A DNA stretch of 64,000 nt from an uncultured Fibrobacteraceae bacterium (GTDB lineage: Bacteria > Krumholzibacteriota > Krumholzibacteriia > LZORAL124-64-63): contig CAYTFE010000002.1 of assembly GCA_964437115.1 (NCBI GenBank), forward strand, positions 65,262-129,261, given 5' to 3'. Of this stretch, positions 1-64,000 are shown piece after piece; position 1 is the stretch's first letter, and each line of letters opens with the position of its first letter. Position numbers and translations under genes: made by a program. The notes beneath the pieces were generated by a model, which made no database searches, had not been told where the DNA came from, and was given only the letters and a program-made list of their open reading frames with translations.

Positions 1-2412
1 CTTGGTGTCGTCACGACTGTATCCAAATGTCATCTGGGTCAAGTCATTAGTGCCAAAACTAAAGAAATCTGCATGCTCTGCAACTTGATCAGCAAGTAAA
101 GCGGCTCTAGGAATCTCAATCATTGTTCCTACAAGGTAAGAAAGATCTGTACCAGAATCTTTAATCAACCTGTCAGCCAACTCGACTGCCATCATTCTCA
201 GGTTAGCAAGCTCCTTCACAGTACCAACCAGTGGTATCATGATTTCTGGCTTAACGTCTACGCCCTCACCTTTAACAACAAGTGCTGCTCTGATGATTGC
301 TTCAACTTGAGTTTCGTAAATCTCAGGATATGTCAATCCAAGACGACAACCACGATGACCTAGCATAGGGTTTGACTCATGAAGAGAATCAATCCGCTGT
401 ACAAGGTGATCGTAAGAAACATTCAGTTCACCAGCCAACGACTTAATCTTTTCAGTCATGTCTGAAGTTGGCAGGAACTCATGCAAAGGAGGATCAAGCA
501 AACGAATTGTTACAGGGAACCCGTTCATCGCACGGAAAATGCCCTCGAAATCATCCTGCTGCATTGGCAATATATGAGCAAGTGCCTTAATCCTGCCATC
601 AACATCTTCCGCAAGAATCATCTCACGCATTTTTGAAATACGCTCATCACCAAAGAACATATGCTCTGTCCTGGTTAGTCCAATACCCTGAGCACCAAAT
701 TTGATTGCTTGATTTGCATCATCAGGTGAATCAGCATTTGTTCTAACTTTCATGCGACGGATTTCATCGGCCCACCCCATTAATGTAGTGAGGTTGTTGT
801 CATCAAGGTTTGGCGCAACAAGTGGAGCCAATCCATTGATTACATTACCCTTTGTACCATCAAGAGAAATTTCGTCGCCAGCCTTAAAAGTTTTGCCACC
901 AATTTCCATAGTACCAGCAGCAGAATTTACAACGAGGTCACCACAGCCGGCAACACACGGTTTACCCATGCCTCGTGCAACAACAGCAGCATGGCTTGTC
1001 ATGCCGCCACGAGCAGTCAAAATACCAGTAGCTGAGTTCATTCCATCGATGTCTTCAGGGCTTGTCTCTTTCCTGACCAACACAACATCTTTGCCAGCAT
1101 CAGCAGCAATAACAGCAGCTTCAGCAGTAAAAACTACTTCACCACAAGCGGCTCCAGGCGAAGCAGGAAGTCCCTGTCCCAGCACTTCAAGCTTAGCATT
1201 TGGATCAATCTGCTCATGAAGCATCTGGTCCAGATGCATCTCCGGGTCAACAGACATTAATGCCTGATCAAGAGTCATCAATTTCTGATTATACATTTCA
1301 ACAGCAATTCTTAATGCTGACACACCGGTACGCTTACCAGTTCTTGTCTGGAGCATCCACAGTCTGCCATCTTGAATTGTGAACTCGACATCCTGCATTT
1401 CAGAATAGTGCTTTTCAAGTGTATCTCTGATATCTGCAAGTTCTCTATATGCCTCAGGCATAATTTCTTCCAGAGTGTCCATATCTTTCGCGGGACTGCC
1501 TGCAGGAAGCCTGTCACGACCATCATTATTCAATGATTGTGGTGTTCTTGTTCCAGCAACAACATCTTCGCCCTGTGCATTAACGAGGAACTCTCCGTAG
1601 AAGAAGTCTTCACCAGTTGACGGGTCTCTTGTAAAAGCAACACCAGTAGCAGAATTTTCGCCCATGTTACCAAAAACCATTGCCTGAACATTTACAGCGG
1701 TACCCATGTCATGTGGGAACCTGTTCATCTCACGATAAGAAATTGCTCTCGGTGTATCCCAGCTGCGGAATACAGCTTCAACACTGCCCCATAACTGCTC
1801 AACAGGATCAGTTGGGAATTCAACACCACATTCTTCTTTTGTAATACTTTTGAATGTAGCAATAAGAGTCCGCAAATGATCTGCACTAAATTCAGAATCA
1901 AGCTTTACGCCAACTTCTGATTTCAATGCATCGATTGCATCTTCAAATTTTTCACCATCAACACCCATTACAACATCACAGTACATTTGAACTAATCGAC
2001 GGTAACAGTCATAAGCAAATTCTTCATTGCCACTTTGCTTGGCAAGGCCAAGTACAGTTTCATCATTCAGCCCAATGTTCAGGACAGTATCCATCATGCC
2101 AGGCATTGAAACTTTAGCGCCACTTCGGCAAGAAAGTAATAAGGGGTCATCCTTATCAGCATATTTTTTTCCCATAACTTTTTCAACTTTTGAGATTGCT
2201 TGCGCAACTTCATTTTTCAAGTCATCAGAAATATTTCTATCTATTAGATAGCTGATACAATACTCAGTTGTAATAGTGAAGCCTGGAGGAACAGGGATGC
2301 CAAGGCTGGCCATCTCGGCTAGGTTAGCACCTTTTCCACCTAACAAAGCTTTCTGTTTTCCATTACCTTCAGTTTCGTCTTTACCAAAAAAATAAACTTG
2401 TTTCTCGGCCAT
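1..2412 (-). CDS. ppdK: Pyruvate, phosphate dikinase, 3'-truncated at the window edge. About 804 codons are present and the C-terminus lies beyond position 1.
   Basis: The minus-strand reading frame is open from 2412 (ATG, giving MAEKQVYFFGKDETEGNG...) down to position 1. The translation shows the PPDK ATP-grasp, central phospho-His and PEP-utilising regions (GGMTSHAAVVARGMG, GLTRTEHMFF). It is absent from the ORF track because it has no stop inside the window. Confidence 0.9.
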   Translation of the reverse strand, partial: MAEKQVYFFGKDETEGNGKQKALLGGKGANLAEMASLGIPVPPGFTITTEYCISYLIDRNISDDLKNEVAQAISKVEKVMGKKYADKDDPLLLSCRSGAKVSMPGMMDTVLNIGLNDETVLGLAKQSGNEEFAYDCYRRLVQMYCDVVMGVDGEKFEDAIDALKSEVGVKLDSEFSADHLRTLIATFKSITKEECGVEFPTDPVEQLWGSVEAVFRSWDTPRAISYREMNRFPHDMGTAVNVQAMVFGNMGENSATGVAFTRDPSTGEDFFYGEFLVNAQGEDVVAGTRTPQSLNNDGRDRLPAGSPAKDMDTLEEIMPEAYRELADIRDTLEKHYSEMQDVEFTIQDGRLWMLQTRTGKRTGVSALRIAVEMYNQKLMTLDQALMSVDPEMHLDQMLHEQIDPNAKLEVLGQGLPASPGAACGEVVFTAEAAVIAADAGKDVVLVRKETSPEDIDGMNSATGILTARGGMTSHAAVVARGMGKPCVAGCGDLVVNSAAGTMEIGGKTFKAGDEISLDGTKGNVINGLAPLVAPNLDDNNLTTLMGWADEIRRMKVRTNADSPDDANQAIKFGAQGIGLTRTEHMFFGDERISKMREMILAEDVDGRIKALAHILPMQQDDFEGIFRAMNGFPVTIRLLDPPLHEFLPTSDMTEKIKSLAGELNVSYDHLVQRIDSLHESNPMLGHRGCRLGLTYPEIYETQVEAIIRAALVVKGEGVDVKPEIMIPLVGTVKELANLRMMAVELADRLIKDSGTDLSYLVGTMIEIPRAALLADQVAEHADFFSFGTNDLTQMTFGYSRDDTK

Positions 2413-2460
2413 GAGGTTGCCTCCGTTGTTGACCTTGTTCTTAACATTTTCTAGACTGAC

Positions 2461-2515
2461 AAAAGGCGCTTTCGCCTGTTTGAAACTAAATGAGCCCGAC
2501 ATAAATGCCGGGCTC
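2461..2515 (-). terminator. Tandem hairpins downstream of the 2559..4901 gene, probably a rho-independent terminator.
   Basis: On the minus strand, GAGCCCG-N10-CGGGCTC (7 bp stem) is followed by AUUUAGUUUCA. Next comes GGCG-AAAG-CGCC followed by UUUUG. Confidence 0.45.
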
Positions 2516-2558
2516 AAATTTAGCTAATAGACTCCGTAAATTCAACCGGAGTTCAAAA

Positions 2559-4901
2559 TTACCTGATAATAATTATCTTACTGAAATAGTTCTCACGCCC
2601 AGGTGACTCAACCTTATAGATATAGACACCTGATGCAAGCGGTTCATCTGAATCATTCCGGGTAAACCATTTGATATTTCGACCCTCTTGCAAATCTGGA
2701 GTTAAATCAGCAACAATATCCCCGGAAACTGTGAATACCATCACTCTGGAGCCTGCTGGTAGATTTGTAAAAGTAACTAATTCACCGGGTGCTTCAGGGA
2801 ATCCAGCTTCAAGCCGAAGTGGATTTGGGTATGCATATACAGCTTCTTCACTATCAACACTCACGGCGTCTTTATTAGCATCAAATCGGATAATGTTACC
2901 ATCGCCAACAAGTACTGGATCACCAAACTCATCTAGTGGTATCAGTGGATCATTTGGAAACCGAGGTGAAAACAATGGATCACTTGTAATTGCAGAACCT
3001 GAAACTGTAGCTGTGTTACCGTAGTCAAATGTTGAAACAGCATAATAATAAATAAAGCTGTTAAAAATACCATCATCAAAAAAGGAGACCTCTCCAGGAA
3101 TACTGAAGTCATAGCATGCTGACCGTTTTTCAGCCCAACATTCTGGCTCAATGGTATAATTTTCATCTCCGCAATATCCAAGTATACATGTCTCGGGATT
3201 ATTTTTATCATAGAGACCAATAAGCTGCATGTCTTCCATGGTGCCATACTCACTACGCCAAACAGCATAGCCTTGGAAATCCTGGAGAATCAGGTCAAAT
3301 GCTGTAGTTTCAATAAGAGTACCTTCACCAAAGAGAAGATTAATCCCTAAATCCAAATTTTGGTAGTTCTCATCAGTATTTGCTTTATGGATTGTACTGG
3401 ACAATGACATAGAAGAACCTGGCTGGTAAATGCCACCTCTTTCGGTTACTACCCAAAGTTTCGAATCATTGGATACTGCCAACTCTGAACAGTCCGTATT
3501 TCCTGGTAAATCCACCACTGGAACAAACCATTGGTCATCACCATATGCACACTCTAAAAGCCCATACTGATCGGCAATAGCAAGTAGTCTGGATTGACTT
3601 TGGTCGTCAACTATATTCAGAATTTCAGGTGTTTCATCAACAAATAGTAAATCTGTATCATTAGTCCAGGTCACACCAGAATCTGAAGTTCTAACAATAC
3701 CATCTGTTTCAGTACCAACGATTATAGAACTGCCATCAACAATAACTGAAAGTCCATTAACAGGGCTCAGAGTCGATCCGTCCAAAACTAGTGATTGTGC
3801 TGGCCAGCTCCACGAATCACCAGCATCAGTTGTTTCATACAAACAGTAATCTTCAACTGTAAGATAAATATGATTTACATCCGCTTCGTCAATATATATC
3901 TGGTTTACTGTATAGGCAGAATTTCCAGCAGACCCAGGGTTTCCATCGATATCAATATTCAGGCCAATAGAACTAAATGATGCACCAGAATCCGATGACA
4001 AGTACACTCCTGCATTTTTAATAGCAACATAAAGATGTGATGTGTCTACCCACTTAATACTTGTTACAGGTTTATTTGACCAATTTGTAATATCTTCAAG
4101 ACCATCGGTAATCTGAGTAAATGAAGACCCATCATCTACACTCAACCAGAGACCATCACTTATCGTACCAAAAACCAATACTCCTGAATTATCGGGTGAA
4201 AAACTCGAGCTTGTAACCTCAAAATCGCTCATTCGACCATCAGGAAATTGAGTTTCGGCGATCCTGCTCCAGTTAGCCCCATTTTCACCTGCTATACTCA
4301 ACCATAAACCATGAAAAAACTCATTTGAGGAAAGTTGTGCAAAGACCTTTTCTTGAGCACCAATGGCTGCTGAGAAAGCACCTAAATCAGTAAATGGGAG
4401 GCTCATTGGCAGATTTGTGTTATATTGCAGCCATTGAGAAGATCCTGCATCATATAGATAAACACCTCCACTGTTGGAAAGGTTTATCTCACCAATAATT
4501 TCACCGGTTGCTTCCTGATTTACGTTGCTCCATGACAAAACAACTCTATTATTTGTCTGGCTGCCAATAACTCCCGGGCTAGGAACAAAAAAGCTCAGCT
4601 CCCGGTCAACTATATCAGCATATGCACCGGAAAGTTCTATGTCAAAATCTACATCTACTGAATTTGCTGAGGTTGAACATGTGGAAATATCGTCTGTTAT
4701 TTCCTGCCATTTCACAACTGCGCCAAACCTGCCTTCACTTGATAATTGGACATCAACAGAATCTGGCGAAAATACTCTCAAAGCATCACCCATGCAGGCA
4801 GCATACTGTGCATCAGCAGGTGTGTAAAAAACTCCTGATAAAACAGAAAACAGCAAAAGAGTATTGATGCTTACATACAAACGGTTTGGCCTAAATTTCA
4901 C
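2559..4901 (-). CDS. Secreted BNR/Asp-box repeat protein (beta-propeller) with a T9SS-type (Por_Secre_tail-like) C-terminal sorting domain.
   Basis: N-terminal signal peptide. Several S-x-D-x-G-x-T/S-W/F Asp-box motifs are present (SDSGVTWT, TDAGDSWS, SDSGASFS, VDDGSSFT, GENGANWS). The C-terminus reads ...YPNPLRLE...VTFTNLPAGSRVMVFTVSGDIVADL...LASGVYIYKVES..., typical of Por-secretion CTDs. Confidence 0.6.
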   Translation of the reverse strand: MKFRPNRLYVSINTLLLFSVLSGVFYTPADAQYAACMGDALRVFSPDSVDVQLSSEGRFGAVVKWQEITDDISTCSTSANSVDVDFDIELSGAYADIVDRELSFFVPSPGVIGSQTNNRVVLSWSNVNQEATGEIIGEINLSNSGGVYLYDAGSSQWLQYNTNLPMSLPFTDLGAFSAAIGAQEKVFAQLSSNEFFHGLWLSIAGENGANWSRIAETQFPDGRMSDFEVTSSSFSPDNSGVLVFGTISDGLWLSVDDGSSFTQITDGLEDITNWSNKPVTSIKWVDTSHLYVAIKNAGVYLSSDSGASFSSIGLNIDIDGNPGSAGNSAYTVNQIYIDEADVNHIYLTVEDYCLYETTDAGDSWSWPAQSLVLDGSTLSPVNGLSVIVDGSSIIVGTETDGIVRTSDSGVTWTNDTDLLFVDETPEILNIVDDQSQSRLLAIADQYGLLECAYGDDQWFVPVVDLPGNTDCSELAVSNDSKLWVVTERGGIYQPGSSMSLSSTIHKANTDENYQNLDLGINLLFGEGTLIETTAFDLILQDFQGYAVWRSEYGTMEDMQLIGLYDKNNPETCILGYCGDENYTIEPECWAEKRSACYDFSIPGEVSFFDDGIFNSFIYYYAVSTFDYGNTATVSGSAITSDPLFSPRFPNDPLIPLDEFGDPVLVGDGNIIRFDANKDAVSVDSEEAVYAYPNPLRLEAGFPEAPGELVTFTNLPAGSRVMVFTVSGDIVADLTPDLQEGRNIKWFTRNDSDEPLASGVYIYKVESPGRENYFSKIIIIR

Positions 4902-4971
4902 AGCCAGTCCACCTTTCGGAACATTTCACAGAGGTGGCGTCATCGTAAAAATGTGCCACCTGTTAATTTTT

Positions 4972-7497
4972 CTAATTACTATCAAGCTCAAAATGGTCTT
5001 GGAGGACCCAACGAATTGCTTGCTTAATAGGACCTCTATCAAATGCATACGGGTCAAATCCCCATAGCACATCAGGCTTGCCACCAGGTTTGGTCTCAGT
5101 TGTTTGCCAGAGGAAGACTCCAAGAGGTACCTGATTTAATTTAGTATACTCGTGGGCTCCACCAGAATACTCACCACCAAATTCAAATACGACATCACCA
5201 CATATATCTATAGGAGCAAACGTAGGGTAAGCAGAGTTACCACTATCTATTTGCTGGTTCATTATCCAATCATAACGAGTGTATAATCGCCACATTGGTT
5301 CCACAGCCAACCTGCCATCTGGCATTAATTGGGGTGACCATGGAGTTGGTCTTGGTGTCACATTGTAGTCATAAAATTCGTCACTAGAGCCAAGCAGATA
5401 TGGATTATTGATAGAAGCAATTTCCTCACCGTCTGGATCATCCCACCAAATAATATCATGAGAGACTTCAATAGTATCCGGGAAAGCTCCGAAATCGACG
5501 TAATTATCCTTGAACTCCTGGTCAATTGTAATTGCCCTGGTTCCAACACATTTGTTCTTTCTATCACCACTATAGTCACATTCATATATGAACGAAGGTG
5601 ACAGCATGTCAATCACAGACAGTCCGTTGGTTCTATATGGATAGAGCTCAGTTCCAATTCTAATTATTTCTCCGGTACTTTCATCTTCACGAGTACCATA
5701 TCCAATCAAACGTTGATTTTCACATGTAACCGTTTCATCGGACGTATCATAAATAATTGGCATTGCCCAAGAACGAGCATCTCCAGGTTCCTTTGAAAAG
5801 TTATACATGGATTTTGCCCCTGCCATGAACAAATTTCCAACACTTTGTTGATAGGCAGCCAACCATACATACTGGGCTGTACCAGCGAACAGGTTGGTCA
5901 CATAAGGCGAACCGGAAGCTGTTGTCCATAGCAGAACTCTGTAGTTAACTGCATCTCTGTAACCAAATAAACTGTTCAATTCTACATCTATTGAATGAGT
6001 TAAAGTCTCATACCCGGAAATTCCACCCTGGCCAGCTAGAACTTCATCCCAAAATCCATCACGCCTGACATCTTCGTATTGAGAAGCGCCTCCAGGAGTA
6101 GGCCAGGCATTTGTATGATGATCTCTAACATCATCAATAAGTAACAATGGAAACTGTGCATCCGGGTCTGGCACAGGCACCACTACGACATAGTATGTCG
6201 CTCTGGTTAGCAAGCCTGAATTGTCAATTGCCTGAACAATAAAACTGTGCGTTAAGTTTGAAAAAGACCTGACTGGCGCCTTTTTGTGTAATGGCGTATT
6301 ACCCCATGAAACTGACCAACCCAGGTCATCTTCATTATTTGGGTCTTCAACATCCCATCCATAACGATATGCAATAACTTCTCCACCGTAATCTTCAGCA
6401 GTTGCAAACCAATTAAACTCAAGAGGTTGATTCTTAGCAATATCAAACCTTGAAACCCCATTTACACCAGAATATGGTCTGGTGCCAAGATATCTCTCTC
6501 TAACTGTAAGTAACGGTGACTGACCTTCACTAACTTCAAAGTTATAAACAGTTCTATTATAAATTCTGTCCTGGCTTACAGCGCCAGCAGTGTCCTGTGC
6601 CTGAAGTGCAAAGAGATACGAAATTCTTTCACCATCATCATCTGTCATCTGAATATCAGATTTAGTGTAAACACGATCCTCAGGGTCATTACCATATCTG
6701 ACCCAGTCACTCCATAACGAATCATTAAAATCTACCAAAAAATCAACGTTTTCATAAAAGCTGTACCTTGTAGAAATGTAAGTACCATCGGGTCCGATAG
6801 CTCTTTTATTCAAGTACCTGACTTTTATTGGAACACCTAGTTCAAAATCAGGATCAACTCCAGCCCACCGCAGAGAAACTGTGGGTGGACTTGACACAGC
6901 ATAGTCTTCCCCATTCCAGGAATCGGGACTTGTTAACGTTATTGATGGAGCAAGAGTTGTAGCAGTAAAAGTTATGTGAGCAGGTGTTGGATCAAGCCCA
7001 CCATCATTATCTTCAGCCCTTATGAAAAGTGAATGATGCTCATAAAAGCGTTGCTCATTTTCAGGCAACCATGAATCTCCTTCAAACCCAAACTCACTGG
7101 CCAGGACAATAAAGGTTGTATCAGTTGCTTCAGTGTAAAACCATGGATTTAACGTATCACCCGTTGCTGGATCCAATGTGAGTGTATCCAGAACACCCAA
7201 TCCATCTATACCGTTGTTGGCAATCTTCCAGTGGTAACCGACAATTTCACCATCGGGGTCTAACCCGGTCCAACTGAAGCTGACAATAAAATCTGTTTCC
7301 CGTAAAACAGGCGGAGTGCCTGTAATACGTGTATCCGGTAAGGCGTTATTCAGTTCGGCCCCTCCAAGCTGATCACTTGGAGAGCAACCATACATCATGG
7401 CCATAACACTCAGCAAGACAATCAGTGGTACAGCTGCTGCACACCTATTTCTGATTAACAAACCCAACCTCCTGTAAACTAAACCAACACTGACCAA
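4972..7497 (-). CDS. Large exported lipoprotein (841 aa) of unknown function, with Fn3-like G-Y-x-W/Y-R motifs.
   Basis: Long ORF. N-terminus has a basic n-region, a hydrophobic core and Cys (…LLSVMAMMYGC). It abuts the upstream 916 aa gene (stop 7498, start 7497), so it is probably co-transcribed. No CTD. Confidence 0.5.
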   Translation of the reverse strand: MVSVGLVYRRLGLLIRNRCAAAVPLIVLLSVMAMMYGCSPSDQLGGAELNNALPDTRITGTPPVLRETDFIVSFSWTGLDPDGEIVGYHWKIANNGIDGLGVLDTLTLDPATGDTLNPWFYTEATDTTFIVLASEFGFEGDSWLPENEQRFYEHHSLFIRAEDNDGGLDPTPAHITFTATTLAPSITLTSPDSWNGEDYAVSSPPTVSLRWAGVDPDFELGVPIKVRYLNKRAIGPDGTYISTRYSFYENVDFLVDFNDSLWSDWVRYGNDPEDRVYTKSDIQMTDDDGERISYLFALQAQDTAGAVSQDRIYNRTVYNFEVSEGQSPLLTVRERYLGTRPYSGVNGVSRFDIAKNQPLEFNWFATAEDYGGEVIAYRYGWDVEDPNNEDDLGWSVSWGNTPLHKKAPVRSFSNLTHSFIVQAIDNSGLLTRATYYVVVVPVPDPDAQFPLLLIDDVRDHHTNAWPTPGGASQYEDVRRDGFWDEVLAGQGGISGYETLTHSIDVELNSLFGYRDAVNYRVLLWTTASGSPYVTNLFAGTAQYVWLAAYQQSVGNLFMAGAKSMYNFSKEPGDARSWAMPIIYDTSDETVTCENQRLIGYGTREDESTGEIIRIGTELYPYRTNGLSVIDMLSPSFIYECDYSGDRKNKCVGTRAITIDQEFKDNYVDFGAFPDTIEVSHDIIWWDDPDGEEIASINNPYLLGSSDEFYDYNVTPRPTPWSPQLMPDGRLAVEPMWRLYTRYDWIMNQQIDSGNSAYPTFAPIDICGDVVFEFGGEYSGGAHEYTKLNQVPLGVFLWQTTETKPGGKPDVLWGFDPYAFDRGPIKQAIRWVLQDHFELDSN

Positions 7498-10167
7498 TTA
7501 AGGCCTAGGTGGATAAATGAAATCATTGCCAACAAAGCACATGTAGAACTGTTTCTGAACTAACTCGCTCTCCAGACAGAATTGATGCAATTTTAATTTT
7601 TCAGCAAAACCTGGATAAGATTCTATTTCAGAGTCACCGTGGAACTCCGGTACTCGAAGGCCATTGTAGTATACATACCTGCATCTGTTACCGTTAGCTT
7701 CCATTGTAGTTGCATCACGCATTACAGCAGATACTGTATTAAGACCCAGCTGTGGAGTACACATTTCAACAACATGCCAGGCTAAACTCTCATCTCTTAA
7801 CTGTAAAGTCAGCCCCTCCAGTCCTTCTGGGCCAATCCCAAGGACATCTGATGATGTAAGAACTACACTGTCACCATTATCTACTACAGACTCAATCAAC
7901 CATGAATACTCTTCAACAAATTCCTCGCCAGAACCTGTTCCAGCACGAACCAATAGAGGCAAATGCCGATTCAGGAATTGCTCTCTCTCAGGTGCAAAAA
8001 TTGTCAATTGTTGCAAGCCTTCATCGTAAGACCAATTACTTCCATCTGAATCTGCAATCCAGGGCATTGTCACAAGATTATTACCTTGATTATCCTCTAA
8101 TGAAGGCAAGTATGAAGTAGCAAACAGGTAGGGTCCTCCAGCAGCCAAAACATTAGGTACAAAAACATCTATACGTGCACGCCAAACTCCGTCTTCATCT
8201 ACAACGATTGGAACACGTGGGTTATCATCAACATGAGTCCAGTCCTCAACATCTGTAGTAACAGCAGTGATATTATCAATTAATCCACCATCATTTAAGA
8301 CATTATCAATATCATGCTCAGATCTGACTTCAAATCTCCAGGAAGGAGCACGGTCAATAGGATTGTTATTCACTGGATGAGGTGCCCTGTCAGCACTAAA
8401 CCGTTTCTCTAGTTGATTATCATCACCAGTGAAGAAAAGTTCATACTCATAGAAATTACCACCAATTACGAGCATGCCTGTTAAATCACTTGGCTCCTGA
8501 AAAGTAGTAAATCCTGACACAGGATTAACCCAGCAATGTCGATCTTCTATCGTAAAAGTCAAATGCTTCCAATCTTCACCAGGAAGAGGACTTGGGGCAT
8601 CAAAATAGCTACACCACAAAGTATCCGGTTCACTAGGAATTTCATCACCAATCTGATAATCGGATTCACTGTTGACAACAGTTTCAATAAAAGTTATAGA
8701 CGGCTCAAAGTTTGCAGAAAACTCAACGCTACTATAGCTGTTATCACGACGGTTATGCTCATCAGATGATCTGGTCCTGAATTCAAATTCAGCAGGACCA
8801 GTTAAAAAACTAATTGTGTCTGCTGAAACTGCATTATAATCATTCCAGCCTGGAGTCCAGGTCAAATTATTATATTGTGTACTGAATGTATAACTTGAAG
8901 TTGTGCCCGTAAAATAGGCAAGACCTTCTATTTTGGATTGGAAAGTTACTCCCGGATCAAGCTGATTGTCCGGGTTGTCTAATAATCTAAGATCTCTTGC
9001 GTCATCCCAGCCCAGAATCTTAAAAACAACTTTTGCTCGTTGAGGTAATCTCTCCCCCGAGGAAAAAGTTACAGGGTCAGATTCAACCAGACCAGTAGCT
9101 TCAGCAGTCCAAACTGTGTAATAAGGGTACGTCAACCCATCATTTCCAAAAGGGTCCTGCAAATCATTAGGATCACTTTCAAGAAGTAGATGTGTATCCG
9201 GATCATAGTTTACAACAAAATACTGTCTGCGATCCGCAGCAGCAACTTCTACACCTGCAACATCTATTGAATTTACAAGTAAAGTATGTGTTCCACTGGC
9301 GATTACTCTATTGTAAAGCCCTGCACCAGAGCCATCGTTTGCAAAATCAGCACGAGTCACTCCGCCAAAGAAACTGAGACTGTCATTCAAAGCATCATTA
9401 AATCGACGTGGCTTCCAACAATCTTCAATTGCATCATCGCATTCATCAATCGAAATTTTGAACTTAAAGCCAAGCAGACCATCATAAATGGGCTCACCAG
9501 AATCAGGGTCAATAGAAAAAAAAGTATCCCGTTCAGCAAGCATTTCGTTTGTAAAAGAACGAATATTAGGAGTCTCCCCCTTCCAACTCAAAGCAAATGG
9601 CTTACCATAACTGAAAGTATCAACCTCACCTAGCTGCAATTCAGTTTCGATTCCATATTCTTCAGTTAAGAATGTTATTGCTGGAGAGCCTAGCGCATTT
9701 ATCAGAAAATAGAGCCGCGCTGGAGTTCGATCATAATCTCCTCTGTCATCAACAGCAACAATATGAAATGTTTTATCAACTGATGTCAGTGAACCCAGCC
9801 CAATCTGAAAATCAAAAACCGTGTCAGTTCTAGTAGTCCAGTGACCTATATCCAACGTATTGATGTGAAGAGCAGGATTGAACCTTGCATCCTCTTCATC
9901 TTCATCTGTTTCATCGTCCTGAACTGTACTATCAGTCAGAGCCCAGACAAAGTGTTCTACGTGTCCGTCATCATCAGAACCATACCAGAATAGGTGGTAA
10001 TGAAAATAGCCACCTTCTTCCTCACCAGGTGCCCCGGTAATAAAAGTTTCAGGGGGACGATTAACAATTACCACTTCTGGATTAAAAGCTCGGCAACCTA
10101 TTAAGGACCCGATAATTAATACCAAAAGAACCAGATAAAACACAGCCAAGCGTTTTCTCATTGTCAT
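7498..10167 (-). CDS. Large exported lipoprotein of unknown function. The ORF-track start at 10248 is probably an N-terminal over-extension.
   Basis: An internal Met (MTMRKRLAVFYLVLLVLIIGSLIGC) gives a classic lipoprotein signal. The 27 residues ahead of it are not signal-like. The sequence is weakly reminiscent of the adjacent 841 aa protein (GHVEHFVWAL versus GYHWKIANNG). Confidence 0.5.
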   Translation of the reverse strand: MTMRKRLAVFYLVLLVLIIGSLIGCRAFNPEVVIVNRPPETFITGAPGEEEGGYFHYHLFWYGSDDDGHVEHFVWALTDSTVQDDETDEDEEDARFNPALHINTLDIGHWTTRTDTVFDFQIGLGSLTSVDKTFHIVAVDDRGDYDRTPARLYFLINALGSPAITFLTEEYGIETELQLGEVDTFSYGKPFALSWKGETPNIRSFTNEMLAERDTFFSIDPDSGEPIYDGLLGFKFKISIDECDDAIEDCWKPRRFNDALNDSLSFFGGVTRADFANDGSGAGLYNRVIASGTHTLLVNSIDVAGVEVAAADRRQYFVVNYDPDTHLLLESDPNDLQDPFGNDGLTYPYYTVWTAEATGLVESDPVTFSSGERLPQRAKVVFKILGWDDARDLRLLDNPDNQLDPGVTFQSKIEGLAYFTGTTSSYTFSTQYNNLTWTPGWNDYNAVSADTISFLTGPAEFEFRTRSSDEHNRRDNSYSSVEFSANFEPSITFIETVVNSESDYQIGDEIPSEPDTLWCSYFDAPSPLPGEDWKHLTFTIEDRHCWVNPVSGFTTFQEPSDLTGMLVIGGNFYEYELFFTGDDNQLEKRFSADRAPHPVNNNPIDRAPSWRFEVRSEHDIDNVLNDGGLIDNITAVTTDVEDWTHVDDNPRVPIVVDEDGVWRARIDVFVPNVLAAGGPYLFATSYLPSLEDNQGNNLVTMPWIADSDGSNWSYDEGLQQLTIFAPEREQFLNRHLPLLVRAGTGSGEEFVEEYSWLIESVVDNGDSVVLTSSDVLGIGPEGLEGLTLQLRDESLAWHVVEMCTPQLGLNTVSAVMRDATTMEANGNRCRYVYYNGLRVPEFHGDSEIESYPGFAEKLKLHQFCLESELVQKQFYMCFVGNDFIYPPRP

Positions 10168-10307
10168 AACCAGTGTACGCCTTTCATACACCGCAAACAG
10201 CAATGGCTCCGAATGTAAGAACACACTGCTGTCACGAAAACCAACCAAGAGTTACTTGGAAGCTTCAGAAACAAGACTACTATACTTCTTCCCATGAAAT
10301 ATAGGGA

Positions 10308-10327
10308 TTGACCCGTGACAGTGTCAA
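10308..10327. promoter_or_regulatory. Perfect palindrome TTGAC-N10-GTCAA upstream of the 916 aa lipoprotein gene.
   Basis: Read directly from the sequence: ttgac ccgtgacagt gtcaa, about 140 nt upstream of the probable start codon. Confidence 0.3.
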
Positions 10328-10382
10328 CCCAGACTTTGCTTTAACTTGTTGCAAATTAAAATAATTTGTTCAAAACAGACAT

Positions 10383-10413
10383 AAAAAAAAAGGCGCCCCT
10401 AGAAAGGGGCGCC
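10383..10413 (-). terminator. Rho-independent terminator for the 10438..13416 gene.
   Basis: On the minus strand, a 9 bp perfect GC-rich stem (GGCGCCCCU/AGGGGCGCC, 4 nt loop) is followed by a run of 9 U. Confidence 0.8.
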
Positions 10414-10437
10414 ACAAAGACCTAAACGAAAAGTAAA

Positions 10438-13416
10438 TTACTTAACGAGAGCCATTTTGTTTACAGTAACATTACTGCCTGAACGTACTTCATAGAAGTA
10501 AATACCAGAAGCAACATCGCCACCAGCATTGTTAGTACCATTCCAAGTTTTTACACCTGAAGTAGTCGTAACATCTTCGTCAACGAGAGTCTTAACGAGC
10601 TCACCTTGAACGTTGTAAACCTTGATTGAAAGGTCACCCGCAACAGGGATGGTCCATTCAATTTTGGTTGATGGGTTAAATGGATTCGGGAAGTTCTTGG
10701 CTGCAAAGCTAGGACCTGGTACTACGCCAGTTGGAGTGCTTGTACCAATATGACCAAAGAATAACAGAATTTCATTTAAAGCAGCTGCACGAGCGTTTCC
10801 AGGTGCATCTGTATTATACCAGTACATGAAGTCAACTGGGAAGTAGACTACATCTGCATCAGCAAGACCAGCATAGTTATAAACACCTGCAGCATAGCTG
10901 TAAACTCCGCCGTTGCCAGAAGCATCAGCAAATTCAGCAATACGCTCACAAGTACCATTTGGCTCAACAATATCAAAGTCATTAAATACAGCACAACCGC
11001 CATATGCAACAAACTCTGTTGTCAGACCAACAGTGTTACCAGCAACAGGAAGTACCAGAGGTGCAGGTTGTCCACCAATAACTGGAAGCAAGTCACCACC
11101 CAGGTAATCAACTGATAGCCAGTTAGCAACAAATGCAACACCATTTCCACCAGAAGCCATCAAGTCCGCTGCAAGGTCATCACCAGTGAACAAGGCATTC
11201 TTGCTACCAGAATCTAACCATGTGTCAATCAAACTGATATCATCACCGGGATCGTTTGCAAAGTCACCATTACTTAAAGTAAATGATCCGAGGTTACCAG
11301 CTGTATAGACAAGAGTCTCATAACCAGCAAGTACCGCAGGAGTTGCACGTCCACCAAGACCATTACCTACACCAGAAGAAGGACCATTGGTGTAATAGTA
11401 ATCGTAGTCAACACCTTCTTGATAACCAATTCTGTTCAAAGCATATAGCCACTCATTTTCGCCACCACGGTCAGCAAAGTCATTCCATAATAGAATTTCT
11501 GGCTGATCACCAGCAACGGCAGTGTTCAGAGTAGGTAGAGCTCGAACAATATAGCTACTGTTCCACTCGAATGCTTGATAAAGAGGGTCACCTGGGAAAA
11601 TACCAAAACCATCAAGGTCAGATGGCAATGTGGAAGTTCCACCAAGGTCATCACTGGCTTCGATGTAGTAATGAATTACATCACCAGGGAAGAAGAAGTC
11701 ATCGTCATCTGGAAGATCAAAACTGTAACGATCTGGAATCAAAATACCAGTATCCAGGAAGATTGAGTCAGCTTCAACAGAGCCAACAGCTGGATACGCA
11801 GGGTTTCTGAAAGGATCGAACAGAGGATTTCTGTCCATTGAATAATTCAAAACTGGAACAGCACTAAGAACTGATCCTGTACGAACTGCAACAATATCAA
11901 AGACAATTGAGTCACCAGGAAGGTTCATCATATCTGCTTCGAGAGCAATATTTCTGGCCATATCGAATCTAACATCGTTAGCATCGAGAGCGCCAAAGTC
12001 AATGTCACCGATTGCAGGGAAGTTGTCTTGTGCAATATCAATTTCACGAGTGGAGATACCAGGACCACCAAACTCAAAAACTTTAAATGCAATATTATCA
12101 AAGTAAGGACCTGGAGTTCCATCGGTGCCTTCAAAGCCCCAGACGTAACCCAGCTCATTTGTACCAAGTGCAAGCTGAGCCATATCACGGCCAGGAAGCA
12201 TCAAGTCAGTACAGTTCTGTTGGATACGCAGGTAGTCTGGACCACCATAGTATACAAAGTTACGATCTTGCCATGCGGTCCAAGTTGTTCCACCATCATC
12301 TGATGAACGAACATGCCATACATAGAAAAGACCATTATTTAGAATCTGATGACGATATACATCGTAATCAAATTGTGCACCATCATAAGCACCTACAGGG
12401 TAGGTTAACTCTGGTGACCAGATTTCATTTAGATGATGATAGTCAGGTCCAGCACAACCACCAAGAAGGTTGACAACATAGCCACCAGGGCCATATGTGT
12501 AAGTTGAACCCAAGGTACCGCCAGTACAAGGCACTACAATACCGTCATCAATAAATGCAAACTGTGGTGATTGGTTTCCGTTACACTCGTCTAAATCACC
12601 AAGACGTGGCCATACTTTGGAAAAGTCGCCAACAGCAGGTGGAAGAACAACTGCCCAGTTACCTAGACCAGATTCAAAATCATCAAAGATTACTTGAGAG
12701 CCATTAAAGGCAATAGCAACATCATCAAGGTTTGTGTGACCAGCTGTTGGCCATAAACAGTCAACATCAGACCATGCACTATCAGATGCACCAATGAATT
12801 GAACGTGAATCTGATCAGCACCAGGACCCATATAGTTTGCAGGATCAACAGTAACGTTAATAGCAAAAGCTTCAGCAGTGCCAATACCGTTCCATTGGCC
12901 ATAAGGCATCAATCCGCCTGTTTCTTCTACAATAAAGTATGTGTAGTCATAACCAGGCTCATTGTCGTACCAGATTGTTCCAGTAACATCAAGAGTTGTT
13001 GCAACTAAAGGATCAGGAGCAGTTCCTGACCAGTCCAGAAGCTCCCAATAAGAGTTTGCGTAGCCACCGACAGGGTCGCCGACGCCACAAGAAGGAATAT
13101 TTTCATCGCCACAGTATGCAGTATTTACACCTGTGAGATACGTGCTAACATGCCAGGTAGGGACTTTTGCAGTAAGATCTACACCAATCCAACCTTCCTC
13201 ATCAGGAAGTGTACCTGAAACATCATCTTGGAATTTACCATCGTCACGGTCAGGTCCACCAATTAGATAAACGGTGTCTGCACGTGATGCATTCATTGGA
13301 GTTGCAGTAAATACCTGCTCATATCTGCTATCAGCTAGATCATAAGATCCAATAGAAGCAAATGCAGATCCGGTAAGAATAACCAAGGCCAAACTAACGA
13401 GAGTGAGTTTCCTCAT
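10438..13416 (-). CDS. Secreted 992 aa protein of unknown function with a T9SS-type C-terminal sorting domain.
   Basis: Signal peptide (MRKLTLVSLALVILTGSAFA). The C-terminus reads FPNPFNPSTKIEWTIPVAGDLSIKVYNVQGELVKTL...ASGIYFYEVRSG, matching the Por-secretion/FlgD-Ig-like CTD pattern. Confidence 0.55.
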   Translation of the reverse strand: MRKLTLVSLALVILTGSAFASIGSYDLADSRYEQVFTATPMNASRADTVYLIGGPDRDDGKFQDDVSGTLPDEEGWIGVDLTAKVPTWHVSTYLTGVNTAYCGDENIPSCGVGDPVGGYANSYWELLDWSGTAPDPLVATTLDVTGTIWYDNEPGYDYTYFIVEETGGLMPYGQWNGIGTAEAFAINVTVDPANYMGPGADQIHVQFIGASDSAWSDVDCLWPTAGHTNLDDVAIAFNGSQVIFDDFESGLGNWAVVLPPAVGDFSKVWPRLGDLDECNGNQSPQFAFIDDGIVVPCTGGTLGSTYTYGPGGYVVNLLGGCAGPDYHHLNEIWSPELTYPVGAYDGAQFDYDVYRHQILNNGLFYVWHVRSSDDGGTTWTAWQDRNFVYYGGPDYLRIQQNCTDLMLPGRDMAQLALGTNELGYVWGFEGTDGTPGPYFDNIAFKVFEFGGPGISTREIDIAQDNFPAIGDIDFGALDANDVRFDMARNIALEADMMNLPGDSIVFDIVAVRTGSVLSAVPVLNYSMDRNPLFDPFRNPAYPAVGSVEADSIFLDTGILIPDRYSFDLPDDDDFFFPGDVIHYYIEASDDLGGTSTLPSDLDGFGIFPGDPLYQAFEWNSSYIVRALPTLNTAVAGDQPEILLWNDFADRGGENEWLYALNRIGYQEGVDYDYYYTNGPSSGVGNGLGGRATPAVLAGYETLVYTAGNLGSFTLSNGDFANDPGDDISLIDTWLDSGSKNALFTGDDLAADLMASGGNGVAFVANWLSVDYLGGDLLPVIGGQPAPLVLPVAGNTVGLTTEFVAYGGCAVFNDFDIVEPNGTCERIAEFADASGNGGVYSYAAGVYNYAGLADADVVYFPVDFMYWYNTDAPGNARAAALNEILLFFGHIGTSTPTGVVPGPSFAAKNFPNPFNPSTKIEWTIPVAGDLSIKVYNVQGELVKTLVDEDVTTTSGVKTWNGTNNAGGDVASGIYFYEVRSGSNVTVNKMALVK

Positions 13417-13735
13417 ACTTTCCCCCCACTGTTAATTCAATTAACAAATGGTAAAGGTGAAAGGACTTGTTCCGACGCCGCCGCTCAAGCGGTATCGAAA
13501 CCCTACAGATTAGGCAAAAGTGAAATTCCTGTCGATAGCACCACTTCTAAGAACAGAATGTTCTCAGTTGGAAGCTTTCGACGTGGTGACTCGCAAACTA
13601 GCAAGTAAGTGTCAAGTTAGGATCTCACTAGAAAGTGGAACGGCACAACGTCGCAAGTGGAAAAAACTTTTACCTTTGTTTGAGTCGCAACATGCATTGT
13701 ACATAAAATCTAATATTGAGTCAATACCTTAAATG

Positions 13736-13769
13736 CAAAAAAGTCAGGACTTCAACATGAAGTCCTGAC
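13736..13769 (-). terminator. Rho-independent terminator downstream of glyS.
   Basis: A 12 bp perfect stem (GTCAGGACTTCA/TGAAGTCCTGAC, 3 nt loop) is followed on the minus strand by UUUUUU. It lies 25 nt past the glyS stop. Confidence 0.8.
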
Positions 13770-13792
13770 CAAACTTGTAAAATAGAAAAAAC

Positions 13793-15952
13793 CTAATCTG
13801 AAGGTACAACTTCAGAGAAATCAGCATATCTTGCGAAAAGAGAGTGTATCTCACGTAAAAAATCATGACGAATGCTCGTTAATTCCTCATCATCTGTGTT
13901 TACCCTAACAGAATCGAAAAATTCATCAATTGCAGGCCCTAAACCGGACAAAACTGAAAACACTGCATTATAGTCATGTTCAGATTCAGCTGCTGTAAGA
14001 TTTGATATTTCATGACGTACACTATCGCGCAAAGAAACCTCAGCTGTTTCAGGCAAAGAGTCAAAATTAACTCCACTTGGAGACATTCCACCTTTCCCCC
14101 AGCGCTCAGGGGATGACCTGCGATCTTGGCCACGTAGAACGTTATTTCCCAGAATATTTCTACATCGCTTGAATCCAGTAGCTAATTTGACAAAATCATC
14201 TTTGCCTCTGTATGCAGAAAGTGCTTCTACCCACTTCAGCGCATCTACAGGGTCCTGCCCATGAGTTGGCAAAACAGCCCTGACAACATCACCGTCATAG
14301 CCAAGATTTTCGAAATATCCAAGCAGCCTGGTTGAAACAAATTTCGTCATCTCTTGAATTGCGCTGTCACTATTGTCAGATTTTGGATAATTGGCCAGGG
14401 AAGCTACAAGTAGATCCGGGATATTTAAATGCAGATTATGGGCTGCCATTATTCTGAGAGTAGACAATGTGTTCCTACGCAATGCATACGCATCTTTAGC
14501 GCCTGTTGGAGCAAACCCAGCCAGCCAACAACCAGTCAAAGTATCAATACGTTCGGCAATGGACAATATTGACGCCAGTTTGTTTTCTGATACTTCATCT
14601 CCGGCAGAACGAGGCCTGTTATACTCCTGCAAAACTTCACAGACCTGACTGCTCTCTTTGGCAGCAGCTGCATAGCGAGCACCTATAAGTCCTTCAAGTT
14701 TTGTAAATTCTTTGCCGTCTTTGATCATTTCTGTGACAAGATCAAACTTGTATATTTCAGCTGCTCTCACTAAATCTGCAGGCATTCCATCTGTACCAGC
14801 TCCGTTTTTCCAGATCCATTCGGTTAGCTTCTTAACACGCTCAACTTTATCCAGCATTGAGCCATAACCTTCAATCCAGGTAACGCTTGAGAGTCTGGTT
14901 ATGTGTTCGTCCGGATTTTGCCTTTGATCAAACTCCCAATAAAAAAGAGCATCACTTAGTCTTGCCCTGAGAACTTTCTCATTTCCGTGCCTGACATTAT
15001 CCAGAGCTTCAGAACCACCATCTCTTACTGCAACGAAATAAGGAAGCAGACCGGGTGCATCTTTTTTCTCAACAGAAAAATATCGCTGATGGGATTTAAG
15101 AGCTGTAACAATAACTTCATCTGGGAGCTCAAAAAATTCTTCACTGAACGAACCGATAAAAGGTGTCGGATATTCACATATATTTGCAACCTCGATTAAT
15201 AGACCCTGATCATCCATGCACTTTGCATTATCGATATTTGAAAGAGCTTCACTTATACCTTTGGAAATTACTTCCATCCTGAGGTTTTGATTTACAATTA
15301 CAAAGTTATCTTGAAGTTGAGTTAGATAACTATCCGAACTGTCAATCTCTATCTCCTTGCCAAGTGCCAAAGTTCTATGTCCCTTGGATACCCTGCCAGC
15401 TGTATGGCTGCCAAACTCAACAGGCACAACTTCATCACCCAATAAAGCAACCAACCACTGAATTGGCCGGGCATAGACAAAATCACTGTTACCCCACCGC
15501 ATAGTTTTAGGGAAAGGTATAGTTTTCAGAATTTCAGGAATTTTATCAGATAATAGCTCAGCAGCAGACTTACCTGGGACATATTTCTTTGCACCGACAA
15601 ACTGTCCCTTGCCGTCATCAATCTCATACAAATCAGAAACATCTATACCGATCTTCTTGGCAAAACCGATAGCTGCATTTGTCGGTTTGCCATCGTCATC
15701 AAAAGCAACTTTTGCAGGTGGACCTTTTATCTCAATAGTTACATCTTCTTGTGAAACGGCAAGACCATCAATCAGAATTGCGAGCCGCCTGGGCGCAACA
15801 AACACCTGCAACGCCTCATAGGGAAGCCTTAATTCTGTTAGCGCAACTCCCAATGTTTTCTCTACATGCATTTGTTCAACAGGCAGAAAACGAGCTGGCA
15901 ATTCATCAGTACCAATTTCAAACAGAAATCCTGTTCTCTTTATTTCAGACAT
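13793..15952 (-). CDS. glyS: Glycyl-tRNA synthetase beta subunit.
   Basis: 719 aa with full-length similarity to GlyS ([22 protein letters not shown]...). Its start shares the ATGA with the glyQ stop. Confidence 0.9.
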   Translation of the reverse strand: MSEIKRTGFLFEIGTDELPARFLPVEQMHVEKTLGVALTELRLPYEALQVFVAPRRLAILIDGLAVSQEDVTIEIKGPPAKVAFDDDGKPTNAAIGFAKKIGIDVSDLYEIDDGKGQFVGAKKYVPGKSAAELLSDKIPEILKTIPFPKTMRWGNSDFVYARPIQWLVALLGDEVVPVEFGSHTAGRVSKGHRTLALGKEIEIDSSDSYLTQLQDNFVIVNQNLRMEVISKGISEALSNIDNAKCMDDQGLLIEVANICEYPTPFIGSFSEEFFELPDEVIVTALKSHQRYFSVEKKDAPGLLPYFVAVRDGGSEALDNVRHGNEKVLRARLSDALFYWEFDQRQNPDEHITRLSSVTWIEGYGSMLDKVERVKKLTEWIWKNGAGTDGMPADLVRAAEIYKFDLVTEMIKDGKEFTKLEGLIGARYAAAAKESSQVCEVLQEYNRPRSAGDEVSENKLASILSIAERIDTLTGCWLAGFAPTGAKDAYALRRNTLSTLRIMAAHNLHLNIPDLLVASLANYPKSDNSDSAIQEMTKFVSTRLLGYFENLGYDGDVVRAVLPTHGQDPVDALKWVEALSAYRGKDDFVKLATGFKRCRNILGNNVLRGQDRRSSPERWGKGGMSPSGVNFDSLPETAEVSLRDSVRHEISNLTAAESEHDYNAVFSVLSGLGPAIDEFFDSVRVNTDDEELTSIRHDFLREIHSLFARYADFSEVVPSD

Positions 15953-16845
15953 TATTCAGACACCTCACGATTCAACAACGGGAACCCCATCTCCTCACGC
16001 TTAGCCAGATATGCTTCCGCAACTTTCCTCGATAAAGTTCGCACCTTTTTTATATAGCCCGTTCTTTCGGTAACTGAAATTGCACCGCGAGCCTCAAGCA
16101 AATTAAAAATATGACTGCACTTTATTATTGAATCATAACCTGGAAAAACAAGTCCATCCTCAATCAATCCTAGAGCCTCTGCTTCTTTTTCTTCAAAATT
16201 TCTCCGATACATCTCTACATCGGCTTTTTCAAAGTTAAACTTGGAATATTCTTTTTCATACTGTCCCTGGATATCTCCCCAGGTAAGTCCACCACCCCAT
16301 TTAAGGTCGTTGACATGTTCAACTCCCTGAGTATACATAGCAATCCGCAGAAGACCGTAAGTAAGCTCAACGCAAACAGGATCAACCTTTAAACCACCCA
16401 CCTGCTGGAAATATGTAAATTGGGATATTTCCATACCGTCAATCCATACTTCCCAACCAAGGCCCGCAGCACCAAGAGTTGGTGATTCCCAATCATCTTC
16501 AACAAATCTGATATCGTGTTCTGATGGTTCAATTCCAATCGCACGCAATGACTCAAGGTAAAGCTCTTGAGAATCTGCAGGATTTGGCTTCAAAATTACC
16601 TGATATTGAAGAAACTGCTGAACTCTGTTTGGGTTCTCACCATATCGACCATCTTTTGGTCGACGACTTGGCTCAACATATGCAACTTTCCATGGCTCAG
16701 GCCCAAGGCATCTCAAGAACGTGGCCGGGTTGAATGTCCCTGCACCAACTTCAGAATTGTATGGTTGAATAATCACACAACCCTGGTCACTCCAGAACTG
16801 TTGTAATTTTGCAATCATCTCTTGATAATCCATCATATCTTTCAC
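15952..16845 (-). CDS. glyQ: Glycyl-tRNA synthetase alpha subunit.
   Basis: 297 aa, with ...[36 protein letters not shown]... characteristic of GlyQ. Confidence 0.9.
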
Positions 16846-16854
16846 CTTTGGAGA

Positions 16855-17646
16855 CTAGATCTCTGTGTTAACCTTGCAAACTTTCAGCATATCAAGTGCT
16901 GCTGGTAATCTATAATCTGGCAAATGGTACTCAAGAAATCTGTGTAACACAATTCCAGTTTCTCTATCAACTTGCCTGGCCACCGGAGGTCCTGTATCAA
17001 TGCCTTGCTCGAGGAGCTTGCGTAAATTGCTGTACACAGGAGGCGTTAAATCCCTGCCAGCTTTGCCTGCGCCCAAACAATTGGCACAAACAATACCGCC
17101 AGACGAATAACTGAAAAAATGAACCGATGCGCTGTCACTTAACATTTCAGCTCGACAATTCGAGCACCGATTCAGCGTCGGCGCAAGTCCCTGCATATTC
17201 AGTAACTCCAACAGGAACCTGTAATATGCTGAAGCATTCAAACCTGAAGACAGTGACGATAACACTTCCATGAAGCGTCGGCAAAGATGAAACAAGTCAA
17301 TATCCTTACCGGTAGGCCTGCATCGATCTATTATTTCTACAATAGCCAGCAAATAGGCAGTCTTTTCCAGAGTCAAACTTGTCTTCGAAGAACCAAGACT
17401 GACACTGCCCCCGCGCAGATATTGTAAATCGCGACCTTCAACAACTGTATATTCTACGTCAACAATCGTACCGGGTTGAACCAGAGGCCGTAAATTAGAT
17501 TTGCTGTTGCGAGCCCCTTTGGCAATAACTTTAACAAAACCAGACTCTTCAGTTAGTAACGACGCAATAACACTAGTTTCTCCAGTTGGCCAGACGCGCA
17601 AAACCATCGCTGCAGATGAAATCACCGGTCTGGAAATTGTTGTCAC
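16855..17646 (-). CDS. recO: DNA repair protein RecO.
   Basis: 263 aa with an N-terminal OB-fold region and a C-x2-C...C-x2-C zinc ribbon (CSNCRAE...CANC). A 4-nt overlap with the mgtE stop suggests translational coupling. Confidence 0.7.
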   Translation of the reverse strand: MTTISRPVISSAAMVLRVWPTGETSVIASLLTEESGFVKVIAKGARNSKSNLRPLVQPGTIVDVEYTVVEGRDLQYLRGGSVSLGSSKTSLTLEKTAYLLAIVEIIDRCRPTGKDIDLFHLCRRFMEVLSSLSSGLNASAYYRFLLELLNMQGLAPTLNRCSNCRAEMLSDSASVHFFSYSSGGIVCANCLGAGKAGRDLTPPVYSNLRKLLEQGIDTGPPVARQVDRETGIVLHRFLEYHLPDYRLPAALDMLKVCKVNTEI

Positions 17647-19112
17647 GTTCCTACCCCTTCAGACAACAACATAGATGCCATCGTAAGATAAATAAGAATT
17701 GCGGCGATATCATTACTTGTTGTTATAAAAGGACCAGTTGCTATGGCGGGATCAATTCCAATTCTGTGAAGAATCAAAGGTATCGATGTGCCAACAAGTG
17801 CTGCAAATATAACAACCGACAACATGGAAATAGTCAGAACTAAAGCCAGCTGAGAATTACCAACAATAAATAGAGCCACAAAATACATACAAAGTGCTAT
17901 CACGCCGCCTGTAATCAGCGCAGTACCAAGTTCTCTCAACAAATATTTGCCGATATGGAACACATCTACTTCACCAGTTGCCAGACCACGTACTACTACT
18001 GAAGACGTTTGAATACCGGTATTTCCACCCATTGCCATAATTGCAGGGATAAAAAATGTCAAAGCCACTGTTGCGGCAAGACCTGCCTCAAAGGATTTCA
18101 TCATAAACACACATCCAACTTGCCCAACCAGAGCTGCCAGAAGCCACGGCAAACGAGAACGTGCAATCCTCAAGGGAGAGGTTTCACCTAACTCATCTAC
18201 ACTGGTACCAGCCAAACGTGAATAATCCTCTGTTGCTTCTTCTTCAATTACATCAAGAACATCATCGGCAGAAATAACCCCGAGTAATACACCATTATGA
18301 TCAACAACAGGCAGAGTGACCAAATCATGGGTTTTTACAAACTGTGCAACCATTTCCTGGTCCAGATCTGCTTCTACACAATGAGGATCTCTTTCCATTG
18401 CTTCCGCAACAGGTGTTGACCAAGGCTTCATCAACATCTCGACCAGCCTGATACGACCAAGTAGCTTTCCTGCTTCATCTATCGTGTAGATATAGTGAAT
18501 CTCATCAAGATCAACCGGGTCAAGTTCCTTCAATGCATTAACCGCTGTTAAGCAATCCGCAGTCTCTGTGACAGCCAGAAACTCTTTGGCCATCAACCCG
18601 CCTGCACTGTCAGGCTCATACTTCAGCAGTTCAGTAACTTCTTGACGCTCTTCCGGCTCCATCGCTGCCAGAATTTCACGAGCTTTTTCATCCTCAAGCT
18701 CACCAAGGAAATCCGTAGCCTCATCGGAAGGCATTTCCTCAACGATATCCGCAATTTCTTCAACATCGAGTAAAGTCACAAAAGCTGAAGCACTGCGTTT
18801 GTCAATTTCAGCCAGGACATCGGAAGCAAGCTCTCGAGGTAATAAACTTATTAATTTAACAGTATCGTCAACACTTAACGGCCTGACTATCTCTGACAAA
18901 TCACCAGGCGAAATATCAGTTACGAGCTCTATAAGCTCAGAGTCAAGTCCATCATTAAGTAAATCCTCAAACTTCTCTGAATATTCATGCCACTGAATAT
19001 CCATTGTAGCTGGATCCAAAAATGTTTCCTCGGAACTGTTATCAACTGATTTAATATTCTCATCAGTCATTGGACTCTCCTGTTTGGTCACTGCTTTCAA
19101 TCGCCTGCTCAA
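17643..19112 (-). CDS. mgtE: Magnesium transporter MgtE (N-terminal MgtE_N, two CBS domains and a TM domain).
   Basis: Acidic N-domain, CBS pair and a C-terminal 5-TM region with the conserved MgtE pattern. The start may be the internal Met at 19070 (MTDENIK...). Confidence 0.85.
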   Translation of the reverse strand: MSRRLKAVTKQESPMTDENIKSVDNSSEETFLDPATMDIQWHEYSEKFEDLLNDGLDSELIELVTDISPGDLSEIVRPLSVDDTVKLISLLPRELASDVLAEIDKRSASAFVTLLDVEEIADIVEEMPSDEATDFLGELEDEKAREILAAMEPEERQEVTELLKYEPDSAGGLMAKEFLAVTETADCLTAVNALKELDPVDLDEIHYIYTIDEAGKLLGRIRLVEMLMKPWSTPVAEAMERDPHCVEADLDQEMVAQFVKTHDLVTLPVVDHNGVLLGVISADDVLDVIEEEATEDYSRLAGTSVDELGETSPLRIARSRLPWLLAALVGQVGCVFMMKSFEAGLAATVALTFFIPAIMAMGGNTGIQTSSVVVRGLATGEVDVFHIGKYLLRELGTALITGGVIALCMYFVALFIVGNSQLALVLTISMLSVVIFAALVGTSIPLILHRIGIDPAIATGPFITTSNDIAAILIYLTMASMLLSEGVGT

Positions 19113-19713
19113 TTATATCCGCATATGAATCTTCAACAACTGATCCGCCAGAAATAATCAACCGAATCCCTTCTTCAACCGTCATATCTAATAACTGCAC
19201 ATCCGCCCGGGGCAAGATCAGCATGAACCCGGAAGTAGGATTAGGTGTAGTCGGAAGGAATACATTTACGTTATTTTTATCTGAATCATCATTTGTAACA
19301 AACCCCAACGCCTTTATACCTGAACGAGGGTAATCGAACATTGCAACTTTCTGGAAAGCTGAATTTGAATTATTCAAAAGCACTTCTGAAATCTGCTTGG
19401 AAATATGAAAAACACCTCTGACAACAGGAATCTTATCCATCAATCTGTCAAAAGTATTAATGAAAGCTACTCCAAGTAAATTTTTTGCAGATTTACCAAT
19501 AAGCACAATCAGAATTGCACTCACTATAACTCCTGCAACAGTATTTACAAATGATGGCACATTGTCCCTCAGGAAAGGAATCTGCTCAAGTAATGGACGA
19601 ATAAAACCATCAATCAGCAGATAAACTTGCCAGGTAATCCAGACAGTAACTGCAACAGGCGTGACTGTTAAAATCCCAGTCAAAAAATGTCGACGGATAT
19701 CAGCCATTATCAT
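19063..19713 (-). CDS. DUF502-family membrane protein.
   Basis: 216 aa with two N-terminal TM helices and a soluble domain of the DUF502/COG2928 type. Overlaps both flanking genes. Confidence 0.55.
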   Translation of the reverse strand: MIMADIRRHFLTGILTVTPVAVTVWITWQVYLLIDGFIRPLLEQIPFLRDNVPSFVNTVAGVIVSAILIVLIGKSAKNLLGVAFINTFDRLMDKIPVVRGVFHISKQISEVLLNNSNSAFQKVAMFDYPRSGIKALGFVTNDDSDKNNVNVFLPTTPNPTSGFMLILPRADVQLLDMTVEEGIRLIISGGSVVEDSYADIIEQAIESSDQTGESND

Positions 19714-20995
19714 CCTCCTGTTGGTGCTGACTAAACCCTGGCAGTGGATTGGAAGCTGTCAATTTAACCTGTAATATTCTCTGGTCCTCAACTTTTTCTA
19801 CTAAAACTTCAAGTTCTGAAATCGTAACCTGGTCCTTTATTTCTGGCACTTTTCCACCAGCTTCATAAACAAGCCCTGCAAGTGTTTCACTACCATCAAC
19901 AGGCAAGTTGACACCAAGTAAATCCCGCAAATCTTCCAAATCGATTTTAGGGTCAACCCTCATTGAATATTCATCTAACCACTCATAGAGCGTTTCCTGC
20001 TCATCGAATTCATCTTCAATTTCTCCAACAATTTCCTCTAAAACATCTTCCAGAGTCACGAGTCCAGCTGTTCCGCCGTACTCATCGACGACAACAGCCA
20101 TGTGTATGCGACTGCTCCTGAATTCTTCCAACACTTCATCAAGTTTTTTACTCTCAGGGATAAAGCTTGCTGGCCGGACCAATCCGGAAATCGTTGTGTC
20201 ATCTAGAGACAACTTGTTATTCTCAACAAGAGCCAAAAGGTCTTTTGAATAGAGCAATCCAACTACCTTGTCAATACTTCCTTTAAATACTGGAACCCTT
20301 GAGTGCCTGCAAGAAACTACAACATTAATCGCCTCTGCTGCTGGAAGTTCAGAGTTCAGGGCAATTACATCGATTCTGGGAATCATTATCTCTTTAACTG
20401 TCGTTTCATGAAAAGAAAAAATACTCTGAATCATTTCCTTTTCTTCATCCTCTAGATCTACACCACTGCCCTGCTCGCCTAACAAGCTTCGGATTTCACC
20501 AGAAGACAAATGCGCCATTGCATCCACTGCCCACAGGTCTTCTTCGTCGGGCCCCGTAATTTTCAGCAACAAGGTTGTCCATGGTTTCAAGATTATCATG
20601 AACGGGAAGAGTATTCTTACTGAAACATTTGCATATGCGACGGCAGATCTTGAAGCAAGCATCTTGACTAAAACATTACCAACACTTCCAATAACAGATA
20701 CAATAAGCACTACGAAAACAAGGAGTTCCCATATAAGCAATTCCGTCCTGAGCTTCATTCCCAGCATGACAAGAGCAACGGACATCAAACTCATAGCCAT
20801 GAGATGAATTGTACCTGTAGCTAATATGAAATGCCTTGGATTTTCAGTTGTAGATAATAAAGAACTGTTTAATTGCCCTTCTTCCAGTAACCCATTTCGA
20901 TGCAAACCACCAACGCGATATAATGCAGCTTGGAGGCCAGCTGTCATCATCGCAACACCAAAAGCAATAATGGCTACAATTATGCCATAACTCAT
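19700..20995 (-). CDS. corC: HlyC/CorC-family (CNNM) transporter: DUF21, CBS pair and CorC_HlyC domains.
   Basis: 431 aa with four TM helices at the N-terminus, two CBS domains and the C-terminal transporter-associated domain. Confidence 0.8.
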   Translation of the reverse strand: MSYGIIVAIIAFGVAMMTAGLQAALYRVGGLHRNGLLEEGQLNSSLLSTTENPRHFILATGTIHLMAMSLMSVALVMLGMKLRTELLIWELLVFVVLIVSVIGSVGNVLVKMLASRSAVAYANVSVRILFPFMIILKPWTTLLLKITGPDEEDLWAVDAMAHLSSGEIRSLLGEQGSGVDLEDEEKEMIQSIFSFHETTVKEIMIPRIDVIALNSELPAAEAINVVVSCRHSRVPVFKGSIDKVVGLLYSKDLLALVENNKLSLDDTTISGLVRPASFIPESKKLDEVLEEFRSSRIHMAVVVDEYGGTAGLVTLEDVLEEIVGEIEDEFDEQETLYEWLDEYSMRVDPKIDLEDLRDLLGVNLPVDGSETLAGLVYEAGGKVPEIKDQVTISELEVLVEKVEDQRILQVKLTASNPLPGFSQHQQEDDNG

Positions 20996-21014
20996 TTCCC
21001 GTCATCTCCTAAAG

Positions 21015-21521
21015 TCAAGCAAGTGGGTGATTTCTGTCAGCTAGAGCTAACAGCTCTGATTCCAGATGCCGCATTTTCTCTTTTTGGGAATCTTCTTTAT
21101 GATCCCATCCCATTAAATGTAAAGCACCATGAATGACAAGCATTGCCAATTCATCTGTGATGTTCCATTGATTTTCCTTGCACCTGTGAGATACAAACTC
21201 AGGCGCAATAATTATTTCACCAACCTGAGTCTCAATCTGGTCCAGAAATAAATTGTCTGCTGCATAATTTTCGCCCTTTTGGATTGTGGCAATATCCACA
21301 TCACACAAAACCAGATGGGAAAAAGAGAGAACATCTGTCACACAGTCTTTGCTTCTAAATTGCCAGTTAATAGCCTGGATTTCTTCATCATCCACAATAA
21401 CCAGACCTGCAGACCAACCATCCAATCCTATCGGCGCAACAAGTTCCTGGATCTCATCAATAAAACTGTGACTGAACCAGGATGATGCAGTTTCGATACG
21501 ATTGTTGATTACCAGTTGCAT
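21015..21521 (-). CDS. ybeY: rRNA maturation endoribonuclease YbeY.
   Basis: 168 aa with the HGALHLMGWDH zinc-binding motif. Confidence 0.85.
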   Translation of the reverse strand: MQLVINNRIETASSWFSHSFIDEIQELVAPIGLDGWSAGLVIVDDEEIQAINWQFRSKDCVTDVLSFSHLVLCDVDIATIQKGENYAADNLFLDQIETQVGEIIIAPEFVSHRCKENQWNITDELAMLVIHGALHLMGWDHKEDSQKEKMRHLESELLALADRNHPLA

Positions 21522-23731
21522 CAGGAATCACTACTCTTCTGTTCTTTATTCTGCCCAGGATAAGCAATTCTGGCATGATGAATACCCGCCAATAACGGAA
21601 TAAAGGCAGCTCTGATTTTAGCAAGATCCGAAATTGTCAATTGACATTCATCCAGCTCACCATCAAGCATTCTGGCATCAACTATTGTTTTCGTAATTTC
21701 TCTTATTCTTCCAGGAGTTGGCTTGGCAAGAGATCGGGTTGCGGCTTCAATAGCATCGGCAAGCATAAGGATAGCAGTTTCCCTACTTTGAGGCTTTGGC
21801 CCGGGGTAACGGAAACTTGAAACGTTAATCGTCCTGTTTTGATCAGATTCCATTGCCTTGTGGTAGAATACCTTCATAATTCCAGTACCATGGTGCTCTG
21901 GGATGAAATCGATAACTATTTGTGGCAATCTCCACTTTTTAGCCATTTCAACTCCATCTTTTACATGAGCAGAAACAATCAGTGCACTCATATTAGGCGA
22001 CAACTCATCATGTTTATTGGGACCGCCACCCTGATTTTCAATAAAATACTCAGGCTTTTTCAACTTCCCGATATCGTGAAACAAGGCCCCAACTCTAACC
22101 AAAATTGAGTTCGCGCCAATTGCTCTGGCTGCCTGTTCACCAAGCTGAGCCACAACCTGACTGTGATGAAATGTTCCTTGTGCTTCGAGAGCCATTTGCT
22201 TCAGCAAAGGGTGGTTCAAATCAGACAATTCCAATAAAGTTAAATCGCTACTTACACCGATTGCAGGTTCAACTAACGGCAACAAAAATAGCGCTATTGC
22301 AATTGATGCCACCGGAGTGGCAATACCAACCAGAAATAAGTGCCATAGGCCATCTACTGACCCGGCAGAAAGTTTTGACAAAGTAATCAAAAACAGATTC
22401 AGAGCTACCAGTGCTGCTATAGTTTTATAGTATCTGTCGCGAGTTCTGATTCTGCGAACCATCGATACAGAAAATACACCAATCAACAACCAATACATCA
22501 GATGCTGAGTTTCAACCCCGGAAACAGGGGCTAACAATCCAACAAGAAGTATACTTACAGCATAGCCTACTTTATCCCTGAATAGGGCAGTCAACAGGAC
22601 AGTAAGTAACGGAATTGGTAAAGCAAATACACCTAAAGAAACTTGTCCCATACAAAAGACCGCTAAAAAGACAAACAACCCTAGAAGTAAAGTAACAGCA
22701 ATAAGTTGCCTGAGTTTTACCAGGATTTCTTTAAAATATCGTGATGCTACCCAGCCAAACATTAGCAAAATAAGAGCAATCATTAAAACTCTGGAAACCT
22801 GCTTTGGAAGAACTGATCTGTTCTCATCACTGGAAAGCATACCGGCGGCTTCCATCTTTAACTTCAGCCCCTCCAGAAAGGCTGCTTCCGATGTAGTAAC
22901 TCTGTCACCTCTGCCAATTACTCTTTCACCCTTTATAAAATCATGCGTTACTGAGACTGAATCTCTGGCCTTCTGTTGCCTCTTACGAGTCTCGACAGAA
23001 TTGTATCGCAAATTTGGCTCAACAAAATGATCTAAAAACTGTGCACCCCATAATGCGGTATCACGATTATGTAATTGCGTATAAAGCAATGATTCAAGAG
23101 AATCAATCAAAGCAAAATGAGGAATCAAGTCACTCACCAGGACTGTTTTTTCCTGACCAGAATTGAGTATTATTACTTCTCGATAATTACCGACAGGCAA
23201 ATCATTAACCACACCCTGACGATACAATTGCTCAATTGTATTCTCAGCAGCAACAATAAATTCTACAGGATCTTCCAGGCTAAAAACATATTCCAGATCG
23301 TCTTCAGTAATTTCTGGAAACTGCAAAGCTAACAAACCGATTTTGTCTGATCTTGAGGAAGAAATCGAGAGGTGAGTAAGGAACTGTTCCGACCAGTTCT
23401 CAAACTTTGACAATCTTTTATCCACTTCGATTTGGTGATTATCTACAACCGGTGGCTCAATCAAAACTCTCTGAAATTGTCTTAATTCGATATCCTGCTG
23501 TGGCAAGGAAACAGAAAAATCGAATGGAGCTCGATATTCCTTGTCAGAGATTTCTCCTTCGCTTGGAAAAGTTATATCCAGTCCGGGAGTCACAGGAATT
23601 ATCATAAGGTGCAGAACTGTAATTAAGACACCAGCAATTACGCTATAAACCCACGCCGGAATATTATTTAAAGCACTGGCCAAAGACTTCCTACGAAAAG
23701 GACTGTTTATGAATGCCCTGAAGTCCATCAA
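21521..23731 (-). CDS. 7TM receptor with intracellular HD hydrolase (PgpH/YqfF-like).
   Basis: 736 aa with an extracellular N-domain, a 7-TM block and a C-terminal HD domain (LFHDIGK). Confidence 0.75.
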   Translation of the reverse strand: MMDFRAFINSPFRRKSLASALNNIPAWVYSVIAGVLITVLHLMIIPVTPGLDITFPSEGEISDKEYRAPFDFSVSLPQQDIELRQFQRVLIEPPVVDNHQIEVDKRLSKFENWSEQFLTHLSISSSRSDKIGLLALQFPEITEDDLEYVFSLEDPVEFIVAAENTIEQLYRQGVVNDLPVGNYREVIILNSGQEKTVLVSDLIPHFALIDSLESLLYTQLHNRDTALWGAQFLDHFVEPNLRYNSVETRKRQQKARDSVSVTHDFIKGERVIGRGDRVTTSEAAFLEGLKLKMEAAGMLSSDENRSVLPKQVSRVLMIALILLMFGWVASRYFKEILVKLRQLIAVTLLLGLFVFLAVFCMGQVSLGVFALPIPLLTVLLTALFRDKVGYAVSILLVGLLAPVSGVETQHLMYWLLIGVFSVSMVRRIRTRDRYYKTIAALVALNLFLITLSKLSAGSVDGLWHLFLVGIATPVASIAIALFLLPLVEPAIGVSSDLTLLELSDLNHPLLKQMALEAQGTFHHSQVVAQLGEQAARAIGANSILVRVGALFHDIGKLKKPEYFIENQGGGPNKHDELSPNMSALIVSAHVKDGVEMAKKWRLPQIVIDFIPEHHGTGIMKVFYHKAMESDQNRTINVSSFRYPGPKPQSRETAILMLADAIEAATRSLAKPTPGRIREITKTIVDARMLDGELDECQLTISDLAKIRAAFIPLLAGIHHARIAYPGQNKEQKSSDS

Positions 23732-24739
23732 TTACTCCTTAATTGAGTTGGATCTCTCCGCTTTGCTGAAAGCGTCAACAATTTTACGTACCAGCGGATG
23801 CCTTACAACATCGTCACGGAGCAATTCCACAAAATCAACCCCTTCAGTCTCTGCCAAAACATCTTGAACCAGAATTAGTCCAGAGTTTTCTTTCTCATTA
23901 AGGTCGACCTGAGTAATGTCACCTGTAATTACAGCCTTGGATTGATACCCAAGACGCGTTAAAAACATTTTCATCTGCCCGATTGTTGTATTTTGAGCCT
24001 CGTCTAGAATCACAAATGCATTATTCAAAGTTCTACCACGCATGAATGCCAACGGGGCAGCTTCAATCACGCCACTACTCATGTATTGCTGTATTCTACT
24101 GAGACCTACTGTGTCGGCAAGAGCGTCATATAACGGCCTAAGATATGGGTCTATCTTATCCTGAAGATCGCCAGGCAAGAAACCAAGCTGTTCACCAGCT
24201 TCAACAGCCGGACGCACCAGGATAATCCTGTCGACAAGCTTTTTTGTCAGATAATCCATAGCCATAACCACTGCAAGATAGGTCTTTCCAGTGCCAGCAG
24301 GTCCAACAGCAAATACTACATCATTATTGCGAATCGATTCTATGTATTCTCTTTGGCCTTTTGTCTTTGCTCTGACTTCTTTTCTGCTTCCTATTGTATG
24401 AAAAAGGACATCACACATCGGCTCAACAGAATTTGTTTTTTCTTTTTCATCCAGTCTTTTTCCCAGAACATAATTTACCGCGACTTCATCAACGGTTAAC
24501 CCCTGCTCCATCATGTTCACTAAATCCAAAACTACTTCACTGAACTCAACAGCATCCTGCCCCTGACCACGTAGCATCATAAACTCACCACGTACTGTCA
24601 CAGAACCTTGGAATCGTTTCTCCAGCAGTTTCAAATTAGAATCATTCCAACCCAACAACGTCGATTGGTCCAGTCCAGCAAGAGATACAATCACCTCACC
24701 TGGGTCAGCTGTTTGTATCCTGTCCTCACGACTGATCAT
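23732..24739 (-). CDS. phoH: PhoH-like ATPase.
   Basis: 335 aa with Walker [13 protein letters not shown]. Conserved phoH-HD-ybeY-corC synteny. Confidence 0.85.
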
Positions 24740-26508
24740 TCAGACTCTCTTTCAACAACTTCTAATCCCAACTCTTCAAGCTGGGCTTCACTGATTCCAC
24801 CAGGAGAATTATCCAGGGGCGAAGAAGCCATGTGAGTTTTAGGGAAAGCGATAACATCACGGAGTGAACTGCTATCAGTTAACAGCATAACCAACCTATC
24901 AAGACCTAATGCAACTCCCCCATGAGGAGGCGCTCCGTATTCAAGTGCATCAAGGAAGAAACCAAATTTGGAATCGTATTCTTCTTTATCCATTCCAACC
25001 AATTCAAACACTCTTTCCTGAATATCACGCCGATGGATTCTGATACTACCAGAACCAAGTTCAACGCCATTGCAAACAAGATCATATAATTGACCATACG
25101 TTGCACCTGGATCAGTTTCCAATGCACCGATGGTTTCATCGTCTGGCATTGTGAACATATGATGACAGGCAGTCCAATGCTCAGCATCATCTTTTTTCTC
25201 AAACATTGGAAAGCTGCAAACCCAGGTAAATGCCCACTGGCTTTTATCAATCCAGTTTTCTTGTTCAGCCAGAGCTAAACGAACTGCTCCCAATGGTTCA
25301 AAGACTGCCGACGCATTTCCAGCGCCAAACAAAATTAAATCGCCTTCAACACACCCGGTTCTTTCAACCAGATCAGCCTTAAATTTATCATTGAAGAATT
25401 TACTGATTCCAGCTTCTGGGCCATCGGCTCCAATCTTGACAAATGCCAACCCGCCAGCACCTCGTTTTTTAGCTTCATCTTCAAGTTCAGAAATTTGTTT
25501 TCGACTATAGCCTGACAAACCACTGGCCAAAATACAACGGACGGTCCCACCAGAGCTGACAGCGTTCTCGAAAACACCAAAGCCACAATCTGACACCAAA
25601 TCTTCAATATTCTGTATTTCACAACCAAACCTTAAGTCAGGTTTATCCGAACCATATTTTTCAATTGCCTCATCATAATTCATTCTTGGAAATTGAGCTG
25701 GCAACTCAACACCAATCGACTTCTTGAACAGATCCCCAACCATACCCTCTACCAGAGTATAGATATCTTCTTCAGTTACAAAACTCATCTCGATATCAAT
25801 CTGAGTATGCTCTGGCTGCCTGTCTTTACGTAAATCTTCATCACGCAAACAACGAGGCAGCTGATAATATCTATCCATTCCCGACACCATCAAAATTTGT
25901 TTATAAAGCTGAGGTGATTGAGGCAAAGCGTAAAAACTACCAGGATGAACACGACTAGGAACTACATAATCCCTGGCGCCTTCAGGAGTAGTTTTAATCA
26001 GAAGTGGAGTTTCAACTTCAAGGAAATCCTGTTCCGATAAAAAATTTCTCACCGCAGCCGTTACCTTGTGCCTTATTACCATGTTGTTTGCCATGCGTGG
26101 ATGCCGCAAATCGATATATCGATGCTTAAGCCTCAGCTCATCACTTGTATCTCCAGCTTTATCCAACTGGAAAGGCAATGGTTTGCTGCCATTCAAAATA
26201 TCCAGCGACGATGCAACAACTTCAACTTCTCCAGTAGGCATGTCTTTATTAACCATGCCCTCTGGTCGTGGCCGAACTGTTCCATTAATTGAAATCACAG
26301 ATTCCAGCTTAACTTTTCCAGAAGCTAGAGCCAACTCATCTGACTCAAAAATAACCTGAACAACACCATAGCGATCACGCAAATCAATAAAAGTGACGCC
26401 ACCCATATCCCTTATTTTTGCAGCCCAACCTGAAAGTGCTACTTCCTTGCCTTTTAATTCAAGATTGACCTGGCCACATCTATGTGTCCTGTATTTGTTG
26501 CTTTTCAC
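24736..26508 (-). CDS. aspS: Aspartyl-tRNA synthetase.
   Basis: 590 aa with an N-terminal OB anticodon-binding domain and class II core motifs. Confidence 0.9.
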
Positions 26509-27782
26509 TTTGCGATTACCTCCTGCACAGCTGCAGTAATATCTTCACTGCTAACTGGCACTTGTTGTCCTGTTTCCATGTTTTTCATTTGAAACTGATT
26601 ATTGTTAATCTCATCATCTCCAACAATTAACACTGCTGATGATTCTCGAGAAACTGCCGCTTTCATCTGTGCTTTCACACCTCTGTCAGTTGTATCAACT
26701 TCCACCCTGCAGACGGATCTAAGCTTATCTACATGCTGCAAAGCAAATTGCTGTGCTTGCCTGTTCATACAAACAACATATACATCAACAACAGACTGCC
26801 TGCTTCGCTGATGATCATATTCCTGGTCGTACAGGTGACGTACTATCCGCTCAACCCCAGCAGAAAATCCTACTGCAGGTGTTGTTGGACCACCACATTG
26901 TTCAATAAGATAGTCATACCTTCCACCACCACACAACGCACTTTGACGCAACCCTGATCCTGCAGAAATTTCAAAAGTTGTCCGCGTGTAATAATCGAGC
27001 CCCCGAACTAGTGAGTTATCATTCTCATATCTGACATCAAGAGCGTCCAGCGTGTCACAAAATTGTGCATGATGGTTTTTACATTCAGTACATAAAGCTT
27101 CACTGATTGGTTTGAAGTCAGCCAACATTTTTTGGCAATCTTCACTCTTACAATCAAACAAACGCAGTGGGTTTGTTTCAGTTCTAGAAACACAAGTTTC
27201 ACAGAATCCATCTTTGTTATCTTGAGCCCAGCCTCTTAAATCATCAACGTATGATGGCCTGCAATTTTCACAGCCAATACTGTTTACCTGGACTGTCAAA
27301 TCATTTGCTCCCACAGCTTCAAACAAAGAAGCTGCACAGCTGACAACTTCGGCATCAAGTACTGGACTACTGGAACCGATTGCCTCAACTCCTACCTGAT
27401 GGAATTGTCTGTATCTTCCAGCTTGCGGTCTATCATAACGAAACATAGGTCCCATATAATAAAATTTCACTGTGCCAGGCTGTCTGGTTAAACCATTTTC
27501 TAAATAAGCTCTGACCACCGATGCGGTTGCTTCCGGTCGGAGAGACAAACTCTCCCCACCCTTGGATTCAAACGTGTACATCTCCTTGTCAACAATATCA
27601 GTTCCAGAACCAACAGATCGCGTAAACAGGCTTGTCGATTCAAACGATGGAGTTCTGATCTCTCCATACCCGAATCGAGCTAAAACTTCGTGCCATTTAC
27701 TTTCGCACCACTGCCAACGCTCCATCTCCAGGAACATCAGATCTCGAGTGCCTTTTGGCTTTCTGTACTTAATACTCATCAA
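26505..27782 (-). CDS. hisS: Histidyl-tRNA synthetase.
   Basis: 425 aa with the class IIa HisRS pattern ([14 protein letters not shown]...). Confidence 0.9.
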
Positions 27783-28706
27783 TCACTCCTGCGCCTGGTT
27801 TGCGCCTATCACCACATTAAACTGTTCCGGTTCCATGCTTACCATCCTGAACTTATCTGGCAACTGAACCTGGGCTTGCAAATCATGTGTTCCAGGTTCA
27901 AGTCCAGTCAAAGAAATCAGTACCGAAATCTCATCAGGATCAAGCCCAGCCAACAAATCTACAGGGCCCTCAATCACTACATCAACAACTGGAGGTGTCA
28001 CAATAACATTTCCGTAATTTGCATCTTTCAACGCAACAATTGGGATATGGTTGAATGTTTTCTGCCCCAACGTTGAAATTTCAACTGTAATTACAGCAAC
28101 CTCTTTATTGCATTGAAGTTCTTTAAATGGAATTTTCAGTCGACGGGTAATTGGGCCTGAACTGTTCAACCGCGCAAGATCAATCGGTTCTGTGGGAACA
28201 AAAAGCCCATCAACCATCAGACGCGATGGCCCTACTAAAGTCACAAATTCTGGCTCCACCACCGGCTCATTAACAAACATTATGTTGGAATTAAGTGACC
28301 CGGAAAACTCGACTTCAACTTTTACCTCAACAGAATCTACAGTATCAGGAATCAGATTCAACCAGACCGGAGGCACAATTGTCAGCTCACTTAGTGGTGA
28401 TTTTATGTCTGTGAATGAGACTTGTTGTTGGACATTGGTACCCGACACCAAATGAGAAACATCAACTGATGCAGAACCAAGATTTCTGCCAAAGTACCTG
28501 TTGAGGAAAAAATCCAGTTTACTTCCAGTTGCTCTCACTGAGATAACATCAGGCCACTGAGAACCGGCCAGAGTTAACTCATCATCCAGACCAGTCAGCT
28601 CCAATGGAATTGAAATATCTCTCATTGTTTTGTGTGTAGCAGCGACCTGTATCCATATGAACAACGACACAACAAGACAAAATATTTTCAGAGCCGTTTT
28701 ATTCAT
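27783..28706 (-). CDS. YbbR-like (CdaR-like) repeat protein with an N-terminal TM anchor.
   Basis: 307 aa with a TM helix followed by repeated about 80-residue beta-rich YbbR-type modules. No adjacent cdaA. Confidence 0.45.
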   Translation of the reverse strand: MNKTALKIFCLVVSLFIWIQVAATHKTMRDISIPLELTGLDDELTLAGSQWPDVISVRATGSKLDFFLNRYFGRNLGSASVDVSHLVSGTNVQQQVSFTDIKSPLSELTIVPPVWLNLIPDTVDSVEVKVEVEFSGSLNSNIMFVNEPVVEPEFVTLVGPSRLMVDGLFVPTEPIDLARLNSSGPITRRLKIPFKELQCNKEVAVITVEISTLGQKTFNHIPIVALKDANYGNVIVTPPVVDVVIEGPVDLLAGLDPDEISVLISLTGLEPGTHDLQAQVQLPDKFRMVSMEPEQFNVVIGANQAQE

Positions 28707-30032
28707 TTACTTTCCACTCCCTGAAGGTAAGTTAATTTTCTGTCCGATCATGATATTATCAGACTTCAAGTTATTGATTTTCTTGATCTTTTTAGAAGTG
28801 GTTCCATGTCTCCTGGCAAGTTTCCATAATGAGTCACCGCTTTTTACTTTGTAACGAAGTGACCAATCTGCTTTCGCAGGTTTATTTACAGGCAGCCCCA
28901 GGTAATTCCTTATACCCTCATTCAAGGCTTGAGCAATCTTTCTTTGCCCATCAGTTGATGACAAAATTGTTCTATCTTCAGAGTTACTCAAAAAACCGGT
29001 TTCAATCAAAATCGATGGCATATCCAACGTTGAGCGCAAAACAACAAATCCCGCCTGTTTGACTCTCCTGACCGACAACACATTGGATCTGCGGATTGCT
29101 CCCATAACCTCATCGGCAAAAATACTTGAGCTATTTACCATGTGATTTTTTTTCATATCCATCAGAATTGACACCACATCATCGTCTGATTCACTTCCGG
29201 GGGGTAATCCCAGGGAATCGGAAGCGTTTTCATAATTAGCCAGTTTGAGTGCTTCTTCATCAGTTGCTTTATCAAGTGACAAAATGAAAACTTCAGTCCC
29301 TTTTAAAGATCTGCTTTTGTGAGAATTGGCATGGATGGATATGAATAGATCTCCACCAACAGCCTCAGCTTTTTTATATCGTTTTGAAAGACTCAAAAAA
29401 TAATCTTTATCACGAGTCAGTACAGCCTGCATATTTTTCTGTTTATCTATTACTCGCTTCAGCTCTTTAGCTAACTTGAGGACAACATCCTTTTCCCTAA
29501 CTCCATTTTTTATACAGCCAGGATCAATCCCACCATGACCTGGATCAATTACTACCGTAATAATATTTTCATTTTTCTTTGGCTTAGTGATTTGCTGTTT
29601 TTTATCTGCAGAATATACATCGACAACAATTCGATGCGGCCTGTCTCCAGCTGCCTTGAGAGCAAAGTCTCTAAACTTCAGCTCTCCAGCCAAGTCAAGG
29701 ACCACCTGCGCTTTAGTGCTTAATGAATTTCTACGAATCCTGAATAAAACACCGTCATTTACAGAAATGGTTTTGTCACTTGTAAAAGAGCCATCAATTA
29801 CATCGATTGCTATTCTTTCAGGATTGGTATAGCGGGTAACTTTATATTTACTGTCGCTGGATAAATCCAAAACTACTCTGGTATGGCCTGGAGCAGTAAA
29901 ATATCTGACCTTTTCAACTACTGGTGCAGCTGTAACTTTAGATACTTGAAACAAAGAAATAAGCAGTACCGATACAATAAAAACGCATCGAGGAACATTG
30001 TATTTGAAAGCACGCAAAATAACTGCCAGCAT
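28707..30032 (-). CDS. N-acetylmuramoyl-L-alanine amidase (AMIN domain, Amidase_3 and C-terminal LysM).
   Basis: 441 aa. The VVIDPGHGG catalytic motif is present, and the C-terminal YKVKSGDSLWKLARRHG...INLP is a LysM. Confidence 0.75.
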   Translation of the reverse strand: MLAVILRAFKYNVPRCVFIVSVLLISLFQVSKVTAAPVVEKVRYFTAPGHTRVVLDLSSDSKYKVTRYTNPERIAIDVIDGSFTSDKTISVNDGVLFRIRRNSLSTKAQVVLDLAGELKFRDFALKAAGDRPHRIVVDVYSADKKQQITKPKKNENIITVVIDPGHGGIDPGCIKNGVREKDVVLKLAKELKRVIDKQKNMQAVLTRDKDYFLSLSKRYKKAEAVGGDLFISIHANSHKSRSLKGTEVFILSLDKATDEEALKLANYENASDSLGLPPGSESDDDVVSILMDMKKNHMVNSSSIFADEVMGAIRRSNVLSVRRVKQAGFVVLRSTLDMPSILIETGFLSNSEDRTILSSTDGQRKIAQALNEGIRNYLGLPVNKPAKADWSLRYKVKSGDSLWKLARRHGTTSKKIKKINNLKSDNIMIGQKINLPSGSGK

Positions 30033-30137
30033 AGCTGCCTTTCTTAATCGAGAACCATAGTAAAAACCACAATACAGAAAGTACCACAGACAAGCTACAG
30101 TGCAAACTAGATTAACGGAAAACGAAGAAAAAAGCTG

Positions 30138-31019
30138 TTAGTTGATTATGTACGATCCGGGGTTTACATATCTGCCATTTACAGCAACTTCATAATGAAT
30201 ATGAGGAGCAGTAGAGCGACCGGTATTTCCTGATTCAGCAATTACGTCGCCACGCTTAACTTTTTGCCCCTGCTTGACATTCCATTTTGACAAATGAGCA
30301 TAAGTAGTAACTACATCATTACCATGATCAATTCGGATTAATTTACCAAAGCCACGATCATGCCGTACTGATTTTATTACACCATCTGCAGTAGCTAATA
30401 CTGGAGTACCAGTAGGTACTGAATAATCCAGGCCTCTGTGGAATTTGGATTTCCCAGTAAATGGGTCATTACGTCTTCCAAAACTGGAACTCAGCCAACC
30501 TGAATCAACTGGCCTGATTGCGGGGATATGGGCTCGCACTAACTCTCTGGCGTTTAGAGTATCCAGAATAGCCTCAAATCCACTGCGCTGAACTCTTGCC
30601 TGTCTGAGTAGTCTATCCAGACTCATATGCAATTTACTTGATGGAGATGTAGAAACATCATGCTGCCTGCCACCAACTCCAGCTTCCCGAACATTTTCAT
30701 CCATCGGGTCAATACCAGCAACAAGCGCAACTTGCTCCTGAACCAAATATGAAGCAGAAATAGCATCTTTCAACATAACAACACGATCACCAAGGAACTT
30801 CAGCTCAGAAACCAACCTGCTGTTCTCGTGCTGAACAGCGGAACCACCAGGTAGCCAGCTGACACCTTGAGTCAAACCGTAGAAATAAAATCCTGAAGTT
30901 AAGAACAGGCAAAACAGACCAAGTGCTACGTACGCAAGCGTCGCAGACTTGATTGAGAAGCGTTTAGTTACGCTTTCATCCTGAGGAATGTATAAAAAAT
31001 TGTATTTTTTCTTTAACAA
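30138..31019 (-). CDS. M23-family peptidoglycan endopeptidase (membrane-anchored).
   Basis: 293 aa with HRGLDY...D and HIHYEV M23 motifs. Confidence 0.75.
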   Translation of the reverse strand: MLKKKYNFLYIPQDESVTKRFSIKSATLAYVALGLFCLFLTSGFYFYGLTQGVSWLPGGSAVQHENSRLVSELKFLGDRVVMLKDAISASYLVQEQVALVAGIDPMDENVREAGVGGRQHDVSTSPSSKLHMSLDRLLRQARVQRSGFEAILDTLNARELVRAHIPAIRPVDSGWLSSSFGRRNDPFTGKSKFHRGLDYSVPTGTPVLATADGVIKSVRHDRGFGKLIRIDHGNDVVTTYAHLSKWNVKQGQKVKRGDVIAESGNTGRSTAPHIHYEVAVNGRYVNPGSYIIN

Positions 31020-31115
31020 GTAAGTTGTGTCCTGTTTTAAGTCATCTTCAATTGTCAGGCGACGACAAAGATACTCAAACCGGCCAAAAAGTCAATCCCA
31101 TTACAACACAAGCGC

Positions 31116-31964
31116 CTATGAATAGTCCATAAGGGCAGAGACCTCTACCTGCTGGCGTATTTTTTCCAACGATTTTTCTTTGATCTGCCTGATGCGCTCA
31201 CGAGTTAAACCAAGAGTCCTGCCTATTGCTTCCAGGGTCATTGCCTCTTCATGGCCCAGCCCGTAGTACATAATTACAATACCTTTTTCACGAGGTGTCA
31301 GACAACTAAGGCTGCTTAAAATATCTTCCTTAAGAACTCTATCCATAGCACCTTGGTCTGTAGTGGCATCATTATCGTTTGTTATTGTCTCAAGTAATGG
31401 TCTCTCACTGTCCTGAGAGCCGGTATCATCCAAAGGCACCATCGCCCCGCCCAGCTTTATCGCAGTCCGGACATGATTAATATCAACTCCTGAGTGCTTG
31501 GATAGTTGTTCGGCATTTGGGGATTCGACTCCTCTGCTTTCCAGCGTATTCCTGGACCGGTTAATTTTCAGCAAAACTGCAGTTTGATTTTGTGGCAACC
31601 GAACCATCCTACCACTATCCAGTAATGCTTGTAAAATCGATTGTCTGACCCACCACACCGCATAAGAAATAAACTTGAATCCACGTTTTTCATCAAACCT
31701 TGTGGCCGCTTTTATTAGCCCCAGGTTGCCTTCATTAATTAAATCTGAAAGTGATAAGCCGTGATACATATACTTTTTAGCTACTGTAACAACAAATCTT
31801 AGATTTGACTGCACAAGCAATTCAAGGGCTTTATTGTCTCCCTCTCTAATTTTTTTAGCACAATCGGATTCTTGTTCACGTGTCAACAATGCAAACTTGT
31901 TAATCTCCCGGAAATAGATATCCAGAGATCTTTCATGTGTCTGTAGTATGTGTGTTCCACTCAT
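31116..31964 (-). CDS. rpoD: Short primary-type sigma-70 factor lacking region 1.1 (Bacteroidetes sigmaA-like).
   Basis: 282 aa. Regions 2-4 are intact (YAVWWVRQSILQALLDSGRMVRLPQNQ, a region 4 HTH). The length and LPxNQ motif match the FCB-group primary sigma. Confidence 0.6.
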   Translation of the reverse strand: MSGTHILQTHERSLDIYFREINKFALLTREQESDCAKKIREGDNKALELLVQSNLRFVVTVAKKYMYHGLSLSDLINEGNLGLIKAATRFDEKRGFKFISYAVWWVRQSILQALLDSGRMVRLPQNQTAVLLKINRSRNTLESRGVESPNAEQLSKHSGVDINHVRTAIKLGGAMVPLDDTGSQDSERPLLETITNDNDATTDQGAMDRVLKEDILSSLSCLTPREKGIVIMYYGLGHEEAMTLEAIGRTLGLTRERIRQIKEKSLEKIRQQVEVSALMDYS

Positions 31965-32134
31965 GCTTTCTCAACTTCCAGTGGGATTATCAGGCATATA
32001 CCCGGTAAACCAACCCGCAAAACGGGTAAAAATATACGGTTACTGAGAACAGCAAATTTTGAGTAGGTAGTTTTTTGTCAGCTCCGGCAAAGCCAACATA
32101 GTAGGGAATCTAAAACCGACTGTACCAGAAAGTA

Positions 32135-32503
32135 CTATTCGGTGTCAACAGGTTTCTCATCAACTATCTCAACAACAACTTCTTCAACTTCATCTGACTC
32201 TATTTCACTATCTGCCGCTTTTATGTCGGCAATTTCAGCTTGCTTGGATATCATTTCTATCTCAAGCTTGCGCACTTTTTCAATGAGTTCCAACAACACA
32301 GGATCTTCCAAAATGTCTGAACGATCGGACTCTATGCCATTATAGACAATATCACCTATTTCACTGAACTGGCGTTCGATATCTCTGCTAATACCAAACA
32401 TGTCATACTTACGAGCTCCAACCTTTGCAGCCACACCAGTTTTGTCTGCAGCCACTCCATACCACTCAACCAAATTGCGTTTTACTTCATCAAAAAGTGA
32501 CAT
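32135..32503 (-). CDS. Hypothetical protein with an acidic coiled-coil C-terminus.
   Basis: 122 aa ORF with good coding appearance and no recognisable domain. Confidence 0.4.
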   Translation of the reverse strand: MSLFDEVKRNLVEWYGVAADKTGVAAKVGARKYDMFGISRDIERQFSEIGDIVYNGIESDRSDILEDPVLLELIEKVRKLEIEMISKQAEIADIKAADSEIESDEVEEVVVEIVDEKPVDTE

Positions 32504-32578
32504 TTTTTTCCTGCTTCCTCAAGTTATTTAGAAAATCCTCTTGCCGTTATACGTTATTTCATATAATAAGTTCTAATT

Positions 32579-41046: not shown

Positions 41047-44000
41047 CTACCTGCGTATCAGCCCATACAATCTGATTTTTTTCAACAAATTAGGGTAACT
41101 AATACCCAAAATGCGTGATGCTTGCGACTTATTGCCACCAGTTCGCTTCAAAGCCCTGGATATTTCACGACATTCAACCTCACCCAAAGTTTCACGCAAA
41201 GGTGTAATTAAATCTCCATCAACGCTGCCTCGACCACTCTCAGCAACATTCGCAGGTAGATGTTCTTGATGAAGCGTGTCGCCAGATCTCATCAGGACCA
41301 TTGCTCTTTTGATACATTTCTCAAGCTCACGAACATTTCCTGGCCAACCGTAAGATACTAAAGCATCCATAAATGATGGCGTGTAACCAGGAACATCAAC
41401 TTGTGTTTCCCTGGCAAAACGAGTTATAAAATGATGAGCTAATAGTCTTATGTCTTTATGTCTATCACGTAAAGGTGGAATATATAGAGGGAAATCAGAA
41501 ATTCTATAGTAAAGATCTTCAAGGAAAAAAGCGCTTTCAGCTTGCTGCTTTAAGTCTCCCTTGCTTGCACAAATAATCCTGACATCGATGGTTTTTTCCT
41601 GTGTGGAACCAATTTGCCGCACTTTGTGTCCATCCAGAAATTGCAGAAGTTTGCCCTGCATCGACACTGGAAGTTTATTGATTTCATCCAGAAAAATAGT
41701 TCCACCCTCGGCTTCAGCCAAGAGACCCTTTTTGTCACCTGAGGCTCCTGTAAAACTACCCTTCAAGTGTCCAAAGAGTTCACTCTCGATCAGTGATTCC
41801 GGAATTGCTGCGCAATTTATGGACATAAACTTATTGCTACTACGATTACTTAAAGCATGAATAGCATAAGCAATAAGCCCTTTACCTGTACCTGTTTCAC
41901 CCTGAAGCAAAACAGTCAAATCACTATCTGCTACTTTTTGAGCTAATCCCAGCAACTCAAGCATTTTCTCGTCACCGGTAATAACATTTTCAAAACTGTC
42001 TATTCCAGCAACAGGCTTTGGTACAGACCCGGAATCTACACCACCATTTGTACGTTCCTGCAGGAACATGCCTAAAAAGCCCATATAGGCATAAATAAAC
42101 TCAAGTGAAGAGCTACGAAATTGGCCCTCTCCAGCATCTGTTTGTTTCATAGCAAGAAACAACAGCCCCTTGAAATTATCACGAGAAGAAACTGGTATAA
42201 ATGTGCAACTTGAAAAACTAGCCATCATATCTTTAACTGGTGTTCCTGAAAAATCGTGACTACTGACTGAAGAAAGTAGCAACGAAGAATTGCTGTCAAA
42301 ATCACAGCTTTCTTTGTACCAGGACGACAGCTCAGAAGCCTGATTACCAGGCAATCCTTCACTGGCAGCAGTTTTTAAAAGTGTACCTTTGGCATCGGGT
42401 ATATCAATTGCGATAAATCCCACACTTGCCCCACTACGTTCAATACAAGCATTTAGTACCGATGTTAAATTACCGGCCACTGCTCCATCACCCTTGAACA
42501 TTGCAGTAATATTGTCGCCCAACAGGCCAAAAGATTCTCCCGGCTTCATTGAGGATGACATCATCCTGCTCTCGATTCGTCCACGCAAATCTGCAATCGA
42601 CAAAGTTGAAGCATTCTCACCCGTAGCAGTTATTATTCTCTCTAGTTCCGCTACTGCCAACAGTGCCTCATCATATTCCTCAAGCTTGAGCTGGATTTCT
42701 GCCATGTCATGCTGCAACTCAATGAATAACTTCTCATCATGTGAAGTATCATAGTCGTCTATCAGCTTTACTAAATGGCGACGCATCAGTTTCAGCAGTT
42801 CCAGATCGGCGTTGTTGATCCTATGTCGAATAAATGCATTAAGGGATCGACACGCCTCAATAGGCAAATTCTGATCAATAAATATTTCAATTGAAGCAAT
42901 AAAACCTTCGTCGGCACCTTCTAAATTTCCAATGGCTTTATTAGCAATACCTAAAGATCTGTTACAAAAACCAAGTTCATAAACTTCACCACAAGAACTA
43001 CAAACTGCCATTGCTGCATTTGCTGCCTCGATAGCTCTGTCCCAATCTTTAGCAAATATATGAGCATCAGCACACCTGCGGAGTAACTCACCCTCAAGAT
43101 CAGTCACTGTTCCAACAGACTGCGCCCTATCAAGTCCAAGACCAAAACTGTAAAGAGCGGCATCTACTTCACCACGAGCTAGTAAAATATCTCCCAGATA
43201 TTCATCGGCAATTGTTGTTTCACGCCTGAAACCAGCTTGTTCTGAAAGTAATTTTCCCTCCATTACTAATTCTTCAGCTCTCAGCAGATGGCCTTCCTGT
43301 AATTCGAGATACCCAAGAGCTAGACAATTTTTTGCCTGGCGAGAAGCGTCACCAAGACTTTTGGCCAATCTCAAGCTATTCCCAAGACTTAATCTTGCTT
43401 CCGAAAAGCTGCCTACTTTTCTTTGAATTATTCCCATATTTAACTGGAATCTTGAAAGCAGATGAGCAGCGCCATGGTGCTCGGCAGTTGCAATAGCTTG
43501 TTTCTGAAGTTGAACCGCTTTCTCCCAATTACAAGCATTCTTTTGTATCAGAGCGATATTGTTCTGTGAGATCGCTATACCAATTTCATCTCCAACCCTA
43601 CGGAAGGTAGATGCAGCATCGTAATAAAACTCTTCAGCTTTAGCCAACCTACCAAGCCTGTGGTGGCAAACACCCATTGTCATCTGTAAATTAGCAACAT
43701 CCACATGGTTATCTGACACAGCCAAAATTGCAAATGCATGCTTGGAGATTTTTAAAGCATCAACATAATTGCCAAGCTGTATAAATAGAGAAGCTCTTCT
43801 GCCAAGAAGTAACGCATGTTCCTGCTCTGACAGAGCCTCTCCACTATCAGACAGGAGCTGAAAAGCTTGCTCAATAAGTGATGTTGCCAGTGTTAAATCC
43901 CCAATTCGCAGGGTTGAATCTATGGCTTTACAAAATACTGATAAACTAAGAGAGGGTTGAAGGTTCTCACAATAGTTGGAGTCAAGGAGTTTTGAATAGT

Positions 44001-44157
44001 ATTCCAATGCTGAGGTGTAAGCAGAGGCCTCAAAGTGCAGGTCGCCAACATCAATCAACCTTATAGCGTCATCCGCATGAGCCTTGTGAGGTTCTGAGTT
44101 GCTATTCTTTCCGTACCTACTAACCATAACAATTGTCCCCTGGCGACTGGGTGGCAA
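41047..44157 (-). CDS. Large sigma-54-dependent transcriptional activator (bEBP): N-terminal TPR array, GAF-like domain, AAA+ sigma-54 interaction domain and Fis-type HTH.
   Basis: 1036 aa. [15 protein letters not shown]alker A and [15 protein letters not shown] (a GAFTGA-loop variant) are present. The C-terminal HTH is ...[19 protein letters not shown]. The first 450 residues are repetitive TPR-like. The annotated start is TTG. Confidence 0.8.
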
Positions 44158-44190
44158 TTAAAAAGTGAATACTACACTACTGGCATACCG

Positions 44191-44496
44191 TCAAAAAAAC
44201 AGTGCAACCGTTCTCGCTGTTCCTACCAGTATATCAACAACAGTATCAATACCTGTTAGATCACCGATAAGTTCATCTTCTTCACCGGGACCTGGATCAG
44301 GCATAAATTTATCCCCGGTAATTGCGTCATCAGGATCTCCTGTTGAAATAAATTCGCCAGATCCATTTATGCCAGAAGGAGAAGAAGACTCTCCCTCTTG
44401 ATACAATGGATCATCAGCAATTGCAGGAGAAATCAACGAAGTGGACAGCGCTGCACAAGCCAGTAGCAGAATAAGAATGTAATGATTTTTTTTCAT
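44191..44496 (-). CDS. Small secreted acidic Pro/Gly/Asp-rich protein (101 aa) of unknown function.
   Basis: Signal peptide MKKNHYILILLLACAALSTSLISPAIA, then a low-complexity acidic region ending in a hydrophobic ...TARTVALFF. Sits between the two bEBP genes. Confidence 0.45.
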   Translation of the reverse strand: MKKNHYILILLLACAALSTSLISPAIADDPLYQEGESSSPSGINGSGEFISTGDPDDAITGDKFMPDPGPGEEDELIGDLTGIDTVVDILVGTARTVALFF

Positions 44497-44612
44497 CTGT
44501 TTTACTTCCAGTTCAGCATATAATCAAAAAACGCATCTGCCTAAATAGCAGGCGGCTAGTCAATTATGTTGTATATATCTTACGTTTTATCTTTAGATGT
44601 GTCAAATGAGTA

Positions 44613-45974
44613 CTAAGTAGATGGCTCGGTATCTAATGCATATTTGTTAATTTTCTTATACAAATTACTTCTCTGCATTCCAAGTTTTCCTGCTGTTTTA
44701 CTGATATTATAGCGATTCTCTTTCAGTTTATGTTGCAAAAACAACGCTTCAGACTGTTCCTTGAACTCTAAGAACTCTTCACAATCCATAATTTCAGGAA
44801 ATACTGATGCATCCCTGTCTGAAGTACTTGTCAACAATGGAATATCCTTCAAGCCTATCGTTTCTCCTGGTGTAAGTATCAGTAACCTTTCTACAAGATT
44901 GCGAAGTTCTCTCACATTCCCGGGCCAGTCGTGTAATTCAAGAAACTGATATGCCTCCACAGTAAATTCTTTAGCGTCGACTTTCATATTCTGAGAAATC
45001 AACTTCATGAAGTAATCCAGGAGCAACCTGACATCACCATCTCTGTCACGCAGAGGAGGCAAATGAACTGCCAGGACATTCAGCCTGAAAAACAAATCTT
45101 GCCGAAAACCCGTCTCAGGATCTGATAAGTCTCTATTAGTTGCAGCAATAATCCTGACATCTACTTGTCTCACTTCATTACTACCAACACGTTCAAATTT
45201 GCTCTCTTCAACAGCCTTCAAAACCTTGGCCTGTGCTTCAGGACTCATATCCCCAATTTCATCCAGGAAAAGAGTTCCTCCGTCAGCCTGTTCGAATTTA
45301 CCAACTCGCATCTTTTCAGCGCCCGTAAAACTCCCCTTTTCGTGACCAAACAATTCGCTCTCAACCAACTCTGATGGAATAGCAGCGCAGTTTACCTCGA
45401 CAAGTGGGTTTGAATGACGATTGCTACCGGCGTGAATAGCCTTTACAACAAGCTCCTTGCCTGTTCCATTTTCACCAGTAATAAGAACTGTTGCATCTGT
45501 AGGTGCTACTTGATCAATAAATTTATGTACTTCTTGCATCAAAGAACATTGACCAATCAGAGGAGTATTATAACCGGTTCCATCTCGTAATCTATTTCTG
45601 TCTTCTTGAATTTGTGTGAACTCAATTCCATTTTTCAGCGTCAATAGCAACCGGGATCGATCCAACGGTTTTTCCAGAAAATCGTACGCTCCCATCTTCA
45701 CAGCTTCGACAGCTGTATCAATGTCGCCATGACCTGAAATCACAATTACCGGCATTCCATACCCGAGTTCATTAAACTTGGCAAGGACTTCAAAACCATC
45801 CATGCCAGGCATCTTGATATCTAGAAATACAGCATCGACCTGATTTTCTGCCATAACAGACAAAGCCGATGGTCCATCACCAGCGGTTAAAACATTATAT
45901 TTTTCATAAGTTAGTATCTGCTCAAAAGTTGAACGGATAGCAGCCTCGTCATCTATTATTAAAACTGTTTTCAC
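44613..45974 (-). CDS. NtrC-family response regulator (REC, sigma-54 AAA+ domain and Fis HTH).
   Basis: 453 aa. REC domain (MKTVLIIDDE...D...K), GENGTGKELVVKAIH, ESELFGHEKGSFTGA and a C-terminal HTH are all present. No histidine-kinase gene lies adjacent. Confidence 0.85.
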   Translation of the reverse strand: MKTVLIIDDEAAIRSTFEQILTYEKYNVLTAGDGPSALSVMAENQVDAVFLDIKMPGMDGFEVLAKFNELGYGMPVIVISGHGDIDTAVEAVKMGAYDFLEKPLDRSRLLLTLKNGIEFTQIQEDRNRLRDGTGYNTPLIGQCSLMQEVHKFIDQVAPTDATVLITGENGTGKELVVKAIHAGSNRHSNPLVEVNCAAIPSELVESELFGHEKGSFTGAEKMRVGKFEQADGGTLFLDEIGDMSPEAQAKVLKAVEESKFERVGSNEVRQVDVRIIAATNRDLSDPETGFRQDLFFRLNVLAVHLPPLRDRDGDVRLLLDYFMKLISQNMKVDAKEFTVEAYQFLELHDWPGNVRELRNLVERLLILTPGETIGLKDIPLLTSTSDRDASVFPEIMDCEEFLEFKEQSEALFLQHKLKENRYNISKTAGKLGMQRSNLYKKINKYALDTEPST

Positions 45975-46076
45975 AACATTCTCCCAGAAAACTTGCTACC
46001 AGTGTAACAATCGGTTATGACTTACCTGTCCAACTTTCACTGTAACTGACTTCATGTCAAGACCAGAACGGCATTT

Positions 46077-47108
46077 TTGATGAAACAACTAATCAGAGAT
46101 ATACCAATAAAGTCCATTCCTGAGCTTGTTGCATCGATGAACCAACCAGAATTCAGAAGCAAACAGCTTCAACAATGGTTATGTGAAAAAGGTGCCATTG
46201 AATGGGATCATATGTCTAATATACCAACATTTCTGCGTAATCAACTTGCTGATAAATTTGCACTTTCCGGACTAAGCATTGCTGAACAACAAGTGTCGTC
46301 CGATGGAACTAAAAAATTCCTGTTTGTGCTTAGAGATGAGCAAACTATTGAGAGTGTAATTATTCCCATGGACAAACATTACACTTTTTGTGTTTCTTCA
46401 CAGGTCGGGTGCGCAATGGGTTGCTCTTTTTGTGCGACTTCCCGTGGCGGGCTTGTACGAAATTTAACCAGCGCTGAAATTGTTGAACAAGTCATTCATT
46501 TGCAAAAATATATTTCAGACAATAAACCTAAAAGCTGGAACATTGTCTTTATGGGTATGGGCGAGCCGCTGGATAATTGGGATAATGTAGCTGCTGCTAT
46601 AAATACACTTGTCGATGTGCAAGGGTTTGATATATCACCCCGCCGGATCACAATTTCAACTTCGGGCCACATTGCAGGCCTTAAAAAAATGTTGCGTAGT
46701 GAATATGGTGTCGGACTCACTGTCTCAGTTAACAGCTGTGATGATGTCGTGCGAAAGAAGCTGATGCCTATCCCAGGCCGGACCCCCTTGCCAGAAATTC
46801 TTGATGCTGCTGAAGAATATTCCAAACGGCTTTTTGGCGGAATAACAATTGCTTATGTGTTGCTTGCGGGAATTAACGACAGCAAATCAGATGCTAAAGT
46901 GCTTGCTAGTCTCGTCAGAGACAGACCTTTTAAGGTCAACCTGATTCCACTTAATGCAATCAATGATAAACAAAAAAAACCACAGGACGATGAAATCCTG
47001 CAGTTTCAAAAAGCGTTAGCTTCACATGGTGTCAGATCATTCGTCCGATCCAGCAGTGGTGAAGACATAGATGCGGCTTGTGGACAGTTGCGAAACAAGC
47101 ACAAATAG
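46077..47108 (+). CDS. rlmN: 23S rRNA m2A2503 / tRNA methyltransferase RlmN (radical SAM).
   Basis: 343 aa with the CAMGCSFCAT radical-SAM cysteine motif. Confidence 0.85.
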   Translation: MMKQLIRDIPIKSIPELVASMNQPEFRSKQLQQWLCEKGAIEWDHMSNIPTFLRNQLADKFALSGLSIAEQQVSSDGTKKFLFVLRDEQTIESVIIPMDKHYTFCVSSQVGCAMGCSFCATSRGGLVRNLTSAEIVEQVIHLQKYISDNKPKSWNIVFMGMGEPLDNWDNVAAAINTLVDVQGFDISPRRITISTSGHIAGLKKMLRSEYGVGLTVSVNSCDDVVRKKLMPIPGRTPLPEILDAAEEYSKRLFGGITIAYVLLAGINDSKSDAKVLASLVRDRPFKVNLIPLNAINDKQKKPQDDEILQFQKALASHGVRSFVRSSSGEDIDAACGQLRNKHK

Positions 47109-47111
47109 GAA

Positions 47112-47531
47112 CTATACTAAATCGGATAGTGTAGTTTCACTCAATGCTTTTTCCAGAGCATTTTGTGCTTTCTGCCAAACTCTGCTCATAGCACAATCTC
47201 CTGACCTATTGCAAGGATCAACTTTCCGCATGCAATGGTTCAGAGCAATCCCGCCCTCGCAAATATCTACAATCTCAAAAAGTGTTATTTTAGAAGGATC
47301 TTTTCCAAGAGAAAATCCACCTTTAACCCCACGATGTGATTTAATGATATTTTTCTGTGTGAGTGATTGGAATATCTTGGCCAAAAATGCCTCTGATACC
47401 AGGCATGCATCAGCTAGTTCTTTAAGTCTGACAGGAGAATCTTCATCCCGCCCGACCAGCTCCATCAATCCCCTGATAGCGTATTCTGTCTGTCTAGTTA
47501 TCTGCAACATTAGCTTACTTCCATTTCCCAA
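47112..47531 (-). CDS. Rrf2-family transcriptional regulator (IscR/NsrR-like, three conserved Cys).
   Basis: 139 aa with an N-terminal wHTH (MLQITRQTEYAIRGLMEL) and a C-x5-C...C cluster. Confidence 0.75.
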   Translation of the reverse strand: MGNGSKLMLQITRQTEYAIRGLMELVGRDEDSPVRLKELADACLVSEAFLAKIFQSLTQKNIIKSHRGVKGGFSLGKDPSKITLFEIVDICEGGIALNHCMRKVDPCNRSGDCAMSRVWQKAQNALEKALSETTLSDLV

Positions 47532-47591
47532 AGTTAATCTACTGAATCATGACAAAGATGAGCATTAAAGTCCTGTTGTCAAATTCTCACA

Positions 47592-50500
47592 TCACATTGA
47601 TCGCCTATATTGACCACCGACCTCATAAAGAGCGTTAGTTATTTCACCCATAGAGCAATGCTTTACAGTATTCATCAACTCAACAAATACGTTCTCCCCC
47701 CCCAGAACTGCCTTGCGGAGTGCTTCCAAAGATTGGGATGATTTGTCGCTATTTTCAGATTTAAACTCTGCCAAATCTATTAAACGTTGATTCTTTTCCT
47801 GGCTGCCACATCGAGCCAGATGAAGCTCGTTACTGTCTGCTTGAGCTACATTGGTGCTGAGGTATGTGTTCACCCCTATAATTGGCAATTCACCAGAATG
47901 CTTTTTGTGTTCATATAAAAGGCTCTCTTCCTGAATCTTTCCGCGTTGGTACTGAGTTTCCATTGCACCAGGAACACCTCCACGTCGGGAGATATTTTCA
48001 AACTCAACAAGTACTGCCTCTTCCACAAGCTCTGTCATCTCATCAATAAATGCTGAACCTTGCAGCGGGTTTTGGTTTTTGGCCCAACCGAGTTCGCGAT
48101 TGATAATCATTTGGATTGCCATTGCACGTCGGACCGACTCTTCACTTGGCGTGGTAATCGCTTCATCGTAAGAATTGGTATGTAACGAGTTGCAGTTATC
48201 ATATATTGCCATCAACGCCTGTAAGGTTGTGCGAATATCATTGAAATCAATTTCTTGTGCATGCAAAGATCGGCCCGATGTCTGAATATGATATTTAAGC
48301 TTTTGTGAACGCTGGTTTGCACCATATTTATCACGCATTGCTACAGACCATATTCGACGCGCAACTCTGCCTATTACAGTGTATTCCGGGTCAAGTCCAT
48401 TGCTGAAAAAGAATGACAGGTTTGGGGCAAAGTCATTTATATCCATACCTCTACTGAGGTAATATTCCACGTAAGTAAAACCGTTGGCCAAAGTAAATGC
48501 CAACTGGCTAATTGGGTTGGCTCCAGCTTCTGCAATGTGGTAACCACTGATTGATACCGAATAATAATTACGTACTTCGCAGTCTATAAAATATTGCTGC
48601 ACATCGCCCATAAGTTTCATAGCAAATTCAGTAGAAAATATGCAAGTGTTTTGAGCTTGATCTTCCTTTAAAATATCTGCCTGTACTGTACCTCGGATAT
48701 TGGAAAGCGTGTGTTTCCTAACTTCAGCGATTTCATCTTTGTTCAACTCCCGACCAAGCTCATCCTGTTTTTTCTGAAGTTGCTGATCGATTGCAACGTT
48801 GAAATACATCGCCAGCATAATTGGAGCAGGGCCATTTATGGTCATTGAAACACTGGTGTTTGGATGGCACAAATCAAAGCCGTCATAGAGAGTTCTTACA
48901 TCATCAATGGTACATATTGAAACCCCACCCTCACCAATCTTACCAAAAATATCTGGGCGCTCTTCCGGATCTTCACCATAAAGAGTCAGACTGTCGTAGG
49001 CTGTGGAGAGCCTTTTCGCATCATCATCTTTGCTGAGATAATGGAATCGCCGGTTTGTTCTTTCTGGAGATCCTTCGCCAGCAAACTGGCGCTTTGGTTC
49101 TTCATCTGCCCTCTTGAAAGGGAACACTCCAGCAGTAAAAGGAAAATGCCCGGGAGCACCTTCCAGCCTTGAGTAGATCAAACGATCGCCGGGATCAGTA
49201 AAAACAGGGAAAGCAACCCGAGGAATGCGCGTTCCTGAAAGAGAACTTGTTGCAGTTTCAAATGTCAGTTCCCTGGCTCTCACTTTAACATGAACTTCAT
49301 CTTCTGAGTAACTGCCCATCAAGTCATCCCACTGTTGCAACTCCATTAGCAGGCCGTCTACATTGGAGTCAGCTAACTGTTGTGAAATTTCCTTGTTTTC
49401 AGGAATTTGCTTTTGAACAGTTTGTAAAGCTGCATGCTTACGAAGTAATTCTGCATCAATATGAACTTGTTGTTTATATGTTCTGACCAGATCGGCTATA
49501 TCACCAAGGTAATTTATTTTTCCAGTAGGAATTATCGCTGCCTGGCCCGATGTAGTTTTGGACATCTCAATTTGTCCTGTATTAAATAAAGCATTATTCA
49601 ACCAGCTGAAAAGAGCGTTAACACCATCATCGTTGAATCGACTGGCAATTGTACCAAATATCGGCAAATCCTGATCTTCAATTTCAAAACCGTTTCTGCT
49701 GCGACGCCATTGTTTCTTCACATCGCGTAAGGCATCTTCACTACCAGTACGATCAAACTTGTTCACAGCAACTGCACTCGCATAATCGATCATGTCGATT
49801 TTTTCAAGTTGAGTAGCAGCCCCAAATTCACTGGTCATAACATATACTGAGAGATCACTGATATCAGCTACGGCAGAGTCTCCCTGACCGATTCCACTTG
49901 TTTCAATAATTACCAAATCAAAGCCGGCAGACCTAACAAGAGGCAGGCAATCTGAAAGTGCCTTACTCAGCTCACCTCGTGCGCCACGCGTGCCAAAACT
50001 ACGCATAAAACATCTGTCACCATAAACTGCGTTCATCCTGATTCGGTCGCCAAGCAAGGCTCCGCCGGTTTGTCTTTTACTGGGATCAACTGCAAGTAAA
50101 GCAATTTTTAAATCTGGGGAGCTTGAAATAAATCTTCTGATTAATTCATCAGTTAATGAGCTTTTACCGGCTCCGCCTGTGCCAGTAATGCCAAGCACTG
50201 GAGGTAAATTGTTGGAATCTGAATCAGATATTTCACTAGTTCCATTTTCAACATTTGAAAGTTCCACAGCAAGATTGAAGTTCTCGGCAACACAAGTTGG
50301 TTTTTGTCCATTAACCTTATTTCTCTGCCCCCGGCGAACATGTACCCTCTTATTCATATCATCAATTATGCCCTGCAAGCCTAATTCACGGCCATCATCA
50401 GGAGAATATATTTTGTCGATTCCATCATCTTCAAGAGCTTTGATTTCATCTGGGATAATGACTCCCCCACCACCACCAAAGATTGCTATGTGTTGCAAGC

Positions 50501-50804
50501 CTCTTTCATCCAATTCCGATCTGAGAAATCGGAAAAACTCATTATGTCCACCCTGGTAACTACTGATTGCAATTGCATCAGCATCTTCTTGCAATGCTGC
50601 ACGAACAATGTCGGGTACTGATCTATTATGCCCCAGATGAATAACTTCGTTTCCAGATTTCTGAAGAAGCCTGCGAATGATATTTATCGATGCATCGTGA
50701 CCATCGAATAAAGAAGCAGCTGTTACAAATCTTAGCGGTATTGTTTGAGCGGTGGACATGCAGCCTCCAGAGTGCTGTCTAAAGTTTCTATCTTCATTAA
50801 CCAC
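47592..50804 (-). CDS. icmF: Fused isobutyryl-CoA mutase IcmF (B12-binding domain, MeaB-like GTPase and mutase substrate domain).
   Basis: 1070 aa. B12 DxHxxG (DGHDASINII), a P-loop GITGTGGAGKSS and the C-terminal methylmalonyl-CoA-mutase-like barrel. Confidence 0.8.
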   Translation of the reverse strand: MVNEDRNFRQHSGGCMSTAQTIPLRFVTAASLFDGHDASINIIRRLLQKSGNEVIHLGHNRSVPDIVRAALQEDADAIAISSYQGGHNEFFRFLRSELDERGLQHIAIFGGGGGVIIPDEIKALEDDGIDKIYSPDDGRELGLQGIIDDMNKRVHVRRGQRNKVNGQKPTCVAENFNLAVELSNVENGTSEISDSDSNNLPPVLGITGTGGAGKSSLTDELIRRFISSSPDLKIALLAVDPSKRQTGGALLGDRIRMNAVYGDRCFMRSFGTRGARGELSKALSDCLPLVRSAGFDLVIIETSGIGQGDSAVADISDLSVYVMTSEFGAATQLEKIDMIDYASAVAVNKFDRTGSEDALRDVKKQWRRSRNGFEIEDQDLPIFGTIASRFNDDGVNALFSWLNNALFNTGQIEMSKTTSGQAAIIPTGKINYLGDIADLVRTYKQQVHIDAELLRKHAALQTVQKQIPENKEISQQLADSNVDGLLMELQQWDDLMGSYSEDEVHVKVRARELTFETATSSLSGTRIPRVAFPVFTDPGDRLIYSRLEGAPGHFPFTAGVFPFKRADEEPKRQFAGEGSPERTNRRFHYLSKDDDAKRLSTAYDSLTLYGEDPEERPDIFGKIGEGGVSICTIDDVRTLYDGFDLCHPNTSVSMTINGPAPIMLAMYFNVAIDQQLQKKQDELGRELNKDEIAEVRKHTLSNIRGTVQADILKEDQAQNTCIFSTEFAMKLMGDVQQYFIDCEVRNYYSVSISGYHIAEAGANPISQLAFTLANGFTYVEYYLSRGMDINDFAPNLSFFFSNGLDPEYTVIGRVARRIWSVAMRDKYGANQRSQKLKYHIQTSGRSLHAQEIDFNDIRTTLQALMAIYDNCNSLHTNSYDEAITTPSEESVRRAMAIQMIINRELGWAKNQNPLQGSAFIDEMTELVEEAVLVEFENISRRGGVPGAMETQYQRGKIQEESLLYEHKKHSGELPIIGVNTYLSTNVAQADSNELHLARCGSQEKNQRLIDLAEFKSENSDKSSQSLEALRKAVLGGENVFVELMNTVKHCSMGEITNALYEVGGQYRRSM

Positions 50805-50863
50805 TATAACAGCCAGATAGTTGCAAAGTCCAGCAGATGGTTGTCAATTTATGTAATGAACCG

Positions 50864-50893
50864 TTGACATTTACTACAAATTACTGTTAAAAA
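50864..50893 (+). promoter_or_regulatory. Possible sigma-70-type promoter for the acyl-CoA synthetase gene.
   Basis: TTGACA at 50864-69, then a poor A-rich -10 region (TTAAAA/TAAAAAT) 17-18 nt downstream. Weak, and probably not the native consensus if the organism has a Bacteroidetes-type sigmaA. Confidence 0.25.
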
Positions 50894-50908
50894 TAGAAGA
50901 GATAAGCA

Positions 50909-52726
50909 GTGATAATTCTTTCTTTTCAGGAGCACATTATGTCAATCGAAACAATTCCCCAGTTATTTTACAGTGCTGTTCGTGAGCACAACCGACCAGA
51001 TATGTTTATGTATAAAGGTGACGACGGGCAATATGTTAATGTCTCCAGTGATGAGATGTTACGTAATGTAAGAGCAATCCGCCTTGCTCTTAAATCATTT
51101 GGAATAGAAAGTGGTGGCAAAGTTGCAATTCTTTCCGAGAACTGTCTTCAATGGGCAATAAGTGATTTAGCTATTCTGTCTCTTGGCGCTGCTGATGTTC
51201 CAATCTATCCAACTGTTCTAGAAGATACTGTTGAATATATTTTGAATGACTGTGGACCAACTGCAATTTTTGTATCTACAGCTGAGCAGGCTCAAAAAAT
51301 TCACAACATTCGACAAAATCTACCATTCTTGAAAGACGTATTTTCATTTGAACATGTAGATTTACCTGATGTTATGACTTTTGACAGATTGCTTGAAATC
51401 GGTAATACAATTGCTTCTGAACAGCCGCAAGAACCAACTGACGATATTGGGCCTGCCCAAAAAGATGACCTTTGTAGCATAATTTACACAAGTGGTACTA
51501 CCGGTGACCCAAAAGGTGTAATGCTCTCACATTGGAACTTTGTCTGCAATGTGCTGATGGTTGACGAAGAGGTCGATTTCAGTTCAATGGATAAAGGGCT
51601 TTCATTCTTGCCACTGTCTCATGTGCTGGAAAGAATGGGCGGATTCTACACAATGATGTATGAAGGTATAGGTATCGCTTATGCGGAAAGTGTAGAAACT
51701 GTTGCCGCAGATATGCAGATTATCAAACCATCGATAATGGTAAGTGTTCCTCGTCTATACGAAAAAATCTTTGATAAGGTCAATGCCAAGGCTATGGCCG
51801 GTAGTCCTATAAAGCGTAATATTTTCCTCTGGGCAAAAGCAAAAGGCCAGGAATGGGGCGAAAAAAAGCGAAATGGCGAAGCGATTCCGTGGTGGCTTGG
51901 ATTTCAATATAAGATTGCAGATAAATTAGTTTTCTCAAAACTGCGTGAAAAGACAGGCGGCAATCTGCAGCTGTTTATCTCTGGTGGTGCACCTCTGTCT
52001 CCTCATATTCATGAATTTTTCTATGCTGCAGGATTGATTGTACTTGAGGGTTATGGGTTAACCGAGACATCTCCTGTTGTGTCTTGCAACACTCTTGAGA
52101 ACTTGCGTATTGGCAGTATTGGCAAGGTTATGAGTAACACTGAGATCAAGATTGCCGACGATGGTGAAATCATGATCAAGGGCCCACAAGTGATGCTCGG
52201 TTATTACAATAATGCAGAAGCAACCAGAGAAGTTATTTCTGATGATGGCTGGTTTGCAAGTGGTGATATAGGCAAATTTGACGATGATGATTACCTCTAT
52301 ATTACTGATCGTAAAAAAGATATCATTATCACAGCTAGTGGTAAAAACATTGCTCCACAACCAATCGAAAACCTGTTCAAAAAGAACAAGTTTATTTCAC
52401 AGATAGTTGTGATTGGTGATCGCAAGCCTTACCTGACCGCTTTGATTGTGCCAAACTTTGAAAACCTTGAAGTGTGGGCAAAAAGCAAAAATCTAACATG
52501 GAGTAACTTTACTGAGTTATCTGAATTACCAGAAGTTATCGATAAACTTCAACGCGGCGCTGACAGGCACAACTCCAATCTACCATCGTTCAATACTATT
52601 AAGAAGTTCAGATTAATGACCGATGAGTTTACTCTGGAAAATGACGAATTAACTCCTACTCTGAAAGTCAAACGCAGGGTTATTCAGGAAAAATACAGTG
52701 CTCTTATTGATGCACTTTATGAGTAA
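50909..52726 (+). CDS. Long-chain fatty acid-CoA ligase (AMP-dependent synthetase).
   Basis: 605 aa with the AMP-binding motif YTSGTTGDPKGV. Confidence 0.8.
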   Translation: MIILSFQEHIMSIETIPQLFYSAVREHNRPDMFMYKGDDGQYVNVSSDEMLRNVRAIRLALKSFGIESGGKVAILSENCLQWAISDLAILSLGAADVPIYPTVLEDTVEYILNDCGPTAIFVSTAEQAQKIHNIRQNLPFLKDVFSFEHVDLPDVMTFDRLLEIGNTIASEQPQEPTDDIGPAQKDDLCSIIYTSGTTGDPKGVMLSHWNFVCNVLMVDEEVDFSSMDKGLSFLPLSHVLERMGGFYTMMYEGIGIAYAESVETVAADMQIIKPSIMVSVPRLYEKIFDKVNAKAMAGSPIKRNIFLWAKAKGQEWGEKKRNGEAIPWWLGFQYKIADKLVFSKLREKTGGNLQLFISGGAPLSPHIHEFFYAAGLIVLEGYGLTETSPVVSCNTLENLRIGSIGKVMSNTEIKIADDGEIMIKGPQVMLGYYNNAEATREVISDDGWFASGDIGKFDDDDYLYITDRKKDIIITASGKNIAPQPIENLFKKNKFISQIVVIGDRKPYLTALIVPNFENLEVWAKSKNLTWSNFTELSELPEVIDKLQRGADRHNSNLPSFNTIKKFRLMTDEFTLENDELTPTLKVKRRVIQEKYSALIDALYE

Positions 52727-53604
52727 TGAATAGAGAAACCAATTATTTTCTACGCCCGGTAGTCTGTACTGCCGTTGGCATGGTTGGCAACATCCTGCTG
52801 ACTCTTGTAAAACTAGCCATCGGGTTTTTGAGTGGTTCTGCCTCTCTGATTGCCGATGGCTTTCACTCTTTTTCTGACTTGGCTGGTGATGTCGGAGTAA
52901 TGATTGCTCTGAAAGCCAGTTCCCGCCCACCTGACAGAGATCATCCTTACGGCCATCACAATTATGAAACTCTGGGTGGAATGGCTGCTGCATTGCTGTT
53001 GCTCGGTACCGGGTTTTTCCTGGCCAGAGATGCAGTAGTTAATTTTGTTCATCATGAACACTATACTCCCAGCTGGATTGCTTTTTATGCAGCGATTGGT
53101 TCTGTGATTATAAAAGAAGCTATGGCGCGATATACAATTATTGCCGGAAAGATTCACAATTCACCTGCTCTGCGTGCTAATGCTGCTCATCACAGGAGTG
53201 ACGCTCTTTCCTCAATTGCCGCTGCGGTCGGAATTGCTGGCACAATTGCTGGCTGGCATTTTATGGATGGCCTGGCAGCTCTACTGATTTCTGCTTTGAT
53301 TCTGAAAATGGGTTGGGACCTGATTCAGGAAAACTCACAAATCTTGATGGACACAATGCCATCGGAAGAATTTATAGAAGAGGTCACTGGTTTCGCAATG
53401 GAAGTTAATGGAGTTTTAGCTGTAAATTCACTGATTTTACGACCGAAAGGCTCCATTTATCTTGGCGATATTTCTATTGCAGTTAATCCAGAGCTTTCGG
53501 TTACTGAAGGTCATGAAATTGCCCATCAAGTTGAAGAACATCTCCAAGCTCATGAGCATTCACTTGGTGGAGTTATGGTCCACGTTGAGCCATATATTAA
53601 TTAG
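52726..53604 (+). CDS. Cation diffusion facilitator (CDF) family metal efflux transporter.
   Basis: 292 aa with 6 TM helices, histidine/aspartate metal-site residues and a C-terminal dimerisation domain. Confidence 0.75.
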   Translation: MNRETNYFLRPVVCTAVGMVGNILLTLVKLAIGFLSGSASLIADGFHSFSDLAGDVGVMIALKASSRPPDRDHPYGHHNYETLGGMAAALLLLGTGFFLARDAVVNFVHHEHYTPSWIAFYAAIGSVIIKEAMARYTIIAGKIHNSPALRANAAHHRSDALSSIAAAVGIAGTIAGWHFMDGLAALLISALILKMGWDLIQENSQILMDTMPSEEFIEEVTGFAMEVNGVLAVNSLILRPKGSIYLGDISIAVNPELSVTEGHEIAHQVEEHLQAHEHSLGGVMVHVEPYIN

Positions 53605-54802
53605 GTCGTTTTCTTAAAGTTATATAAAAAGACTTTTCCTGTTCCTCTCTAATTACTACAACTTCTACCATTTCACCTTCAGAATGTTGTTGTAGAACTA
53701 GAGTGAGATCTCTGAGATTTGCAATAACATCTCCGTTAAATTTTGTCAGAACATCGCCACGGGTAAGACCTGACTCTTCAGCTGGGCTACCAGGCATAAC
53801 TCCTGACAGCTTAACTCCGCCTACACCTTCAACAAAGTCTGGAATAGTCCCGAGCCAAGCGCGTTTTTTACCATTACCTGAATGAACAGCTGGTTTGAGA
53901 TCACTATTACGCTGGTACTCAAAATTCTTAGTGTCTGTTAGTAACAATGTCGTCATTTGCTTCACAAGTTTTGAGACCTTTGCCAAGCCTTGATATTCAA
54001 TCAAGTCAGCTGTGTCTTCTGTAGAATGATATTGTGGATGCGGACCAGTAAAAAAGAACAGAACTGGTATTTCTATGGCATTAAAAGAAACATGATCACT
54101 TGCATCCCAGCCACCATCGCTCAATTGAAGGTCAAAGTTATAAGCATCGTCCAAACCTTTGAGCATTGTTCTGAATCTTGCGCAGCTACCAAGTCCACCT
54201 ACATATAATCTGTCATCGCGCAGGCGACCAACCGAATCTATATTCATCATTGCTACAATTTTGCTGTCTACTACTGGATTTGAGGCCAAATATGATGAGC
54301 CAAGTAAACCGATTTCTTCACCTGCAAAAAAAGCAATCAGGAGTGATCGATGTGAGCTATTCAGCTCTGCAAGATCGCCAATTACTTGCAATACAGAGAC
54401 AACTCCCGAAGCGTTATCTTCAGCACCATTATAGACGCCAGAAACTTCATTATAGTCGTTATATGCGAGTCCCAAGTGGTCGTAATGTGCACCGATAAGA
54501 ACAATTTCATTGGCCAAATCGCCTGATCCAGGAATCCAACCAAGGACATTGCGCCCTTGCAAATTAGAAAAACCTTCGCCATAAAGAGGGAAATCCTGGA
54601 ACCTGTTTTCCATTCCTGGAACTAATTTGATGTTCTGGGTATCCATCCAGTATGCTATTGAATCTGCTGCAACAAGAGCTGACTTGGTGCCATTACCTCT
54701 GCCTTGTAACTGATCACTGGCTAAAGTTTTGAGAGCAGTTTCCATATCGAATGCTTGTACATTTACAGCAAGTAGAATCAACAATAACACGACTCGTAAC
54801 AT
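53597..54802 (-). CDS. M28-family aminopeptidase with a C-terminal PDZ domain. The ORF-track start at 54952 is probably too far upstream.
   Basis: The signal peptide begins at an internal Met (MLRVVLLLILLAVNVQA). The M28 zinc site is HYDH...D...EE. The C-terminal PDZ is GVKLSGVMPGSPAEESGLTRGDVL. Confidence 0.7.
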   Translation of the reverse strand: MLRVVLLLILLAVNVQAFDMETALKTLASDQLQGRGNGTKSALVAADSIAYWMDTQNIKLVPGMENRFQDFPLYGEGFSNLQGRNVLGWIPGSGDLANEIVLIGAHYDHLGLAYNDYNEVSGVYNGAEDNASGVVSVLQVIGDLAELNSSHRSLLIAFFAGEEIGLLGSSYLASNPVVDSKIVAMMNIDSVGRLRDDRLYVGGLGSCARFRTMLKGLDDAYNFDLQLSDGGWDASDHVSFNAIEIPVLFFFTGPHPQYHSTEDTADLIEYQGLAKVSKLVKQMTTLLLTDTKNFEYQRNSDLKPAVHSGNGKKRAWLGTIPDFVEGVGGVKLSGVMPGSPAEESGLTRGDVLTKFNGDVIANLRDLTLVLQQHSEGEMVEVVVIREEQEKSFYITLRKRPN

Positions 54803-54882
54803 TAAATGTCTCCTCTGGCAATCATCCGATCTCTGAGCTATAATCAATTCAACAGTAACGTCTGAAACAAGGAACGGCAATA

Positions 54883-56214
54883 GTGACATACCCCAAACTT
54901 CCACCAAAAGCTGCAACCGCTGTAGGTGTGATAAAAGCCCTCTCAGATGCAAACTTTACTGCTCATCTGGTTGGTGGTGCAGTTCGAGATTTATTGCTGG
55001 GGCTTCCTGCGGGGGATTTTGATGTAGCAACAAATGCCACCCCTGAACAAGTTTCAGAATTGTTTACAAATACACATTTTGTTGGTGCTTCGTTCGGTGT
55101 GACTCTAGTCAATATCGATGGAGAAAACATAGAGGTTGCCTCCTGGCGGACTGAAAGCTCATACAAAGATGGCCGCCATCCAGACCAGGTCTCTTATTGT
55201 GACAATCTTGAAAATGATGCTGCACGCAGGGATTTTACTGTCAATGCTCTTTACCTTGATTCAATTAATAAACAAATCATCGATCCTGTTAATGGATTGG
55301 CTGATATAGAGTCAAAAGTGCTACGTGCTGTTGGTAATCCTGACCAGAGGTTCAGTGAAGATGGTTTGCGCCTGCTTAGAGGAGCAAGGCTTTCCGCTGC
55401 TTGTGGACTGGCAGTTTGCAAGGATACAAAAGCAGGAATGAAGAGAAACTGCAAAATGATTGATGCTGTAAGTAAAGAGCGAATTGGCATTGAACTTACG
55501 AAACTTATCACCGGGCCAAATCCCACTGCTGGGTTAGAACTGCTAAAAATTACTGATGTACTTGAACAGGTTATTCCGGAATTATTACAGCTCGTTGATT
55601 TACCTCAACCAGCTGCTTATCACCCTGAAGGATGTGTCTGGACTCATACAATGCTTGCTTTGGAATCCTTGAATGAACCAACCCCTGCATTAGCTTTTGC
55701 AACTCTGTTTCACGACATCGGAAAACCGGATACAATTACTGAAAAAGACAGAATACGATTCAACTGCCACGCTGAAGTTGGTGCAAAAATAGCCAGGGCA
55801 ATTTGTCAAAGACTAAAACTCTCCAATGCACTCACACTGCGCATTACAGAACTGGTTAAACAGCATCAGAGCTTCCTGAATGTCAAAGAGATGCGCCCTT
55901 CAACATTAAAGCGCTTTTTCCGACAGGATTGTTTTACTGAATTATTGGCACTTCACAAAGCAGATCGACTTGGTGGTAACGGTAACCTCGAAATTTGGCA
56001 GTGGTGCAAACAAAAGCATGAATCTTTTAACGAAGATCAGTTACAACCGGTACCGTTGCTGACGGGCAATGATTTATTGAATCTTGGGATACCTCAAGGC
56101 ACTCATTATAAAATAATATTGGAAGAACTTGAAACAGCACAGCTTGATGCCAAAGTGTCCGATAATAAAGAGGCCATTAAATTCGTTATGAAAAAATGGA
56201 AGAAGTTGAGTTAA
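54883..56214 (+). CDS. cca: CCA-adding tRNA nucleotidyltransferase with an HD domain.
   Basis: 443 aa with a head domain (GGAVRDLLLG...DFD) and HD (LFHDIGK). Confidence 0.8.
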   Translation: MTYPKLPPKAATAVGVIKALSDANFTAHLVGGAVRDLLLGLPAGDFDVATNATPEQVSELFTNTHFVGASFGVTLVNIDGENIEVASWRTESSYKDGRHPDQVSYCDNLENDAARRDFTVNALYLDSINKQIIDPVNGLADIESKVLRAVGNPDQRFSEDGLRLLRGARLSAACGLAVCKDTKAGMKRNCKMIDAVSKERIGIELTKLITGPNPTAGLELLKITDVLEQVIPELLQLVDLPQPAAYHPEGCVWTHTMLALESLNEPTPALAFATLFHDIGKPDTITEKDRIRFNCHAEVGAKIARAICQRLKLSNALTLRITELVKQHQSFLNVKEMRPSTLKRFFRQDCFTELLALHKADRLGGNGNLEIWQWCKQKHESFNEDQLQPVPLLTGNDLLNLGIPQGTHYKIILEELETAQLDAKVSDNKEAIKFVMKKWKKLS

Positions 56215-57857
56215 TAACCTGCAGCTTTGCCAACTCCCCTTTTGTCGCTGGCACCAGTTATCACTCCTGTTTCCGGATTGATAAATATCAGCTGAACATT
56301 TCCCATACTTAACCGCTGTTCAATATTGTGGCCCATTGTTGAGAGCTCGAGAATCGTTTCAGCAGTAAGTGATTCAGGTTCATACCAGAGAATATCAGGT
56401 GACCATTGGTAGTGAACTCTGCCAGCATCAACTGCATCCTGGGGAGCCATTTTATGGTCGAGAATATTCAGGACAGTTTGCAGAGTTGTTGTGATAATTC
56501 TGGATCCACCCGGGCTGCCTGTTACCAATCGAACCTGACCACTTTCCGTAATAATTGTTGGTGTCATGCTCGACAGCGGACGCTTACCAGGTGCGACAGA
56601 ATTTGCTTCACTACCAACCAAACCAAATGCATTGGGAACACCCGGAGCAGATGAGAAATCATCCATTTCATTATTGAGAATAACGCCAGTGCCATCTGCA
56701 ATCATACCTGAACCGAACGACAAGTTTATAGTTAACGTTGCGGCAACCGCATTGCCACGTGCATCTACAATACTGAAATGAGTTGTGTCATTACCTTCAA
56801 GGTCCTTTGGCTCGATTCCACCTGCTTCATTGACTGGAAATATTTTATTTAAAGAGATCAAAGACCGCTGTTTTGCAGCATAATCTCTGGAGATCAATTT
56901 TGTGATTGGAACATCATAATAATCAGAATCACCCAGCCATCGGCTTCTATCTGCGTATGCAAATTTCATGGATTCTGCCATCAGATGAACAGCTTCAATG
57001 CTATTATAACCAAGAGTTTCAAGATCGTATGGCTCGAGAATATTCAGCATTTGAACAATATGAACACCACCAGAACTTGGTGGAGGCATTGACCATACTT
57101 TATACTCGTGGTAATCGCCGTTTACAGTATCTCTCCACTTGGCCTTGTAGTTTGATATATCTTCGGCAGATAATAAGCCACCTGCATTTTTGACTGATGA
57201 AGCAATGGCAGCGGCAATAGATCCAGAATAGAAGTCGTGACTGTCTTGTGCAATTTTCTGTAACGTTCTTGACAGATCTTCCTGGACAAGAACAGTTGGG
57301 ATAACGCCATCCGGCATAAGAATAGATTTTGCCTCTGAGCTAAAGCGTTCGCAATTGTATTCAATCCTGGCGCGCAGCATTTCATCGACAGGAAAGCCGT
57401 TTTTTGCAATTGATATTGCTGGTTTTATCAATCTTTTCCAGGGCAAGGTTCCATAAAAAGCATGAAGTTCAACCAGGCCTCTGACGAGCCCAGGAACAGC
57501 AACTGAAAAAGGACCATCGATACTCATGCGCGGTACAATTTTACCATCGGCAAGATACATGTCACGAGATGCTTTTGAAGGCGCAGTTTCTCTGGCATCA
57601 AGTGCTCTTGCCATTTGTTTGTCGGCATCGTAACAAATGAAAAATCCACCACCACCAATGCCTGAGGAGTATGGCTCAACTACAGCCAGGACAAACGATG
57701 CGGTTATTGCTGCATCCATGGCATTTCCGCCATCGCGCAATACCTCAACTGCTGCCTCGGTTGCAAGTGGATGGGCAGTAACTGCCATGACTTGAACCCC
57801 ATCTGCAGCTAATAAACTTTGAACCGATAACAGGAAAACAAAAAGTAGTCTAAGCAT
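56211..57857 (-). CDS. ggt: Gamma-glutamyltranspeptidase. The start is the internal Met; the ORF-track start at 58118 is an over-extension.
   Basis: The signal peptide MLRLLFVFLLSVQSLLA is at residue 88 of the track ORF. The autoprocessing nucleophile TTHFSIVD is present. Confidence 0.8.
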   Translation of the reverse strand: MLRLLFVFLLSVQSLLAADGVQVMAVTAHPLATEAAVEVLRDGGNAMDAAITASFVLAVVEPYSSGIGGGGFFICYDADKQMARALDARETAPSKASRDMYLADGKIVPRMSIDGPFSVAVPGLVRGLVELHAFYGTLPWKRLIKPAISIAKNGFPVDEMLRARIEYNCERFSSEAKSILMPDGVIPTVLVQEDLSRTLQKIAQDSHDFYSGSIAAAIASSVKNAGGLLSAEDISNYKAKWRDTVNGDYHEYKVWSMPPPSSGGVHIVQMLNILEPYDLETLGYNSIEAVHLMAESMKFAYADRSRWLGDSDYYDVPITKLISRDYAAKQRSLISLNKIFPVNEAGGIEPKDLEGNDTTHFSIVDARGNAVAATLTINLSFGSGMIADGTGVILNNEMDDFSSAPGVPNAFGLVGSEANSVAPGKRPLSSMTPTIITESGQVRLVTGSPGGSRIITTTLQTVLNILDHKMAPQDAVDAGRVHYQWSPDILWYEPESLTAETILELSTMGHNIEQRLSMGNVQLIFINPETGVITGASDKRGVGKAAGY

Positions 57858-57858
57858 T

Positions 57859-58548
57859 TTACTCTTCCGGTAATAGCGTGTGCCATGATCTGGCGGCGAA
57901 ACAATATTTTGCTGCAAGATGAGCAAAGTGTGCACTGTTTTCAATGAGACGTTCTTTTTTGAAACTTGTAGTCGACATAATAATTGCCAGCAAGCTTGTG
58001 GTTTCTTCACTAACAGAAGTACGCAGAGAATCGCTGGTCGGTGAACCAAAGCCACCAACAGAATCGAAAAGCCCAAGCCTACCTTCAAGGTGGACTGGTC
58101 CTTTGCGGATACCAGCATATTCTTCTCCTTGCGTGCCTTTACGCAAAGTTACATCGCCTTCTATTTTATTGTAATCATACATTCCAATTGGTAGCAAAAA
58201 CTCGAGGCTGGCAAGATTGCACATATCCACAGCATTGGAGATTCTATATAAATCATTACCTTTGAGGACACGTCTAAGTAATGCTTCGCTTGAAGGTCTG
58301 GTGCGAGTAGGATCCACCCCTGTAGCACGATACAATTTCCTTGCTTCAGCAAGTCCTGGAATCTCCGAAGGTTTCAGATTTGCAAAAATAGTTTGAAGAG
58401 TCTTGGAAAATTCTGTGATTTCCAGCTGAACTCTTTCGCCATCACAAATTTTTACATGTTCAATAAACACTACGCCACATTGCAAAAAATCGCTGACTGA
58501 ATCATCCAGCGTGACAGTTTTGCCGTCTGGTAAATTTATGAAACTCAT
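57859..58548 (-). CDS. Hypothetical cytoplasmic protein, possibly B3/4-domain-like.
   Basis: 229 aa ORF abutting ggt. The domain assignment comes from memory only. Confidence 0.35.
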   Translation of the reverse strand: MSFINLPDGKTVTLDDSVSDFLQCGVVFIEHVKICDGERVQLEITEFSKTLQTIFANLKPSEIPGLAEARKLYRATGVDPTRTRPSSEALLRRVLKGNDLYRISNAVDMCNLASLEFLLPIGMYDYNKIEGDVTLRKGTQGEEYAGIRKGPVHLEGRLGLFDSVGGFGSPTSDSLRTSVSEETTSLLAIIMSTTSFKKERLIENSAHFAHLAAKYCFAARSWHTLLPEE

Positions 58549-59570
58549 TTGGTCTTATGCCGACCGTCAGAGCCGTACATATTGCTATAATATTCCTGGT
58601 AACTTCCAGATCGAACTCTTTCCCACCACTTGCGATTGTCCAGATACCACTGGACAGTTTCTTTTATACCGGTTTCAAAAGTATATGAAGGTTCCCAACC
58701 AAGCTCCTGTTTGATTAAGTTGGCATCGATTGCATATCGCTGATCATGTCCTGGACGGTCTTTCACGAATTTAATCAACGATTTATCTTTACCCAGCATT
58801 TCGAGTAATAACTCAACTATCTGAATATTTTCCATCTCGTTATTGCCACCAATATTATAAACAGCACCAGGTTTCCCTTTGGTTAAAACTGTATAAATTG
58901 CGTCACAGTGATCATCTGCATGCAGCCAGTCACGAACATTTTTGCCGTCGCCATATACAGGTAACTCTTTATCATCAAGCGCATTGGCAATCATCAACGG
59001 AATCAGCTTCTCAGGAAACTGGTAAGGTCCATAATTATTACTACAGCGAGTTATCATGACTGGAAAATTGAAGGTGTGGTACCAGGCTCGGCAAAAATGA
59101 TCCGCTGATGCTTTTGAAGCCGAGTATGGTGAATTTGGTTTAATCATACTTTGCTCAGTAAAAAATCCATCTTTGCCAAGAGAGCCATAGACTTCATCAG
59201 TGCTCACCTGTAAGAATCTTTTCACCGAAAACTCTTTGGCAACCTGCAACAGATTTTGAGTGCCAAGTACGTTCGTTTCTACAAATACTTTTGGACCATC
59301 AATTGATCTGTCTACATGGCTTTCAGCAGCAAAGTTTACAATCGCTTCAATTTTTTCTTCCTCAATAATTGATCTGACCAATTTACTGTCGCCAATATCT
59401 CCTTTTATAAATCGATAATTTGAATTGCCTTCACATTCTGTCAGATTTTCCAGGTTCCCTGCATAAGTCAACAGATCAAGGTTTATTATTCTATCCTGGT
59501 TCTTTTTCAAAACCTTGATAATAAAATTGGAACCGATGAACCCTGCCCCGCCAGTTACCAGAAGATTCAT
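58545..59570 (-). CDS. rfbB: dTDP-glucose 4,6-dehydratase.
   Basis: 341 aa with TGGAGFIGSN Rossmann and YxxxK SDR motifs. Confidence 0.85.
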   Translation of the reverse strand: MNLLVTGGAGFIGSNFIIKVLKKNQDRIINLDLLTYAGNLENLTECEGNSNYRFIKGDIGDSKLVRSIIEEEKIEAIVNFAAESHVDRSIDGPKVFVETNVLGTQNLLQVAKEFSVKRFLQVSTDEVYGSLGKDGFFTEQSMIKPNSPYSASKASADHFCRAWYHTFNFPVMITRCSNNYGPYQFPEKLIPLMIANALDDKELPVYGDGKNVRDWLHADDHCDAIYTVLTKGKPGAVYNIGGNNEMENIQIVELLLEMLGKDKSLIKFVKDRPGHDQRYAIDANLIKQELGWEPSYTFETGIKETVQWYLDNRKWWERVRSGSYQEYYSNMYGSDGRHKTK

Positions 59571-59571
59571 T

Positions 59572-60387
59572 TTACACCTTTTTTAGTTTACGAACCGCTG
59601 TCACAAAGTTAAGTACTTTTTCTGCGTCGACAACTGGATATCCAAATGGTCCTGTCGATTTCAGATGAGAACCGATAATAAATCCATCTGCATCACTGAA
59701 TTCATCCAGGTTTTCACAGTCCATTCCGCTGCCTATTAATAACGGACAATCAGGTATTGCTTCACGGGCAATACTTAATTCAGAACTACATGCTTTTGCG
59801 CCTGTTGATGAACCGGAGATAATAACCGCATCGGCTTTTGCTCGAAGTCGCAAGTCTCCTGCTTCGTCAGCTATTGGTCGTTCTGCCAAGGGTGCTGCAT
59901 GTTTCACACGGAGATCTGCCCATATTGCCACATCCTTGGCAATCTGCTCACGCAAGCGAAGTACTTCCGCAGCATCACCTTCAATCAAACCCTGATCAGT
60001 AACTACTGCTCCGCATAACACATTTACTCTGACGTAATTTGCATCGACGGCAGCGGCAATACTCAAAGCCGACTCTGCGTCATTGCGAAGTACATTAATA
60101 CCAAGCGGCATTGAGGGATGTCTATCTCTGACTGCTGCTGCTATCCTGGTCATCGATGCAACCGTCACTGGCGGAACTTTGGTGCGGAAGAAAGGCACAT
60201 CGTTATAGTTTTCCAACATAAATGCACCGACACCACCCTCCACCAACGCATCAGCATCAGCTATTGCAGCATTCATTACAGCAGTGAGATCACTATCCCA
60301 ACCAGGTGAGCCGGGAAGTGCGCGAAGATGGATCATGCCTATAACAGGCATGCCAATCTGTTTTTTGAAGTTTGTTGTATTCCACAT
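59572..60387 (-). CDS. BtpA/SgcQ-family TIM-barrel protein.
   Basis: ...KKQIGMPVIGMIHLRALPGSPGW... is typical of the BtpA N-terminus. The start was chosen at MWNTT rather than the ORF-track 60465. Confidence 0.6.
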   Translation of the reverse strand: MWNTTNFKKQIGMPVIGMIHLRALPGSPGWDSDLTAVMNAAIADADALVEGGVGAFMLENYNDVPFFRTKVPPVTVASMTRIAAAVRDRHPSMPLGINVLRNDAESALSIAAAVDANYVRVNVLCGAVVTDQGLIEGDAAEVLRLREQIAKDVAIWADLRVKHAAPLAERPIADEAGDLRLRAKADAVIISGSSTGAKACSSELSIAREAIPDCPLLIGSGMDCENLDEFSDADGFIIGSHLKSTGPFGYPVVDAEKVLNFVTAVRKLKKV

Positions 60388-60511
60388 ATTAAAATTATAG
60401 CTTTTTACTGCTCTTATGACAACCTGAAGAAGTTGACTGGATTTTATTTGGAAAATCGAATACATTCCCAGTTCAGAGATTTGCTAATTTTAAAGCCCCT
60501 CAGGAGATAAA

Positions 60512-61087
60512 ATGCAGATTATCCAGAATAAAGCTGGCTGGATCGAAGTTATTTGCGGCTCAATGTTCAGTGGCAAAAGCGAAGAGTTAATTAAAAGAGT
60601 TCGTCGTGCAGAAATTGCCCGGCAGCGTATACAACTGTTTAAACCTAAATTAGATGATCGATATGATGATAAAGACATTGTTTCACATAACCAGCAACGC
60701 CTTTCCAGTACTCCAGTTGAATCCAGCGAAGAAATCATGAAGCTGGTGGATGATAAAGTTCAAGTTGTCGGGATTGATGAAGCACAATTTTTTGATGGCG
60801 GTATTGTAGAAGTTTGCAACAAGTTGGCTAATCGTGGCAAAAGAGTAATTGTGGCTGGTCTCGACCAGGATTATAGAGGCGAACCGTTTGGTCCAATGCC
60901 TGTTCTTATGGCAATTGCCGAATATGTCACAAAACAGCTGGCAATCTGCATGAGGTGCGGCAATCCTGCCAACCATACTCAAAGGCTAACAGATTGTACT
61001 GATAAAATTGTTGTGGGAGCACAAGGAACATACGAAGCAAGGTGCCGCCTTTGCTATGAGATACCACTTGAAAAAGAAAAAGATTAG
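60512..61087 (+). CDS. tdk: Thymidine kinase.
   Basis: 191 aa with the P-loop [12 protein letters not shown] and a C-terminal zinc ribbon CxxC...CxxC. Confidence 0.85.
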
Positions 61088-62544
61088 CACTCTACATCAA
61101 TTATAGAGAGCTCTTCCCACATTTTAGTCCATGTATCTACATCTATGTTCAATATTTTAGCATTCTTACTAATCGCGTGTTTCACTTCAACAACTTCTAA
61201 TGTGTTCTCTCTGACTTCTGCCAATTCCTCACCCAGCGCGATTAATCTGGCAAGCTCAGGCACTTCTTCCTCATATCCCGCATGGTGCAATTTTACCGCA
61301 CCAGCTAATTCAGGATTCAGATGCCACCTGTCTATCAGACAACCGCCAAGATCACCATGATCAAACCCAAACGTTGCTTTTTCTATTGCATGAACTGGCT
61401 CACCCTGTTTGTTTGCCGATTCAAATATTTTTTTATACTGATCCGGCAGAGCTCTTGCCAACACAAGCTGACCAAGGTTCTGCATGAGCCCACCTGTAAA
61501 AGCTACTTCTCTATTGCAAAGTCCTGAAGTATCAGCGGCAACTTGGCAAGCAATTGCGGTCGATACTGATTTTTCCCAAATTGAGTTCAACACTTCGCTT
61601 TTACGACCACCCAAAATTACTGCCCGTGAAGCTGCAACCAAAGTCCAGCTTCTGATTGTTCTGAAACCTAATCTCACTATCGCATCGCGAACCGTCTTGA
61701 TTTCTGAATTACCCATAAAGTATGATGAATTTGCTACACCCAGTATTCGCGCAGTCATTACCTGATCCAGACTAATCTCCCGCTCCAGATCTGCTGCAGT
61801 TGCATCATCTTTTGAAAGCAATGAAAGAACTCTTGATGCAACCTGCGGTAATACTGAGAGCTCACCAACCATGTTGACTACTTTTTCAGGAGTAAGCGTT
61901 GAAAGCTCTATATTTGACAAATCCGTTCTATGAGCTTTTTCAGCTGCCATAATTGCTGAAATTTTACTGCCTGAGGTTATGATTTCAGCTTCAATGCAAT
62001 GCAACTTCGTTAAGGCACTGTTTGCTAACAGTGGCAATAGGCTGGCAACTTTGCAGTCTACATCCCAATCAAAGTAGATGCTTGTATTCCATCTTCCCCG
62101 AGATGGCAATGGCAGAATAAATGATTGCTGGTTCCCGATATCTGCTATCTTCATAAACTCACCTGACACTATTTTTGATGTCAAGTTACCTACATAAACT
62201 GATTTCTCTTCACTGGTTAAGCTAAATATATCTTCTTCGATCAACGAAATTAATTCTGGATTATATCCATTTGTTGTCATTTCTGCTGGGATATCGATGC
62301 CAACTGCCAACAAAACTCGTAAACCGCTGCTCCACTTTCTCATTAGAAGCATCCTGTAGCCTGTATCACAAGCCAACTCATGGAAAATAGAGGTTACATC
62401 GGCAACAGACATACACCTATTGAGCTGCCTAGCAGCCCGTAAAATCGGTTTTAAATTCAATTCTGGAGTTCTAACTGCTTCTGCATTTTTAACATCAATG
62501 TTAAGTTCATCGGAAGTCATAACGCCATCACATGATACTTTCAT
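61084..62544 (-). CDS. HDOD-domain signalling protein with an uncharacterised N-terminal domain.
   Basis: 486 aa. The C-terminal half has the HDOD pattern (...[10 protein letters not shown]...). Confidence 0.6.
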
Positions 62545-62665
62545 ATAACTCTACCTCCATTCTCTGACTACTATCGGCAGCATTTATAGGAAGTTGAGTG
62601 TTATGAACCTAGCTTTTACAGATAAACTGTATTAGTCTGTATTGTAAATTGAACTGAATTACCCG

Positions 62666-63037
62666 ATGGAGAAGCAGATGCCCACCAGAATAACAAAATC
62701 GTTCACAATTGATGCAGCTCATTGGCTTCCAAATGTCCCTGAAGAGCACAAATGTGGTCGATTGCATGGACATACTTATAAAATTATAATCGGCGTTGAA
62801 GGTGATGTTACTCCAGATACCGGCTGGATTGTTGATTATAACGAGATTAAAGCAGCATTTGAGCCATTGTTGACAAAAATGGATCATTTCTGTCTGAACG
62901 AAATTCCGGGACTGGAAAATCCGACTGCCGAAGTAATGGCAGAGTGGATTTTTAAGCAAATCAGCAAAACTCTGCCTCAAGTTTCCGATATTACAGTCTG
63001 CGAAACACCAACTACTGAGGCAATCTACAAACCGTGA
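62666..63037 (+). CDS. queD: 6-carboxy-5,6,7,8-tetrahydropterin synthase (QueD/PTPS).
   Basis: 123 aa with CGRLHGHTY and the catalytic His/Glu pattern. Confidence 0.8.
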   Translation: MEKQMPTRITKSFTIDAAHWLPNVPEEHKCGRLHGHTYKIIIGVEGDVTPDTGWIVDYNEIKAAFEPLLTKMDHFCLNEIPGLENPTAEVMAEWIFKQISKTLPQVSDITVCETPTTEAIYKP

Positions 63038-64000
63038 TCAGACAACCATTGCTCTGCTCGCAAATCCCCAGGCTTTATTTTGAGTAAATTCTTATAGGCA
63101 TCAGCTGTTTTCTCGTTATCGCCAAGCCGCTCATAGACTCCTGCCAAGTTGCCCCAGGCCTGCCAATATCCAGGTTGTAAATTAAGAATTTTTTGGAAAA
63201 CCGGGACTGACTCCTCAAGCCTTCCCAACTCAATCAAACAAAGCCCTTCCCCAAACAAGGTAGTAACATCCATTTCTTTACGGTTCATTTTTTGAAATCT
63301 GCGCATTGCAGAACCATATTCTTTGTTGTGATACAGAACCCAGGCATAACCTGCATTTGCTCTTTTATCCTGTGGGTCCTTGCGCAACATCACTTCAAAC
63401 TGAACTGATGCAGCATCGACATTGCCCGCCTGCAACATTGCCTCACCTAGACTTGCTCTCGCTACCATTGATTCAGGTAATCGCCTTACCCAATCCTCAT
63501 AGAGAGGAATCAACCTTTCTTGCTGACGATTTTTTATCAACAAGCCACTCAATGAACCATAGAGCGCATCGCCAATCATATAGAAATTTTCCTGCCGATA
63601 TTTTTTATCGATTGCAATTGCAGTGCGGTATTCAGTAATAGCTTTATAATCTTCCCGCGCGTCTGCCCAGGAATTGCCTAATGTGAAGTGATGAAACGGA
63701 TTTGTGCCGATACGATTTTCTGCAAAACCACGCAAGTCAGACATTGCAAAAAGAGTTAGTGCCAGAGCGACAATAATCGCTTTCTTAGATAACAACCATC
63801 TCCGATTGACAATAGCACTCCATACAGCATCAAGACCTGCACCAGCGGGGATTATCAACATAGCTGCCAGTGGGAGTCGGAAACGGGCATTTACAAAAAA
63901 CAGCAGTATCGACAAACTGTATAAAATAATTGTAAGCAGTAAAAACGTCTGCCGTGAATCTTTTCCTCGCCGGAACAGGCCAAGGACCCCAAATGCAAGA
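63025..64000 (-). CDS. Membrane protein with C-terminal TPR repeats, 5'-truncated at the window edge.
   Basis: The minus-strand frame remains open from 63915 to 64000 with hydrophobic helices (…LAFGVLGLF…ILLFFVNARF…). The ORF-track 'M' at 63915 is actually TTG. The C-terminal 200 residues are TPR-like. Confidence 0.5.
   Translation of the reverse strand, partial: LAFGVLGLFRRGKDSRQTFLLLTIILYSLSILLFFVNARFRLPLAAMLIIPAGAGLDAVWSAIVNRRWLLSKKAIIVALALTLFAMSDLRGFAENRIGTNPFHHFTLGNSWADAREDYKAITEYRTAIAIDKKYRQENFYMIGDALYGSLSGLLIKNRQQERLIPLYEDWVRRLPESMVARASLGEAMLQAGNVDAASVQFEVMLRKDPQDKRANAGYAWVLYHNKEYGSAMRRFQKMNRKEMDVTTLFGEGLCLIELGRLEESVPVFQKILNLQPGYWQAWGNLAGVYERLGDNEKTADAYKNLLKIKPGDLRAEQWLSDHGL

Follow-up and report, generated by a model that had tools for sequence, protein, structure and literature searches.

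Background

In Enterobacteriaceae, the glmY-qseE-qseG-qseF locus combines a sigma-54 response regulator, an exported accessory protein and an adjacent sRNA gene (PMC6075780, PMC8745638). Activating sites precede the sigma-54 promoter of glmY, and the output of the system is envelope homeostasis (PMC6075780, PMC3045617, PMC8745638).

A cassette comparable to glmY-qseE(glrK)-qseG-qseF(glrR) was found in a 64-kb stretch of DNA from an uncultured bacterium (the window). As in the enterobacterial locus, a sigma-54 NtrC-type response regulator is encoded together with a small accessory protein predicted to be exported, the adjacent sRNA gene has a sigma-54 promoter and upstream sites, and the output concerns the envelope. 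Unlike that locus, the cassette has no histidine kinase, and a soluble TPR-GAF bEBP takes the kinase's place. We read it, with a probability of about 0.7, as the regulatory half of a conserved sigma-54 module of an uncultured lineage, comprising two activators, two promoters (P1 and P2) and an exported protein.

Gene content and conservation

Three genes were confirmed, all on the minus strand (Table 1). A first-pass annotation of the sequence had described them as a co-directional regulatory unit upstream of two sigma-54 promoters, and this arrangement was kept in all related loci open to examination. The response-regulator (RR) gene accompanied the TPR-GAF bEBP gene in 39/39 related loci, which are metagenomic and only 36-47% identical in the TPR-GAF sensor region. 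The small ORF, matched by position and architecture, directly preceded the TPR-bEBP gene in 54 of 55 loci. P1, its RNA and P2 followed downstream of the cassette in each of the 36 loci that extend far enough.

Table 1. Position of the features described in the text, numbered along the 64-kb window
Feature	Position	Strand	Basis or remark
NtrC-type response-regulator bEBP, 453 aa	44613..45974	(-)	REC + Sigma54_activat + AAA_lid_14 + HTH_8
GSFTGA L1-loop of RR-bEBP, residues 214-219	45318..45335	(-)	sequence motif
Candidate sigma-70-like promoter (TTGACA-17-TAAGAT)	44577..44605	(-)	RR/small-ORF gap; 10/12 consensus match
Small exported acidic protein, 101 aa	44191..44496	(-)	translation; predicted signal peptide 1-27, cleaved between AIA and DD
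GDPDDAITG core motif, residues 53-61 of the 101-aa protein	44314..44340	(-)	family alignments
TPR-GAF-AAA+-HTH one-component bEBP, 1026 aa	41047..44127	(-)	Pfam; AlphaFold2 model pLDDT 84.2
TPR-like alpha-solenoid, residues 18-525, 26 helices	42553..44076	(-)	AlphaFold2 model; TPR_12 73.3 bits
GAF-like alpha/beta domain, residues 549-694	42046..42483	(-)	model: beta-sheet + helices
AAA+ sigma-54 activator domain, residues 716-965	41233..41982	(-)	Sigma54_activat 208 bits
GSFTGA of TPR-GAF bEBP	41743..41760	(-)	sequence motif
Fis-type HTH, residues 977-1020	41068..41199	(-)	HTH_8 42 bits; three model helices
Distal enhancer-like dyad, motif B type (CGTAACTGTATTTGTTAC), upstream of P1	40978..40995	(-)	by eye
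Proximal enhancer-like dyad, motif B (GGTTAACTTGTTGCTATCAAGGACGTTAAG), upstream of P1	40863..40892	(-)	motif conservation
Sigma-54 promoter P1 (TGGCACATTACCTGCA)	40824..40839	(-)	-24/-12 site
Conserved structured ncRNA, ~280-290 nt, P1-driven	40535..40815	(-)	covariation; 5' end inferred
Enhancer-like dyad, motif A (GTCCAATCAAGAGGAC), upstream of P2	40510..40525	(-)	right after RNA terminator
Motif-B-like element (GTGTAACTTTAATAAAGCCAAGTAGATAGC) between motif A and P2	40396..40425	(-)	by eye; weaker than other sites
Sigma-54 promoter P2 (TGGCACAATAGATGCA)	40334..40349	(-)	~30 nt upstream of ATG 40304; kept in 36/36 loci
P2 operon, four genes	33332..40304	(-)	translations, Pfam, NCBIfam
Lipoprotein, 299 aa, lipobox ISGC	40304..39405	(-)	translation
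DUF4384 protein with CxQCH	39380..37719	(-)	CxQCH invariant
FG-GAP/M6-like protein, 1081 aa, without HExxH, CTD-like end	37518..34273	(-)	translation, Pfam
PorV/PorQ-family outer-membrane protein	34276..33332	(-)	translation, profile matches

The two activators

The RR-bEBP matched Pfam REC with 111 bits, Sigma54_activat with 224.8 bits, and HTH_8. Its phospho-acceptor site Asp52 (FLD52IKMP) and its Fis-type HTH (LGMQRSNLYKKI) were kept in orthologues, whose identity of 62-68% is far above that of the TPR-GAF sensor region. No NCBIfam equivalog was matched at its cutoff (NtrC 417 < 558.6; NtrX 401.6 < 600). The protein scored 353 bits on the LuxO model, and the AAA+ model of the TPR-GAF bEBP matched LuxO structures; identity of the RR with LuxO was rejected at an equivalog cutoff of 800. 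Histidine kinase domains were absent by Pfam from the scanned ORFs of at least 100 aa in the window. The regulator had been called an orphan, and this is true of the window and of the syntenic loci, although the situation is an ordinary one, unlinked kinases being common. A kinase encoded at another locus would switch the activator on by phosphorylating Asp52.

The large bEBP was initially delimited as an ORF of 1036 codons starting at TTG 44157 (41047..44157, minus strand). This start probably over-extends the gene, and ATG 44127 was preferred because it is the start chosen by gene callers and used in all orthologues. About 90 full-length orthologue clusters were collected (1010-1068 aa). The order of Pfam matches was TPR_12/TPR_MalT, Sigma54_activat, AAA_lid_14 and HTH_8. 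Replacement of the receiver by a TPR solenoid and a GAF-type domain, as proposed before, was borne out by Pfam, by GAF_2 matches in orthologues and by the AlphaFold2 model, in which the TPR region measures about 500 residues instead of the 450 first estimated. The GAF_2 matches lay at homologous positions 565-696, the best being P0008 (29.3 bits, cutoff 28.6) and the others weaker; the window's own sequence had no Pfam GAF match. Solenoid residues Cys154, Cys199, Cys376 and Cys379 are strongly conserved in the orthologue alignment, and the solenoid profile matched PDB entries for TPR structures of the kinesin-light-chain and LGN/Pins types. For the AAA+ model, the best Foldseek matches were ZraR, FlrC, NtrC1 and LuxO (target-normalised TM up to 0.95). 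The protein has no membrane segment.

The TPR-GAF bEBP resembles NorR, NifA and FhlA in carrying a GAF sensor directly before AAA+, which the sensor probably represses in the absence of a signal, as described for NorR (PMC2941729). Unlike these proteins, it has about 500 residues of TPR solenoid before the GAF domain. Assignment to NorR, NifA or FhlA was rejected, since the equivalogs scored under cutoff and matched the AAA+/HTH part only. We picture a cytoplasmic one-component activator in which the solenoid, as a protein or peptide scaffold, and the GAF domain, as a small-ligand pocket, presumably restrain the AAA+ ring until signalled.

The motif ESELFGH.KGSFTGA was present in both activators, as noted in the first-pass annotation. 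Its GSFTGA loop can hardly be considered a noteworthy variant. It is functional in P. aeruginosa FleR (PMC10696123), in D. vulgaris DVU2394/DVU3220 (PMC4641369) and in Clostridiales EBPs (PMC6615313), and it swaps freely with GAFTGA in orthologues of both activators (GSFTGA against GAFTGA: 67 to 21 among TPR-bEBP family members and 81 to 39 among those of the RR family). Both proteins, with intact ATPase motifs and their own HTH, would contact sigma-54 through a functional loop.

Promoters and activator sites

The pattern TGGCACN6TGCW was matched twice in the window (0.40 expected), both times directly downstream of the cassette. For P1, a GG[CT]A..N..TGC element was found ~200-300 nt past the bEBP stop codon in 36/36 loci with enough downstream DNA. 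The regulator genes themselves had an upstream sigma-54 site in only 2/28 loci. TTGACA-N17-TAnnnT occurred between the RR gene and the small ORF in 11 of 42 distinct loci, distant ones included, and terminator-like hairpins in just three of the 42; the sigma-70-like element may function as a promoter.

Enhancer-like motifs were searched as degenerate regular expressions with a non-trivial background, against which motif B upstream of P1 (26/28 loci; shuffled mean 11.1, maximum 18) and motif A, GTCC-N6-9-GGAC, upstream of P2 (25/28; mean 9.3, maximum 16) were frequent and motif B upstream of P2 was weak (15/28, at -63..-127; mean 6.2, maximum 12). Upstream of P1, motif B kept its position near -50 from GG. 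Further matches cluster at ~-150..-175 from P1 in other loci; the window's distal site, which reads GTAAC-N7-GTTAC when close relatives are aligned, was missed by the expression. Motif A lies mostly at ~-180..-210 from P2, and upstream of P1 in just 3/28 loci. The window's regex match for motif B upstream of P2 is another site than the tabulated one, at -116.

Both activators would act on P1 and P2, immediately downstream of their genes. Motif B stands before P1 (more weakly before P2), motif A before P2 alone. The two activators thus probably bind different dyad types, and with both motifs before it, P2 may integrate both inputs.

Alternatively, both proteins could assemble into one mixed AAA+ ring, with both signals required at both promoters. 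Such rings have precedents in HrpR/HrpS and FleQ/FleT, and HrpR/HrpS resemble the cassette, as do other paired bEBPs, in having two tandem bEBP genes upstream of a sigma-54 target. The activator genes here are adjacent and always co-inherited, their products share the loop variant and similar AAA+ cores, and interacting paired bEBPs are documented in RedR1/RedR2 (PMC10084136). The cassette activators are, however, no paralogous twins, each having its own unrelated sensor and a different HTH sequence. They also differ in conservation, the RR (62-68%) far exceeding the TPR-GAF sensor region (36-47%), and two distinct dyad motifs are unequally spread over P1 and P2. HrpR/HrpS, on the other hand, are close paralogues without sensor domains. 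We therefore consider a mixed ring unlikely.

The P1 RNA

P1's product, missed in the first-pass annotation, is predicted to be a previously undescribed structured small RNA. Its 5' hairpin has the loop AGGGA (40803..40789), and an apical loop, GGUGGGG (40688..40674), is invariant; a long-range helix and a terminator, set in a three-way junction with a GGCGAG loop (40605..40535), complete the structure. Covariation was strong: RNAalifold on 29 sequences gave 39 pairs, 32 of them with compensatory changes. In the alignment, 90.3% of cells were paired, vs 37-53% in slid controls, and none of 500 shuffles reached the observed values. The window sequence folded at -92.5 kcal/mol (z -4.54). No conserved ORF was detected in the RNA, nor any Rfam match, riboswitches included.

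P1 would thus yield a regulatory RNA of ~290 nt. It is unrelated to GlmY, longer, and encoded downstream, not upstream, of the regulator genes. As with LuxO-Qrr of Vibrio, an NtrC-type RR-bEBP gene lies near an sRNA gene, which the RR would activate here. Qrr sRNAs are ~100 nt long, whereas the P1 RNA is highly structured, at ~290 nt, and without known Hfq or quorum-sensing link. An ncRNA target has also been assigned to the D. vulgaris bEBP DVU2359 (PMC4641369).

The P1 transcript might instead be a structured leader or riboswitch-like attenuator with conditional read-through into the operon, P2 being an independent promoter. It is indeed large and structured, as many cis-regulators are, shares the strand of the operon, which it directly precedes, and ends in a terminator within a conserved three-way junction that could be remodelled. 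This is improbable nonetheless: in all loci an enhancer dyad, itself conserved, and a complete sigma-54 promoter separate the terminator from the operon, few parts are conserved as well as the terminator helix (helix 6, 95.7% paired) and the U-run, the consensus fold has no alternative anti-terminator pairing, and Rfam riboswitches were not matched.

The P2 operon

P2 would drive an envelope operon encoding a lipoprotein, a DUF4384/CxxCH protein, an M6-like protein and a PorV/PorQ-family porin. The same gene order was found in five independent loci, distant ones included. In NCBIfam, its products matched NF052323 (E 1.3e-59, below cutoff) and NF033709 (157 bits, cutoff 90). The M6-like protein, an inactive form, is probably a type IX secretion cargo, a link that had been overlooked. 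Sigma-54 has generally been tied to the cell exterior (PMC3162934).

The small protein, predicted to be exported

The 101-aa protein begins with MKKNHYILILLLACAALSTSLISPAIA, followed by DD at the predicted cleavage site. Its mature part of 74 residues (17 D/E, 2 K/R, 17 G/P) has an acidic Gly/Pro-rich middle and a hydrophobic/amphipathic end, VVDILVGTARTVALFF, with VALFF at the C-terminus. It had no Pfam or NCBIfam match, and sequence searches returned close relatives only. In an alignment of 36 sequences M1, G53, D54 and P55 were invariant, and the core motif came in two flavours, GDPDDAITGNR and GDPGDAGDGYG. A lack of conservation had been named beforehand as an argument against a functional role; the ORF is conserved in all but one of the 55 loci.

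The signal peptide and positive N-terminus place the acidic domain outside the cytoplasm, and since the protein is predicted to be exported, direct TPR binding would require processing and re-import and is otherwise unlikely. The suggestion of an anti-activator or TPR ligand is accordingly doubtful, the bEBP having no membrane segment. Its most likely place of action is extracytoplasmic, where it would serve a signalling or envelope system as an accessory or feedback part, by analogy with QseG and QseE/QseF. The QseG-like role is only an analogy: there is no linked kinase, and the protein is unrelated to QseG, without sequence similarity to it, nor is it an obvious lipoprotein.

The earlier proposal of a secreted signal would imply export, processing and re-import of the pro-peptide, a fragment of which binds the TPR groove, in an RRNPP-like cell-cell signalling circuit with sigma-54 output. 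RRNPP receptors of Firmicutes (Rap, NprR, PlcR, PrgX) are cytoplasmic TPR regulators encoded beside a small ORF with a secretion signal. Here too a signal-peptide ORF adjoins the gene of the TPR receptor (54 of 55 loci), the TPR region belongs to the kinesin-light-chain/LGN type, which binds extended peptides, and the small protein combines a core motif of high conservation with a C-terminal peptide that is hydrophobic. Yet the output is AAA+ and sigma-54, in another phylum and envelope type, and at ~100 aa the pro-protein exceeds known RRNPP pro-peptides in length. Re-import in a Gram-negative lineage would mean passage through two membranes, the Pfam-scanned window ORFs included no linked peptidase or Opp transporter, and an invariant core motif speaks against pherotype-style specificity. 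Such a circuit is very unlikely, and an extracytoplasmic accessory role is preferred.

Genomic context

Neighbouring genes (rlmN-like, Rrf2, acyl-CoA ligase, M28 peptidase) are also syntenic in these genomes, so conserved adjacency alone overstates functional coupling. That the cassette is merely syntenic with P1 and P2 while its activators control targets elsewhere is nevertheless the least probable reading, for although the conserved order is partly background, surrounding housekeeping genes being syntenic too, bEBPs typically use nearby enhancers, P1 and P2 are the sole strict sigma-54 promoters in 64 kb, and the promoter distance from the bEBP stop codon is fixed over very divergent genomes, with the dyads between. 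The window's type IX secretion markers point to the FCB group. All organisms bearing the module are uncultured, and relatives are labelled Krumholzibacteria or Gemmatimonadales at NCBI.

Regulatory cassette and its distribution

Re-reading of the sequence recovered the three minus-strand ORFs as previously described, and the core proposal of the first-pass annotation, a real three-gene regulatory unit serving adjacent sigma-54 promoters, is well supported. The pattern TGGCACN6TGCW was matched twice in the 64 kb, where 0.40 matches were expected, and no other strict match was present. Both sites lie directly downstream of the regulator genes: P1, ahead of a structured RNA, and P2, ahead of a four-gene envelope operon.

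Related loci (58) were gathered by exact look-ups together with genome and metagenome scans. Scanning the genome collection with a single protein returned two close relatives only; it was the metagenome scan that brought in the wider family. Marine oxygen-minimum-zone samples yielded metagenomic contigs, up to 461 kb long, with identical proteins. P1 and P2 were kept in 36/36 loci, and dyad motifs lie upstream of them.

The cassette has four fixed parts, namely a response-regulator activator (RR-bEBP), an exported protein of ~100 aa, an activator with a TPR-GAF sensor (TPR-GAF bEBP) and a sigma-54-driven structured RNA, and it is intact throughout a deep uncultured lineage, fronting an operon with links to type IX secretion. 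Its invariance is the main value of the finding, and it extends the theme of sigma-54 control of the cell exterior to type IX secretion lineages; the window has markers of this secretion system, one a Por_Secre_tail protein and the other of the PorV family. Part of the conserved adjacency is background, since neighbouring housekeeping genes are syntenic across the same genomes. What is said below of the signal, the partner kinase, the RNA target and the function of the small protein we infer. Positions are listed in the table.

Positions of the cassette parts and of other features in the window
Feature	Position	Strand	Remark
RR-bEBP	45974..44613	-	453 aa
Small exported protein	44496..44191	-	101 aa
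TPR-GAF bEBP	44127..41047	-	from the preferred ATG
TPR solenoid, with conserved cysteines	42553-44076	-	within TPR-GAF bEBP
P1	40839..40824		inside a 660-nt gap
Structured RNA	~40815..40535	-	-92.5 kcal/mol, z = -4.54
RNA, 5' hairpin	40789-40803	-	AGGGA loop
RNA, long-range helix			UCGGGAGA/UCUCCCGA in most members
RNA, apical hairpin			presents invariant GGUGGGG
RNA, three-way-junction terminator			inner loop with GGCGAG
P2	40349..40334		~30 nt ahead of the operon
P2 operon gene 1, lipoprotein			lipobox ISGC
P2 operon gene 2, DUF4384 protein	37719-39380	-	invariant HPRYLCxQCHD
P2 operon gene 3, FG-GAP protein	34273-37518	-	1081 aa
P2 operon gene 4, PorV/PorQ-family outer-membrane protein			NF033709, 157.4 bits (cutoff 90)
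Function-unassigned protein	32135-32503	-	122 aa
Sigma-70-family factor, RpoS/RpoD-like	31116-31964	-	282 aa
RlmN-like radical-SAM gene	within 46077-47531 (span shared with the Rrf2 gene)	+	divergent from RR gene
Rrf2-family regulator	47112..47531	-
Fused mutase	47592-50804	-	1070 aa
Very large secreted-type proteins	2559-13416	-	780, 841, 916, 992 aa
HDOD protein	61084-62544	-	486 aa, HDOD at residues 230-422 only

The RlmN-like gene and the Rrf2-family regulator hold their position beside the cassette in distant genomes.

Response-regulator activator

Pfam assigned the RR-bEBP a receiver, a sigma-54 activator AAA+ domain, a lid and a Fis-type HTH. The receiver (PF00072, 111 bits) carries DD at residues 8-9 and D52 within FLDIKMP; the Asp-site pattern was found in 109/120 clusters of RR orthologues, and the acceptor site D52 is canonical and conserved. 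The AAA+ domain (PF00158) scored 224.8 bits here and 208.2 bits in the TPR-GAF bEBP, with Walker-type motifs legible in both (GENGTGKE / GETGTGKG, FLDEI). The RR-bEBP fell below every NCBIfam equivalog cutoff, including NtrC (417 against 558.6), NtrX (401.6 against 600), PrsR of the PEP-CTERM type (383 against 502.6), LuxO (353 against 800) and GlrR (324 against 763), so the JGI label "NtrX" on its orthologues is an automatic name only.

No histidine kinase domain was found by Pfam in the scanned window ORFs of at least 100 aa, which places none within 18-44 kb here, nor in the 10 kb that flank syntenic loci in distant relatives. The regulator can still be called an orphan at this local scale, which is commonplace and not noteworthy, and its partner kinase is expected to be encoded at an unlinked site.

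ESELFGH.KGSFTGA was read in both activators, and the GSFTGA loop had been pointed out as a departure from the canonical GAFTGA. It is a documented variant, being the natural loop sequence of P. aeruginosa FleR (PMC10696123), present in D. vulgaris DVU2394 and DVU3220 and classed as activity-retaining (PMC4641369), and among the tolerated, activity-retaining variants in Clostridiales (PMC6615313). Among orthologues, GSFTGA and GAFTGA were counted 67 and 21 times for the TPR-GAF activator and 81 and 39 times for the RR. The loop is therefore ruled out as a distinctive trait, being functional elsewhere and interchangeable with GAFTGA among orthologues, and the S/A alternation is, on these sequence counts, a neutral lineage polymorphism rather than a feature of the system. 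Both the loop and the orphan status, stressed in the first-pass annotation, are ordinary and carry little weight.

TPR-GAF activator

The large ORF (41047..44157) showed TPR_12 and TPR_MalT matches followed by the same AAA+, lid and HTH set as the RR-bEBP. Starting at its TTG probably makes the protein ten codons too long; position 44127 has an ATG that was preferred because of its better ribosome-binding context and because gene callers agree with all orthologues on the resulting 1026-aa product. With the N-terminal 708 residues as query, about 90 clusters of full-length orthologues were obtained (1010-1068 aa), 36-47% identical in the sensor region and a few of them labelled Candidatus Krumholzibacteriia.

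An AlphaFold2 model with 50 orthologues as input (pLDDT 84.2) predicted a solenoid of unbroken helical repeats at residues 18-525, with 26 paired helices, followed by a disordered linker, an alpha/beta domain (549-694), the AAA+ domain (716-965) and a three-helix HTH (977-1020). Foldseek matches of the model in the PDB were all AAA+, and this domain gave target-normalised TM values of 0.81-0.95 against ZraR, FlrC and NtrC1. Sigma-54 activators are a well understood class; from a literature search, we know of no characterised example of a TPR-GAF sensor module on a bEBP.

A sensor of about 450 residues of TPR repeats and a GAF-like domain had been claimed. Its TPR part was matched directly (TPR_12, 73.3 bits against a cutoff of 30.1), with the repeat region to be corrected to 18-525. 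The alpha/beta domain of the window protein had no Pfam match; orthologues matched GAF_2 at the homologous position, one of them above the curated threshold. The TPR part of the label "TPR-GAF" is thus right, and its GAF part is a likely assignment, by homology transfer and by the model. The sensor-region profile matched kinesin-light-chain and LGN/Pins-type TPR structures (E 4.5e-10 to 1e-6), proteins that bind extended peptides in their groove.

Four solenoid cysteines are conserved: C199 is invariant, and C154 (in MGVCH), C376 and C379 (in VCxSCGE, i.e. CxxC) occur in at least 90% of sequences, which hints at metal or redox sensing.

Small exported protein

The small ORF begins with MKKNHYILILLLACAALSTSLISPAIA followed by DD and ends with VALFF; its 74-residue mature part contains 17 acidic, 2 basic and 17 Gly/Pro residues, and it had no Pfam or NCBIfam match. 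An ORF of ~100-115 aa and like architecture was found immediately upstream of the TPR-GAF gene in 54 of the 55 loci with enough upstream DNA. This recurrence at the same position identifies it as a real conserved gene; a lack of conservation, named beforehand as the observation that would speak against it, was not seen. Family members share an N-terminus of MK(R/K), a hydrophobic signal sequence and an AxA-like end, then a variable acidic/Gly-rich stretch, a GDP motif, further acidic residues and a hydrophobic or amphipathic C-terminus of 13-16 residues. GDP is invariant and lies inside GDPDDAITGNR or GDPGDAGDGYG. Sequence searches reached close relatives only, in 4 clusters by a word-indexed search and in 2 by a profile search of 1.84 billion representatives; since distant members are recognisable by position and motif only, family size cannot be measured by sequence. 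The protein defines a candidate new small-protein family, delimited by position and the invariant GDP motif.

With a positive N-terminus and a signal sequence, the protein is predicted under any model to have its acidic domain outside the cytoplasm. The TPR-GAF activator has no membrane segment, so that a direct role of the small protein as anti-activator or TPR ligand would require processing and re-import. By analogy, a function as an extracytoplasmic accessory or feedback factor would be the better-precedented one. QseG is the accessory factor of the QseE/QseF sigma-54 system, whose locus abuts its sRNA target glmY (PMC6075780, PMC8745638). QseG is likewise exported, and we liken the small protein to it in role. 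In function the cassette as a whole comes closest to QseE/G/F-GlmY and LuxO-Qrr, without belonging to either.

In one such direct role, a peptide released by cleavage of the neighbouring exported protein would bind inside the cell to the TPR-GAF activator as its receptor. The pairing of a TPR receptor-type protein with a neighbouring small ORF with a signal-peptide-like N-terminus is an RRNPP-type trait; given the processing and re-import that it would entail, we consider this reading quite improbable. If true, it would be an RRNPP-style secreted-peptide circuit outside Firmicutes, in a Gram-negative uncultured lineage, with sigma-54 as the link to a structured sRNA and to a type-IX-secretion surface operon, and would parallel LuxO-Qrr in function with entirely different parts. 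The accessory or feedback reading is the one we prefer.

Structured RNA downstream of P1

All 36 loci with at least 1 kb of downstream sequence showed the same series of elements after the activator stop codon: a sigma-54 element (GG..TGC) at ~+200-300, (A/G)GGGA ~45 nt on, GTGGGGT at ~+170, GGCGAG at ~+300 and a second sigma-54 element 490-815 nt past the first. Conservation from P1 to a hairpin/U-run was far above that of the surroundings, with single-base indels. A small ORF in this transcript was ruled out: none is conserved, several orthologues have no ORF of at least 11 aa, and the indels are not multiples of three.

The RNA alignment (A6) comprised 29 distinct versions in 435 columns. 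Its consensus fold has 39 pairs, 32 with compensatory changes, and 90.3% of its cells were paired, compared with 37-53% when partners were slid by 1-3 columns; across 500 shuffles the observed values were never attained, whichever of five measures was used. No window match to Rfam was obtained at gathering thresholds, and the sub-threshold matches (E <= 5) of the window copy and of two other, divergent versions were at chance level. Complements of the invariant loops (CCCCACC, TCTCGCC) occurred in the window in chance-level counts. The P1 transcript is accordingly described as a candidate for a new sigma-54-dependent regulatory RNA, trans-acting or leader, and as a candidate new RNA family, well supported by covariation.

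Bounded by P1 and an intrinsic terminator, this conserved RNA of ~290 nt is not within the coordinates of the original finding but is the most novel of its neighbours. The loop of its 5' hairpin (A6 columns 35-42) reads (U)UACAGGGAU in many members and UGUAGGGAA in the window, and resembles the CsrA-binding consensus, RUACARGGAUGU. With just one or two such sites per RNA, it is not a CsrB-type sponge.

Enhancer dyads and promoters of the regulator genes

Candidate enhancers were analysed in 28 non-redundant loci with hand-built patterns and shuffled controls. Motif A (GTCC-N6-9-GGAC) immediately follows the RNA terminator and in most loci stands ~180-210 nt before P2; it was found upstream of P2 in 25/28 loci (9.3 expected from shuffles, maximum 16) and was essentially absent upstream of P1 (3/28, 4.5 expected). 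Motif B (AACnnnTTG-N5-11-CAAnnnGTT) was present upstream of P1 in 26/28 loci (11.1 expected, maximum 18), at ~-50 and ~-150 to -175, and more weakly upstream of P2 (15/28 against 6.2), at -63 to -127. The presence of two distinct dyad types would be consistent with two activators that differ in HTH specificity, and the distribution of the dyads suggests that P2 may integrate both inputs. Such a two-promoter, two-enhancer system allows signal integration by two different bEBPs to be dissected.

Autoregulation was ruled out, as no conserved sigma-54 site or positioned dyad was found upstream of the RR gene. In only 3/42 loci did a terminator separate the RR gene from the small ORF, so that the two may be co-transcribed; a TTGACA-N17-TAnnnT element occupies this gap in 11/42 loci, the window included. 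With terminators rare and this sigma-70-like element present in some lineages, the "operon" may have an internal promoter.

P2 operon and other genes of the window

The P2 operon is kept in distant loci. Homology links its FG-GAP protein, which has no HExxH, to the M6 (immune-inhibitor-A-like) metalloprotease domain; the NCBIfam family "T9SS-dependent M6-like inactivated metalloprotease" matched it at E 1.3e-59, short of the equivalog cutoff. The C-terminus of this protein (...GLYVCRVIASSGDDIKVLVKSVAVAR), not called by Pfam, resembles the sorting domains of type IX secretion. The fourth gene did not reach the PorV and PorQ equivalog cutoffs.

CxQCH in the DUF4384 protein corresponds to CxxCH, as in c-type haem attachment; the protein has one further invariant Cys, a Tyr/Trp-rich block and a very long basic Ser/Lys/Arg-rich tail. 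The sigma-70-family factor and the function-unassigned protein follow the operon, separated from it by a metallophosphoesterase gene on the other strand, and the same order was seen in distant loci.

Elsewhere in the window, two of the very large secreted-type proteins had no Pfam match and the 992-aa protein carries a type IX sorting tail. The N-terminal 230 residues of the HDOD protein had no Pfam match. The fused mutase combines a B12-binding domain, a MeaB-like GTPase and a methylmalonyl-CoA-mutase domain, and is presumably an IcmF-type fused acyl-CoA mutase.
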